Notes under the pieces: model-generated
Databases searched by the model: none
The model's input: only the letters and a program-made list of their open reading frames with translations
Told to the model about the DNA's origin: nothing
Origin: Eledone cirrhosa
Lineage: Eukaryota
Assembly (NCBI GenBank): GCA_964016885.1
Contig: OZ024755.1
Location: 27,900,001 to 27,964,000 of the forward strand
DNA length: 64,000 bases
Direction of reading: 5' to 3'
Position numbers and translations under genes: made by a program
Shown here: positions 1 through 64,000 of the stretch, piece after piece
How the letters are laid out: each line of letters starts with the position of its first letter
Position numbering within the stretch: the stretch's first letter is position 1

Positions 1-402
1 ATAACTGGAATACCTTTGATCGGAGATCTGCTTGTTCAGAGCTGACTCATCTACGAAAATATGAGACACTCTTTCACATTTCACATTCTCGGGAAAAGAA
101 AATAGTTCACTATGTAAACTAAATATGCTACAACTTATCAACCTTTTGTCGTTATCTGATTTGATAAAATGACAAACTACTACTGATATTTCATTGGTAA
201 TCTGTTTTACCCATGAGCTTTTACATATACATGTATGGACCTGTGACTCTTAGTGCAGTTGTTCAGGCGCCATAGTGAAATACGACATTTCTTGAGCATT
301 TTAAGCCTGGCTGAGCTCATTCTTCTCCGGGTCTGAACAAACATTTTCTTCCAGGGATAAGAGAGGGAGTGATACAGAAGTGAGAAAGATATATAGAGGA
401 AG

Positions 403-702
403 AATTGACCGGCAGGATTTGAACTCAGACTACAGAGAACCGGAACGAATACCGCAAGACATTCTACAGACCTGCCAACTTCTAAAAACCCAAACGGGGA
501 GTACCATGAGAAAAAGTGCCTCCAAACGGGGAGAAATGAGGCAAAATGGGGAGATTTTACATAATTAAAGCTATATCAATTTTCACTAGAGAAGACTTCT
601 CTCACTCACCCCAAAGTGAGTGGGAGATTTCCCCGTCAGATTGGGAGAGTTGACAGGTCTGCATTCTATCCGACATTCTAACGATTCTGCCAATTCACTG
701 CC
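403..702 (-). mobile_element. tRNA-derived SINE head (second subfamily), interrupted by the MITE
   Basis: Minus strand has A-box-like ggcagtgaattggcagaatcgttaga and B-box gagttcaaatcc; similar heads at 1089 and 2766. Confidence 0.6.
467..661. mobile_element. MITE, hAT-like non-autonomous DNA transposon, inserted in a SINE
   Basis: Terminal inverted repeats cagacctgccaact / agttgacaggtctg; flanking direct repeat cattcta at 460-466 and 662-668; second copy at 1279-1637. Confidence 0.75.
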
Positions 703-822
703 AATTACTTTTACAGAAACGCTTTTGTCTTCCCATTTTCATTTATATCGCTTTCCTATCAAAAGTAAATTGTTCAGAGATTAAATAAATCATATCATCT
801 GAATGAAAACAATAAATAAATT

Positions 823-929
823 AATTGTTTCTACTTTAGGCACAAGGCCAGCAATTACCCAGTGCATTACTACTACTTTATTTTATCGACCCCGTAAGGA
901 TGAAAGGCAAAGTCAACCTCGGTGAAATT
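823..929 (-). mobile_element. tRNA-derived SINE, 3' half
   Basis: Matches the window-wide consensus aattgtttctactttaggcacaaggccagcaatt...atcgaccccgtaaggatgaaaggcaaag. Confidence 0.8.
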
Positions 930-1278
930 AATACTAACAAATTTAAGGTATGGAACTTTAAATATGTTGTTTACAGAATGCTTAACATGTTATCTTTTTT
1001 TTAGGTCTAAAGTGTAACTCTTTTTTCTGGTTGCTGTATTCTGGTTTGTTGTTTTATCTCTAGTCACATTAGTTAGATGTCTTTAAGAGGCAGCGAATGG
1101 ACAAGGCCGTTTGAACGTCGGCTAGAATGCTTTGTGGTATTCGTTCCGGCCCTCTGTATTCTGAGTTCAAATCCCATCGATATCAACTTTGTCTTTCATC
1201 CTATCGAGGTCGATAAAAGAAAAAGCCAGTATAGCGAGTCAAATGTATAAATGAATGGTGTTGTTGTGGTGTTGATTC

Positions 1279-1637
1279 CAGACCTGTCAACTCTCCCCGT
1301 CAGACGGGGAGATCTCGTACCCACTTTGTGATGGATGAGAGATGTCTTCTCTTCTGGGTGGATTGGCAGTATCGGTAGAGAGTCGGACGCCATGCTTTCC
1401 AGCATAGTTACGTCCCTTTACGGTCTGAGTTCAAATCCCGCCGAGGTTAACTTTGCCTTTCATCCTTACGGGGTCGATAAAATAAAGTACCAGTAATGTA
1501 CTGGGTATTTGCTGGCCTTGTGCCAAAAGTAGAAACAATTATGTAAAAATCTCCCCATTTTGCCTCATTCCTCCTCGTTTTGGGGCACTTTTTTTTCACG
1601 GTACTCCCCGTTTGGGTTTTAGAGGTTGGGAGGTCTG
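1279..1637. mobile_element. Second MITE copy in opposite orientation, carrying a full SINE at about 1357-1540
   Basis: TIRs cagacctgtcaact / ggttgggaggtctg; body is the reverse complement of 467-661. Confidence 0.75.
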
Positions 1638-1691
1638 TGATTTGGTTGTTTTATGTGTACTTACTTGTAGATTTATCAGTAATGTGGTCCC

Positions 1692-1857
1692 CCGAGGGCC
1701 ACATGGGTCACATATGTGTTATCTGAGGGCCACATGGGTCACATATGTGTTGTCTGAGGGTCACGTGGGTCATATATGTGTTGTCTGAGGGCCACATGGG
1801 TCACACATGTGTTGTCTGAGGGCCACATGGGTCACATATGTGTTGTCTGAGGGCCAT
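1692..1857. repeat. Minisatellite, 31-bp unit, about 5 copies
   Basis: Unit gagggccacatgggtcacatatgtgttgtct repeated in tandem. Confidence 0.9.
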
Positions 1858-2038
1858 GTTTCTACTTTAGGCACAAGGCCAGCAATTACTCAGTGCATTA
1901 CTGCTACTTTATTTTATCGACCCCGTAAGGTTGAAAGGCAAAGTCAACCTCGGCGGGATTTGAACTCAGATCGTAAAGGGACGTAACTATGCTGGAAAGC
2001 ATGGCGTCCGACCCTCTACCGATACTGCCAATCCACCG
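1858..2038 (-). mobile_element. Full-length tRNA-derived SINE (dominant family)
   Basis: Minus strand: A box tggcagtatcgg, B box gagttcaaatcc, core gcctttca.ccttacggggtcgataaa, tail ggccttgtgcctaaagtagaaac. Confidence 0.85.
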
Positions 2039-3094
2039 ATCGATTTACTAAAAGCTCAATGTAGTGCCCCTATAAGTCTTGTACAAAACTATTTTGGTAA
2101 ACGATGTAATACTGAAACAATAGATATTCAAGATATATATAAATTATTACATACAAAATATCAATCAACGGCCTCTGCAATAATAATGCTATACAGAATT
2201 GTATTAACATGTGGCTATAGTTGGTCAAGAGTTGAATGCCTGTTGTCTGCTATGGCTCACATAGACTCACCACAAAGAAGAAGTCACCTTACACAGAATG
2301 CAATTTGACATACATCTTTTTCGAAAAAGATGAATGTGAAAAAAATTAAATTTGAAGAGTTTGTAAATGAGTGGTTAAAGAAACCACGAAAACTATTTTT
2401 TTTGACATTTCATTGTATAATGTGACTTTGTTTGGAATAATATATATATTTTACTAAACAATATTTCTTTATTTTGTTTTGGCATCCCCATGTTTTAACA
2501 TATATTCAAATGGCATTACCTGGCAGAAAACCTGGCTACGGGTTTGGGATATATAGTTTATGCATGCTGCTTGTTTGCCCAAAAAGATGGAGCTAACCAA
2601 CTTCGAGATATGAAATTGCTTTTATTTTATTCAAAGATGTACGAATGTTTTATAAAGATTACGATGAGTGATCAGCGAAGATATTGCAATTGTTTGATTC
2701 TGTCGTAACTTGGGGTATGAAAAACCCCCCACAACAGAGAAACAATATATTACCTATGTGTATAGGCGGCGGACTGGCAGATTCGTTAGAATGACGGATA
2801 GAATGATGTTCTTTAAGGTCAAATCCTACGAGGTCAACTTTGCTTTTCATCCCTTCGAGGTCGATAAAAAAGTACCAGTCTAATACTGAGGTAGATTCTT
2901 CCTCTATATCTCTTTCTCATTCCCTCTCTCTCACTTTCTATCTTTCTCTGGACAAAATCTGCGGTACTCAGGTCTGGAGAAGGATGTGCTCCATTGTTCC
3001 CTTATATATTAATATTATTGATACTCTGCTTCACAAGAGTATTGAGTGCTCGTTCGACATACCGCCTACGGACGCAATTCATTTGCGCCTTATA

Positions 3095-3131
<37 letters not shown>

Positions 3132-3136
<5 letters not shown>

Positions 3137-3330
3137 AAAGAGGCACGACCCCGACGGCTGAACTCCGCTCCGGCATTTCGACAACTAGATCTGTTCGGAT
3201 CTAGCTGTCGAAACGGTCTCGGAGCTCAGCCGTCGGGGTCCTGACTGTTTTCCTATTACCCACACTACTACACTAAGTATTGAGTACTTTGGTGCGTTAT
3301 GGTCCTCCTGCTATCTTACCACATGCTCTT

Positions 3331-3331
<1 letters not shown>
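3132..3331 (+). mobile_element. Penelope-type foldback module, family A (3' half of hammerhead plus tail)
   Basis: Imperfect inverted repeat 3132-3256 followed by tail tattgagtactttggtgcgttatggtc; flanked by (TA)n; relatives at 20693, 34832, 58257, 62207. Confidence 0.7.
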
Positions 3332-3364
<33 letters not shown>

Positions 3365-3402
3365 ATAGATTCGTTCATAGGAGATTCCCCAACATTAAAT
3401 TT

Positions 3403-3718
3403 GGATTGGCAGTATTGGTAGATGGTCAGACGCCATGCTTTGCAGCAAAGAGTTATGGTCTGAGTTCAAATCCCGCCGAGGTTAACTTTGCCTGTCATCC
3501 TTACGGGGTCAATAAAAGTACCAGTAAGTTAGATTCAATCATCTATTTTACAATGCTAGATAATTATACATAAGTTTTAGGATACATTGTATGTTATTCT
3601 TCAACATCCCCTTTCGCTTCCATAAGAGGTAACCTAAACTGTAGGAGGTGTTCTTCATTCGCCATTAGATTCTATTCATGGTATAATTGCTGGCCTTGTG
3701 CCAAAAGTAGAAACAACT
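3403..3718 (+). mobile_element. SINE interrupted by a 156-bp segment also present at 5091-5246
   Basis: SINE head and core to 3524, insert 3525-3680, SINE tail resumes taattgctggccttgtgcc. Confidence 0.75.
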
Positions 3719-3827
3719 AAATTACCAAGCGTTAACCTAACACAAGTTATCTCCCTTTTCACAAGAACGTAAATACGGTCAACATTCATTACGTTTCAAA
3801 GATGGCGGATTAACGAGCTGAGGAAAT

Positions 3828-3994
3828 AATTGTTTCTACTTTTAGGCACAAGGCCAGCAAATTACTCAGTGCATTACTGGTACATTATTTTATCGACCCC
3901 GTAAGGATGAAAGGCAAAGTTAACCTCGGCGGGATTTGAACTCAGATCGTAATTATGCTGGAAAGCATGGCGTCCGACCCTCTACCGATACTGT
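3828..3994 (-). mobile_element. tRNA-derived SINE
   Basis: Same consensus as 1858-2038. Confidence 0.85.
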
Positions 3995-4289
3995 CACGAG
4001 GAAACGTACCTATTTGACAGCTGAAAATGTGAATGAAACCTAATTTTGGATAATACAACTTGTCTCTCGGATTGTGTGCTCTATCAGTTTTGGACAAAAT
4101 ACTTCTTTTGAAGTGCATTATATATATATATATATTTAATGTATAATAAACACTACAATATAATTACCTCATTACCAAAGGTTTCCCGAACAAGACGAAT
4201 ACAAGAAACGTCCGCATTCGTTCGTAACTTACATAGAGCACTCTTCATTCCTCTGACTTTTTCAATTTTCAACGGAAACTTCAATACAT

Positions 4290-4326
<37 letters not shown>

Positions 4327-6216
4327 ATAGGGATCTAGAGCACTATTATACTAAAAGCATACATGCCATTACAATTATTCCAACCTTGTCGGTCATAATT
4401 CACCCAAAAAACAGCTCCTAAAGCAGGACTCTGTTTCTTTTTTGTTCGATAAAAGGAAACTAACCTCGAAAAGTTACTCAATATCAGGTAAAAACTACTG
4501 TTTTCTTCTTATTTTACGCTACTCTTGCCCCTCCACATATTTCCTATTCGTATTGCACGCTCTTAGGCAAATATTTTTTAATACATACGTATATATGTGT
4601 GTGCTTGTGTCTCTCACAGTTTTTCTGTTATTCTGTCTGATCTTTGACTATGGATCCTTGCATCAAACACTTGTTACCTCCGCGTTCTTCCGTTACCCCC
4701 TCCATCTCTCCTCTTTCACCAATCCAAATTAATTTATCGTTCCAAACCAGTTAACATATCTTTAAGCGTGTCGTCTTCCTCACAGCATAAAATTATTATC
4801 CTAATTGAATTATTTGTATTACGTTTTGCTGATGAAGAACATCGCAATTTACCTTGGAGTCTACTTTACGGTCTGAGTTCAAATCCCGCTGAGGTTAACT
4901 TTGCATTTCATCCCTACTGGGTACGTTAAAATAAAGTACCAGTAAGGCACTGAGATAATTGCTGGCCTTGTGCCGAAAGTAGAAACAATGTTATTACATA
5001 TTTTGTTATACGTTGAAATCCTGCCACCATTGACTTTTCCCCTTATCTTTCATCTCATAATCGATAACATTATATATATCTGTCATTTACTAAGTTAGAT
5101 TCAATCATCTATTTTACAATGCTAGATAATTATACATAAGTTTTAGGATACATTGTATGTTATTCTTCAACATCCCCTTTCGCTTCCATAAGAGGTAACC
5201 TAAACCGTAGGAGGTGTTCTTCATTCACCATTAGATTCTATTCATGTCAAGGTCAGAAATTTCACTAAATCTCATATTGCACCTGGTAAGGTTTTCATTA
5301 AGTTGGGAAAATGTCATTTACATCCCCCCCCCCCCGAAAAGTTTCTAAGATAAGAAAAGAAAGACCACGCCCTCTCCACTCTACATTTCACCTTTTAATC
5401 AAACTAATTTACTACTGGTGAATTCATATCGTGTGTAAAACCAGACTGATTTTACCAAATTCTCAATTTCTTATCGATTTATTTTCCAGTTCCTATTCTT
5501 TCTGTGTCAGTCCTTGTCTTTTTGCAAGCAAATATATTTAAAAACTAATAAAACCCTTGTAACTATATATCTTTATGTACCCACCTTTTCATAAGACATC
5601 TTTCTCGACACTAGCATTATAGAACTGTTTCTGTCCAGGTTTATACAGCTCCATACCCTTCCTAACGCCAACCACGTTTACAGTGTTGGCTAGTTGTTTT
5701 AGACACCTACACGATCACTTTACAGTGTGGGCTGGATATATTTTGTTCACAGTGTCAGGATGTTGTGGACAGGAGTTTTATACTGTTTAAGAGGCGCCTA
5801 CTAGAGAGATGTTTGAGTCTGTGTACATCTAAGGCGTGTCTTGTGTATTACTACATAACGCAAAAGATCTCGATCCTGTGGCATTGTCTTTGAGAGGTTC
5901 AGTTGCGCAAGGTCAGCTTTTATCACTTCATCCCAGGTCTTCTTGTGTCTTCCTACTCTATATCGTCCATCAATTTTGATCTCCTGTACCTTTTTAAACA
6001 GTTGTCATCCTTCATAACATTAAATGACCATACTAACGCAATCTCCTTTCTAACACACCGCATCTGATTCCTCTCATACCCAATTGCTTTATATAATACA
6101 TATATATATATATATATATATATGAATGTATGCATGCATAGTGTATTTGGCAATATTGCCAAATATACTATGCATACATTCATGTATACATCGCTATTTC
6201 AGACACCAATCCTAAT

Positions 6217-6262
<46 letters not shown>

Positions 6263-6334
6263 CATACATACATACATACACGAATACCAGGACCTATGTT
6301 AACAGTCTGGGTGTGTTTTTGCACATATAATCTC

Positions 6335-6427
6335 GCATATCTGAAGAAATGTCGAGGAAGAGTTGGGCCCAAGTGATGATGATGATTGTGACCTGAGTTG
6401 ATTCAAATTGAAACAATTGTAATATGC
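6335..6427 (+). ncRNA. Type I hammerhead ribozyme motif with long stem II insert
   Basis: gcatat-CTGAAGA-aat...att-GAAAC-aatt-GTA-atatgc: perfect 6-bp stem I, canonical core, palindromic AATT loop on short stem III. Confidence 0.75.
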
Positions 6428-6601
6428 CAATAAAGTTTAGTTTATATATGCTGCAACAGTCATGATGAGGGGCGATACCCAGAAACATTAGTGTCTGCAG
6501 TTCTGTTTACATGCCAACACAAGAGCAAGAATGAAGGGTTCATTCTACTGACATGGCTTTAAAAATGAGGCTTGTTTGCATAATTGCAAACGAATCGAAT
6601 G

Positions 6602-7320
6602 TTATATATATAAAACTGAGGATGTCTGTGTGAGTTTGAATCCCTAAAACTCGAGAAGCACCCAACCGACTGTTTTCAAACTTTCCACATGTAATACTTA
6701 TGTTTCAGGGAGTCTTCAGAGCAAAATATATTTCAAATTTTCAATGCCCTAGGGACCGGATTAGGCGGTTTAGCGATCTCTCTCTATAATTCTTAGTCTT
6801 TCTCTTTTTAGATAGATACATACATATAACGTCGCGCCCTTATAATATCTGTCTGCACTACGTCACTTCCCTGAGGATGTCTGTCTGTGTGTGTCTGTGA
6901 GTTTGAAATCCCTAAAACTCAAGAAGTACCCAACCGATATTTTTCAAACTTTACATGTGTATTACTTATGTTTCAGGGAGTGTTATGCACATAAAATTCA
7001 ACTTTTTGATATCCTAGGGCCCGCATTAGGTGAAAAACTGCGTTTTTTAAGCTTTTTAGGGTTTTTTTGAGGCGTTACGTCAGACCGATTTCCTTGAAAA
7101 TTGTAACTATCTATTAGTCAGTCTCTTCTTCATACCGCGAGCAAAGAAAATCCACCTTTTTTATGGCATAGGGCCCGCATTAGGTGAAAAACTTTTTTCA
7201 GCTTTTTAGGGCTTTTTGGAAGCGTTACGTCTAGCCGATTTTCCCGAAATTTCAAGGCATATTATGCACATAAAAAAAAATTATTTTCTTGATACCCTGT
7301 ATTTTTCCTGCTTCATCGAG
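6602..7320 (+). mobile_element. Probable non-autonomous Helitron-like element with internal duplications
   Basis: Starts tatatatataaaactgaggatgtctgtgtg; block at about 6616-6735 repeated from 6871; tagggcccgcattaggtgaaaa repeated at about 7015 and 7169; 3' CTAG end not clearly seen. Confidence 0.4.
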
Positions 7321-8608
7321 GAAAATCTTAAAGGTTATCCAGCCATCAGAGTATTCGGTTTATTTTCTTTAAATATTGCCCTGGCATGCAGTTTTTCCAC
7401 GAATAGGGATCAAACTCTATCGTATTATTGTGATCCAAACACTGTAACTCACTTAGCTATGAGCCTTCACAAATGTATGATCTGGTCTCTTCCCATCCCC
7501 ATTGCTGAGGGTCAGGGACCAATGACAATAGCACCAATACTCATCTATTAGATGTTGTATGTCCATAATTCTTATCAGGGGAAAGTGTGTTATCAGGGGC
7601 TCCCGAACCCTCGTCTGTCCATTACTTGGAAACTAGCTACTGAGCTGATGCTCATCTGCCTTACAGGGATGAAGCCATTGGCCACTTGAAAGGTTGTCAC
7701 CCAGCTAACAATAAAGTCCTACCTACTGCGGGTTTGAAATCAAAGTGATTCTTGTCCTAGACATACTGCCTACTAAAGCTAACAAGCTCTGTCTGCCTGA
7801 TATCCTTTTTTTTTTTTGTTTTACACTATTGGATGGCCATTGACTGTCCTAAGTTCCTCCACCCTTTGAAGGGTTTTGTTTTTCATCCTGCAGTGTGTTC
7901 AGAAATCATTGTCCTCACTAAGCTTGCTTGGTGAATTTGCTGGCTTAGTCACCAATAACCGGACCATGTGATGTGTCGTACTGGGTTATGTTACCAGTAG
8001 AGCTCAAGAGCAGCCTGAAATTACTTCACAAATATTACAACATTGAAATAATAATTCTAGTAAATCCCTCCAACTTCATTAGAAATACAGTAACAAAAGG
8101 GTTCACTTTTTAAAATGTTTTGTTTAAATTAATATTTTGAAATTAAAATGGAAGAATAAGCGACGAAAAGATAAACTTTATAAATTGAATTTTTAATTAT
8201 CTTTGGGAAAATTTTGCAATAATACAATGAGTCTGTAAATATTTTAAGTTTAATTATTGCTAATTAATGTCTTCATTATAATTAATGTCTTCATTTTGGT
8301 ATATGCCCCTTCCCCCATATCTGCTTGCGTGGGTTGAACAGGTCTTCTCTATCACTTCTGCCTACGTCTTGGCTTTCCTCTACTCCATTTTCCTTCCATA
8401 TGAATCTAGGGAGGCCCTTATAGTCTCGACAAGATTTAAGGGTCCACTCTACACTACACTCCATTTGATTTTCAAGCTCTTTACATAGTGTGATAGGCAC
8501 ATGTTATTGTGGTTTCAGCTCTAGAGAAGTTAAGTCCTCAACAGGACTTTTGCCTAAGTTTACCATGGAATACCTCTACCACAGCGTCCTACTTTTTTGC
8601 TTTTCTTA

Positions 8609-11600
8609 TGAGGTTCACCCTCCTGAGACCAGCTTCCCTAATATCTGGCTCAGTCTGCCTCGGCATACTTCTACCATGTCTTCCATCCATTTGTGTCTTT
8701 CCTTTGTGAGGTTCACCCTCCTGAGACCAGCTTCCCTAATATCTGGCTCAGCCTGCCTCGGGGTACCTCTACCATGTCTTCCATCCATTTGTGTCTTTCC
8801 GTTGTGAGGTTCACCTTCTTGAGACCAGCTTCCCTAATATCTGGCTCAGCCTGCCTCGGGGTACCTCTACCATGTCTTCCATCCATTTGTGTCTTTCCTT
8901 TGTGAGGTTCACCCTCCTGAGACCAGCTTCCCTAATATCTGGCTCAGTCTGCCTCAGCATACTTCTACCATGTCTTCCATCCATTTGTGTCTTTCCTTTG
9001 TGAGGTTCACCCTCCTGAGACCAGCTTCCCTAATATCTGGCTCAGCCTGCCTCAGGATACCTCTACCATGTCTTATATCCATTTGTGTCTTTCCTTTGTG
9101 AGGTTCACCCTCCTGAGACCAGCTTCCCTAATATCTGGCTCAGTCTGTCTCGGGATACCTCTACCATGTCTTCCATCCATTTGTGTCTTTCCTTTGTGAG
9201 GTTCACCCTCCTGAGACCAGCTTCCCTAATATCTGGCTCAGTCTGTCTCGGGATACCTCTACCATGTCTTCCATCCATTTGCCTTTCCTTTGTGAGGTTC
9301 ACCTTCCTGAGACCAGCTTCCCTAATATCTGGCTCAGTCTGTCTCGGGATACCTCTACCATGTCTTCCATCCATTTGTGTCTTTCCTTTGTGAGGTTCAC
9401 CCTCCTGAGACCAGCTTCCCTAATATCTGGCTCAGTCTGTCTCGGGATACCTCTACCATGTCTTCCATCCATTTGCCTTTCCTTTGTGAGGTTCACCCTC
9501 CTGAGACCAGCTTCCCTAATATCTGACTCAGTCTGTCTCGGGATACCTCTACTATGTCTTCCATCCATTTGCCTTTCCTTTGTGAGGTTCACCCTCCTGA
9601 GACCAGCTTCCCTAATATCTGGCTCAGTCTGTCTCGGGATACCTCTACCATGTCTTCCATCCATTTGCCTTTCCTTTGTGAGGTTCACCTTCCTGAGATC
9701 AGCTTCCCTAATATCTGGCTCAGTCTGCCTCAGGATACCTCTACCATGTCTTCCATCCATTTGCCTTTCCTTTGTGAGGTTCACCCTCCTGAGACCAGCT
9801 TCCCTAATATCTGGCTCAGTCTGCCTCAGGATACCTCTACCATGTCTTCCATCCATTTGTGTCTTTCCGTTGTGAGGTTCACCTTCTTGAGATCAGCTTC
9901 CCTAATATCTGGCTCAGTCTGCCTCGGGATACCTCTACCATGTCTTCCATCCATTTGTGTCTTTCCTTTGTGAGGTTCACCCTCCTGAGATCAGCTTCCC
10001 TAATATCTGGCTCAGTCTGCCTCGGGATACCTCTACCATGTCTTCCATCCATTTGCCTTTCCTTTGTGAGGTTCACCCTCCTGAGACCAGCTTCCCTAAT
10101 ATCTGGCTCAGTCTGCCTCAGGATACCTCTACCATGTCTTCCATCCATTTGTGTCTTTCCGTTGTGAGGTTCACCTTCTTGAGATCAGCTTCCCTAATAT
10201 CTGGCTCAGTCTGCCTCGGGATACCTCTACCATGTCTTCCATCCATTTGTGTCTTTCCTTTGTGAGGTTCACCCTCCTGAGATCAGCTTCCCTAATATCT
10301 GGCTCAGTCTGCCTCGGGATACCTCTACCATGTCTTCCATCCATTTGCCTTTCCTTTGTGAGGTTCACCCTCCTGAGACCAGCTTCCCTAATATCTGGCT
10401 CAGTCTGCCTCAGGATACCTCTACCATGTCTTCCATCCATTTGTGTCTTTCCGTTGTGAGGTTCACCTTCTTGAGATCAGCTTCCCTAATATCTGGCTCA
10501 GTCTGCCTCGGGATACCTCTACCATGTCTTCCATCCATTTGCCTTTCCTTTGTGAGGTTCACCCTCCTGAGACCAGCTTCCCTAATATCTGGCTCAGTCT
10601 GCCTCGGCATACCTCTACCATGTCTTCCATCCATTTGTGTCTTTCCGTTGTGAGGTTCACATTCTTGAGACCAGCTTCCCTAATATCTGGCTCAGTCTGC
10701 CTCGGGATACCTCTACCATGTCTTCCATCCATTTGCCTTTCCTTTGTGAGGTTCACCCTCCTGAGACCAGCTTCCCTAATATCTGGCTCAGTCTGCCTCG
10801 GCATACCTCTACCATGTCTTCCATCCATTTGTGTCTTTCCGTTGTGAGGTTCACCTTCTTGAGATCAGCTTCCCTAATATCTGGCTCAGTCTGCCTCGGG
10901 GTACCTCTACCATGTCTTCCATCCATTTGTGTCTTTCCGTTGTGAGGTTCACCTTCTTGAGATCAGCTTCCCTAATATCTGGCTCAGTCTGCCTCGGGAT
11001 ACCTCTACCATGTCTTCCATCCATTTGTGTCTTTCCTTTGTGAGGTTCACCTTCTTGAGATCAGCTTCCCTAATATCTGGCTCAGTCTGCCTCGGGGTAC
11101 CTCTACCATGTCTTCCATCCATTTGTGTCTTTCCTTTGTGAGGTTCACCTTCTTGAGATCAGCTTCCCTAATATCTGGCTCAGTCTGCCTCGGGGTACCT
11201 CTACCATGTCTTCCATCCATTTGTGTCTTTCCTTTGTGAGGTTCACCTTCTTGAGATCAGCTTCCCTAATATCTGGCTCAGTCTGCCTCGGCATACCTCT
11301 ACCATGTCTTCCATCCATTTGTGTCTTTCCTTTGTGAGGTTCACCTTCTTGAGATCAGCTTCCCTAATATCTGGCTCAGTCTGCCTCGGCATACCTCTAC
11401 CATGTCTTCCATCCATTTGTGTCTTTCCTTTGTGAGGTTCACCCTCCTGAGACCAGCTTCCCTAATATCTGGCTCAGTCTGCCTCGGGGTACCTCTACCA
11501 TGTCTTCCATCCATTTGTGTCTTTCCGTTGTGAGGTTCACCTTCTTGAGACCAGCTTCCCTAATATCTGGCTCAGCCTGCCTCGGGGTACCTCTACCATG

Positions 11601-13700
11601 TCTTCCATCCATTTGTGTCTTTCCTTTGTGAGGTTCACCCTCCTGAGACCAGCTTCCCTAATATTTGGCTCAGTCTGCCTCGGCATACTTCTACCATGTC
11701 TTCCATCCATTTGTGTCTTTCCTTTGTGAGGTTCACCCTCCTGAGACCAGCTTCCCTAATATCTGGCTCAGCCTGCCTCGGGATACCTCTACCATGTCTT
11801 ATATCCATTTGTGTCTTTCCTTTGTGAGGTTCACCCTCCTGAGACCAGCTTCCCTAACATCTGGCTCAGTCTGTCTCGGGATACCTCTACCATGTCTTCC
11901 ATCCATTTGTGTCTTTCCTTTGTGAGGTTCACCCTCCTGAGACCAGCTTCCCTAATATCTGGCTCAGTCTGTCTCGGGATACCTCTACCATGTCTTCCAT
12001 CCATTTGCCTTTCCTTTGTGAGGTTCACCTTCCTGAGACCAGCTTCCCTAATATCTGGCTCAGTCTGTCTCGGGATACCTCTACCATGTCTTCCATCCAT
12101 TTGCCTTTCCTTTGTGAGGTTCACCCTCCTGAGACCAGCTTCCCTAATATCTGACTCAGTCTGTCTCGGGATACCTCTACTATGTCTTCCATCCATTTGT
12201 CTTTCCTTTGTGAGGTTCACCCTCCTGAGACCAGCTTCCCTAATATCTGGCTCAGTCTGCCTCGGCATACCTCTACCATGTCTTCCATCCATTTGTGTCT
12301 TTCCGTTGTGAGGTTCACCTTCTTGAGATCAGCTTCCCTAATATCTGGCTCAGTCTGCCTCGGGATACCTCTACCATGTCTTCCATCCATTTGTGTCTTT
12401 CCTTTGTGAGGTTCACCCTCCTGAGATCAGCTTCCCTAATATCTGGCTCAGTCTGCCTCGGCATACCTCTACCATGTCTTCCATCCATTTGTGTCTTTCC
12501 GTTGTGAGGTTCACATTCTTGAGACCAGCTTCCCTAATATCTGGCTCAGTCTGCCTCGGGATACCTCTACCATGTCTTCCATCCATTTGTGTCTTTCCTT
12601 TGTGAGGTTCACCTTCTTGAGATCTGCTTCCCTAATATCTGGCTCAGTCTGCCTCGGGATACCTCTACCATGTCTTCCATCCATTTGTCTTTCCTTTGTG
12701 AGGTTCACCCTCCTGAGACCAGCTTCCCTAATATCTGGCTCAGTCTGCCTCGGCATACCTCTACCATGTCTTCCATCCATTTGTGTCTTTCCTTTGTGAG
12801 GTTCACCTTCTTGAGATCAGCTTCCCTAATATCTGGCTCAGTCTGCCTCGGGATACCTCTACCATGTCTTCCATCCATTTGTGTCTTTCCGTTGTGAGGT
12901 TCACTTTCTTGAGATCAGCTTCCCTAATATCTGGCTCAGTCTGCCTCGGGATACCTCTACCATGTCTTCCATCCATTTGTGTCTTTCCTTTGTGTGGTTC
13001 ACCCTCCTGAGACCAGCTTCCCTAATATCTGGCTCAGTCTGCCTCGGGATACCTCTACCATGTCTTATATCCATTTGTCTTTCCTTTGTGAGGTTCACCT
13101 TCCTGAGACCAGCTTCCCTAATATCTGGCTCAGTCTGCCTCAGGATACCTCTACCATGTCTTCCATCCATTTGTGTCTTTCCGTTGTGAGGTTCACCTTC
13201 TTGAGATCAGCTTCCCTAATATCTGGCTCAGTCTGCCTCGGGATACCTCTACCATGTCTTCCATCCATTTGTGTCTTTCCTTTGTGTGGTTCACCCTCCT
13301 GAGACCAGCTTCCCTAATATCTGGCTCAGTCTGCCTCGGGATACCTCTACCATGTCTTATATCCATTTGTGTCTTTCCTTTGTGAGGTTCACCCTCCTGA
13401 GACCAGCTTCCCTAATATCTGGCTCAGTCTGCCTCGGGATACCTCTACCATGTCTTATATCCATTTGTGTCTTTCCTTTGTGAGGTTCACCCTCCTGAGA
13501 CCAGCTTCCCTAATATCTGGCTCAGTTTGCCTCGGGATACCTCTACCATGTCTTATATCCATTTGTGCCTTTCCTTTGTGAGGTTCACCCTCCTGAGACC
13601 AGCTTCCCTAATATCTGGCTCATTCTATCTTCGAATAACTCTACCCTTTCTTCCATCTATTTGTGTCTTTTCTTTGTAAGGTTACTCTCCTAAAGATCAA
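8609..13700. repeat. Satellite array of 98/96-bp units, about 52 copies
   Basis: Unit tgaggttcaccctcctgagaccagcttccctaatatctggctcagtctgcctcgggatacctctaccatgtcttccatccatttgtgtctttcctttg; contiguous, no unique spacers; diverged units at both edges. Confidence 0.97.
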
Positions 13701-14224
13701 TTTTCCCCATGTCACCCAAATCTTCTCTGGCCCACCTTTATCACATAGCCCCCTCCACTTGGATCCAGATATGTTTTTATGTCCACACCAAGACTAAATG
13801 GTTTTTTACTCTATGCTGTCTCCATTTGATGTCTAACCACTTTACAGAGTGTACTGGGAGCAGTTTACTGTGGCACCAGCACTGGGGAGGTTGCTATGTC
13901 TTTGACTGAACTGAACAGTTCTTTGTTTCACATGGCTTCTACAACAGATGCCCTTAACTCTAGCCTAACATGAAAATTATTACTAAATTTCTCCAAATTC
14001 CTGATTATTTTCAAAACTATTTGTAAACCATTAGTAATGTCTTTCATTTAAAAATATCATAATGAAGGGGTTAATTACCCTTTAATCCTTTAGTTACCAA
14101 CTCTGTTAAAACTGGTTCTGGTTTTATGAAATAAAACCACCTATTTTAAAGGTTTCCAATTTAAATTAAAATCTAACATAATTTTATATAAGAACCTTAG
14201 ATTAAGTTATCTTAGTAATGAAAT

Positions 14225-14410
14225 AATTGTTTCTACTTTTAGCACAAGGCCAGCAATTACCCAGTTCATTACTGGTACTTTATTTTATCGACCCTATAAG
14301 GATGAAAGGCAAAGTCAACCTTGGCGGGATTTGAACTCAGATCGTAAAGGGACGTAACTATGCTGGAAAGTATGGCGTCCGACCCTCTACCGATACTGCC
14401 AATCCACCGT
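14225..14410 (-). mobile_element. tRNA-derived SINE
   Basis: Full consensus match. Confidence 0.85.
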
Positions 14411-14809
14411 CCTTTACATCTTAGTAATGAAATAATCAATAATTTTAGTAAATTCCTCAAAATTCTTCATTAATTAATTGAAATAGTGTGTATTCCATTA
14501 GAAAAACTGCCATGAAAGGGTTAAGTAAGTAAATCAGTACATACATTTTAATTAGCAGTATTTAAAATATAATTAAAACTTACCAACTCTATGTATTATT
14601 GTGATTGTTATTACTAATTAAGGGAAATGATTATAAGTGCAGGTATGATCATGTATAAGGGTTAGCATTTCTCTGTTTGCTTTTCCATGTTGGCATGGGT
14701 TGGACCAGGTTACTTGAGGCAATTTTCCACAGCCAGATGCCCCTCATACTTTTATGCCCACTTTTCCATGCTGGTATATATGTATTTATTATATATACAC
14801 ACAAATCTA

Positions 14810-15145
14810 TAGACACAACATCCCTCAAAGAGGCTCAAGAAATGATGAACTGGTTTTCACTTACCTATAAGGCTTTTGGTCTAACAATCAGCATCAAGAA
14901 GACTGAGGTAGTACATCAACCAAAGCCATCCCTCAGACATGTAGGAGACATTAAACAGGTGTAGCCAGATCAGGGGCATCTTCTTGCACCTCTCACTATT
15001 GATGGCAAGGACTTGAAGTATGTGAGCTCCTTTAATTAACTTGGCAGCAGGGTGAACCACTCTGCATCCCTGGATGATGAGATTGTTAATCGTATTTCCA
15101 AGGTAACTGGTGCTTTTGGCAGACTACATCACCGCCTATGGAGTG
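14810..15145 (+). pseudogene. Decayed RTE/BovB-like reverse transcriptase fragment
   Basis: Translations FGLTISIKKTEVVHQP and LDDEIVNRISKVTGAFGRLHHRLW, with stops and frameshifts. Confidence 0.7.
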
Positions 15146-15639
15146 TCATGGTAATAACGTGAACACTATAAGCATTTAACCCTTAATCATACAACCATGC
15201 CTGCACCTTTCAATAAAATATTTCTTCAGAATCTGGAAATCCAGCCTAGATATGGTATGTATATATTCCTTTGACACCATCATGAGGAGGAGGATGACAA
15301 CACAACACCCTAATCAGGGGTTCCAATCCCCTTGATCACCCTGCAAGTAAGTGGGCCATTTATCATATTATTTTGAAAGAAATGACGTCCTTGTAATCCC
15401 ATTCTTTCCACTGTTGTATTGTACCGTATATGATTATATGATTGGTTAATCCTACTTTCTTTTCCGAGTCGCGTCATATCTGATTGGTCAACCGTACTTT
15501 CACTTTCGCATTGCGTCATATATTGTACTTTGTCTCACATTGTGTCATATCTGATTGATAAATATTTACTTTCACTTTTTGGAACACACATTGTAATATT
15601 TGCGATAAATTTTTTTTTATTGGTTAATTTTGCATTAAT

Positions 15640-16420
15640 TTGCAAGCCATTTACAGAGGAGCTGTCAGTAATGTGAGAGTAGGAAGTGAGGTTAGTGAGG
15701 AATTCAAGGTACAGGTAGGAGTTCATCAAGTTTCAGTTCTTAGCCCACTGTTGTTCATCATAGTTCTCCAGTCCATAGCAGAGGAGTTTAAAGCTGGCTG
15801 TCCAAGAGAACTTCTCTATGCAGATGGTCTGATCCGTATAGCTGAATCCATATAAGTACTATTGAATAATTTCTGATTATGGAAATGGAATTTGGAATCA
15901 AAAGGTCTGAGAGTAAACAACAAAAACTAAATTGCTAGTAAGTAGGAAAGAAGATAGGACACTGATTCTTTCAAGGAAGTGACCCTGCTCAAAATATAGA
16001 AATGAAGCAAGCATAACCTTCATATAATATACACAATGTAAATCTTGGGTACACAAAGGATGTAGTGGGATAACAAGTAGACTAATAGGAAAGGGGTAAT
16101 CGAGGAGGAGAGTGTCAATGATATAAACTATTTCCGATCGCAGGAAGGATCCATAGAAGTGGTTGATAGCTTCTACTATCTAGGTGACTTAATTAGCAGT
16201 AGAAGAGGGTGCTCTGGGAGCATAATAGCAAGAGTAAGGATAGAATGGAAGAGGTTTAGAGAGCTACTTCCACTGTTGATAACAAAGGGTTTCTCCCTAC
16301 AAACGATGCCTGTAATGCTGCATGGTAGTGAAACATGGGCAATGACTGTAAAGGACCAGTGTAGGCTGGAGAGAAATGAAGCAACCATACTTCATTGGAT
16401 GTGCAATGTAAATGTGTGAG
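15640..16420 (+). pseudogene. Decayed RTE LINE RT fragment related to the 16.6-20 kb element
   Basis: VGVHQVSVLSPLLF, ELLYADGL, MLHGSETWA motifs. Confidence 0.85.
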
Positions 16421-16469
16421 GAAGGCAGAGGTTAGATGAACGAGGGGAGAATCGGGTTTTACTCTATTT

Positions 16470-16625
16470 TGATATCTGAAGAAATCTCGATATCTATCGT
16501 CATTGAAATATGTATAACGGCTCAATTAGTAAAAGACTCTTTAATAACATCTACAACTTCCTCAATCTAAATATACTCCATCATCCTTATTATTTTGAAG
16601 AAGCAATGTGATATTGAGTGCTTGA
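16470..16625 (+). mobile_element. Penelope-type 3' fragment with degenerate hammerhead motif
   Basis: CTGAAGA(16476)-aat..cgata/tatcg..att-GAAAT-atgt-ATA; stem I poorly paired; tail atactc...gagtgct. Confidence 0.45.
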
Positions 16626-16631
16626 AGTGAA

Positions 16632-17171
16632 TTGCATCCATGTCTACTGAATATATATATTTTCTGGGTGGGAAATGACAATGGGCTGGGTGGAGTAGGA
16701 ATCATGTTAGCAGAAAAATGGGTGGATAAGATAATAGACGTAAATAGAGTAAACGACAGAATAATTAAAATAAGACTTGTTCTAAATAGAACTACTGTGA
16801 CGATAATATCTGCGTACGCGTCCCAATCCGGACTGCCTGGCGCTATAAAAGACACTTTCTATGAGACACTGATGCTCACTACCTCCCAAATAACCGACAG
16901 TGACTATATAATTATTGCTGGCGACCTAAATGGTCACGTTGGACAACATTGTGACGGCTATGATGAAATCCATGGAGGCTATGGGTTTGGTACTAGAAAT
17001 GAGGAAGGCTCCAGAATCCTGGAATTTTGTGACGCAAATTACCTAACAATCTGTAACACTAACTTCAAAAAACGAGACAATCACTTGATCACCTACAGAT
17101 CAGGGGAACATACCAGCCAGGTAGATTATATCCTGACCAGAAGACGTGACAGAGTCTGTTGTAAACACTAA
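16632..17171 (+). pseudogene. Apurinic-like endonuclease domain of the RTE ORF
   Basis: GVGIML, ISAYASQ, GDLNGHVG, ICNTNFKK, QVDYIL. Confidence 0.9.
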
Positions 17172-17875
17172 ATCCCTCCCCCATGAAGAATGCACCTCCC
17201 AACATAGACTGATAATTAGCGACCTCATAGTCAGGACGAGACGTACTCGACAGCAGAAGAGGACTATCCTCAAGAGAAAAATATGGAAGCTAAAGGACCC
17301 CACAGCCAGAAATAAATTTCAAAGCATATTACTTGATGCTTTCGACAGTAAGGAAGAGCATTTAGAGTCGGACAATATAGAGGGACAGTGGGAATTCCTG
17401 AAAGCAAACCTGCTGATGGCGGCAGACGAAGTCTGTGGCCGGAGCAGGCCTATAGGCAGGAGGAGAGTAACATGGTGGTGGAACAGTAAGGTGGAGGAGT
17501 CGATTAAGGCCAAAAAGCAGGCTTGGAAAGTATGGTGGGATGGGGGAAGTAGAGAAGACTATCAAGTGGCCAGGAGGGAAGCTAGGAGACAAGTGTACTT
17601 CGCAAGAAGGGAAGCAGAGGAAAGAAAGTTCAAGCATGTTCTACAACGTGAGGACCAAAAACGTGAGGTGTTCAGGATTGCTAGGCAATGTGTCAAGGAA
17701 AACCGTGATATTGTTGGGGAGAAGTGTGTACTAAATGATGATGGCGTACTCGCCATCACTGACGCTGATAAGAAGGTCGCTTGGAAGTGTCACTACGAGA
17801 GGCTACTAACTAAATGAGGAGAATAAATGGGAGAAGGATAGTCTCCCCCAGATCGATCCAATAGAGGGACCAGCA

Positions 17876-19042
17876 GTGTTAGTTGAAGGTAGTATAATAA
17901 GTAAGGCAATCAAAGATATGAAGACGGGTAAGGCGGCTGGGCCTTCGGAAATAGTTGCTGAGATGCTAAAGGCCTCTGGAACGGTGGGACACACCATGAT
18001 CACCCGGATAGTAAACCAAGTCATACAGAATGGGGTTGTTCCGAAGGACTGGCGTAGCAGCATCATCATTAACTGTTACAAGGGAAAAGGAGACGCCCTA
18101 GATAGGATTAACTATAGAGGGATTAAATTAATCGACCAGGTCATGAAGGTCACGGAAAAAGTAATAGTGCAACTAATCAGAGAGAGAATCGATCTAGATG
18201 AAATGCAGTTCGGGTTTGTGTCAGGCAAAAGTACCACAGACGCTCTTTTCATTGTACGACAACTACAGGAGAAGTACCTAGCTAAAAGTAAACCCCTATA
18301 CTTAGCCTTTGTCGACTTGGAGAAAGCCTTCGACAGAGTCCCCCGTTCCATTATCTGGTGGGCTCTTAGAAAACTAGGTGTTGACGAATGGCTTGTGAGA
18401 GCTATACAAGCCATGTATAAAGAAACAGTGAGCAAGGTTAGAATTAACAACGAATATAGTGAAGAGTTTAGCGTAAAAGTTGGTGTCTATCAGGGCTCTG
18501 TTCTTAGCCCCCTACTATTCATTATTGCTCTTCAGGCTATAACAGAGGAGTTCAAGACCGGCTGCTCATGGGAACTCCTATACGCAGATGACCTAACGCT
18601 CATAGCTGAATCAATGGCCGAGCTAGAGAAGAAATTCCAAACATGGAAGCACGGCCTAGAATCAAAAGGCCTTAAAATTAACCTGGCTAAGACTAAAGTT
18701 CTAGTTTGTAGGAAAGAAAATAAGGCGGCGGTCCCTTCCGGGAAATGGCCATGCTCAGTGTGTAGGAAAGGCGTAGGTAGAAACTCCATTTTATGTCCCA
18801 AATGCAAAGTATGGGTGCATAAAAGATGTAGTGGGATCACAGGTAAGCTAACTAAGAACACAGATTTTACATGTGGCCGGTGCTCTGGTGCAATAAGTAG
18901 CAGCAAGTGCCCACAAAATACTAGCTCTTTCAACTGCGCAGAGGGTTCTATAGAAATAGTGGACAGCTTCCGTTACCTGGGTGACAAAATCAGCAGTGGG
19001 GGAGGGTGCTCTGAAAGTACAGTAGCTAGAGTCAGAACTTGA
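17876..19042 (+). pseudogene. Reverse transcriptase domain plus C4HC3 finger of the RTE ORF
   Basis: 388-aa frame with NYRGIKL, QFGF, DLEKAFD, YADD and CSVC...CPKC...H..C...CGRC. Confidence 0.93.
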
Positions 19043-19695
19043 TGGAAAAGTTCAGAGATCTTATACCACTATTAGCCGCTAAAGGGTTCTCCCTAAAAAT
19101 GAAAGGCAGATTGTATGATGCCTGCATACGAACAGCAATGTTGCATGGCAGTGAGACCTGGGCATTGTGTGCAGAGGATATACGCAGACTAGAGAGGAAC
19201 GAAGCTTGCATGCTCCGCTGGATGTGTAATAGTAATATACGCGAACGGCAAAGCATAAACGAACTAAGGAAAAAAATAGAAATAAGAGGGATCAGATGTT
19301 GTCTACTCGAGAGAAGGCTACGTTGGTATGGTCACGTGATGCGCATGAAAGACGACAGCTGTATAGCAAAGTGCAGGGCAATAAAGATAGACGGTAGCCA
19401 CGGAGTAGGCAGAGCCAGAAAAACCTGGGACGAGCTGATAAATTCCGACCTCACACACTTACACCTCTCCAAGACAATGTCACTGGACCGAGACCTTTGG
19501 CGGTACTCAGTAATAGAGAAGACCCGCCTTACCTAAATACAAAGTAAAACCTACTACAGTCAGTAGGCATCTCTAACAAAATACACCACCCCCACCTCAT
19601 CCACACCATCCCTTTCAATGTAAAGTTATGTTGGTGCCACAAAATCCAGGCCGAAACAAATGAGATCGTGTAGGTGTCACGACAAAAAAAACACA

Positions 19696-19924
19696 CAGTC
19701 CACGCTGTAATGTGACCGTGTAGGCAACACGGTAAAAACCTCCCAGTCCCACACTGTAAATGTGGTTGGTGTTAGGAAGGGCATCCAGCTGTAGAAAACC
19801 TGCCAGACAGTCCACGCTGTAATGTGGCCGTGTAGGCAACACGGTAAAAACCTCCCAGCCCCACACTGTAAATGTGGTTGGTGTTAGGAAGGGCATCCAA
19901 CTGTAGAAAACCCGCCAGACAGTC
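19696..19924 (+). repeat. Tandem duplication of about 112 bp in the RTE 3'UTR
   Basis: Two copies of acagtccacgctgtaatgtg...ttggtgttaggaagggcatcca.ctgtagaaaacc. Confidence 0.85.
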
Positions 19925-20030
19925 CTATGCGAGCAAGACAACTACTCTTGCCTCAAGTGGGAAAACTCCCGTCCAAACCCATGCAAGCGTGGAACATGGA
20001 CGTTAAACGATGATGATGATGATGATGATA

Positions 20031-20414
20031 TATATAGAAAGGATAAAAAGGACGATTGATTATTCCTTCATTGCATTTATTGATAGGTGACGCGCGTTTC
20101 GCCACTGATCAGCTCAAGGTTCGATCTATATCGATCCTACCCGACTCAATAATCGTTTTCTTATAGCATTTTAAGAGGGTCCGTCGAGCTGCCGATTATT
20201 GAGTCGGGTAGGATCGATATAGATCGAACCTTGAGCTGATCAGTGGCGAAACGCGCGTCACCTATCAATAAATGCAATGAAGGAATAATCAATCGTCCTT
20301 TTTATCCTTTCTATATTTTACACTCTGTATAGCTCTACACATCATCACAGAAGTGAACCTAAACATCGAGTGCTCTCCCAGGTGAACCTGCAGTAACTCC
20401 TAGTTACACCCACT

Positions 20415-20418
<4 letters not shown>
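20031..20418 (+). mobile_element. Penelope-type foldback module, family B
   Basis: Inverted arms 20031-20156 and 20193-20316; hammerhead-like gggt-CCGTCGA-gctgc...gtggc-GAAAC-gcgc-GTC-acct (core degenerate); 100-nt tail; relatives at 44100-44293 and 62460-62595. Confidence 0.75.
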
Positions 20419-20459
<41 letters not shown>

Positions 20460-20652
20460 GCGGGATAGCAGGCAAACTAACAGGTAGGGAGAAATATGTA
20501 TGCAGTAGATGTACAGGGAAATTAGACAGTAGAAGTCGCATTGATAGACACATTTTTCAAATGCAGGGGGGCCTGCTATAGAAGTGGTGGATAGCTTCCG
20601 GTACCTAGGAGATCAGATTAGCATGGGAGGGGGGTGTTCCGAGGCCATAGTT
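20460..20652 (+). pseudogene. Short RTE RT fragment, near-duplicate of 22332-22503
   Basis: Encodes IEVVDSFRYLGDQISMGGGCSEAIV. Confidence 0.75.
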
Positions 20653-20692
20653 AAATCCTCTTGACAACTACAATCTTCCCATATAAGGAAGT

Positions 20693-20788
20693 ACCCCTTG
20701 AAAAGTTCGGCTATTTATTCACCAGGCTAAAAATTCTAGTTTAGTCCAGAAATAGCCGTCGAAACGGCTTCAGCTCTGCCGTCGGGGT
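20693..20788 (+). ncRNA. Type I hammerhead motif with U3-A8 core variant (family A, complete copy)
   Basis: acccc-TTGAAAA-g..cggctattt...aaatagccg.c-GAAACGGC-ttcagctct-GCCGTC-ggggt; stems I, II and III all pair. Confidence 0.7.
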
Positions 20789-20854
20789 CATACTTTTTCC
20801 TATATATATATATATATATATAAAAGATATTTCCTATATATATATATATATAAA

Positions 20855-20887
<33 letters not shown>

Positions 20888-21028
20888 ATATTTCCTATAT
20901 ATATATAAGATATTTCCTAAATATATATATATATATATATTAAATATATTAATTTAACAATCAAAATAATAAGTCAAGTTAATTTACCTATTCATTACGG
21001 ACCCTACCACGAAGGGTAGATCACATAG

Positions 21029-21059
<31 letters not shown>

Positions 21060-21335
21060 TACACACACACTCGCACACACATTGATTTTGTTGGTACGTC
21101 TTTTTCTAAGAATTTGTTTGTAAACATATGCGTGTATAGTCACAATTCAATTTTTTTTAAGGGAGATAACTTAGATTTGTACTTTGCAGTAATCTCCCTT
21201 TGTAAGATTGTAGGCTGGATTGAGAGTTATATATCTGAGACTGAATCATCAATAATGTAATAAAAGTATTGTGAAAGGGATTCTCTATAGTCTAATATGT
21301 TTGCGGTATTTTACATCTAAAACTATATTATTGAA

Positions 21336-22335
21336 CTAGCAGTTTAGCCCGGCGTTGCTCAGGTTTGTTCATTTGCTATGAAAAGTTACATACAGGTAAA
21401 CGTGGCTTGAAAGCGAATAAGCCTATCAATTAAGTGCATAAAGCAGTTGAACCGGTTATTAAAAGTTACGAACCAATTAGCATTTTGGACAATCACTGAT
21501 GGGTTAATAATCTTCCAATAGCGAATTTAGCAGACCAAAGTTGCAAGATGGTGGCCCTGATGCCGCTGGGTCTTAGGTCTGTCCGCCATGGGTGACCCTA
21601 CCAGGAAATAGTTTTCCAGACGGGTTAGCCCCAACACCTCCAACAACATCTATAGCACCTCTTTGTAGACGATATTGCGTGTCATCCATTGAGGAGTGTA
21701 AGCAAAAAGTCCATTCCTGCTCCCTACGCGGGAACAGGCAACATAAAGCTGGCCATAGGAGAAGCATGGCTCCCCCAAATGGATGTCCGCCACCGACAAT
21801 GTTTGCCATTGTGACTTGTTAATGGACATGGCAAAACATGGTCTCACCGAGAATTGGGATCGCCGGAAATCGAACGGGATATCTGACGCCGAGAGGAAAA
21901 GGTTCATCCTTGGAAGTGTATTCGGCAGAATTTTCAGAAGTACAACACTATGGGTGTTGTCATATTAATATTTAACCAATGAAAGTCGTAAAAAATAAAT
22001 AATTTAAACATTCCGATTCATATAGCATAAATCTGTTATATGAAGTGTTATTTTGCGGGTTGTTATTTGCAATAAGCCGATTTAAAATACCCAGAAAAGC
22101 CGTATGTCAATACGGAACTCCAATGACTCCCCAGCAATTAAATTATAGTGAGGGGGAATAATCTATTATAGAAAGTGGGAATAGCGATGGAGAGAGTAAA
22201 GCTAAGAAACTATAGGGATGTGTGTAAAACAGTGTTGTCATATAGAGAGTGAAGAGCGACAGAGAGAGTAAAGCAGTTAAGTTATAGAGAGGGGAAATAA
22301 TCTATATAAGTATATATAACTTTCTTTTTATAGGT
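21336..22335 (-). mobile_element. Helitron remnant with PIF1-helicase C-terminal fragment
   Basis: ORF 21650-21907 FRRSQFSVRPCFAMSINKSQ.QTL...GQLYVACSRV; minus-strand 3' end cctgagcaacgccggg hairpin then CTAG|T at 21336; 5' boundary uncertain. Confidence 0.8.
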
Positions 22336-23050
22336 AGGGGGAAATATGTATGCAGTAGATGTACAGGGAAATTAGACAGTAGAAGTCACATTGATAGACA
22401 CATTTTTCAAATGCAGGCGGGTGCGATAGAAGTGGTGGAGAGCTTGCGGTACCCAGATCAGATTAGCATGGGATGGTAGGGGGGTGTTCCGAGGCCATAG
22501 TATCTAGAATAAGGACGGGTTGGAAGAAGTTTAGGGAGCTGCTTCCTCTGCTGACGAAGAAGGGTTTCTCCCTGCGTACGAAAGGCCGGTTATATGATGC
22601 CTGTGTGAGGAGCGCGATGTTGCATGGTAGTGAGACATGGGCAGCAACAGCAGAGGATATGCGACGGCTGGAGAGAAATGAGGCAAGCATGCTCCATTGG
22701 ATGTGCAGTGTCAATGTGCGTGAACGACCCAGCATGAATGTGTTGAGAGAGAAACTGTGTTTGAGAGGGATAGAATGTAGTATACGGGAGAGGAGACTGA
22801 GGTGGTATGGACATGTGATGCGTATGGAGGATGACCGATGGGTGAAGAAGTGCCACGAAATGCCAGTTGAAGGAAGACGTGGTAGACGTAGACCACGAAA
22901 AACATGGGCGGAGGTGGTGAGAACAGACCTCAGATCGCTGAAGCTCACGGTGGAGATGGTGAAGGACCGTGACAAGTGGAGAGATGCTGTGCTGAATAAG
23001 ACCCGTCCCACCCTTGCAAGCTGGAAAGAGCGGACGTAAAATGATGATCA
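22332..23050 (+). mobile_element. RTE LINE 3' fragment with short (GAT)n tail
   Basis: ORF 22473-23039 RIRTGWKKFREL, MLHGSETWA, RLRWYGHVMR, GRRRPRKTW; ends ggacgtaaaatgatgat. Confidence 0.92.
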
Positions 23051-23051
23051 C

Positions 23052-23083
<32 letters not shown>

Positions 23084-23084
23084 T

Positions 23085-23121
<37 letters not shown>

Positions 23122-23162
23122 TTATATATATGTATATATATATATATATATGTATATGTATA

Positions 23163-24733
23163 TATATTATTATACTTTGGGAGGGTCATGTTTCCAATAA
23201 GAAACGCACGCACCAGTTGCTTTCACTTCAATTTATTATAAATTAAATTATAAATTTAAAAATTAATACATTTCCGGTTGGTTGGTTGGTTCCACAACCG
23301 GATGGTTGTTCATATATTGTCAAAGTTCTTTCGTCACACATTCTGTAACCTCTTTAGTGACTGGGGATTCTTTTCTTTGTTTTGTGCCTCTCCTTTGTTC
23401 TGTCCTATGCCATCTTGTTTTTGTGTGTGTTGTGTGCTTAGTTTGCGCATGTTACATTCGAGTGTCTGTGTGTGTTTTTATTTGTTTATTTATTTGTTTA
23501 TTTATATGTTACTGGTTGGTGGTTTGTTCTATGTGTGTGTGTTTTCATTTTGTCCTTAATTGTGAGTTGTGATGTTGCTATTCCATTCATGTTTTCTATT
23601 TAATTTTGGTTGGAGTTCATTTATGTTTATTGCCCCTGTGATTTGTCTAAACATTGCGTCTTTTCTGTGTGTAGATTCTATTTTTATTTCTATGTTCTCT
23701 AATTTGCCCTTGTGTTCTATTTTAGCATGTTGGTGGAGTATTGATGAGTCTTTTCTATCTTGGAGTTCTCGCCAGTGTTCATTTAATCGTTCTCTAATGC
23801 TACGAGCTGTCTCACCTATGTACATTATATTCTTATCTTTACATTGTCCCTCAGTACATCTTATGCTATATACTATGTTTCTAGTTTTACATTTAATATG
23901 GGTGCTTAGTTTACAGATTATGCATTTCCCATCTATACAGGGAGGGCTTTGAAAGGGGTATGTATTACTAATAATAATCTATTACTAATTATAATGTATT
24001 ACTAATAATAATAATGACCTCCCTATATGGATAGGAAATGCATAATCTGTAAACTCTTTGAAAGGGGTATGTATTACTAATAATAATGTATTACTAATAA
24101 TAATAATAGCATAAGATGTACTGAGGGTAAATGTAAAGATAAGAATTTAATGTACATAGGTGAGACAGCTCGTAGCATTGGAGAACGATTAAATGAACAC
24201 TGACGAGAACTCCAAGATAGAAAAGACTCATCAGTACTCTACCAACATGCTAAAATAGAACATAAGGGCAAATTAGAGAACATAGAAATAAAAATAGAAT
24301 CTATACACAGAAAAGACGCAATGTTTAGACAAATCACAGAGGCAATAAACATAAATGAACTCCAACCAACTTGTTTTTGTGCCTCTCCTTTGTTCTGTCC
24401 TACGCCATCTTGTTTCTGAGAAACAAGATGGCGTAGGACAGAACAAAGGAGAGGTACACAAACAAAGAAAAGAATCCCCAGTCACTGAAGAGGTCACAGA
24501 ATGTGTGATCAAAGAACTTTGACAATATATAAACAACCATCTGGTTGTGGAACCAACCAACCAACCGGAAATTTATAAATTCCTAAATTTATAAATTTAT
24601 TATAATAAATTGAAGTGAATTGCGACTGGTGTGTGTGTTTCTTATTGGCAACATGACCCTCCCAAAGTATAACAATATCGGTTTCAACACACGTTTTCAG
24701 ATAAAGAATCTTGCTAAACAAATTCAGAAACGA

Positions 24734-24735
<2 letters not shown>
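23163..24735. mobile_element. Penelope-like element remnant in inverted arrangement: GIY-YIG endonuclease C-terminus plus pLTR
   Basis: Minus ORF 23556-23825 YIGETARSIRERLNEH...ILHQH...INELQPKLN; plus-strand copy 24110-24680; decayed hammerhead gtca-CTGAAGA-ggtcaca/tgtgatc-aaa-gaac-tt-tgac near 24481; flanked by (TA)n. Confidence 0.88.
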
Positions 24736-24769
<34 letters not shown>

Positions 24770-25363
24770 CAATATCGGAGAAAGCTTTTTAGCGATACTC
24801 CAGCCAAATTCCAACTCACTCAACAAACATTAGGAAATAAGTGATTATATTCCCAATTATGTGTTCGGGGTGCTAACTAAAAGTATTGCGTGGAAAATTG
24901 GCTGTATTATTTCAAATGAGACATATCTAATATATCTCTTCCCAGACGGACGTCTCGTTTCATTATAGGACTCCTACAATTTGGGTGAAATTATACCAAT
25001 TTATGTAGGAGCTTGTATACCATCAATAGATATATATTCAAGTGGGCTCCTATAATTCATCAGTGGGTGCCCCAATAATACTAATATTGATAATCTAACC
25101 AACATCAGCATTTAGCGATAATCACTTTCTGTGCCTGAGGTATCTGTCAGGTAGCCAGTCCAGCAGTTCTGAAAGAAGTGCTCGAACTGATTAAAAAAAT
25201 GAGGAAGTGAATTACCGCCAAAAAAAAAAACAATACATGCGCGTGACAAAGAACTCTGAAAGGAATTCAGGCCACGTGCTAAGAACTCAATTGGAAATTG
25301 AAAAATATCTATGTGTGTACAACATTTGATGACACAGATATTTTCTCGGGCAAAATAACAGAA

Positions 25364-25441
<78 letters not shown>

Positions 25442-25471
25442 GACCCTGCCACGAAGAGTAGATCAAACTGA

Positions 25472-25537
<66 letters not shown>

Positions 25538-25917
25538 TCGCACACACATTGATTTTGTTGGTATGTCTTTTTCTAAGAATTTGTTTGTGGACATATGCGT
25601 GTATAGCTCGAGTCGCAATGCAATTTTTTAAAAATTTCCTGCAAAGGCAGATAATTTAAAGATTTGTACTTTGCAGTAATCTCCCTTTGTAAAATTGTAG
25701 ACTGGATTGTGTGTTATATATCTGGGACTGAATGATCAATAATGTAATAAAAGTATTGTGAAAGGGATTCTCTATAGTCTAATATGTTTGCGGTATTTTA
25801 CAACTAAAACTATATATAGAGATGTCATTCAATTTAGCTGATGTTTGAATGGATGATATCTATTATGTCTGCCGCTCTTTCTAGTCGTTCAGCTGACAAC
25901 GTTAAATCATATTTAAT

Positions 25918-26380
25918 AATTGTTTCTACTTTTGGCACAAGGCCAGCAATTACCCAGTGCATTACCGGTACTTTATTTTATCGACCCCGTAAGGATGAAA
26001 GGCAAAGTTAACCTCGGTGGGATTTGAACTCAGAATGGCAAGGGCCGTAACTCTATGCGTCAAAGCATGGTATCTGACCCTCTACCAACACTGCCAATCA
26101 TAATAATAATTGTTTCTACTTTTGGCACAAGGCCAGCAATTACCCAGTGCATTACCGGTACTTTATTTTATCGACCCCGTAAGCATGAAAGGCAAAGTAA
26201 ACCTCGGTAGGATTTGAACTCAGAATGGCAGGGGCCGTAACTCTATGCTGCAAAGCATGGTATCTGACCCTCTACCAACACTGCCAATCATAATAATAAT
26301 TGTTTCTACTTTTGGCACAAGGCCAGCAATTATCCAGTACATTACTGGTACTTTATTATATCGACCACGTATGGATGAAT
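25918..26380 (-). mobile_element. Three head-to-tail SINE copies (third truncated)
   Basis: Units of about 190 bp starting at about 25918, 26108 and 26298, sharing the variant gcatggtatctgaccctctaccaacactgccaatca. Confidence 0.9.
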
Positions 26381-26623
26381 TTCTACAGATTAATTCTACA
26401 CAGTAATACCTCGAAATGGTTGAAGTTCAGATAAGACAAAACCTTTGTCTGTATATACCTACAAACCCCACTCTCTGCTTAATCTGGCTTAACTTCTGAT
26501 AGAAACCCTTCTCATAGCAATCGGTAGGGTAAATAAGAATATGACAGTAGTGACCTACAGTTCGCATCTTTTGTTATTCCGATGACCTGCGTGAACATGT
26601 TACCTGCAAACATGTGTGTACAA

Positions 26624-26880
26624 TCTATATACTACTAAAACTCTGTGATTGTTTGCTTGCTTGTCTGTAATGTAATACAGCCAAAGGGGCGCATAATGGA
26701 AAACTATTTTGAAAGGAAGTTGACCCTGAAATGGTCCACGGGTTCCCGAGATATGGAGTTTTCTGGGTATCTTCATAGATAGATAGAGAGAAAGAGATAG
26801 TGGTTGCGACAGAGTAGATTGAAAGAGAGACATAGAGAGGGGGAGAGGAGACATAGAGAGGGGAAATGGAAGAGAGTTGG
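26624..26880 (+). mobile_element. Probable Helitron 5' end fragment
   Basis: Starts a|TCtatatactactaaaactc followed by gtttgcttgcttgtctgt, a typical Helitron 5' pattern; no 3' end seen. Confidence 0.4.
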
Positions 26881-26930
26881 TGGTCGTATTTTATATATAT
26901 GTATGTATATATATATATATATATATATAT

Positions 26931-27110
26931 AATTGTTTCTACTTTAGGCACAAGGCCAGCAATTACCCAGTGCATTACTGGTACTTTATTTTATCGACCC
27001 CGTAAGGATGAAAGGCAAAGTTAACCTCGGCGGGATTTGAACTCAGAAGGGACGTAACTATGGTGGAAAGCATGGCGTCTGACCCTCTACCGATACTGCC
27101 AATCCACCGC

Positions 27111-27112
<2 letters not shown>
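26931..27112 (-). mobile_element. tRNA-derived SINE between (TA)n tracts
   Basis: Full consensus match. Confidence 0.88.
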
Positions 27113-27170
<58 letters not shown>

Positions 27171-27799
27171 CGAGTGTGTGCATATATATATGTGTGTGTG
27201 TGTCTATGACCAGTGCATATAGATCAGACACCCATATATATATATATACACACACACTTATATATCTACATGCACACACGATTATATATGGACCTTCCAG
27301 TTTCATTTCACATTATATACATGTCTGTGTATATTTTTATTATTTAAAAATTATTTTGAAGTGAACATGACCCAACCGGTCACGGGTGGTCTAGTTGAAT
27401 ATGGAAACCGAAGCACTAGAAACCATAATGCACCTCATATCCCAAACACTATTGTTAAGATTCGCCTCACAGTAGTTAACAAAAGCTTCCTTAATCCTTT
27501 ACTGAAATCCATATATTCGTGCAATTTGTGGCCACAGTTTTACAGCAAGTTAGGAAACTAGACAGATCCAAGAAGTACACCTATTCTTCTGATATAGCTG
27601 ATAGACCCTTCATTTCATGCCCACGTCCTCCAACCCGCGCAACCATGTCCTCTGACGTCAATATATAAATCCTATGACCGTTAAAGTTGTAATCATTATC
27701 ATCCCAGCTAATGTATTGAGTACCGGACTTAACCGTGATACCCTTTCTATCTTCTTTGCAAAACCTTACTTAATATACACGCATATATATATGTATATA

Positions 27800-27934
<135 letters not shown>

Positions 27935-28973
27935 CTGGTTTTCAAATCAGCTCCACAACATTTTGAAATAACGAACATGATATATAACAGTAATTATATT
28001 AATATCCTACTAAACTGAGATTGGATACAGAAACAAGAACAATAACATTGCAAGTGTCGATAGACCGTCGCTCAACATGCTTCGTGGCATATAGTTACGT
28101 TCCTTTATGTTACGTGTTCAAATCATGCCGAGCATACCTTTTAAGAAGGCCCAATGATTGCAAGCAGCCCTGACTAAAACAAATAGAATACAATCCTGGA
28201 AAGGAACTTAATCCCCTTATAGTGACACTGCTTAGCTTGTCTGGCAAAGAGAATCTGTTCTCATTTTATATGTTATTTGTGAATACAACGTGATAGAGTT
28301 CATTAGCACACATTTTGCAAGCTGTTAGTGAATGCGGCTATATCAGAAAATAATAATTATGTACACCCACTAACGTTGGGAACTAGATTACATAGAACAT
28401 TAAGTGGCTGTCTAGAAAATGTGTTAATATTAAATAAATGTCAGGATTATAATAATGGATATATGTATATATGTAATCTTCAGCCAAGGTGATAGTTAGA
28501 AGAGCTAACAACAGTTAGAGATTAATATAAACATTGGTTTTTAAACCTATCCAGGAAATGTATATATATATATATATATATGTATATATAATAAGGGTTG
28601 ACGGACCCAGCATATTTATCAATGCCAGTACCGGTTGTATCTCAGCGCACTCAATGGGCAATGTAAGATACATTACCAGAGTATACACATAGTTGTGTAT
28701 ATATGTATATATATATATATACCCCTCAGAACTACCCCCCAGAAACGATCGTAAAATAATGAGTTTTACTATGAATTAACCGTTTTTTTTTTGTTTAATT
28801 TCATTGTTTTAATATTTCTATTTTTGACTCTGTATCCAATGAATTATATCGTTGAAAATTTTGTATTTTAAACTTTGCTTCACAACATCTTCTACATACG
28901 GATTACATTGAGTTCTTCATACGGTTTAGACCCTACCATTGATTGGTAGATTTATCTGTATATATATATATAT

Positions 28974-29068
28974 ATATATTGTTATACTTTGGGAGGGTCA
29001 AAGTATAACAATATCGGTTTCAACACACGATTTCAGATAAAGAATCTTGCTAAACAAATTCAGAAACG

Positions 29069-29070
<2 letters not shown>
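28974..29070 (+). mobile_element. Minimal copy of the 23-24.7 kb Penelope end (short inverted arm plus tail)
   Basis: tattgttatactttgggagggtc-aaagtataacaata then a tail almost identical to 24677-24735; within (TA)n. Confidence 0.75.
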
Positions 29071-29128
<58 letters not shown>

Positions 29129-29294
29129 GGAATTTGTAGTTTACTTGAAGCATTGTGTATGGTATATAAAATTTACCAGGGGTTAGTCCCTTTTACTTTC
29201 CTCAGAAGAAGAGATTTTAGTCTCGAAATATTAGGACATATTCCTCCATTTCACATTGTCGTGGCTTTCAAACTCCAAATTATATATATATATG

Positions 29295-29361
<67 letters not shown>

Positions 29362-29383
29362 ATGTATATATATATATAGATAG

Positions 29384-31390
29384 ATATCTTTCTTTATTTG
29401 CCACAGGGGCGTACAAAAATGGGACATGGCGGCGTGGCGGCGGCGGTTTTACATAAAAATCATATAACTTTAACATCAATAAATAACAAACTATATATAA
29501 TAAAATAACATTTGAAGTCCCCAATAGGGGGAGGGGACGTTACTGCAGGGTTGTTTTACACCCCGTGGATAGAACAACCCTCAACACCAGGAACACGTTT
29601 TGTAGGTGTTCCCGTCTTCCCTCTTTTTATCTTCCTCAGCCTACAGGTTTATATACAGAGAAGGCCCATTTACTCGGGCTATTTTCGCCACATTTATCCA
29701 CTTTTACTGGGGTGTAGTACCTCTCTCTCCACACTCACCTTCCTTCTGAAGTGGTACTTAAAGAAGGGGATGAGTTGTTGTCCAGAGAGCAAGGTGTTTG
29801 CCCTCAGTCCTTTTAACCCGTCCACCATATTACCTTTTTCGCCATAGCCACCAGACAGAGGAAAACCGCCTCTCCTTCATTCTTATATGAAGGCGGCGGG
29901 GTGATCCTCACGATGGACTCGGCTGACAACAGGATGCGTCCCACACGTGACAGCAGCTGTTCGACATAATTCCACAGGTCGGTCACCCCTGGGCACTGAA
30001 CAATTGCGTGCAGAACGGTTTCGATGTCCTGTTCGCATCTTGGACAGGTCCTTTTGGCAGGATCTCTGCCAGGGCGTCCGTGCCTGTAGATTTTGTCTCG
30101 AACTGGTAGAGCTCCTCGGTAGCACTGCCAGGCCAGAGACCCCTCGAAGTTATCCATAGGCCCTGGACGGAAAGCCCTCCCGAACAGACTGGTCAGTTCG
30201 TCCTCCTCGATGCCTAGAGTTTCCCCGAGAACGTCGTTGCACTTATCCTCCACTAATCCCCTATAGAATGTCGAAGTGGAGTCTCCGCTGATTGGCGTTT
30301 CCACTTGGTAGAGGGCTGTGAGCGCCTAGAGGCACTCGAGGTGCCAGGCGCCCATTTTCGGTCTCCGCTTGACCCAGGACTGCAGCTCTGTTAGTGAGAC
30401 GAGTTGTGGAAGAGCTTGTCTCACAAACGACAGCCACACCGGTTCGCCGGTCAGGAATACCTGGAGAGGGCGTAGCCTCAGCGCGTGTTTGCGCAACATC
30501 AGCCACGGCATGCCCAGCCCTCCGTTAGAAGGGTGTTGACAGCAGATGGATCTCCTCACCAATGAAGACTGTTTTTTCCAGAGGAACTTGAAGAGTAGGC
30601 ATTCCATTTTTTGTGATGTGTTCGCGGGGACAAGGAACGACTGTCAAGCGGTAGTAGATGACGGACGCTATGTAAGTGTTCACCACCTTCGCTCGACCTT
30701 TCAAGGAGAGTTTGCACTCAGCCCACTTCTGGGTGAGTGCAAACACCTTCGCCGTGACCTCGTTCCAGTCCTTGTCCACCTGGAGGTCTGGACCAAACCA
30801 GACCTCGAGCAATTTCACCGGTCCTTCCGTCCAGCGTCCAACGACACTGTCGGAAGGCATGGGTTTGCCTCTCCAAGTGCCGAGTTGCAAACCGACAGAC
30901 TTGTTTGGGTTTAGTCTTGCTCCTGTCAACGTTTCGTATTCCTGTAATAGGTTGCCGATTACCCCAATGTCCGAGGTTTTCGACACCATTACGGTTACGT
31001 CGTCGACATAGGCCGACGCTGCTTTCCGCAGTCCTGGTTCGATCGGGATGCCCTGCAATAGCTTCAACTTCCGCAGTAATGGCTCGAGAGTCAGTACTTA
31101 CAGAATGGAGGAGAGAAGGCATCCCTGACGGATGGAACGCATGATTTCGAATGGCTCCGATAGGTAGCCATTCACCTTGACTGCCGAGCAGATGCTGGTG
31201 TGCATGGCAGCGATCCAGCCTCTGAAGATGGGACCGAAGCCTGCCGCCTTGAGAACAGCTTTCAAGTATTGATGGTCGACCCTATCAAATGCCTTAGTCT
31301 GATCTAAATTGATCAGAGCCCCACCGAAGCCAGGTTTACACTCTACCCTCTCTATGATGTATCGCATGAGGTGGAGGTTGTCGTGTATTG
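29384..31390 (-). mobile_element. L1/Tx1-type non-LTR retrotransposon, 3' portion, disrupted
   Basis: Minus frames LDQTKAFDRVDH, IRQGCLLS, AYVDDV, GGLGMP and CCHC-type CPRC..ETVLHAIVQC; 3' end gtggcaaataaagaaag into (TA)n. Confidence 0.9.
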
Positions 31391-31629
31391 AAAAATATGA
31401 CGTCGGCGTGGAGAGAATTATGAATTTATTTGCATTGAGATGTTTCTGTGTTTATTATAAATTGTCTACATATGCTGACTACAATATAAATTATTCAATC
31501 TTATGCAAACTTCCCAATATTTTTACATCCTAGGAAATTTTGAGATCTTGAAACACATACCCGTTTTGAATTGATCGCATGCAGTCTCTTTTACGAGTAT
31601 GTCATATAACATTTTATACATCTAATATT

Positions 31630-31790
31630 GTATTTTGTCTGAAGAAGGCATCCTATAACTTAGTATCCCAGAAATATATATAACGAAATAAATAATGATG
31701 CTATAGTGATATATATTCCTTTTATTACTATTATTATCATAATACTCCAGATACATTTAATTGTAGAGTGCTTCGTGTCTGTTATGAACA
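31630..31790 (+). mobile_element. Penelope-type 3' fragment with hammerhead motif (relative of the 34344 family)
   Basis: ttttgt-CTGAAGA-agg...ccca-GAAAT-atat-ATA-acgaaa; tail atactc...gagtgct. Confidence 0.65.
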
Positions 31791-32789
31791 TAACTCTGTT
31801 GATTACATATCAACAAAGTCTCACCTGATTAGATGGAATTTGAAAATGAAATTGAATTAGTAAATGTTTGGCTATTTGACATCCCCTTCACAAAGACATA
31901 TTTAACGTTGCCCCAGCTTAGTCAGCTGGAGAAAATGAATTGCGACGTCTCTGGTACCAAGCTCTATTCGCCATTGCCTTTACCTTGGACAGCATTGGTT
32001 GCATGGAAAGGGATGTCTGGTATGCATGGGCGTCTGCCGCTCTTCCACAATAACACCAGGCTAAGATGTGTGCTTAAGAGGCACAAATATGATGGCCATT
32101 GGTGACAGGAGCAGCTCTTTATCCTTTGTGATCATAGTTAATTATCCCTCTTTTTTTTTTACTCGATTTGCTTGCAAACCCGACTGTCCCTGTCTTTTTG
32201 TATTGTCCCCTATATGTAGGCCCTTGTGGCCAATAAAGAAATAAATATTAAAAGAAGGAAACATATCTGCAGTAGCAGTAACAAAAATATCCTTTAATCT
32301 TGTGGCAGTTGTGACAGCAGCAGAACTGCTGTATCAAGAACAACAGCAATATGAAAGACGAAGAAGTCGCTAATAGCTACACATCTGTAACAAAGGCAGC
32401 ACATCAATCGACTTCTAAAAACTGAAATTTGTTAAAAATAGCCTTAACTTCTTTTACTTTCTAATTCTGTTTCATTATTGTCATAAAGTAATTATTTCGT
32501 GCCGTAACCCTGGTTGAGTAAAGGGTTGACTTTCAGAGGAAAATAAATCTTCTTTGTAATAAACAATGGACAAGAATATAAAACAAAATATTGTTTGAAA
32601 ATCTTCGAAGATAATCATTTTCACTGATTAGCTGTCATTTTATTAGAACGATTTGTAAAAAAAAAAAAAAGAAAAACTATATTACAATCTAACAGTGTTA
32701 ATGTGGATACGTCGCATGAAAATAATGACGTTTCTATTTGATTCAGTTCTGTTTATATGTCCTGGCGAGATAAATATAATTCTCAATAT

Positions 32790-33140
32790 TCTTCGCATAG
32801 AGTTACAGTTCTTTACGTTCTGTGTTCTAATCCCGCCGAGGTGAACTTTGCCTTTCATCCTTACGGGGTCGATAGAATAAAGTACCAGTAACGTATTGGG
32901 GTCGATTTATTTCACTTTCCTCTCCTCCCAAATTACAGGTCTTGTGCTATACTAGAAATCATTATTCTTAAACCTTTATGGCACTTTACGTTGTGTGTTA
33001 AAATCCCACCGGGGTTAATTTTGCCCTTCATCCTTACGGGGTCGATAAAATGAAGCACCAGTAATGCACGGGGGGTAATTGCTGGCTTTGAGCCAAAAGT
33101 AGAAACATTTATTCTTAAAACCTTTAAAACCACACACACA

Positions 33141-33198
<58 letters not shown>

Positions 33199-33600
33199 CA
33201 TACACACACACATTCATACAGGCACAGAGAGAAAGAGTGTGGGGGGGGGGGGAGAAAATGATTGCTGTTATTGTTGGAGTATTTTAGGTTAACTTTGCTT
33301 TTCATCCTTACGGGGTCGATAAAATAAAGTACCAGTAATGTACTGGGTAATTTGCTGGTCTTGTGCCAAATGTAGAAACAATTATTATAATAAATAATCA
33401 TAATTGGGCACAAGGCCAGCAATTTTATTTTGGTGGGGAAAGTCGATTAAATCGACCCCAGTGCATTACTGGTAGTTTATTTTATCGACACCGTAATAAT
33501 AAAGGCAAAGCTATCCTGAGCATGATTTAAACCCAACGTAAAGGGACGTCACTATATGCCACAAAGCATGTTGAGCTACGCTCTGTCGATACTTGCAATG
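32790..33600. mobile_element. Cluster of four partial SINE copies on both strands
   Basis: Core tcatccttacggggtcgata at about 32855, 33028 and 33302; reverse copy 33407-33600. Confidence 0.75.
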
Positions 33601-34130
33601 CTTATAATTCTTGATTCTGTATCCAATCTCAGTTTAGTAGGATATAAATACTCTTGTATATCATGTTCGTTATTTCATCAGCTGTCGCCTGAAATGACTT
33701 ATGACTTTTGAAATTACAGCTTCCAATACATGTACTACATAACAATTTTAGTTTTAAGCACTCACTATTTTTCTTGTTGTTTATATTCATATATTTTGAA
33801 TACTCGAACACACACTTACAGATATACACGCGAACACACACACACACACACAGACCCCCCTTCCCCAACTCTAACACACACAAGCAAGCAAGCAACCACT
33901 CCTTCATATATACGTACAGCTGTAATATCTATATGGTAAAAAGCCTTTAGTTGTAACAATTTTCAGTCATTATGCTCTTGTTTATCATTGAACTTTTTAT
34001 CAAAGAGTTGCATACGTGTGCTAAAATTAAATGTGCAATGTAAAATAGATGTATCTTATGAGACGGTTATAATCTGCCAAGGAAAAATCATTCGCCCCCA
34101 CAAACGGACATCTAAGCACGCACGCACTCC

Positions 34131-34165
<35 letters not shown>

Positions 34166-34167
<2 letters not shown>

Positions 34168-34328
34168 GTTATTCCGGGTTGAATCGGAGGTAACCACAGT
34201 AAGTAAGGTACTCAATACATAGCAGAGTATAAAAGTTTTAATATAGATTAAGTTTTAATAGAGATTCCTGATGATTTCTAATGAATGAAACAGTTCTAGT
34301 CCTGTAGAATCTCATCTATATTAAAACT
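34166..34328. mobile_element. Penelope-type module: tail on minus strand, hammerhead-bearing arm on plus strand
   Basis: Minus tail atactctgctatgtattgagtacc; short inverted overlap agttttaatatagat / atctatattaaaact; flanked by (TA)n. Confidence 0.65.
34261..34313 (+). ncRNA. Type I hammerhead ribozyme motif
   Basis: gagattc-CTGATGA-tttctaatgaat-GAAACAG-ttctagtc-CTGTA-gaatctc; 7-bp stem I, 4-bp stem III, weak stem II. Confidence 0.75.
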
Positions 34329-34343
34329 ATATATATATATATA

Positions 34344-34801
34344 TACAATATTAAATAAATGGAAAACTATATTTATAAAACCATATTTATTTCGTTATAT
34401 ATATTTCGGGGATATCATATTAACAATATGCTATGCCTTCATCAGACAAAATACAATATAAACAGTTTTATAGATAAATATATTCGACATACCGTAATAA
34501 ACATCAACTTCATTTGAAGAGGTTCACTCTAGAGTGAACCTCTTCAAATGAAGTTGATGTTTATTACGGTATGTCGAATATATTTATCTATAAAACTGTT
34601 TATATTGTATTTTGTCTGATGAAGGCATAGCATATTGTTAATATGATATCCCCGAAATATATATAACGAAATAAATATGGTTTTATAAATATAGTTTTCC
34701 ATTTATTTAATATTGTAAATATACTCCAAGTATTTGTCGAGTGCTTTTATATCAGTTATAAATATTTACTAGTTGTAACCCAACAATTTTAAATATAACT
34801 T

Positions 34802-34805
<4 letters not shown>
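34344..34805 (+). mobile_element. Penelope-type foldback module: 374-bp palindrome plus 88-nt tail
   Basis: Palindrome centred at 34530/34531; hammerhead 34610-34671 ttttgt-CTGATGA...GAAAT-atat-ATA-acgaaa mirrored on the minus strand. Confidence 0.85.
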
Positions 34806-34831
<26 letters not shown>

Positions 34832-34835
<4 letters not shown>

Positions 34836-34940
34836 AAAAGAGTCAGGACCCCGACGGCTGAGCTCCGGCCGTTTCGATAGCTAGATCCGAACTTTGGTGC
34901 GTTATGGTCCACCTGGTATCTTCCCACACTTTCTTTGTTA
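34832..34940 (+). mobile_element. Family A module with non-overlapping arm and tail
   Basis: ataggaaaagagtcaggaccccgacggctgagctc joined to actttggtgcgttatggtcc tail. Confidence 0.7.
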
Positions 34941-35470
34941 TATATATATATAACTTGGGGAGGGTCATATTTGTGTAATATTGCCAGAATTAATAACAGA
35001 ACACACTCACTGTTTGGTTGGTTTTCGCTTCTCGCTTCTGTGTCTTTTATATCGGTAATCTAACTTACTCGGTCCTCAATGTTGCCATTGACTGACCGAC
35101 GGTCAAAAATAATACAGATACAATATAGACACAAACACATATATATAGTTTATCATAAATCTTTCGTTGCACATCTGCAACATCGTCAGTGGTGTTATCG
35201 TTTCCTCCTGTTGTATTATATGTCTACGCCATTTTTATTCAGTCTTTCTATATATTTATTTATTTATTTGCTTGTTTGTTTATTTTATTTTGTCTTCTTT
35301 GCGTTAATATGAAAAGAACAACATACACAAAAGTCAACTATATATATGTGTTTGTGTCTATATTGTATCTGTAATATATATATGTAAAAGGTAAACAGAA
35401 ATAACAACACAATGAGTACAGTAAATGGAAGGAATATATTAGTTTAACGCTTGAAATAGCAAGATGAGGG

Positions 35471-35506
35471 TCCTCACGTTTCGGACGCTAGTCCTTCATC
35501 AGAAGA
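35471..35506 (-). ncRNA. Minimal Penelope-type hammerhead motif, probably inactive (G at the cleavage position)
   Basis: Minus: tctt-CTGATGA-a-ggac-tagc-gtcc-GAAACGTG-agga. Confidence 0.6.
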
Positions 35507-35921
35507 AAGAAAAATTGAAGGGTCGTGTGAGGTAGAATTGGAAAAAATGTTTTTAGAGAAAAATACCAGGTACATTCATGTTGCCATCTCTTGGAAAACT
35601 GTTGATGCTGGCATTTTGTGCATGATATACTTTTTGTAGAGAAGTGGATGATGGAGTGCGTCTACATAGAATGGTGAAAAAAAACAAAACAGTTTTGTAT
35701 AAAGAGCCATACTTGTGCGCATGCGTATGCGTGTGTGTCTCTGTGTGTGCGTTATTATACGTGTATATATATATATATATATATTAGAAAGTGAGGTTTT
35801 TTTTACAAAATGAAAAATAACCGAGGTGTCCTACACGAGTGAAAATATAAAGAAAAAAAGATGAAATCGAAAATGCAACTGGAGTCTTATTTAAAAAAAA
35901 AAAAATATATTTATTTGGTTC

Positions 35922-35957
35922 CTTTACCGGTTTCGCAGTTCTTCTGCTTTTCAAAAG
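35922..35957 (-). ncRNA. Minimal hammerhead motif with U3-A8 core variant
   Basis: Minus: ctt-TTGAAAA-gcag-aagaa-ctgc-GAAA-ccgg-TA-aag; stem I only 3 bp. Confidence 0.55.
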
Positions 35958-36348
35958 TAGAGTTGAGATGGAGGGTCTGTGGTTTAGGGGGAGAACATAG
36001 CGTGAACAACGTAGAAATAGAGGAAAGAGGGAATCATTCGAATAAAAAACAGCAATTTATCAAAAAATAACGACTACATTATCTATATTAACACGAAAGC
36101 ACCCGGTCCCTATCACGATCTCACTAATCATTCACCATTTTCAAAATGTTAGTACATGCTATCAAGTTATAACCATTGTTATATTCTTTGACGTACTTAA
36201 GGCATCGTTTGGATAAATATACTAACCTTAAACAATGGCGGAACATTTGAACGTGAAAAAAGAAGTGTTTAAGTGAAAGCTATGAAACAAGCGTTTGATG
36301 TTTTTAGAGATGAATCAATGTATTTCACTGGCGTTTGAATGATGGCAT

Positions 36349-36384
36349 TTATATGTATATATGTATATATATAGGGATATAGAT

Positions 36385-36428
<44 letters not shown>

Positions 36429-36512
36429 GTATATATATATATAAATAGGTATATATATATATATATAAATAGGTATATATATATATATATAGGTGTATAT
36501 ATATATATATAG

Positions 36513-36555
<43 letters not shown>

Positions 36556-36602
36556 TGTATATATATATATATACACCTATATAGGTGTATATATATATAT
36601 AG

Positions 36603-36642
<40 letters not shown>

Positions 36643-37068
36643 CTATATAGGTGTATATATATATATATGTGTATATATATATATATACACCTATATAGGT
36701 GTATATATATATATAGGTGTATATATATATATAGGTGTATATATATATATATATATAGGTGTATATATATATATATATATAGGTGTATATATATATATAT
36801 ATAGGTGTATATATATATATATATAGGTGTATATATGTATATATATATATAGGTGTATATATATATATATAGGTGTATATATATATATATATATATATAT
36901 AGGTGTATATATGTATATATATATATATATATAGGTGTATATATGTATATATATATATATATATAGGTGTATATATGTATATATATATATATATATATAG
37001 GTGTATATATATGTATATATATATATATAGGTGTATATATATGTATATATATATATATATATATATAG

Positions 37069-37109
<41 letters not shown>

Positions 37110-37110
37110 T
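36349..37110. repeat. Compound (TA)n array punctuated by aggtg / cacct
   Basis: Direct observation. Confidence 0.95.
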
Positions 37111-37113
37111 ATA

Positions 37114-37180
37114 GACTGTCACCCCAAAAGGTATTAGAATGCTGTTGAAGTATGTACACATTTTTACGGGACATCCTGTA
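37114..37180. mobile_element. Possible Tc1/mariner-type TIR fragment; related sequence at 40851-40935
   Basis: Ends tttacgggacatcctg|ta; shared tattagaatgctgttgaagt.tgta.acat. Confidence 0.4.
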
Positions 37181-37204
37181 TATGTATATTTGTGAGTGAG
37201 TGTG

Positions 37205-37276
<72 letters not shown>

Positions 37277-37392
37277 GCGTGTGTATGTATATATATGTAT
37301 TTGTTTGTATGTAATTGTGGATTCATGATAGCATGGCTATGAATGGTGTAGAGTTTGTGAGTGCTTTTCTACAGATGTGCATTTGAAGGGAT

Positions 37393-37473
<81 letters not shown>

Positions 37474-37764
37474 TGTGTATGTATGTATGTGTGTGTGTGT
37501 TTGTGGGAACGTGTGAGTATCGGGGCGTATCTATCCGGTCTTCGATAATGAGAGAAGATGAAAAGGCGAAGAAAGAAATAACATTTGAATGGAATGTAAC
37601 TTAATAGAGATAGGTATTTAAACTATTCTAGTATTCACGCCTACACAGCGAAATATCCAAGTCGAGACACGCAAAGGGCCATCATTTCCCTTAATAGTAA
37701 AGGCAGTAATCAAACAATATATACTTATCTTCCAATTGAAATTCACTGACACCCAGTATTTGCA

Positions 37765-37797
<33 letters not shown>

Positions 37798-37899
37798 ATA
37801 TATATATATACACACACACACATGCACGCACGCACGCGCGGCCGTCAGGTATGACATTTGTATAAATTTGGAGATAGAAAACAAATTTCGACAAATTTC

Positions 37900-37910
37900 A
37901 TACTTGATGA

Positions 37911-37946
<36 letters not shown>

Positions 37947-37990
37947 CTATATATATATACATACATATATATGTGTGTGTATATACATAT

Positions 37991-38048
<58 letters not shown>

Positions 38049-38425
38049 ATATATATATGTGTGAATATGTATATATACATATATATGTTTATATATGTGT
38101 ATATGTTTATATATGTGTATATTTGTTTATATATGTGTACATATATATATACATGTTTATATATATATGTTTATATATGTGTATATATGTTTATATATGT
38201 GTACATATATATATATACGTTTATATATATATGTGTATATGTATGTATATATCTATATATATATATGTTTATATATATGTGTGTATATATATATCTATAT
38301 ATAAATGTTTATATATATGTGTGTATATATATATCTATATATATATGTTTATATATATGTGTGTATATCTATCTATATATGTTTACTTATATATGTGTGT
38401 ATATATATATATATATATGTATATG
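37900..38425. repeat. Degenerate (TA)/(TG) microsatellite complex
   Basis: Direct observation. Confidence 0.95.
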
Positions 38426-38426
38426 T

Positions 38427-38800
38427 CAGGTCACCAGTTGGTGCTACTGGTAACATGTATCCCAGTACAACCTGTCTCATGGTTGGGTCGTTGGCGACTA
38501 AACTGGCAAGCCCACCAAGGTTTCTTGGTGAGGAGGGTGACTTTGGACATCCTGCAGGACTAAAAACAAAACCTGTCAAAGGGCAAAGGAGCTCTTAAAA
38601 GTCAATGGCCATCCAAAATCACCAGGAGAGATGACCCCTTAGCCTTTGTCAAGGCAGAATTCTAGGAGAAGGAAAACTCTGATATAACACCTGCAATTCT
38701 GATGGTATCCAATGATGTTGACTTGTTCTTCTTTTTGGTAAATATCATCTTGGTTAAGAGAGTGGGACTGGCTTTGTGCAGTGCCTTTGCTCACTATAAA
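38427..38800 (+). mobile_element. Probable RTE LINE 5'UTR remnant
   Basis: Contains taggagaaggaaaactctga, a motif typical of RTE/BovB-like 5' regions; no ORF support. Confidence 0.4.
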
Positions 38801-39186
38801 AGCTTCACGGCACAGGCATTGCTTTATATCTGGAGATCTCTCTGCACTTGTCGTCACATGGTACCATGGGCCCAGCATTATGTGTCAATAATTATCACAA
38901 GTGTAGTGTTTGTACCAGATCTTTCAAGTCGCTGGCTGGACTAAAAAGTCACACTTGTTTAGCGCATCGGTAGGGGTTCTCCTACATGGATATAAAGTAA
39001 TGGCCGTACTCGAAAACGAGTTGGCAGCCACCATATATATATATATTATCCAGTTCGTGAAAATTTGGAGGTGAACAACAATTATTATTGAGTGGCTGCT
39101 ATTTGCAGTATAGCGATATAAGATTGCACTTACCAATGAAACGGTCGTAAATACCTGGATAAAATCCTTTTTTTAATGCTTACCTG

Positions 39187-39239
<53 letters not shown>

Positions 39240-40756
39240 ACTGTCTTGTTTCTGATGAAACTTATTGAAACATTTTTCTTTTTTACAAACTAGTTTTATT
39301 AGCCAGTATCTGTGAAATTTACTATCGGGTTACACAGATGCTCAGTGAACGTTTAGTGAGCAGATAAAAGATTTATGCTTTATTTAACATAAATGTCGAT
39401 ACGTATCAAATTTAATGACAATTTCTTCTATGATACGAAAGCAAATAAATGTCAACGCACACATTTGTTTCCATAAGAAATTACAATATCTACTTTTAGT
39501 ACAAGGTTAGTAATTTTGAGTTAAGGAGAAAGACGATCGTTTCGACCCCAGTATTTAACTGGTATTTGATTTTATCGACCAAGAAAGGATGAGAAGCAAA
39601 GTTGACGACGGCAGGATTCGATCGCTGTACGTAAAGGGCCTTAACTATAAGCCTCGAAGCGCCTGACGTTTTTCAGCATTTCAAGGCTTTTTGCTACCCT
39701 AAGTGCAACAGCTCCACCGCCTGCTTTACACCTCTATTCTTGATTGTGTATACCTGTACCAATGACTAGAAGCAGATAGGTATTGTCCATATGGGTTAAC
39801 AAAGTAATTAGAATTTGCAAACTAAAAAGAAATTCGCCAACACGTCACCACATACATTCATGTCATTTTCATTGTCCGTTTTTTTTTTTGGCACATACAG
39901 CCTGATATATTTTAGCATAAACTTATCACACAATAGTTTAATATGAAAGGGATTGTTCTTGACTCCATAATTTGCTTTGTGTTTACTCATTTACTGCCCT
40001 GGACGTCTATGGGCTGATGTAATTATCACAACATAATCTTGCAGCTTCACTTTGCCATAATCCTCGCAAAACAAACGTTTTGCCTCCTCCTTCGGCCTAT
40101 ATGCTCTCCCATGATTCATTACGTTTTTAGAGTGCATAAAATAAATCTCTTCTTGCTTTTTACCGGCATATGTAAATCAGTTCTCTTGTTTTCTCTTGAG
40201 CAAAATCGTCGGAAAAAAAGATAGTGAGATTGGATAGAGTTGGATGGACAGACTAAGAGAAATAGGGGGATGGAATGAGAGAAGATGACACATAATTTTC
40301 AAACTTATATCTCTAAAAAGAAAATTGACTATATATATAGTAGCTCAAAGCGTGCCCAAACCAGCCCAGGCGTCGCTTGCAGATGGCAGAAGAAACTAGC
40401 TGCTGGTTGACATCGATAACACAATGTATGAGTTGAACATTGATTTTGATAGAATAGAATAACCCTTCGCGAAAAATTGTTGGCCTTGGGCTTATGGAAG
40501 AAGAAATGATCACAATTATCCTACAAAAATATCATTTCTGTTACGACATTATATTTTAGTTATGTTCTGAAATTTAATTATACCTGCAGCTTTTGTTGTG
40601 CTGCTATGTGTGATAACTCGCATAAAACTAATTTTACATAAGAACATATTGGTATATTGTAAGCCGTTTCTATTCAATGCTGTCTATCATTCGACATCTA
40701 ATCAGATATGTTTGACACCCACGGGTATCCACCTACATACAAACAGACACACATAT

Positions 40757-40834
<78 letters not shown>

Positions 40835-40924
40835 ATATATATATATATAATATAGGGAGTCCTCCAAAATGTATATACACTTTGATTACCTTCACATGCA
40901 ATATTTATTAGAATGCTGTTGAAG

Positions 40925-41293
40925 TGTGTATACATATATGTATATATAAATATATATATATGTATATGTATATGTATATATGTGTATATGCATATATATA
41001 TATGTATATGTATGTATATGTATATATATATATGTATATGTATATATATATATGTATATGTATATATGCATATGTATATATGTATATATATGTATATGTA
41101 TATATATGTATATATATGTATATGTATATATGTATATGTATATATATATATGTATATATATATATATGTATATATATATGTATATATATATGTATATATA
41201 TATGTATATATATATGTATATGTATATACATATATGTATATATATGTATATATACATATATATGTATATGTATATATATATGTATATATATGT

Positions 41294-41325
<32 letters not shown>

Positions 41326-42650
41326 GTATATATATATGTATATATATGTATATGTATATATATATGTATATATATATGTATATGTATGTATATATGTATA
41401 TATGTATATGTTTATATGTATATATGTATATGTGTATATGTATATGTTTATATGTATATATGTATATGTGTATATGTATATATATATGTATATATATATG
41501 TATATATATATATGTATATATATATGTATATATATATATATGTATATATATATGTATATATATATGTATATATATATGTATATATATATGTATGTATATA
41601 TGTATATATATATATGTATATATATGTATATATATGTATATGTATATATATATATATGTATATATATGTATATATATGTATATGTATATATATATGTATA
41701 TATATATGTATATATATATGTATATATATATGTATATATATATGTATATATATATGTATATGTATATATATGTATATGTATATATGTATATGTATATATG
41801 TATATGTGTATATGTATATGTGTATATGTATATGTTTATATGTATATATGTATATGTGTATATGTATATATATATGTATATATATATGTATATTTATATA
41901 TGTATATGTATATATATATATATGTATATATGTATGTATATATGTATGTATATATGTATATATATATGTATGTATATATATATATATGTATGTATATATA
42001 TATGTATATATGCATGTATATAGGTATATATATATATGTATATATGCATGTATATAGGTATATATATATGTATGTATATATATATGTATATATGTATGTA
42101 TATATATATATGTATATATATATGTATGTATATATGTATGTATATATATATGTATATATGTATATATGTATATATATATATGTATGTATATATGTATATA
42201 TATATATGTATGTATATATGTATATATATATATGTATATATGTATGTATATGTATATATATATGTATATGTATATGTATATATGTATATATATATGTATA
42301 TTATATATATGTATATATATGTATATGTATATATATGTATATATATGTATATATATGTATATGTATATATATATGTATATATGTATATGTATATATATGT
42401 ATATATGTATATATGTATATATGTATATATGTATATGTATATATGTATATATATATATATGTATATGTATATATGTATATATATATATATGTATATGTAT
42501 ATATGTGTATATGTATATATGTATATGTGTATATGTATATGTGTAAATGTATATATATGTGTATATGTATATATATTTGTATATCTATATATATGTATAT
42601 ATGTATGTGTATATGTATATATGTATATATATGTATATGTATATATATAT

Positions 42651-42742
<92 letters not shown>
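40925..42742. repeat. 1.8-kb (TA)n/(TATG)n compound microsatellite ending in (CA)n(TA)n
   Basis: Direct observation. Confidence 0.97.
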
Positions 42743-42747
<5 letters not shown>

Positions 42748-43064
42748 TTCATGCGTGGATGAAAGCATATGTACAGTATTGTGTCTGTCTATTGTTTTAC
42801 GTTGAGTAATTTTCTTGTCATATTTTTTTCCTATTACTGAAATATATTATTTTCGTGAGAACGTGTTTTTTTCACCTCAAACATAATCTGGATTCTGTAT
42901 TTCATATTATTTTATGGCACATTCTTGATATCTTCTTTATTCAACGGAATTGTCAATATGAAAGTACAATTAATGAACTTTTTTGTCACATTTAGATTTA
43001 AACTTAATCGTATTGAAATTGTAAATGGAGATTATTTAAATTAAGTCTCTCATAAATTGGACTT

Positions 43065-43335
43065 GGTGTTTTTGTTGTCGTTGTTCTTCTTATTGTTGTT
43101 GTTGTTATTTTTCTTCTTCTTCTTCTTCTTCTTCTTCTTCTTCTTCTTCTTCTTCTTCTTCTTCTTCTTCTTCTTCTTCTTCTTCTTCTTCTTCTTCTTC
43201 TTCTTCTTCTTCTTCTTGCTCTTGTTCTTCTTGTTCTTCTTCTTGTTCTTGTTCTTCTTCTTCTTCTTCTTCTTCTCCTTCTTCTTCTTCTTCTTCTTCT
43301 TCTTCTCCTTCTTCTTCTCCTTCTTCTTCTTATTA
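43065..43335. repeat. (TTG)n/(TTC)n trinucleotide repeat
   Basis: Direct observation. Confidence 0.97.
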
Positions 43336-43342
43336 TCATTAG

Positions 43343-43531
43343 AGCGGTGGCTTAGCAGTATCGGTAGAGGGTCGGACACCTTGCTTTTCAGCATAGAGTT
43401 GCGTCCCTTTACGGTCTGAGGTCAAATCCCACCGAGGTTAACTTTGCCTTTCATCCTTACGGGGTGGATACAATAAAGTACCAGTAATGTACTGGCGGGT
43501 ATTTGCTGGCATTGTGCCAAAAGTAGAAACA

Positions 43532-43568
<37 letters not shown>
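43343..43568 (+). mobile_element. tRNA-derived SINE with (ATT)n tail
   Basis: A and B boxes, core, tail agtagaaacaattattatt. Confidence 0.88.
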
Positions 43569-43569
<1 letters not shown>

Positions 43570-44099
43570 ACCGTACACATAGGTTTGCCATCACGTTTTA
43601 AGTTTACCTGCTGTATGCATATCTTAATCGGCATGGATCGAAATGAGATGTAACAACGATAGTTTGCCTTCCTTAGTGGAGGTGGGCTTAATGAAGGTGA
43701 CCCATGAGAGTTATTGCAGAATTTTGTTAATATTTTTGTTATATCGTGTTTGGTTAGTTTCTGTTTACACGAATGTAAAACCCTCACTGGTTTTATGCCT
43801 GTGTTTTGTTGGCTTTGACCAACCCAACAATCAGAATTAGTTCCTTTGGATAAACTAGAGCAGGCGCCCTAATTCGGTGAAGTGCGGACAGGGCAAGTCA
43901 TGATATTTTCACCCGACCTTTCAGGGTTAGCTTTGTTTCGGCAAAGGGAGTAGCCTAGGTGCTCCCTTCCTCGTCCCTCAACTAAACCAGGCCATGATCA
44001 ACTTAACCGGTCCATCTGTCCAGCGTCTGTTGACTCTGTTCAACGGCAAGGACTTGCCATTCCAGATATTCGTCGGACCTCTGCTGTTGTAATGACAAC

Positions 44100-44293
44100 A
44101 TTACAACAAGATCGAACCTTGATCTGATCAATAGCGAAACGCGCGTCACCAATCAATAAACGTAATGAAGGCTTAACAAATCGTCCTTGTATTATTATAT
44201 TTAAACTCTATTTAGCTCTACACCTCGCTACAGACATAAACCTAATCAAATGCTTACCTGGGTGAACCGACATTATCTTCACGTCACACTCCA
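44100..44293 (+). mobile_element. Family B Penelope-type 3' fragment
   Basis: gatcgaaccttga...gcGAAACgcgcGTCacc.atcaataaa, homologous to 20222-20418. Confidence 0.7.
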
Positions 44294-44319
44294 TATATAT
44301 ATATATTTTTTTTTTATTT

Positions 44320-44516
44320 ATGTAATAAACAACACGATATAATTATTCCATTATCCAAGGTTTCACGAAGACAGGCGACCCCTTGGGTGGAATAATTATA
44401 TTGTGGAATAATTATATAATGGAATGATTATATTGTTGTTTATTACACAATTAAATAGCTCTGTACTATACATAGAGCACTCTTCTTTCCTTTACCTTAT
44501 CCACGGAAATACTTTG
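44320..44516 (+). mobile_element. Family C foldback module
   Basis: Inverted arms tgtaataaacaac.../...gttgtttattaca; tail gctctgtactatacatagagcactc; relatives at 4139-4285 and 62619-62710. Confidence 0.6.
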
Positions 44517-44536
44517 TATATATATATATATATATC

Positions 44537-45080
44537 CAAAATTAAATTAAGGGTGTCATGTCCGAGACATGCGCCATATACAGCGTAGAATAAGCTCAAA
44601 GATTCCAATGAATAGATCCGAGCATTTTATATCAACTAGAAATAGATTGACAAATATATATATATATATATATATATATTTAAAATAAACACATGAAACA
44701 ATCACAGGGGATAAGCTAGGTAGGTAACTAATTAAAGTTTAACTAGAACTTCAAATATAGATACCTTTTCAAAATGATTAATCTTCGTTGTATATATATA
44801 TATTTCATTAAAGAAATATTTTTCACCATTAATCCGTAAACACAGATAGTTAAATCTCGGATTTTCAACAGGGGAGAAGATTTAACTATCTGTGTTTACG
44901 GATTAATGGTGAAATATATTTCTTTAATAAAATATATATACATATTTGAAGTTCTAGTTAAACTTTAATTAGTTACCTACCTAGCTGTGTGTGCTTACAC
45001 ACTTTACAAATTATCCCCTGTGATTGTTTCGTGTGTTTATTTTAGATATACATATATGTCAATCAATTTCTAGTTGATAT
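44537..45080 (-). mobile_element. Older imperfect foldback module (about 450-bp inverted repeat plus tail)
   Basis: Arms 44630-44857 and 44878-45080 with indels; minus-strand tail starts aaaat-gctc...gagc; no intact hammerhead seen. Confidence 0.6.
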
Positions 45081-45284
45081 ATATATATATAAAATCATGG
45101 AAACAAAAAACGATCAAACAAGAGGATGCAAGTGCATAAAACCAAATTAGTTTTGGTCTTGGAAGAATGAGACTTTGTTGCATAGTGAACATATCGGGTA
45201 TTTGCCCTTCATCGGGAAGAACACAAGAGGAAAAGCGCCAAGAACAAAAAAAGGGAAAAAAAATGTTTGTTTTTTTAAATATTA

Positions 45285-46101
45285 GTATGTGTAAGTGCGC
45301 GTGTATGTGTTTGTGTGTCTGTCTATGCATGTGCGTGTGTGTGTGTATGTGCATGTGTGCGCGTGTGTATGTGAGTATGTGTATGAGTATCTGTCTATGC
45401 ATTTGTGTGTGTGTGTGTGTGTGTGTGGCTGTCTGTCTGTCTGTGCATGTGTGCGCGCGTGTGTATTAGTATGTCTATATGTATATGTATGTTAACATAT
45501 GTGTGTCTGTACATGTGTGTGCTTGTATGTGTTCGTATGTCTATATGTGTGTTTGTGTGCCTGTGTCTGTGTTAGAATGTGTTTGTGTGTATATACCTGT
45601 GTTTGTCTGTCTGTGTGTTTGTGTCTGTGTTTGTGTGTGTTTGTATGTGTATGTTAGAATGTGTGTGTGTGTGTGTGCTTGTGTGTGTATGTTAGAATGT
45701 GTGTGTGTGTGTGTGTGTTTGTGTGTGTATGTTAGAATGTGTGTGTGTGTGTGCTTCTGTTTGTGTGTGTGTGTGTGTGCCTGTTTGTGTGTGTGTGTCT
45801 GTGTCTGTCTGTGTATGTTAGAATGTGTGTGTGTGTCTGTGTGTGTGTGTGTTAGTATATGAGTGTGTGTGTGTGCTTGTGTTTGTGTGTGCCTGTTTGT
45901 GTGTCTGTGTGTGTGTGTGTGTGTCTGTGTCTGTCTGTATGTTAGAATGTGTGTGTGTCTGTGTGTGTGTTAGTATATGTGTGTGTGTGTGTGTGTGTTT
46001 GTGTGTATGTGTGTGTGCCTGTTTGTGTGTCTGTGTGTGTCTGTGTGTCTGTGTATGTTAGAATGTGTGTGTGTGTGTTAGTATATGTGTGTGTGTGTGT
46101 G
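45285..46101. repeat. (TG)n-rich compound repeat with recurring atgttagaatg
   Basis: Direct observation. Confidence 0.95.
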
Positions 46102-46501
46102 TACATTATCTGTTGAGCCAGAACGAAACTCCCAACCATCAAATCCTCCTACATGTGACATCTTTTAATCGGTGAGTCGTCTCTTCAGCGTTTCATTATG
46201 AAAAGAAAGAAAAAAGATAATGAAAGAAACAAGAGAAAGGTTATAGTCATTTCTTCATTGCAATTCGATATTTCTAGAACACGCGATTGTTAAAAGTCGA
46301 CATTGTTAGCATTTATTTTTTTATTGCTGCTATTAGTGTTATCGCATTTTCGGCGCCATTTCTACTATTTGTTGTCCAGTTACAAATAGCATCGTATTAA
46401 TTTCTTCTCATTTTTATTTTTCCTAGCTTTTCATCTTTAAATTCCTATGAATATTGTGGGTGGCTGGCTTTTTTCTTTTAGTTCGGTTTTATTGATGCAT
46501 G

Positions 46502-46562
46502 GACACACACACACACACATACACGTATACACATGCGCACACACACACACACACACACACAC

Positions 46563-46620
<58 letters not shown>

Positions 46621-46865
46621 ATGCACACACACACACACACACACACGTATGCACACACACACACACACACACACCTACACAAATACAAACACACACACAC
46701 ACATACACACACACAAACGCACGCACAAACATAGAAACATACACACATACACACACACAAACACACATACACACACACATACACACACAGACAAACACGC
46801 ACACATATGCACACAGACACACACAGAGTGACACAGACACACTCACGTACACACACACACACACA
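46502..46865. repeat. (CA)n-rich compound repeat
   Basis: Direct observation. Confidence 0.95.
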
Positions 46866-47289
46866 TATATATATATAGATATAGATATTCATATTTCCAC
46901 ATACTTCGTACTCAGCCTAATTGTAGGAAGAATATGGATATTATTCCTAGATTCTTTTAATGGACAGAATGTTGAATGGTGTGTATTTGTAAAATGTGTC
47001 GGTTTTGATGTAGTTTTGGTGCGGTGTTGCTAGAAAACTTGTACAATGGCCCTTGACTAAGTAAAATAGCTGCGAAATTTTCAACATACCTTTTTCGAGG
47101 TAAATTGTGTAAGTTTCTTTGGAAAAGAGATTGACGATCTCCTCGTCCAGAGATATGGAGGAGTTCACCTTGCTTCCAAAGTAAGGATTTCACTTACTGG
47201 ATCATTAGAAAAAACAAAGCAAAGAGAACAGGAGCCATGGATTACATGCGCTTCGTTCCGTTTGTGACACTGTAGGGCTCGGTGCAGTC

Positions 47290-47445
47290 ACCATTTGACA
47301 TATTTGAAGCTTCTATGCCCCCATAAAAAATATATGATGACATTTAAGATTATGTCACATATGCCAAGCTTTTTAAAGATTTTCCAGTGAGCTTTGCGAT
47401 TGACAGCATCAAAGACTTTGGGCAAGTCGACAAAAATAAATTCAA
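47290..47445 (-). pseudogene. Decayed RT fragment (RTE-like)
   Basis: FIFVDLPKVFDAVNRKAHWKIFKKLGI. Confidence 0.65.
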
Positions 47446-48307
47446 AACTGCTCCTGCTTCTTTTCTCAAAATTTCTCTGCAACCGGGTGAAGGGAGAAGA
47501 TTATGTTAACAGTAACCTGACTTGTACGGGACCCACTTTTGGTATTTGCAGTCAATGTCATCAACAAGTCTGTATGTAATTATGTTGAAAATAACAGGGG
47601 CAAGACTGGTGATATTGAGGAGGGAGAAGCCACGAGAATTGTCACAACTGAATATTTTCCTTCGTTCTTGAAGGGATGGATTTTACATTTTTTTGTCGTG
47701 ACACCTACACGACCTCATTTGTTTCGGACTGGATGTTGTGGTACCAACATTTTATATCTCTGGAAAATCTTTAGTTGACCTTATACCATAATTCTATTGT
47801 ATGCATCTTTTGGTAAAGTAAAGAATGTCCCACGAAGATAGACGACTAATAAGGAGAAATTTCATATAAAATTACACAATGCTGACATAAATATGCTGAT
47901 AACATTTATGCAATATAATCAAGAAATTGTTGTTAAAACGTTGGTGGAAAAGTAGTATTGAATACAAATATAAGTTCGTTCCTGTAGAAAGTTTGTTGAT
48001 GAATTTAATAAATTTAGTATACACACACATCAATCACATCACTATGTTCAGGTACGAAACCGGCGATTGGTATGGATTAGTTATGAAATCCGACATCCAA
48101 TTTGTAACTTCCACGCTGAATATCTTCTGCTACATCAACTACCAGGAGGTCGCCGCAAGAGACAAAGACCGAAGACCACATTCCAAAGAATGGTCACATA
48201 AGAATTGAATGCAAACATCACCGCAATTCAGCAAAAAGCCTATAATAGAAACATTTGGGCAGCTTTTATTTTATCTTCCTCATGACATTATTTTAATATA
48301 GTAAATG

Positions 48308-48585
48308 ATCTGAGTTCAAATCCCGCCGAGGTTAACTTTGCCTTTCATCCTTACGGGGTCGATAAAATAAAGTACCAGTAATGCACTGGGATAATTGCTG
48401 GCCTTGTGCCTAAAGTAGAAACAATTATTTTAATATAGTAAAGGGCGGTGAATTGGCTTTGACGCATAGTTACAGCCCTTGCCATTTTGAGTTTAAATCT
48501 CGTCGAGGTTAACTTTGCCTTTCATCCTAACGGGGATCGATAAAATAAAGTACCAGTAATACACTGGGATAATTGCTGGCCTTGA
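48308..48585 (+). mobile_element. Two adjacent partial SINE copies
   Basis: B box, core and tail each occur twice. Confidence 0.8.
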
Positions 48586-49689
48586 GTGATACGGAATAAA
48601 CATCTCATGTGAAACATGAGAAACGAGAAATTAATCATGAAACTTAACAGCAGTTTGAAACGAAAGGCTGTTACATATATTTACCTTTAAGTTTAATGTT
48701 TCATTGAAATAGGTTAACTCAGCATTTACCATGATGGGAAACCTCCCATTATATTACACTGTTCTCCGTTCACGGCAAACAAGGCATCAATATATATAAT
48801 AAGTTTTGTTTTTAATATAATGGGTTAATAGCACATTTAACACCTTGCCTATAACTATATTTTTTAAACGAAAAGCATAAAAGCAATACACATAAAACTT
48901 CAATCAAATATTTACTTCTCTGAACCCTACCTGGATTTATGCTCTCTTCCCCTTGAGGAAGGCCACAAATAAAACATGTTACAAATATAACTGCATGAAC
49001 AATATAATATAAATCTCTCACATAAAATTGTAAGAATACCAAGTATACAATCATTTATCTTAAGAAACTATATGAAATTCTAACGTCTTCCAGCATACTT
49101 CTTGTGGAAGGCATTTCAAATTAGATTTAGATTGAAAATATAAAATTTAACACGAACGAACTATTTCTAAAGACTATATCATGACTAAGCAGACATAAAA
49201 CTATTTTGCTTCAAGTGTTCAGATGTTAGACACTGATACAATTATAGAATCAATATATTCGTAGTCTTAGGCGAAGAATTACAAATGATACAATATTCAC
49301 AATTTATTGAATTAGAACCCCAGCAACAAATAAAGATCATCTCCAATCGGTTATGTTGTCGTGTAACGAAAGATATGTAATGTATAGCATGTATGAATAT
49401 TTAATTTGTGTCGCTGATTAGCTTGATATTGACCTTGAAATCGAATGTTTATAAACAAAGTTATTCAAACGGTAACGATCGCCTCTTCGTACAAGATTAT
49501 TTAGCGTTTCCTTTTTTAAAGATGGCAGTGTGCTATAGTATGAAATTTGTTACTAACAGTTATGCAATGTTTTACACTCTTGTGAACATTTTTTTCGTGT
49601 AAATATATTTGCCCTTGCCTTCCATTTTTAAAAATATTATATCGACGTTTCGTCTACGGAGGGGTAAATGTAGTAAGGAAAGGCACTAC

Positions 49690-50640
49690 TTATATCTGCT
49701 AAAGATTTGCCTCTTGAAGATAAGGCTGAAATATAAGTCTTTGTCAGTGGTGCAAGTTGATGTACCAAACAAGGAGTCCGAATACAAATCTTTCCTTAAT
49801 GAAGTCACTCAAGCGTTTGATGTAGTTAAGACTGAGTCATATATCCAGATGGGAGACTTCGATGCACATATTGACACTGACCATCTGACATGGAAAGGAG
49901 TGATTGGAAGGAATGGTGACACCGATCTAAATACAAATAGAGAGGCCTTACTATACTTCTGTTCTAGCAATGGTCTCTCTCTATTATGAATACCTTCTTC
50001 CAGCACAAAGACATCCCTAAATTTACATTGTATAAGTGGAAACAAGGACAGAAATCAATAATTGCTTTTATATTGTATCTGATCTCTCTGAATTTCTGTT
50101 AAGAGAGGAACTGAGTTGTCAATTGATCTCTGTCTTTGTTATCTGAAACTTGAGTCTACCTACAGCCACAATCATAATCCGAATTTTCAACAAAGATGAC
50201 CAGAGATATTGTTCCAATTACAGAGAGATCCCCTTGTTAAGTCTCCCAGGTAAAGTCTATGCTAAGTGCCTGGCAAAGAGATGCCAGGGAGATTGTCGAG
50301 TCCAAGCTAGATGATGAACAGTGAGGTTTTCAACCCAGAGGCAGCACAGCCAACCAAATATTCACACTGCGAGAAGTATTCGAGAAATCGTGGGAGTATT
50401 GCCAAGAAGTTTATTCTTGTTTTGTTGACCTTGAAAAGGCATATGACCGCGTTCCTCGCCGAGGAAGGTTCTGCAGGAATAAGCGATCGATGGTCAGCTC
50501 GTTACTGCCCTGATGTCTCTATACGAATGTCCGAGATTTTGTGTTCGGAGAAATGGTGCTATATCGAACCATTCAATGAGGTTCTCGGACTGCCAAGCTT
50601 GCGTACTGTCACCTATCCTGTTCATTACATTAACCGGATT
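49690..50640 (+). pseudogene. Decayed RTE-type LINE (APE and RT fragments with internal deletion)
   Basis: MGDFDAHI, WKGVIGRNG, FCSSNGL; downstream LLSLPGKVYAKCL and FVDLEKAYDRV. Confidence 0.75.
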
Positions 50641-50876
50641 TATATGCGTAGTCTGGTAGGAAGTGGTATCATGACTGGCGCATGTCAAATCAGTTGGTCG
50701 GAATTTGCAGCCGACATGCTGTTACTTAACTCGACGTTGTTTTTGGAAAACCAGCAGTCACCCCTCTCCGCGCCACCAGTATGCTTTGGTAAAGAACACA
50801 AACACCGTTCTGTTCCGACATGGAACTCACAACATCGTTATTGTAAGGCTCTAATCACCAAGCAAGCGAATCCCAG

Positions 50877-50914
<38 letters not shown>

Positions 50915-51062
50915 ACGCACACGCACACATACACATACACACACACACACGCACACACATACACACACGTACACACACATACGCACACACAGATATGCAC
51001 ACACAGATATACGCGCATACACACATGCACACACACACACATGCACACACACATACACACAT
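50877..51062. repeat. (CA)n-rich repeat
   Basis: Direct observation. Confidence 0.95.
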
Positions 51063-51489
51063 ACTTGTTACTCTGGAATTTTGCCTGTTTATCACAGCCA
51101 TCACACTATTTAGGCTTAATAGATTGAATATTTATGCTCTACTTCGGCATTGAGCACTTTTTTTCTCTGTCAGATACAATGTCAATATTAAACTTTTTGA
51201 GAATGTGTAATAAGTTTTTTAAAGTAGCTTGACACTATCAACACCATTTTAGCTGCTCTGTCAATTTGCTTTACAAATTGCAACGAAAATCTTTTTCCTA
51301 ATATATTCTTAACTTTTTAATACGAATCTCTTTCTCTGCAGTGACAATATTAACGTTAAAAAAAAAAAAAGGATAGAAGGAAAGTTTTTTCTGGAAATTC
51401 TCTCTAGCAGATAAACACAGTTCTGTGGAATAGAAAAAAAAATCTCTTTAGAAACAATAAAATATAAGCATTCGAAAGGAAATAATGAT

Positions 51490-51672
51490 AATTGTTTCTA
51501 CTTTAGGCACAAGGCCAGCAATTACCCAGTACATTACTGGTACTTTATTTTATCTACCCCGTAAGGATGAAAGGCAAAGTTAACCTCGACGGGATTTGAA
51601 CTTAGAATGGCAAGGGCCGTAACTATGCTGGAAAGCATGGCGTCCAACCCTCTACCGATACTGCCAATTCAC
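51490..51672 (-). mobile_element. tRNA-derived SINE
   Basis: Full consensus match. Confidence 0.87.
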
Positions 51673-51999
51673 AATGATAATAATAGTTTACCACTATGAA
51701 TATTTGTTAAAGAAAAAACCCTGAGTTAAACAAAATTAGATAGAAGTGGCTGCAAGATCTGTACGCCTCTATTCTTGTTTGCTGGGACATTCGGTTAAAA
51801 TTTGTGCAAAGAAGTCGCTGTCCACATATTTCTCACTTTTTTTAACCATATTTTGTATGCTGAAATTCTTCTAAACAGTCGAAGTATGTGAACAGTGGCT
51901 CCTTAGTATAGTGTTTTACGTAATCTAACCGTATACGAGGCATACGGCGTGTGATTCCTGGCAGGTACATTCAGTACAATCATGTCTAAATTAACTGAT

Positions 52000-52680
52000 G
52001 CCTTGATATCTTTATAAGAATGCCAGAGTATTTGTGTTTGGATAAATGCTACTAAATCGAAACCATTCAATGTGGGAGTCAAGCTCCCCCAAGGCTGTTA
52101 CCTCTCTTGTTTATCATTTGCATTTGCAGGATAGATATGCACAGCCGGGTTGGAAGTGGCATCAAGGTAGACAAGATCAAGTCTCTTGGGGCCGTTCTGA
52201 CGAGTGATGAAAGGCAGGAGGCTGAATTAAGTGCAAGAATTGCAGAAGCTGGTGCAGTATTTCGCCAGCTTCAGCATTCAGTTATGAACAGATGGGAGGT
52301 AGATGTAAAAGCCAAAGTCGCTATCTGCAATTCGATATTCGCACCAACCCTTACCCATGGGCATGAATACGATCGCGAAAACAGGTGGCCGAAATGTGGT
52401 TCTCCGAAGGGTCTTTATAGTAAGGTTACTCGATAGAGTGCGTAGCTCGGAGATCAAAGGTCGAAGCACTACTTCTCCGAATTGAAAGATCTCAGCTCCG
52501 ATACTATTGGTCTGTGATTAGAATGTCTAAGAAAAGAATCGCTGGACAGATTTTACGGGCAAAACCAGCTGACAAGAGACCCAGATGTTTACCCCGAGCA
52601 AGATGGATGGAAAACATCCATGAGCTTGTCTCGCTTGGGAATCCAGTCCGATTAATTGGAGGCTGTTGCTTCTGATCCGC
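52000..52680 (+). pseudogene. Decayed RTE-type RT C-terminal fragment
   Basis: ELSARIAEAGAVFRQL, AKVAICNSIFAPTLTHGHE, LLRIERSQLR. Confidence 0.7.
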
Positions 52681-52710
52681 TGGAAGGAGTGTTTCAGGAC
52701 TTTACCTCCA

Positions 52711-52935
52711 CTCAGACTCAGACTCAGACTCAGAAGCTCCCGCGTCTTGCGACGCATGAGGCAATCATAGTGTTCCACCGCGTTCGGTCAGCAGCCAGTT
52801 TCACAGCGTCCCGCCATTGTCTGTTTGTCGCTCGCAGGTCCCTCTCCACTGTCTGGCGCCAGTTCATTTTGGGTAGCCCTCTCCGTCTGCTTCCCCGTGG
52901 GTTCCATTTAAGTACTTGGTTCGCCAGTGTTGACT
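52711..52935 (-). mobile_element. RTE LINE 3' end with (CTGAGT)n tail
   Basis: Minus frame GSRRRGLPKMNWRQTVERDL...AADRTRW; tail tctgagtctgagtctgag. Confidence 0.7.
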
Positions 52936-53091
52936 TGTTGCCTCCACGACCCTCTCAGAAATAACTGAGCGAAGAAGAATAAAGAAGAAAAATATTAATG
53001 TTATAGTTATTTCAAAAGCAAGAGATGCATTGTGGGATATCTGGTTTAAAGGAAGCGGTAGCGAGTATCACAAAGGAAATGAGGATGGTAA

Positions 53092-53357
53092 ATATAAGAG
53101 GGAGATATATGATCACGAGTGATTACATATTCTTACTTGACACTTCATCATATAGTGAGGATAATCACACCATAATAACTCTATGACATAATCATGTGCG
53201 CATGACTATGTCATAGAGTTATTATGGTGTGATTGTCCTCACTATATGATGAAGTGTCAAGTAAGAATATGTAATCACTCGTGATCATATATCTCCTTCT
53301 TATATAGTCATGTGCGCATGACTATGTCATAACTCTATGACGTAGTCATGTGCGCAC
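53092..53357. repeat. Near-perfect palindrome of about 214 bp plus an adjacent nested mini-palindrome
   Basis: Arms 53092-53190 and 53207-53305 around tcatgtgcgcatga; central motif recurs at 53306-53357. Confidence 0.85.
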
Positions 53358-53602
53358 ATCATAGTTCAAATGAATTCTGAAAGTTAGCGAAAATTGTTTA
53401 ACATATGACAGGCTTCAGGTGAATGATTTATCTATTATATAGTTTTTCGTTCAAGAAAGTTTAATTAAATTGTGCTTTGTATAGTTGCTCATAAATTTTC
53501 TTGTTTGTTATGATTTAAGAAACTAAGAAGGTTTATCTATAAATAAAACAATTCTTGAAATTGAAGTTAAATGAAAATATATTCCACATCTTGTATCCAT
53601 AA

Positions 53603-53788
53603 TAATTGTTTCTACTTTTGACACAAGGCCAGCAATTACCCAGTACATTACTGGTACTTTATTTTATCGACCCCGTAAGGATGAAAGGCAAAGTTAACCT
53701 CGGCGGGATTTGAACTCAGAATGGCAAGGGTCGTAACTCAATGCGTCAAAGCATGGCGTCCGACCCTCTACCGATACTGCCAATCCAC
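53603..53788 (-). mobile_element. tRNA-derived SINE
   Basis: Full consensus match. Confidence 0.88.
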
Positions 53789-54441
53789 ATAATAATACTT
53801 CTGTAATAACTACGTTTCTGCTTTGAATATTTGCCAGTAATAGGGCAGGCATAAGGAATTACCTTGCGGTGTTAGGGTGTCATAGATACTTGCTATTTTT
53901 TTCTGATCAGTTCCGACTACGTATCATTTCGTATTACTTTTGAATCTATTGCGTGCATATTGTGTTTAAAATAAGCAACTATGGTACATGGGGTTAATGC
54001 TATACGCTATCCCTTTATCTGTTACCCCTTTGTTGCCTCTCCCATTGTATTAGTTTGTTTGTGAACGCATGAGTGGTGATTTCATGCATTATTGCTGTTT
54101 AACTTTCACAAAGGTTCTGCTCTCTTCTTCCTCAAATGGAACGTCTTTAAAATCATTTTCTGAAGGCAAAGAAAGCTCTCATTTCTTTTGTGAGACAAAT
54201 GTTACCAGTTTTGTTTGAAACTGATTTTTATTATATTTTTCAATCCCGATTTAGTTTGGCCTTTACTTTCGACATATCTAGACATTATATATTCAATATC
54301 TATCATACCTAAACTAAAGTCTGTCTAAAGTAAAAACATTACAGAAAGAAAGAAAAGCTGTAACACTTTCTGAGGAACATTCTTTGAAACATAACATAAA
54401 AGCTGGGAGGGATCAATGATACCTGACGACTACTTGAATAA

Positions 54442-54982
54442 CTAAAGAGATACCTAAACAGGGTAGCTAAAAGAGATATCTAAACAGAGTTGCTAAAGAA
54501 ATACCTAAACAGGGTAGCTAAAGAGATACTTAAACAGGGTAGCTAAAAGAGATACCTAAACATGGTAGCTTAAAGAGATAACTAAACAGGGTAGCTAAAG
54601 AAATACCTAAACAGGTTAGCTAAAGAAATACCTAAACAGGGTAGCTAAAGAAATACCTAAACAGGGTAGCTAAAGAAATACCTAAACAGGGTAGCTAAAG
54701 AAATACCTAAACAGGCTAGCTAAAGAAATACCTAAACAGGGTAGCTAAAGAAATACCTAAACAGGGTAGCTAAAGAAATACCTAAACAGGGTAGCTAAAG
54801 AAATACCTAAACAGGTTAGCTAAAGAAATACCTAAACAGGTTAGCTAAAGAAATACCTAAACAGGGTAGCTAAAGAAATACCTAAACAGGGTAGCTAAAG
54901 AAATACCTAAACAGGGTAGCTAAAGAAATACCTAAACAGGGTAGCTAAAGAAATACCTAAATAGGGTAGCTAAAGAGATACC
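54442..54982. repeat. Minisatellite, 25-bp unit, about 21 copies
   Basis: Unit ctaaagaaatacctaaacagggtag. Confidence 0.95.
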
Positions 54983-56327
54983 AAGTTACACCCAATAGTG
55001 ACGATATTGATATGCAAAGTATAACATTATAAACGTGGCAGTCTTGTGGCCCATGAGATATATATGGTTTCAAGATTAATTTCTTTACCCATTGCCTAAT
55101 ATTATTGCTGTCAAGCTTGATGTATGTCTGATCGGAGGAGTAAATCTTTGATGAAAGACCCTATGAAAGGTCATTTAGCTAGAAATTCCTTACCTATTTC
55201 CTGATTAAATCTTGTTTGGAAATAGTTTACTAGGAAAATACCACAACTAAATATCCAATAGTCTTGACCTTATAGAGCAAAATGTCTACAGGAAAAAGAT
55301 GTGTTAATAAAAGACGGTTTTGTCTTGAGGAGCATAGTGATCAAAGAGTAGAAACCTGACCCTGGCATTGGTAGACTTTAAACACCTTAAGATATATTAC
55401 TTTTTCGTGTATTCTTGCAGATAGTCAAAGCGAATCGGGTGAATCTCGCATGAAGTATATAAACACAAATTTGTATTCCTTGGCAATATGATAAAAAATA
55501 GAGATATTTTAAAGGCGATTTTTCTATACTATTCTCTGGACAGTCATTTGTTCTTCTGAACGGATGAAAGTTGCTTCTACGTTATGTTCATTTTTTTCTC
55601 AAAACAAATAGAGGTGTTTATTTATTATTTTGTCACAGACACTGCTCTTTTGGACATGAGATGGGGGAACAGTAACCGGTATTTTTGGATCTGTTTGGTT
55701 TAGCCACAAGTTTCAACAAGAAACGTTTGAAAGACACGTAAATAATAACAAATGAACGAGGCGTTATTTTCCTCGACAATAACAACAAAAACAACGACAC
55801 AAACAATAATAAATACATTTTAAAACTATCTACATCATACCATTTGGTAATGAACAATAGCCCAACTCCTAAAACATTACGCAGTATGTTATCTGTTTAC
55901 GCTTATTTTATTGTTAGCATAACATCGTGCCTCGTAGCGAATCGTCCTGGAGCTATTGAAAGTTTGTCTGCAAACAACAATTATTGTTTCGTGACCATTT
56001 TCCAACATTGCTATATCAAATTCACTTTCCAACAAACATTTTAATGACTATTTATTTCTGGAGTGTTTCTCTTTCTTTCAGCAGCTCAGTTGCAATTGAT
56101 ATTGCATTTGCAAATAATGAAAGCTGAAATAGATTTTATCACATATTTTATTCATATCATTTTTTATATCTGCACAATGGTTGTAGGCAGTTCTTTTCAG
56201 GTAGAAACCTGACAAATTATTTCACAGTATTTAGTTGTGGCAAAATATATTTATGATTTCAAATCCTGATTGTGGTGTTAAATTTGAATTTTAAATTTCA
56301 GCAAGGAAATCAGATAGATTGCTTCAA

Positions 56328-56560
56328 TTTTAGAGGGATCTCCTTGCTAAGCCCTCCACCCCAATAAGGTTTATGCTAAGTCCTAGCAAAGAGTTGTAGG
56401 GAGATTGTTGAGTCCAAGCTAGCTGATGAACAGTGTGGTTTTCACCCAGGACACAGCACAGCCGACCAAATATTCACAGGTCTTTGAGAAATCATGAGAG
56501 TACAGTTAAGGGATGTGTTCTTGCTTTGTATTTCTCCAAATGTCACGTGACCGCTTTCCA
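56328..56560 (+). pseudogene. Short decayed RT fragment homologous to 50215-50460
   Basis: agagggatctccttgctaagcc...gagtccaagctagctgatgaacagtgtggttttc. Confidence 0.6.
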
Positions 56561-56669
56561 CGATCTTTGAAAAATCATGATAGTACTATTAAGAGATGTG
56601 TTCTTGATATGCATTTCTCCAAATGTATGTCATATGACCGCTTTCCACGAGACATGCAGTGTTAGTTGT

Positions 56670-57263
56670 TAAACCACGATCAAGTAGATCCTTGTTCAAG
56701 AGCATCTGCCAGGGAATATTTAATAGTTTATGTGTATATAGGATTATGATGTATAAACCAGGATCAAGCAGATCCTTGTTCAAGAGCATTCTGCCAGGGA
56801 ATATTTAATAGTTTATGTGTATATAGGATTATGATGTATAAACCATGATCAAGCAGATCCTTTTTCAAGGGCATTCTGCCAGGGAATAGTTCATATTTTA
56901 AGTGTATATAGGATTATGATGTATAAAGCATGATCAAGCAGATCCTTTTTCAAGAGCATCTGCCAGGGAATATTTAATAGTTTATGTGTATATAGGATTA
57001 TGATGTATAAACCAGGATCAAGTAGATCCTTGTTCAAGAGCATTCTGCCAGGGAATAGTTCATATTTTATATGTATATAGGATTATGATGTATAAACCAG
57101 GATCAAGTAGATCCTTGTTCAAGAGCATTCTGCCAGGGAATAGTTCATATTTTATATGTATATAGGATTATGATGTATAAACCAGGATCAAGTAGATCCT
57201 TGTTCAAGAGCATTCTGCCAGGAAATAGTTATCTTTTAGGTTTATATAAGATTATGATGTATA
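56670..57263. repeat. Minisatellite, 84-85-bp unit, 7 copies
   Basis: Unit taaaccaggatcaagtagatccttgttcaagagcattctgccagggaat...ggattatgatgta. Confidence 0.93.
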
Positions 57264-58026
57264 ATCGTGCATAAGAAAGTGCAATTTTCAGGCAGAACAA
57301 GTACTGTTTCTTGAAGATTGAGGGACGAGGCAAATTGACTTCTTTAAGCCTATATTCCAAGGATGGGTATTTTCTTAAGGTAAGAAATACTTTTTAGAGT
57401 TGGGACGAAAAATGATTGCCTGATATCTATTTCAAATATCATGCAACGAGAATATTTCGTACTGTACAGCTAGATTAGCTTACATTGAAGACTTTTTTTT
57501 TCCTCTTTCTTGTTACCATTAAGAGATAATAATTTGTCGAATGCCTCATGAGACGAAATCTACAACCATTTCTTTGTTCATCTGCTTTTGAGAACAAAAC
57601 GTGAAACTAAAATTCGTTCAAGATATCCAAGAAAAGACTTGCGGAAGTGTGTTAAACACAATTAACCTTCGATTAACATCACCCTATGTTATTGAATCCG
57701 GAAGGTTCAAAGGGCAAAGATGGAGAGGGCGACGATGAGAGGAGGTAGAATATATCAAGAATATATCAAGAACGCTCTGTTTCTGATATGTTACTATCCA
57801 TTTCCTATATATTAAATGCTTCATATTTGACAAATGTCATTCTGGAAGCCACTGCGCATGTGCAATTGTCTTTGTCTTTTTTATGTGTTAGCTATATATT
57901 TGAATAATTAAATATATTTCCATATTTTTTCAACTGTCTGAAATGTATTTATCGTCATCACATTTCATTTTCTCATTATACATTTCACACACACACGCAC
58001 ACGCACACACACACATACACACACAC

Positions 58027-58063
<37 letters not shown>

Positions 58064-58256
58064 CTGAATACTTATATATATGTCTGCATACTTATATATA
58101 TGTCAATACAGACTTATATACACAGACACCGCCTTCATATATATATATATATATACACATACATACATATATATATACACATACATAGATATATATATAC
58201 ATACATATATACATATATTTAGATACATATATATACACACATATATATATATATAT

Positions 58257-59641
<1,385 letters not shown>

Positions 59642-59645
<4 letters not shown>

Positions 59646-59798
59646 AAGTTATATTTAAAATTGTTGGGTTATAAAACTGTTTATATTGTATTTTGTCTGA
59701 TGAAGGCATAGCATATTGTTAATATGATATCCCCGAAATATGTATAATGAAATAAATATGGTTTTATAAATATAGTTTTCCATTTATTTAATATTGTA
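59642..59798. mobile_element. Split copy of the 34344 family: antisense tail end joined to hammerhead arm
   Basis: 59642-59670 is the reverse complement of 34777-34805; 59671-59798 matches 34590-34717 including CTGATGA...GAAA. Confidence 0.8.
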
Positions 59799-59904
59799 TA
59801 TATATATATATATATATGTGAATATAGGCATAGAATATTCGAAAATATTCTGTATGTTTATAATAAACATTTTGAAGACCTAATCGCTATTTCAGAGCAT
59901 TTAT

Positions 59905-59953
<49 letters not shown>

Positions 59954-59956
<3 letters not shown>

Positions 59957-61663
59957 CCTTGCCAGTCAATGCCTCTGATGATCTGCTCGAGACACGCGGT
60001 GAAAAGTTTTGGAGAGATCGTATCTCCTTGCTTCACTCCCTTCTCGACCGGCACTCGTACGGGTGATGACAGCAGAGCTATGTCGGTGGTGCATTCGGAA
60101 CTCGCCTCCCTGGGCAGTTGGACGTATTGCACCTCGACTCCTTGCCTCTGCAGCGAGTTCAGCACTGCGTTGATTTCGACGCTGTCAAAGACCTTCTCGT
60201 AGTCTACGAATGCGACGCAAAGAGGCATCTTGTACTCTTTTGCTCGCTCAAGCAGTTGTGTCAGAGTAAATATGTGGTCCATCGTGCTGTAGTTTTTACG
60301 GAAGCCGGCTTGCTCTCTCGGTTGCTGTTCGTCCAGATGACGTGATAACCTGTTCAGGCTTGTACACGTGAGACAGCAGGCATATGGGTTGGTAGTTCTA
60401 CAAATCCTCTCCATCGCCCATCTTGTATAGCAGGATGGTATTCGACTCTTTCCACTGCGAGAGTATTCTTCCCTCATCCAGATAGCGTGTGAATCGCTCG
60501 GCGAGGATTTTCCAGAGCTGGTCTCCGCCTGACTTCACCACCTCCGATGTTATGCCGTCTTTCCCTGGCGCCTTTCCGCTTTTCATCAAGCCGACGGCTC
60601 TTTAGACCTCACCGACAAGGATGGGTGGCACATTTTCTTTCTGTTGGAGTGACGGCAACGGCTGCACATTCCCGGCAGACTTGAAGAGCTTGGTGTAGAA
60701 GCCTTCACAAACCTTTTCCACCTCACTCTTGTCGCTGACCGATACTCCATCTGTGTTTTTCAGGGTCGTCACCTCCGATCTGTACATTGCCATGTCCCTT
60801 TCGCATTTCTTGAGGCTCTTCTTTCCCTTTGCGGCCTTCAGGAGCTTCTCCATCCGGTATGCCTCGAAGTCTCTCTTCAGTTGTTGACGTATCACTCTGC
60901 TGAGAAGGGAATATTGGAGGTGATCTTCAGGTGTCCTCTTCATATTCTTCCTATTCTCAAGCAACTTCATAGTTTCCTCCGAGACTCTTCCCTTCCGCTC
61001 CCTCGGGCACACACCCTTAGCCTTCCTTAAGCATTCCTCCACTTTCCTTATCAGTGAGTCGTAGTCAGCGTCTATGCCGTCTCCTTGACGCCACGTTTGC
61101 TGCATAACGGTTTCCTACATCTGCGCCTCGTTGAAGACCCGGACGTGTTCTCCCTTCGACGCCAAATGCAGCGCCTTCTTCTCCCTCGTCCGGTCGATGA
61201 CGATCCTCGCCCTCACCAGACGATGATCACTGCCAGTGTTGAATGGCGCTATGACGGAGACGTCCTGCAGTATGCGTCGCTTGTCGACCAAGATGTAGTC
61301 AATCTCGTTTCGGTGCTCAGAATTTGACGATACCCACGTCCATCTCATCTTCTTCTTCCTGAATAGGCTGTTTCCGATTTAGAGCCGTCTCGCCTCCGCC
61401 ATGGTGACCAGACGCTCTCCTCTCTCATTTCGCTCTCCTAGGCCGAATCTTCCGACATACTCTTCCCCTTGCCGTCCCTGTCCAACCTTTGCGTTGAAGT
61501 CTCCCATCACGACGGTGTAAGTGGACTTCACAGCTAGCACGTTGTCTAGCTGGCGATAGAATTCTTCCACCTCATCGTCGTCGCTAGCACCTGTGGGAGC
61601 GTAGGTCTGGACGATCTTGAGGATGGCCTTCCCTGAGAGGTTCACGTTCAGTACACCAATCCG
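59954..61663 (-). mobile_element. RTE-1-like LINE fragment (APE to mid-RT), same family as 58537-59603
   Basis: [51 protein letters not shown]. Confidence 0.93.
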
Positions 61664-61681
61664 TATATATGTATGTATGTA

Positions 61682-61746
<65 letters not shown>

Positions 61747-61749
61747 GTA

Positions 61750-61812
<63 letters not shown>

Positions 61813-61827
61813 GTATGTATGTATGTA

Positions 61828-61890
<63 letters not shown>

Positions 61891-62083
61891 GTATGTATGT
61901 ATGTACATATATATATATATATGTATATATATATATGTATGTATGTATGTACATATATATATATATATGTATATATATATATGTATGTATGTATGTACAT
62001 ATATATATATATATGTATATATATATATGTATGTATGTATGTACATATATATATATATGTATATATATATATGTATGTATGTA

Positions 62084-62121
<38 letters not shown>

Positions 62122-62206
62122 CATATATATATATATATATATATGTACGTACATACATATATATATATATATATACACACAGACACACACACACACATAT
62201 ATATAT
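61664..62206. repeat. (TA)n/(TATG)n compound repeat
   Basis: Direct observation. Confidence 0.97.
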
Positions 62207-62411
62207 ATAGGAACGAGTAGGACCCCGACGGCTGAGCTCAAGCTGTTTCGACGGCTAATTCTGAACTAAAATTTAGTCCAGAATTAGCCGTCGAAACGGC
62301 TTGAGCTCAGCCGTCGGGGTCCCACTCGTTCCTATTACCCACTCTACTACCCTAAGTATTGAGTACTTTGGTGCGTTATGGTCTACCTGGTTCCTTACCA
62401 CATTTCTTTCG

Positions 62412-62415
<4 letters not shown>
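62207..62415 (+). mobile_element. Family A foldback module
   Basis: Palindrome 62207-62335 centred near ctaaaatttag; tail tacccactctactaccctaagtattgagtact. Confidence 0.8.
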
Positions 62416-62448
<33 letters not shown>

Positions 62449-62497
62449 AATAATATAACAAGGACTATTGGTTACTCCTTCATTACGTTTATTGGTT

Positions 62498-62582
62498 GGT
62501 AACGCGCGTTTCTCCACTGACCAGCTCAAGATTCGATCTGTATAGATCTGACCTGACTCTGTAATCTGCGGCTCGTCAGACC
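62498..62582 (-). ncRNA. Family B hammerhead motif with canonical core and long stem II insert
   Basis: Minus: ggt-CTGACGA-gccgc...gtgga-GAAAC-gcgc-GTT-acc. Confidence 0.65.
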
Positions 62583-62645
62583 CCTTGTAAATGTTAATAT
62601 AATATATATATATATAGTTATGTAATAAACAACATAAGATAATTA

Positions 62646-62705
62646 TTTCATTTACCAGTGGTTTCTTGAAAGCAAACAAATCTGCTTTCAGTCATCAGAA
62701 TGAAA
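62646..62705 (-). ncRNA. Family C hammerhead ribozyme motif
   Basis: Minus: tttcatt-CTGATGA-ctgaaagca-gatttgtt-tgctttcaa-GAAACC-act-GGTA-aatgaaa. Confidence 0.78.
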
Positions 62706-62757
62706 AAATTCTGGTATTTTTATTGAATGTGGATTTGAAAACAAAAATATCAGTATG

Positions 62758-63245
<488 letters not shown>

Positions 63246-63252
63246 TATAATG

Positions 63253-63283
<31 letters not shown>

Positions 63284-64000
63284 AATCAACAAACATTGAG
63301 CTATCTCTTGTACTATCATTTCCCTAATGCGACGAGTGTGTTTGACTCTAATACACTCAAGTATTTTTATCTTATATATATATATATATATATATACATA
63401 TATATCCCCCCTCTCTATCTATATATATATATATATATAAACATACATACACAGCAGACACACACTCAGATGTAGACACAAACACCACACGCCTATAAAC
63501 CTGTGTACATTCGCACACATAAAGGCACATGCTCACACATATATTTTTACCCATGTCTTTCACTGTTATTTTATTGCAGTCTCTGCATTAGTATGATGTC
63601 TCCTCAATCGTCGTCTTTTTTTTTATTATTTTTTTTTTTAAATATGTCTATTTTTACCTGGTGTTTGTCATATTTTTATCTTTGCTACTAGTTGTCTTTG
63701 CAGACTAATGTAATATTCGTACTGTAGAGTCAAGGAAATAAAACTCAAAATAGAATATCTAATATATCGTTTCTCATATTAATTCAATTCTTCGTTCCTT
63801 CCCAACATTCGTACACCATTGTCTTTTTCATTTTATACTCCTAAACTATATGCGTCAATTGTTGTTGTTGTTTTTCCATGCTCTTTTCTTGGCAAGCACT
63901 TCTTTAGTCATATTTCTCTTAAATTATTATATTTTCTTGTGAATTTATCTCTTTCAAACGTGGTACGCATTACGCTATTTTCCCCCATCCTTGCACACAC

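Follow-up and report, generated by a model that had tools for sequence, protein, structure and literature searches.

Hydra-clade insertions in the window

The window analyzed here is a 64,000-nucleotide stretch of the 3.0-Gb genome of Eledone cirrhosa (contig OZ024755.1, positions 27,900,001 to 27,964,000), and abounds in (TA)n runs with short palindromic insertions in them. Among named proteins, the best relative comes from Argonauta, in keeping with an octopod. At the flagged site, which gives the 34344 family its name, two pLTR arms meet head to head, and only the direct arm continues into a tail, which carries a small bulged hairpin (Table 1). The hammerhead motif in the pLTR was judged by eye against the layout in File S2 of PMC8557442, and was not detected by Rfam in the window or in the 10 loci searched. 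The tail sequence runs on into the 5′ UTR and ORF of a full-length copy at another locus (L051), and the tail is therefore the first part of the 5′ UTR. Full-length copies carry a second hairpin just past the tail, which is absent from the flagged copy; hairpins 1 and 2 lie between the hammerhead and the start codon, ~55–90 nt apart. A further piece of the 34344 family, at 59640–59796, consists of a reversed tail fragment joined to a tail-less direct arm.

All seven ACTC or GCTC...GAGT or GAGC sites cited in the initial annotation are present in the sequence, as are the tail-only matches that it placed near 3021, 16572 and 31742, the second of which is decayed. We located four additional copies.

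Table 1. Features of the flagged insertion and copies of the motif in the window (M1, hairpin 1).
Feature	Position	Strand	Remarks
(TA)n target, left side	34328..34345	.	adjoins inverted arm
Inverted pLTR arm	34346..34530	-	ends at site 1, without tail
Direct pLTR arm	34531..34715	+	185/185 match to inverted arm; equals L051 pLTR
Type I hammerhead motif in pLTR	34608..34673	+	8-bp stem I, core 34616, minimal stem III; by eye
Tail, 89 nt	34716..34804	+	5′ UTR start, site 1 to site 2; same sequence continues into hairpin 2 and ORF in L051
M1, 34344 family	34723..34742	+	ACTC, inner stem-loop, TC bulge, GAGT; folds as bulged stem
(TA)n target, right side	34805..34833	.	after tail
M1, family A	62341..62364	+	arms ~62210–62332, tail to 62412; family linked to Hydra ORF
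M1, second family A copy	58358..58381	+	not among the sites first cited
M1, family B	20322..20371	+	long inner loop; family linked to Hydra ORF
M1, 34166 family	34210..34228	-	full-length copies without intact hairpin 2
M1, family D	62929..62954	-	cited site confirmed
M1, family C	44458..44478	+	G-C outer pair; no ORF link here
M1, 44537 family	44594..44623	-	G-C outer pair; hairpin 2 past tail, no ORF found
Tail-only motif copy	3023..3047	+	from sequence
Motif downstream of old hammerhead-bearing pLTR, related to 34344 family	31744..31769	+	from sequence
Decayed motif copy	16575..16619	+	first inner pair broken; covariance model E 0.18
Extra motif copy	51136..51155	+	not first cited; training sequence of covariance model R1
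Extra motif copy	28649..28682	-	not first cited
Extra motif copy	3254..3293	.	not first cited
Control: tail of non-Hydra GIY-YIG (24677) family	24675..24734	+	motif-free; Pfam GIY-YIG in ORF piece 23559–23978 minus

The intact ORF of the 34344 family (L051:4699–6912, minus strand) encodes 737 amino acids and is followed by a second pLTR and tail. It is a single ORF with YRDD at residue 352 and, by eye, an endonuclease-like C-terminus; RWR is found at 37 and DKT at 118 (the Hydra RWK motif and DKG to DKT change), CxCX5C at 596, CxxC at 694 and CxH at 721. Pfam gave no match for this ORF, and its predicted structure (mean pLDDT 88.7) has TERT as its best structural match (3du5, E 5.7e-10). The Hydra clade of Penelope-like elements described by Craig et al. 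2021 (PMC8557442) shares the single ORF with reverse transcriptase (RT) and C-terminal GIY-YIG-type domain and the motifs RW[K/R], DKT, CxCX5C, CxxC and CxH, as well as the pLTR hammerhead, the (TA)n target, the inverted 5′-truncated copy and the one-sided tail; the predicted hammerhead here (canonical layout by eye) and the (TA)n insertion agree with that description. Its tails differ, being 30–40 bp long and ascribed to the endonuclease, whereas those of the window families are ~65–105 nt long and bounded by hairpins. The tendency of Hydra elements to be generally short (<3 kb) is not seen in the 34344 family, which repeats at 4,011 bp in tandem (L082–L084) because of a 3′ UTR of ~1.5 kb. 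This 3′ UTR (L051:3240–4700) is full of simple repeats and the tandem 4,011-bp units are exact; transcripts of such units would have hairpins 1 and 2 located after the ORF. The ORF region has at least 90 genome copies of 95–100% identity, most with open frames. Assignment to the Naiad/Chlamys elements was rejected, the endonuclease-like domain being C-terminal rather than N-terminal and a hammerhead being present.

The motif-bearing families had been called unrelated, which does not hold: five of them (34344, A, B, D and 34166) link to Hydra-clade ORFs whose proteins are 37–56% identical, and on this sequence evidence those five are Hydra-clade Penelope-like retroelements. No ORF link was found for the C and 44537 families. 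Past its hairpin 2 (L260, L262, L254) the 44537 family continues into non-coding sequence without a Hydra ORF, and may be non-autonomous. The family A hammerhead (62272–62335; L161) departs from the canonical core and carries a long insertion in stem II. The 24677 family carries a canonical-type Pfam GIY-YIG domain and by eye belongs to a non-Hydra clade; the motif is missing from it, as first stated, being carried by 0/7 tails. No relative was found in viral contigs.

Elsewhere in the window, a tandem satellite of ~98 bp occupies 8549–13699, and further arrays lie at 54439–54982 (50 bp) and 56481–57264 (~84 bp). A 214-bp near-perfect palindrome at 53092–53305 is not TA-bounded and is followed by a partial repeat. 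LINE-type RT ORF fragments occur at 16081–19536, 29813–31451 and 58380–61114, with LINE-type pieces in inverted arrangement at 58537–60218.

A bulged hairpin with covarying inner pairs

In its full form the motif consists of RCTC, an inner stem-loop of 4 to ~60 nt, a two-base T-led (UN) bulge and GAGY, mostly followed directly by AC or GC. The central CTC and GAG are invariant in aligned genome copies, in rows that were picked by pairing or fitted to a model. RNAalifold folded 19 hand-picked genome copies as a bulged hairpin, and in the same copies the outer pair was A-U in 11 and G-C in 8, with three inner pairs of several types; these rows were chosen by their pairing, so that both results are circular. 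The outer pairing proposed in the initial annotation is real, but the proposal left out the conserved 2-nt bulge on the 3′ side and the covarying inner stem. The swap between A-T and G-C that it described as preserving pairing is also seen, in the proportions just given, but A-T belongs mostly to hairpin 1 of this genome and the swap may reflect few events.

An independent test was provided by 77 metagenomic loci encoding Hydra relatives, of which 46 extended 150 nt ahead of the ORF; these formed 33 clusters, which still include two duplicate pairs, and the statistics ignore kinship among rows. The motif was present 20–150 nt before the ORF in 32/33 clusters, as compared to 0/33 in each of three ORF windows and 3/33 on the reverse strand. 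For 53 metagenomic copies, only CTC, GAG and the 3′ flank served as anchors, and pairing was not a condition of selection. Inner pairs 1, 2 and 3 formed in 48/52, 31/45 and 28/34 of these copies, with shuffle means of 39.9, 20.0 and 13.4; the observed counts were reached by 0 of 10,000 shuffles. A 2-nt bulge fits 49/53 of them (other lengths, at most 21) and is T-led in 50/53, and TA stands at −6/−5 in 25/53 (any other offset, at most 16). A covariance model built from this genome only gave 56 matches in 31 metagenomic loci, 54 of them on the sense strand of the element. G-U and A-C combinations, which could tell the folded strand, are few.

Single hairpins fold weakly (z −0.3 to −3.0), several minimum-energy folds are without the bulge, and the family A hairpin prefers another fold. 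Rfam 15 returned no covariance-model match at gathering score for the window (best 150 of 296 rows, all below) or the 10 loci, with microsatellite noise only. Two further identities were rejected: MITE terminal repeats, since the arms meet head to head and the ends are unequal, and miRNA precursors.

Compensatory changes spanning loops of 4 to ~60 nt, and a bulge on one side only, agree with a single strand that folds and not with a duplex. They therefore speak against the possibility that the GIY-YIG endonuclease reads the motif as DNA and trims an intermediate or the donor, thereby setting the ends. The invariant CTC/GAG and a near-palindromic 3′ flank would suit such recognition; moreover, PMC8557442 attributes the tails to endonuclease resolution, and, according to earlier work cited in PMC11167929, the Penelope endonuclease needs tail DNA for cleavage. 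However, hairpin 2 is missing from the cDNA of tailed copies and the junctions show microhomology to the TA target, and we regard recognition in DNA form as quite unlikely.

Frequency was assessed in a motif-blind sample of 78 ten-kb genome stretches scanned for TA-anchored inverted arms, from which 60 distinct TA-bounded tails of 25–140 nt were kept by inverted-arm geometry alone. The motif starts at most 17 nt from the junction in 31/60 tails and 9/24 clusters, against a mean of 0.44 and a maximum of 4 in shuffled tails (500 shuffles) and 172/15,600 (1.1%) in random stretches. The other 29 tails come mostly from motif-free families, including the 24677 family. At least eight more TA-inserted families have one-sided tails of 39–71 nt without the motif (L035, L066, L049, L056, L063, L038), two of them with a strong unbulged hairpin in the tail. 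No ORF link or clade was found for the eight motif-less families, and specificity for Hydra elements therefore rests on the 24677 family and on a search of the PMC8557442 supplement. In that search, four diagnostic 9-mers gave seven matches in the whole supplement, four at Hydra ends and three inside other sequences. By eye, among six consensus sequences in File S7 the motif is clear in Hydra-2_Amil and Hydra-2_Ajap and occurs twice in Hydra-1_Ajap, is possible in Hydra-1_Crog and Hydra-1_Amil, and is not clear in Hydra-1_Obim; the published consensus sequences with the motif are from coral and sea cucumber.

Two hairpins and the two insertion ends

The ends of TA-bounded copies are bimodal in each family, lying either just before the motif or 60–95 nt after its start, with almost nothing between. 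TA-like element letters at the ends make each junction an interval, not a point. At site 1, the commonest interval includes −5 in the 34344 family (13/19 TA-ended copies), in A (28/33), B (6/8) and 44537 (17/22), and, with a noisy probe, in the 34166 family (14/33); the fit to −5 is seen in D by family-typical sequence and in C by the cluster representative. With TA microhomology allowed for, 7/7 window families have a tail-less end compatible with a position 5 nt before hairpin 1. At the flagged site itself, ACTC starts 7 nt past the arm end, or 5 nt if the shared TA is assigned to the arm. The spacing of 5–10 nt given in the initial annotation is indeed constrained, with intervals that include −5 across families, but its spread largely shrinks to ~5 once TA microhomology and family-typical sequence are considered. 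RAD-seq DNA runs from an organism mostly 90–95% alike hold TA runs joined at site 1 in 7,800–10,597 reads per run, counts that a few loci may dominate.

The motif had been taken to mark the inversion point. Hairpin 1 does so, but it is not the only mark, since a second copy past the tail end marks the other end. Hairpin 2 was predicted beforehand at this place, and was searched for with a pattern made of the tail end followed by RCTC. It was found with a Hydra ORF behind it in 4/6 matches of A, 2/2 of B and 10/10 fetched of D (18 matches), and was also seen in 34344 (L051) and 44537. The tailed end lies ~5 nt before hairpin 2 in 5/6 tested families, the 34166 family being without hairpin 2. 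Relative to hairpin 2, tail ends fall at −6..0 in A, −7..−3 in B, −9..−3 in D and −11..−4 in 44537, a family left out of the end histogram for a TA run in its probe. Among the downstream ends of the 34344 family, 14/46 lie 6 nt before hairpin 2 and fit −6..−3, and 29/46 lie 8–9 nt before it and fit −9..−7; the latter count against a common spacing, but would agree with −5 if the primer pairs across one G-T wobble. In the metagenomic set, most Hydra elements have two motif copies, at ~−100 to −135 and ~−35 to −70 from the start codon, and 5/7 TA-bounded ends include −5 (two before hairpin 2, three before hairpin 1), the remaining two lying at −13..−11 and at a place that matches no hairpin.

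The 34166 family runs counter to the reading of the hairpins as start signals: it has long open ORFs and a tail, and only a worn 3′ half at the place of hairpin 2 (12 copies of 130 pattern matches; L398–L409). Its tail ends are more scattered, from +61 to +67. One locus of this family (L401) is a short tandem of pLTR and UTR without an ORF and is retrozyme-like.

Hairpin 2 lies ~35–70 nt before the start codon in most elements, and TA-rich boxes stand ahead of both hairpins. This is what would be expected if the hairpins were translational operators of the 5′ UTR, for an element protein or a host factor, and the ends were set only by TA-like boxes that pair with the target. However, many other TA-rich boxes in UTRs and pLTRs rarely serve as ends, and the distance from box to hairpin is conserved across hosts, which makes an operator very unlikely to be the explanation. 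The same fixed distance at both hairpins would also be explained if they guided cutting of the RNA ~5 bases upstream, by an element protein or a host nuclease, and ordinary priming followed at the 3′ ends so created; a hammerhead is already part of the element. The cut site of that hammerhead (~34665), however, is ~50 nt upstream of site 1, and according to PMC11167929 initiation in a Poseidon element is internal and ribozyme cleavage is unneeded, yet RNA-seq reads end at the sites. We consider RNA cutting to be unlikely.

The two kinds of end are coupled. In five Hydra families, 84 head-to-head pairs were collected, of which 72 had both ends classed: 70 combine site 1 with site 2, two have site 2 twice and none has site 1 twice. 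Loci that had not been fetched with the family's own tail gave site 1 with site 2 in 20/20 pairs. The non-Hydra 24677 family shows the one-sided tail pairing in 14/15 classed pairs without the motif, which is therefore not needed for tails generally; end coupling is common to Penelope elements in general, with the hairpin as the form that the signal takes in Hydra elements.

Arm lengths bear on how the two ends arise. One end of each kind would result if a single cDNA began at the tail end, folded back to copy itself, and then halted just before hairpin 1 or jumped from there to the target. Many arms are equal with a palindromic center (39/55 rows of family A agree within 10 nt), and PMC3846280 interprets such palindromes as self-priming. 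However, the tail-less arm exceeds the tailed one by >10 nt in 14/55 rows of A (some duplicated), 4/12 of D and 4/7 of B, for instance with 642 nt tail-less against 133 nt tailed; the 34166 family was left out of this comparison, its probe holding the inverted arm. A fold-back copy cannot exceed its template, barring later deletion, and the template jump offered in the initial annotation is thereby weakened. Fold-back also gives no account of hairpin 2, and appears highly improbable. Rare variants shared by both arms versus present in a single arm numbered 12 versus 19 in 34344, 3 versus 68 in A, 1 versus 49 in D and 1 versus 4 in B.

Arms of the 34344 family often reach only ~195 nt upstream of site 1, where a short natural inverted repeat lies (34515–34545), and those of family A often stop at 55–65 nt. 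These frequent arm ends may correspond to the 5′ end of the RNA or to a preferred joining site.

Proposed start signal of reverse transcription and relation to known systems

The earlier proposal of a structured cis-element, with compensatory changes and at a constrained distance from the arm boundary, is supported, in Penelope-like elements, and withstood both checks set for it, on covariation and on the spacing between motif and junction. It had been read as a signal for either RT or endonuclease recognition, and we lean towards the former: as judged from sequence patterns, the hairpins are probably binding sites on the element RNA, at which the element protein starts reverse transcription ~5 bases upstream, the endonuclease acting on DNA being kept at the low likelihood given above. 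Hairpin 2 is left out of tailed copies; it thus cannot act in cDNA, and should act on the RNA template.

More tentatively, a protein dimer could grip the two identical bulged hairpins on one RNA and prime from both nicked (TA)n strands, five bases upstream of each hairpin, and it is conceivable at the same level that both insertion strands are built from RNA alone. In the scheme that goes with the start-signal reading itself, the endonuclease would nick both strands of a (TA)n run, and each nicked end would pair with a short UA box lying 5′ of a hairpin held by the protein, priming a cDNA there. The two cDNAs, which would likely be made by two protein copies on one RNA, would then be joined at their truncated ends, yielding a head-to-head palindrome with a one-sided tail.

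Several features of this scheme are reminiscent of other retroelements. In L1 twin priming, priming from both nicked ends of the target on a single RNA leads to an inversion, as in the scheme suggested for Hydra elements; there, however, the position of the second site can vary and the inverted segment is not a repeat of the direct one, whereas in Hydra elements both sites are fixed and the arms overlap. In telomerase RNA, a protein-bound helix beside a short primer-alignment stretch positions the template. The likeness to telomerase is by analogy only, via the TERT fold of the predicted Hydra protein.

The Poseidon element PAc of Anolis (Frangieh et al. 2024, PMC11167929) has two internal RT starts that bound its tail, AT-rich targets nicked on both strands and a predicted dimer, and a protein-binding RNA region near the starts was inferred; as in PAc, element ends here map to fixed sites beside an RNA structure. 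PAc differs in that it belongs to another clade, its starts lie inside the ORF with one AC-rich stem-loop, no repeated conserved hairpin is reported in the sections consulted, and its priming is not target-homologous, whereas a short TA match is seen here. Stringent LINEs (PMC5135761) also carry a small bulged stem-loop near the priming site that is recognized by the RT. In those elements, however, the loop is upstream of a 3′-terminal priming site and is copied, whereas here the hairpin is 3′ of the start, lies in the 5′ UTR and is duplicated, hairpin 2 remaining uncopied.

A term search found neither 'hairpin' nor 'bulge' in the available text of PMC8557442, and neither 'hairpin' nor 'stem-loop' in its supplement. 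More generally, the bulged-hairpin motif is not described in the openly accessible parts of the literature searched (PMC8557442, PMC11167929, PMC3846280, PMC7229834, PMC4209133, PMC5135761 and bioRxiv 10.64898/2026.07.22.740005). The element clade, its tails and the existence of two start sites were already known; the cis-element is real and apparently unpublished.

Penelope-like elements are the closest retrotransposon relatives of telomerase, and the motif bears on how they choose their start sites and form inverted insertions with one-sided tails. An in vitro system is asked for in PMC8557442; the two start sites given for one element in PMC11167929 come with no conserved signal in the portion consulted. 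With a short, covarying and duplicated motif that keeps its distance to each of the two ends constant, start choice can be tested by point mutants, and the young 34344 family, with its many intact ORFs, supplies the protein. Hydra elements and non-coding fragments of them abound in this genome, and the motif also helps to recognize them and fix their limits. If the dimer version is true, a ruler made of two hairpins would account for why Penelope-like elements have a one-sided tail and head-to-head arms, and the motif would be a portable 20-nt signal that chooses where an RT starts, a minimal relative of telomerase template positioning.
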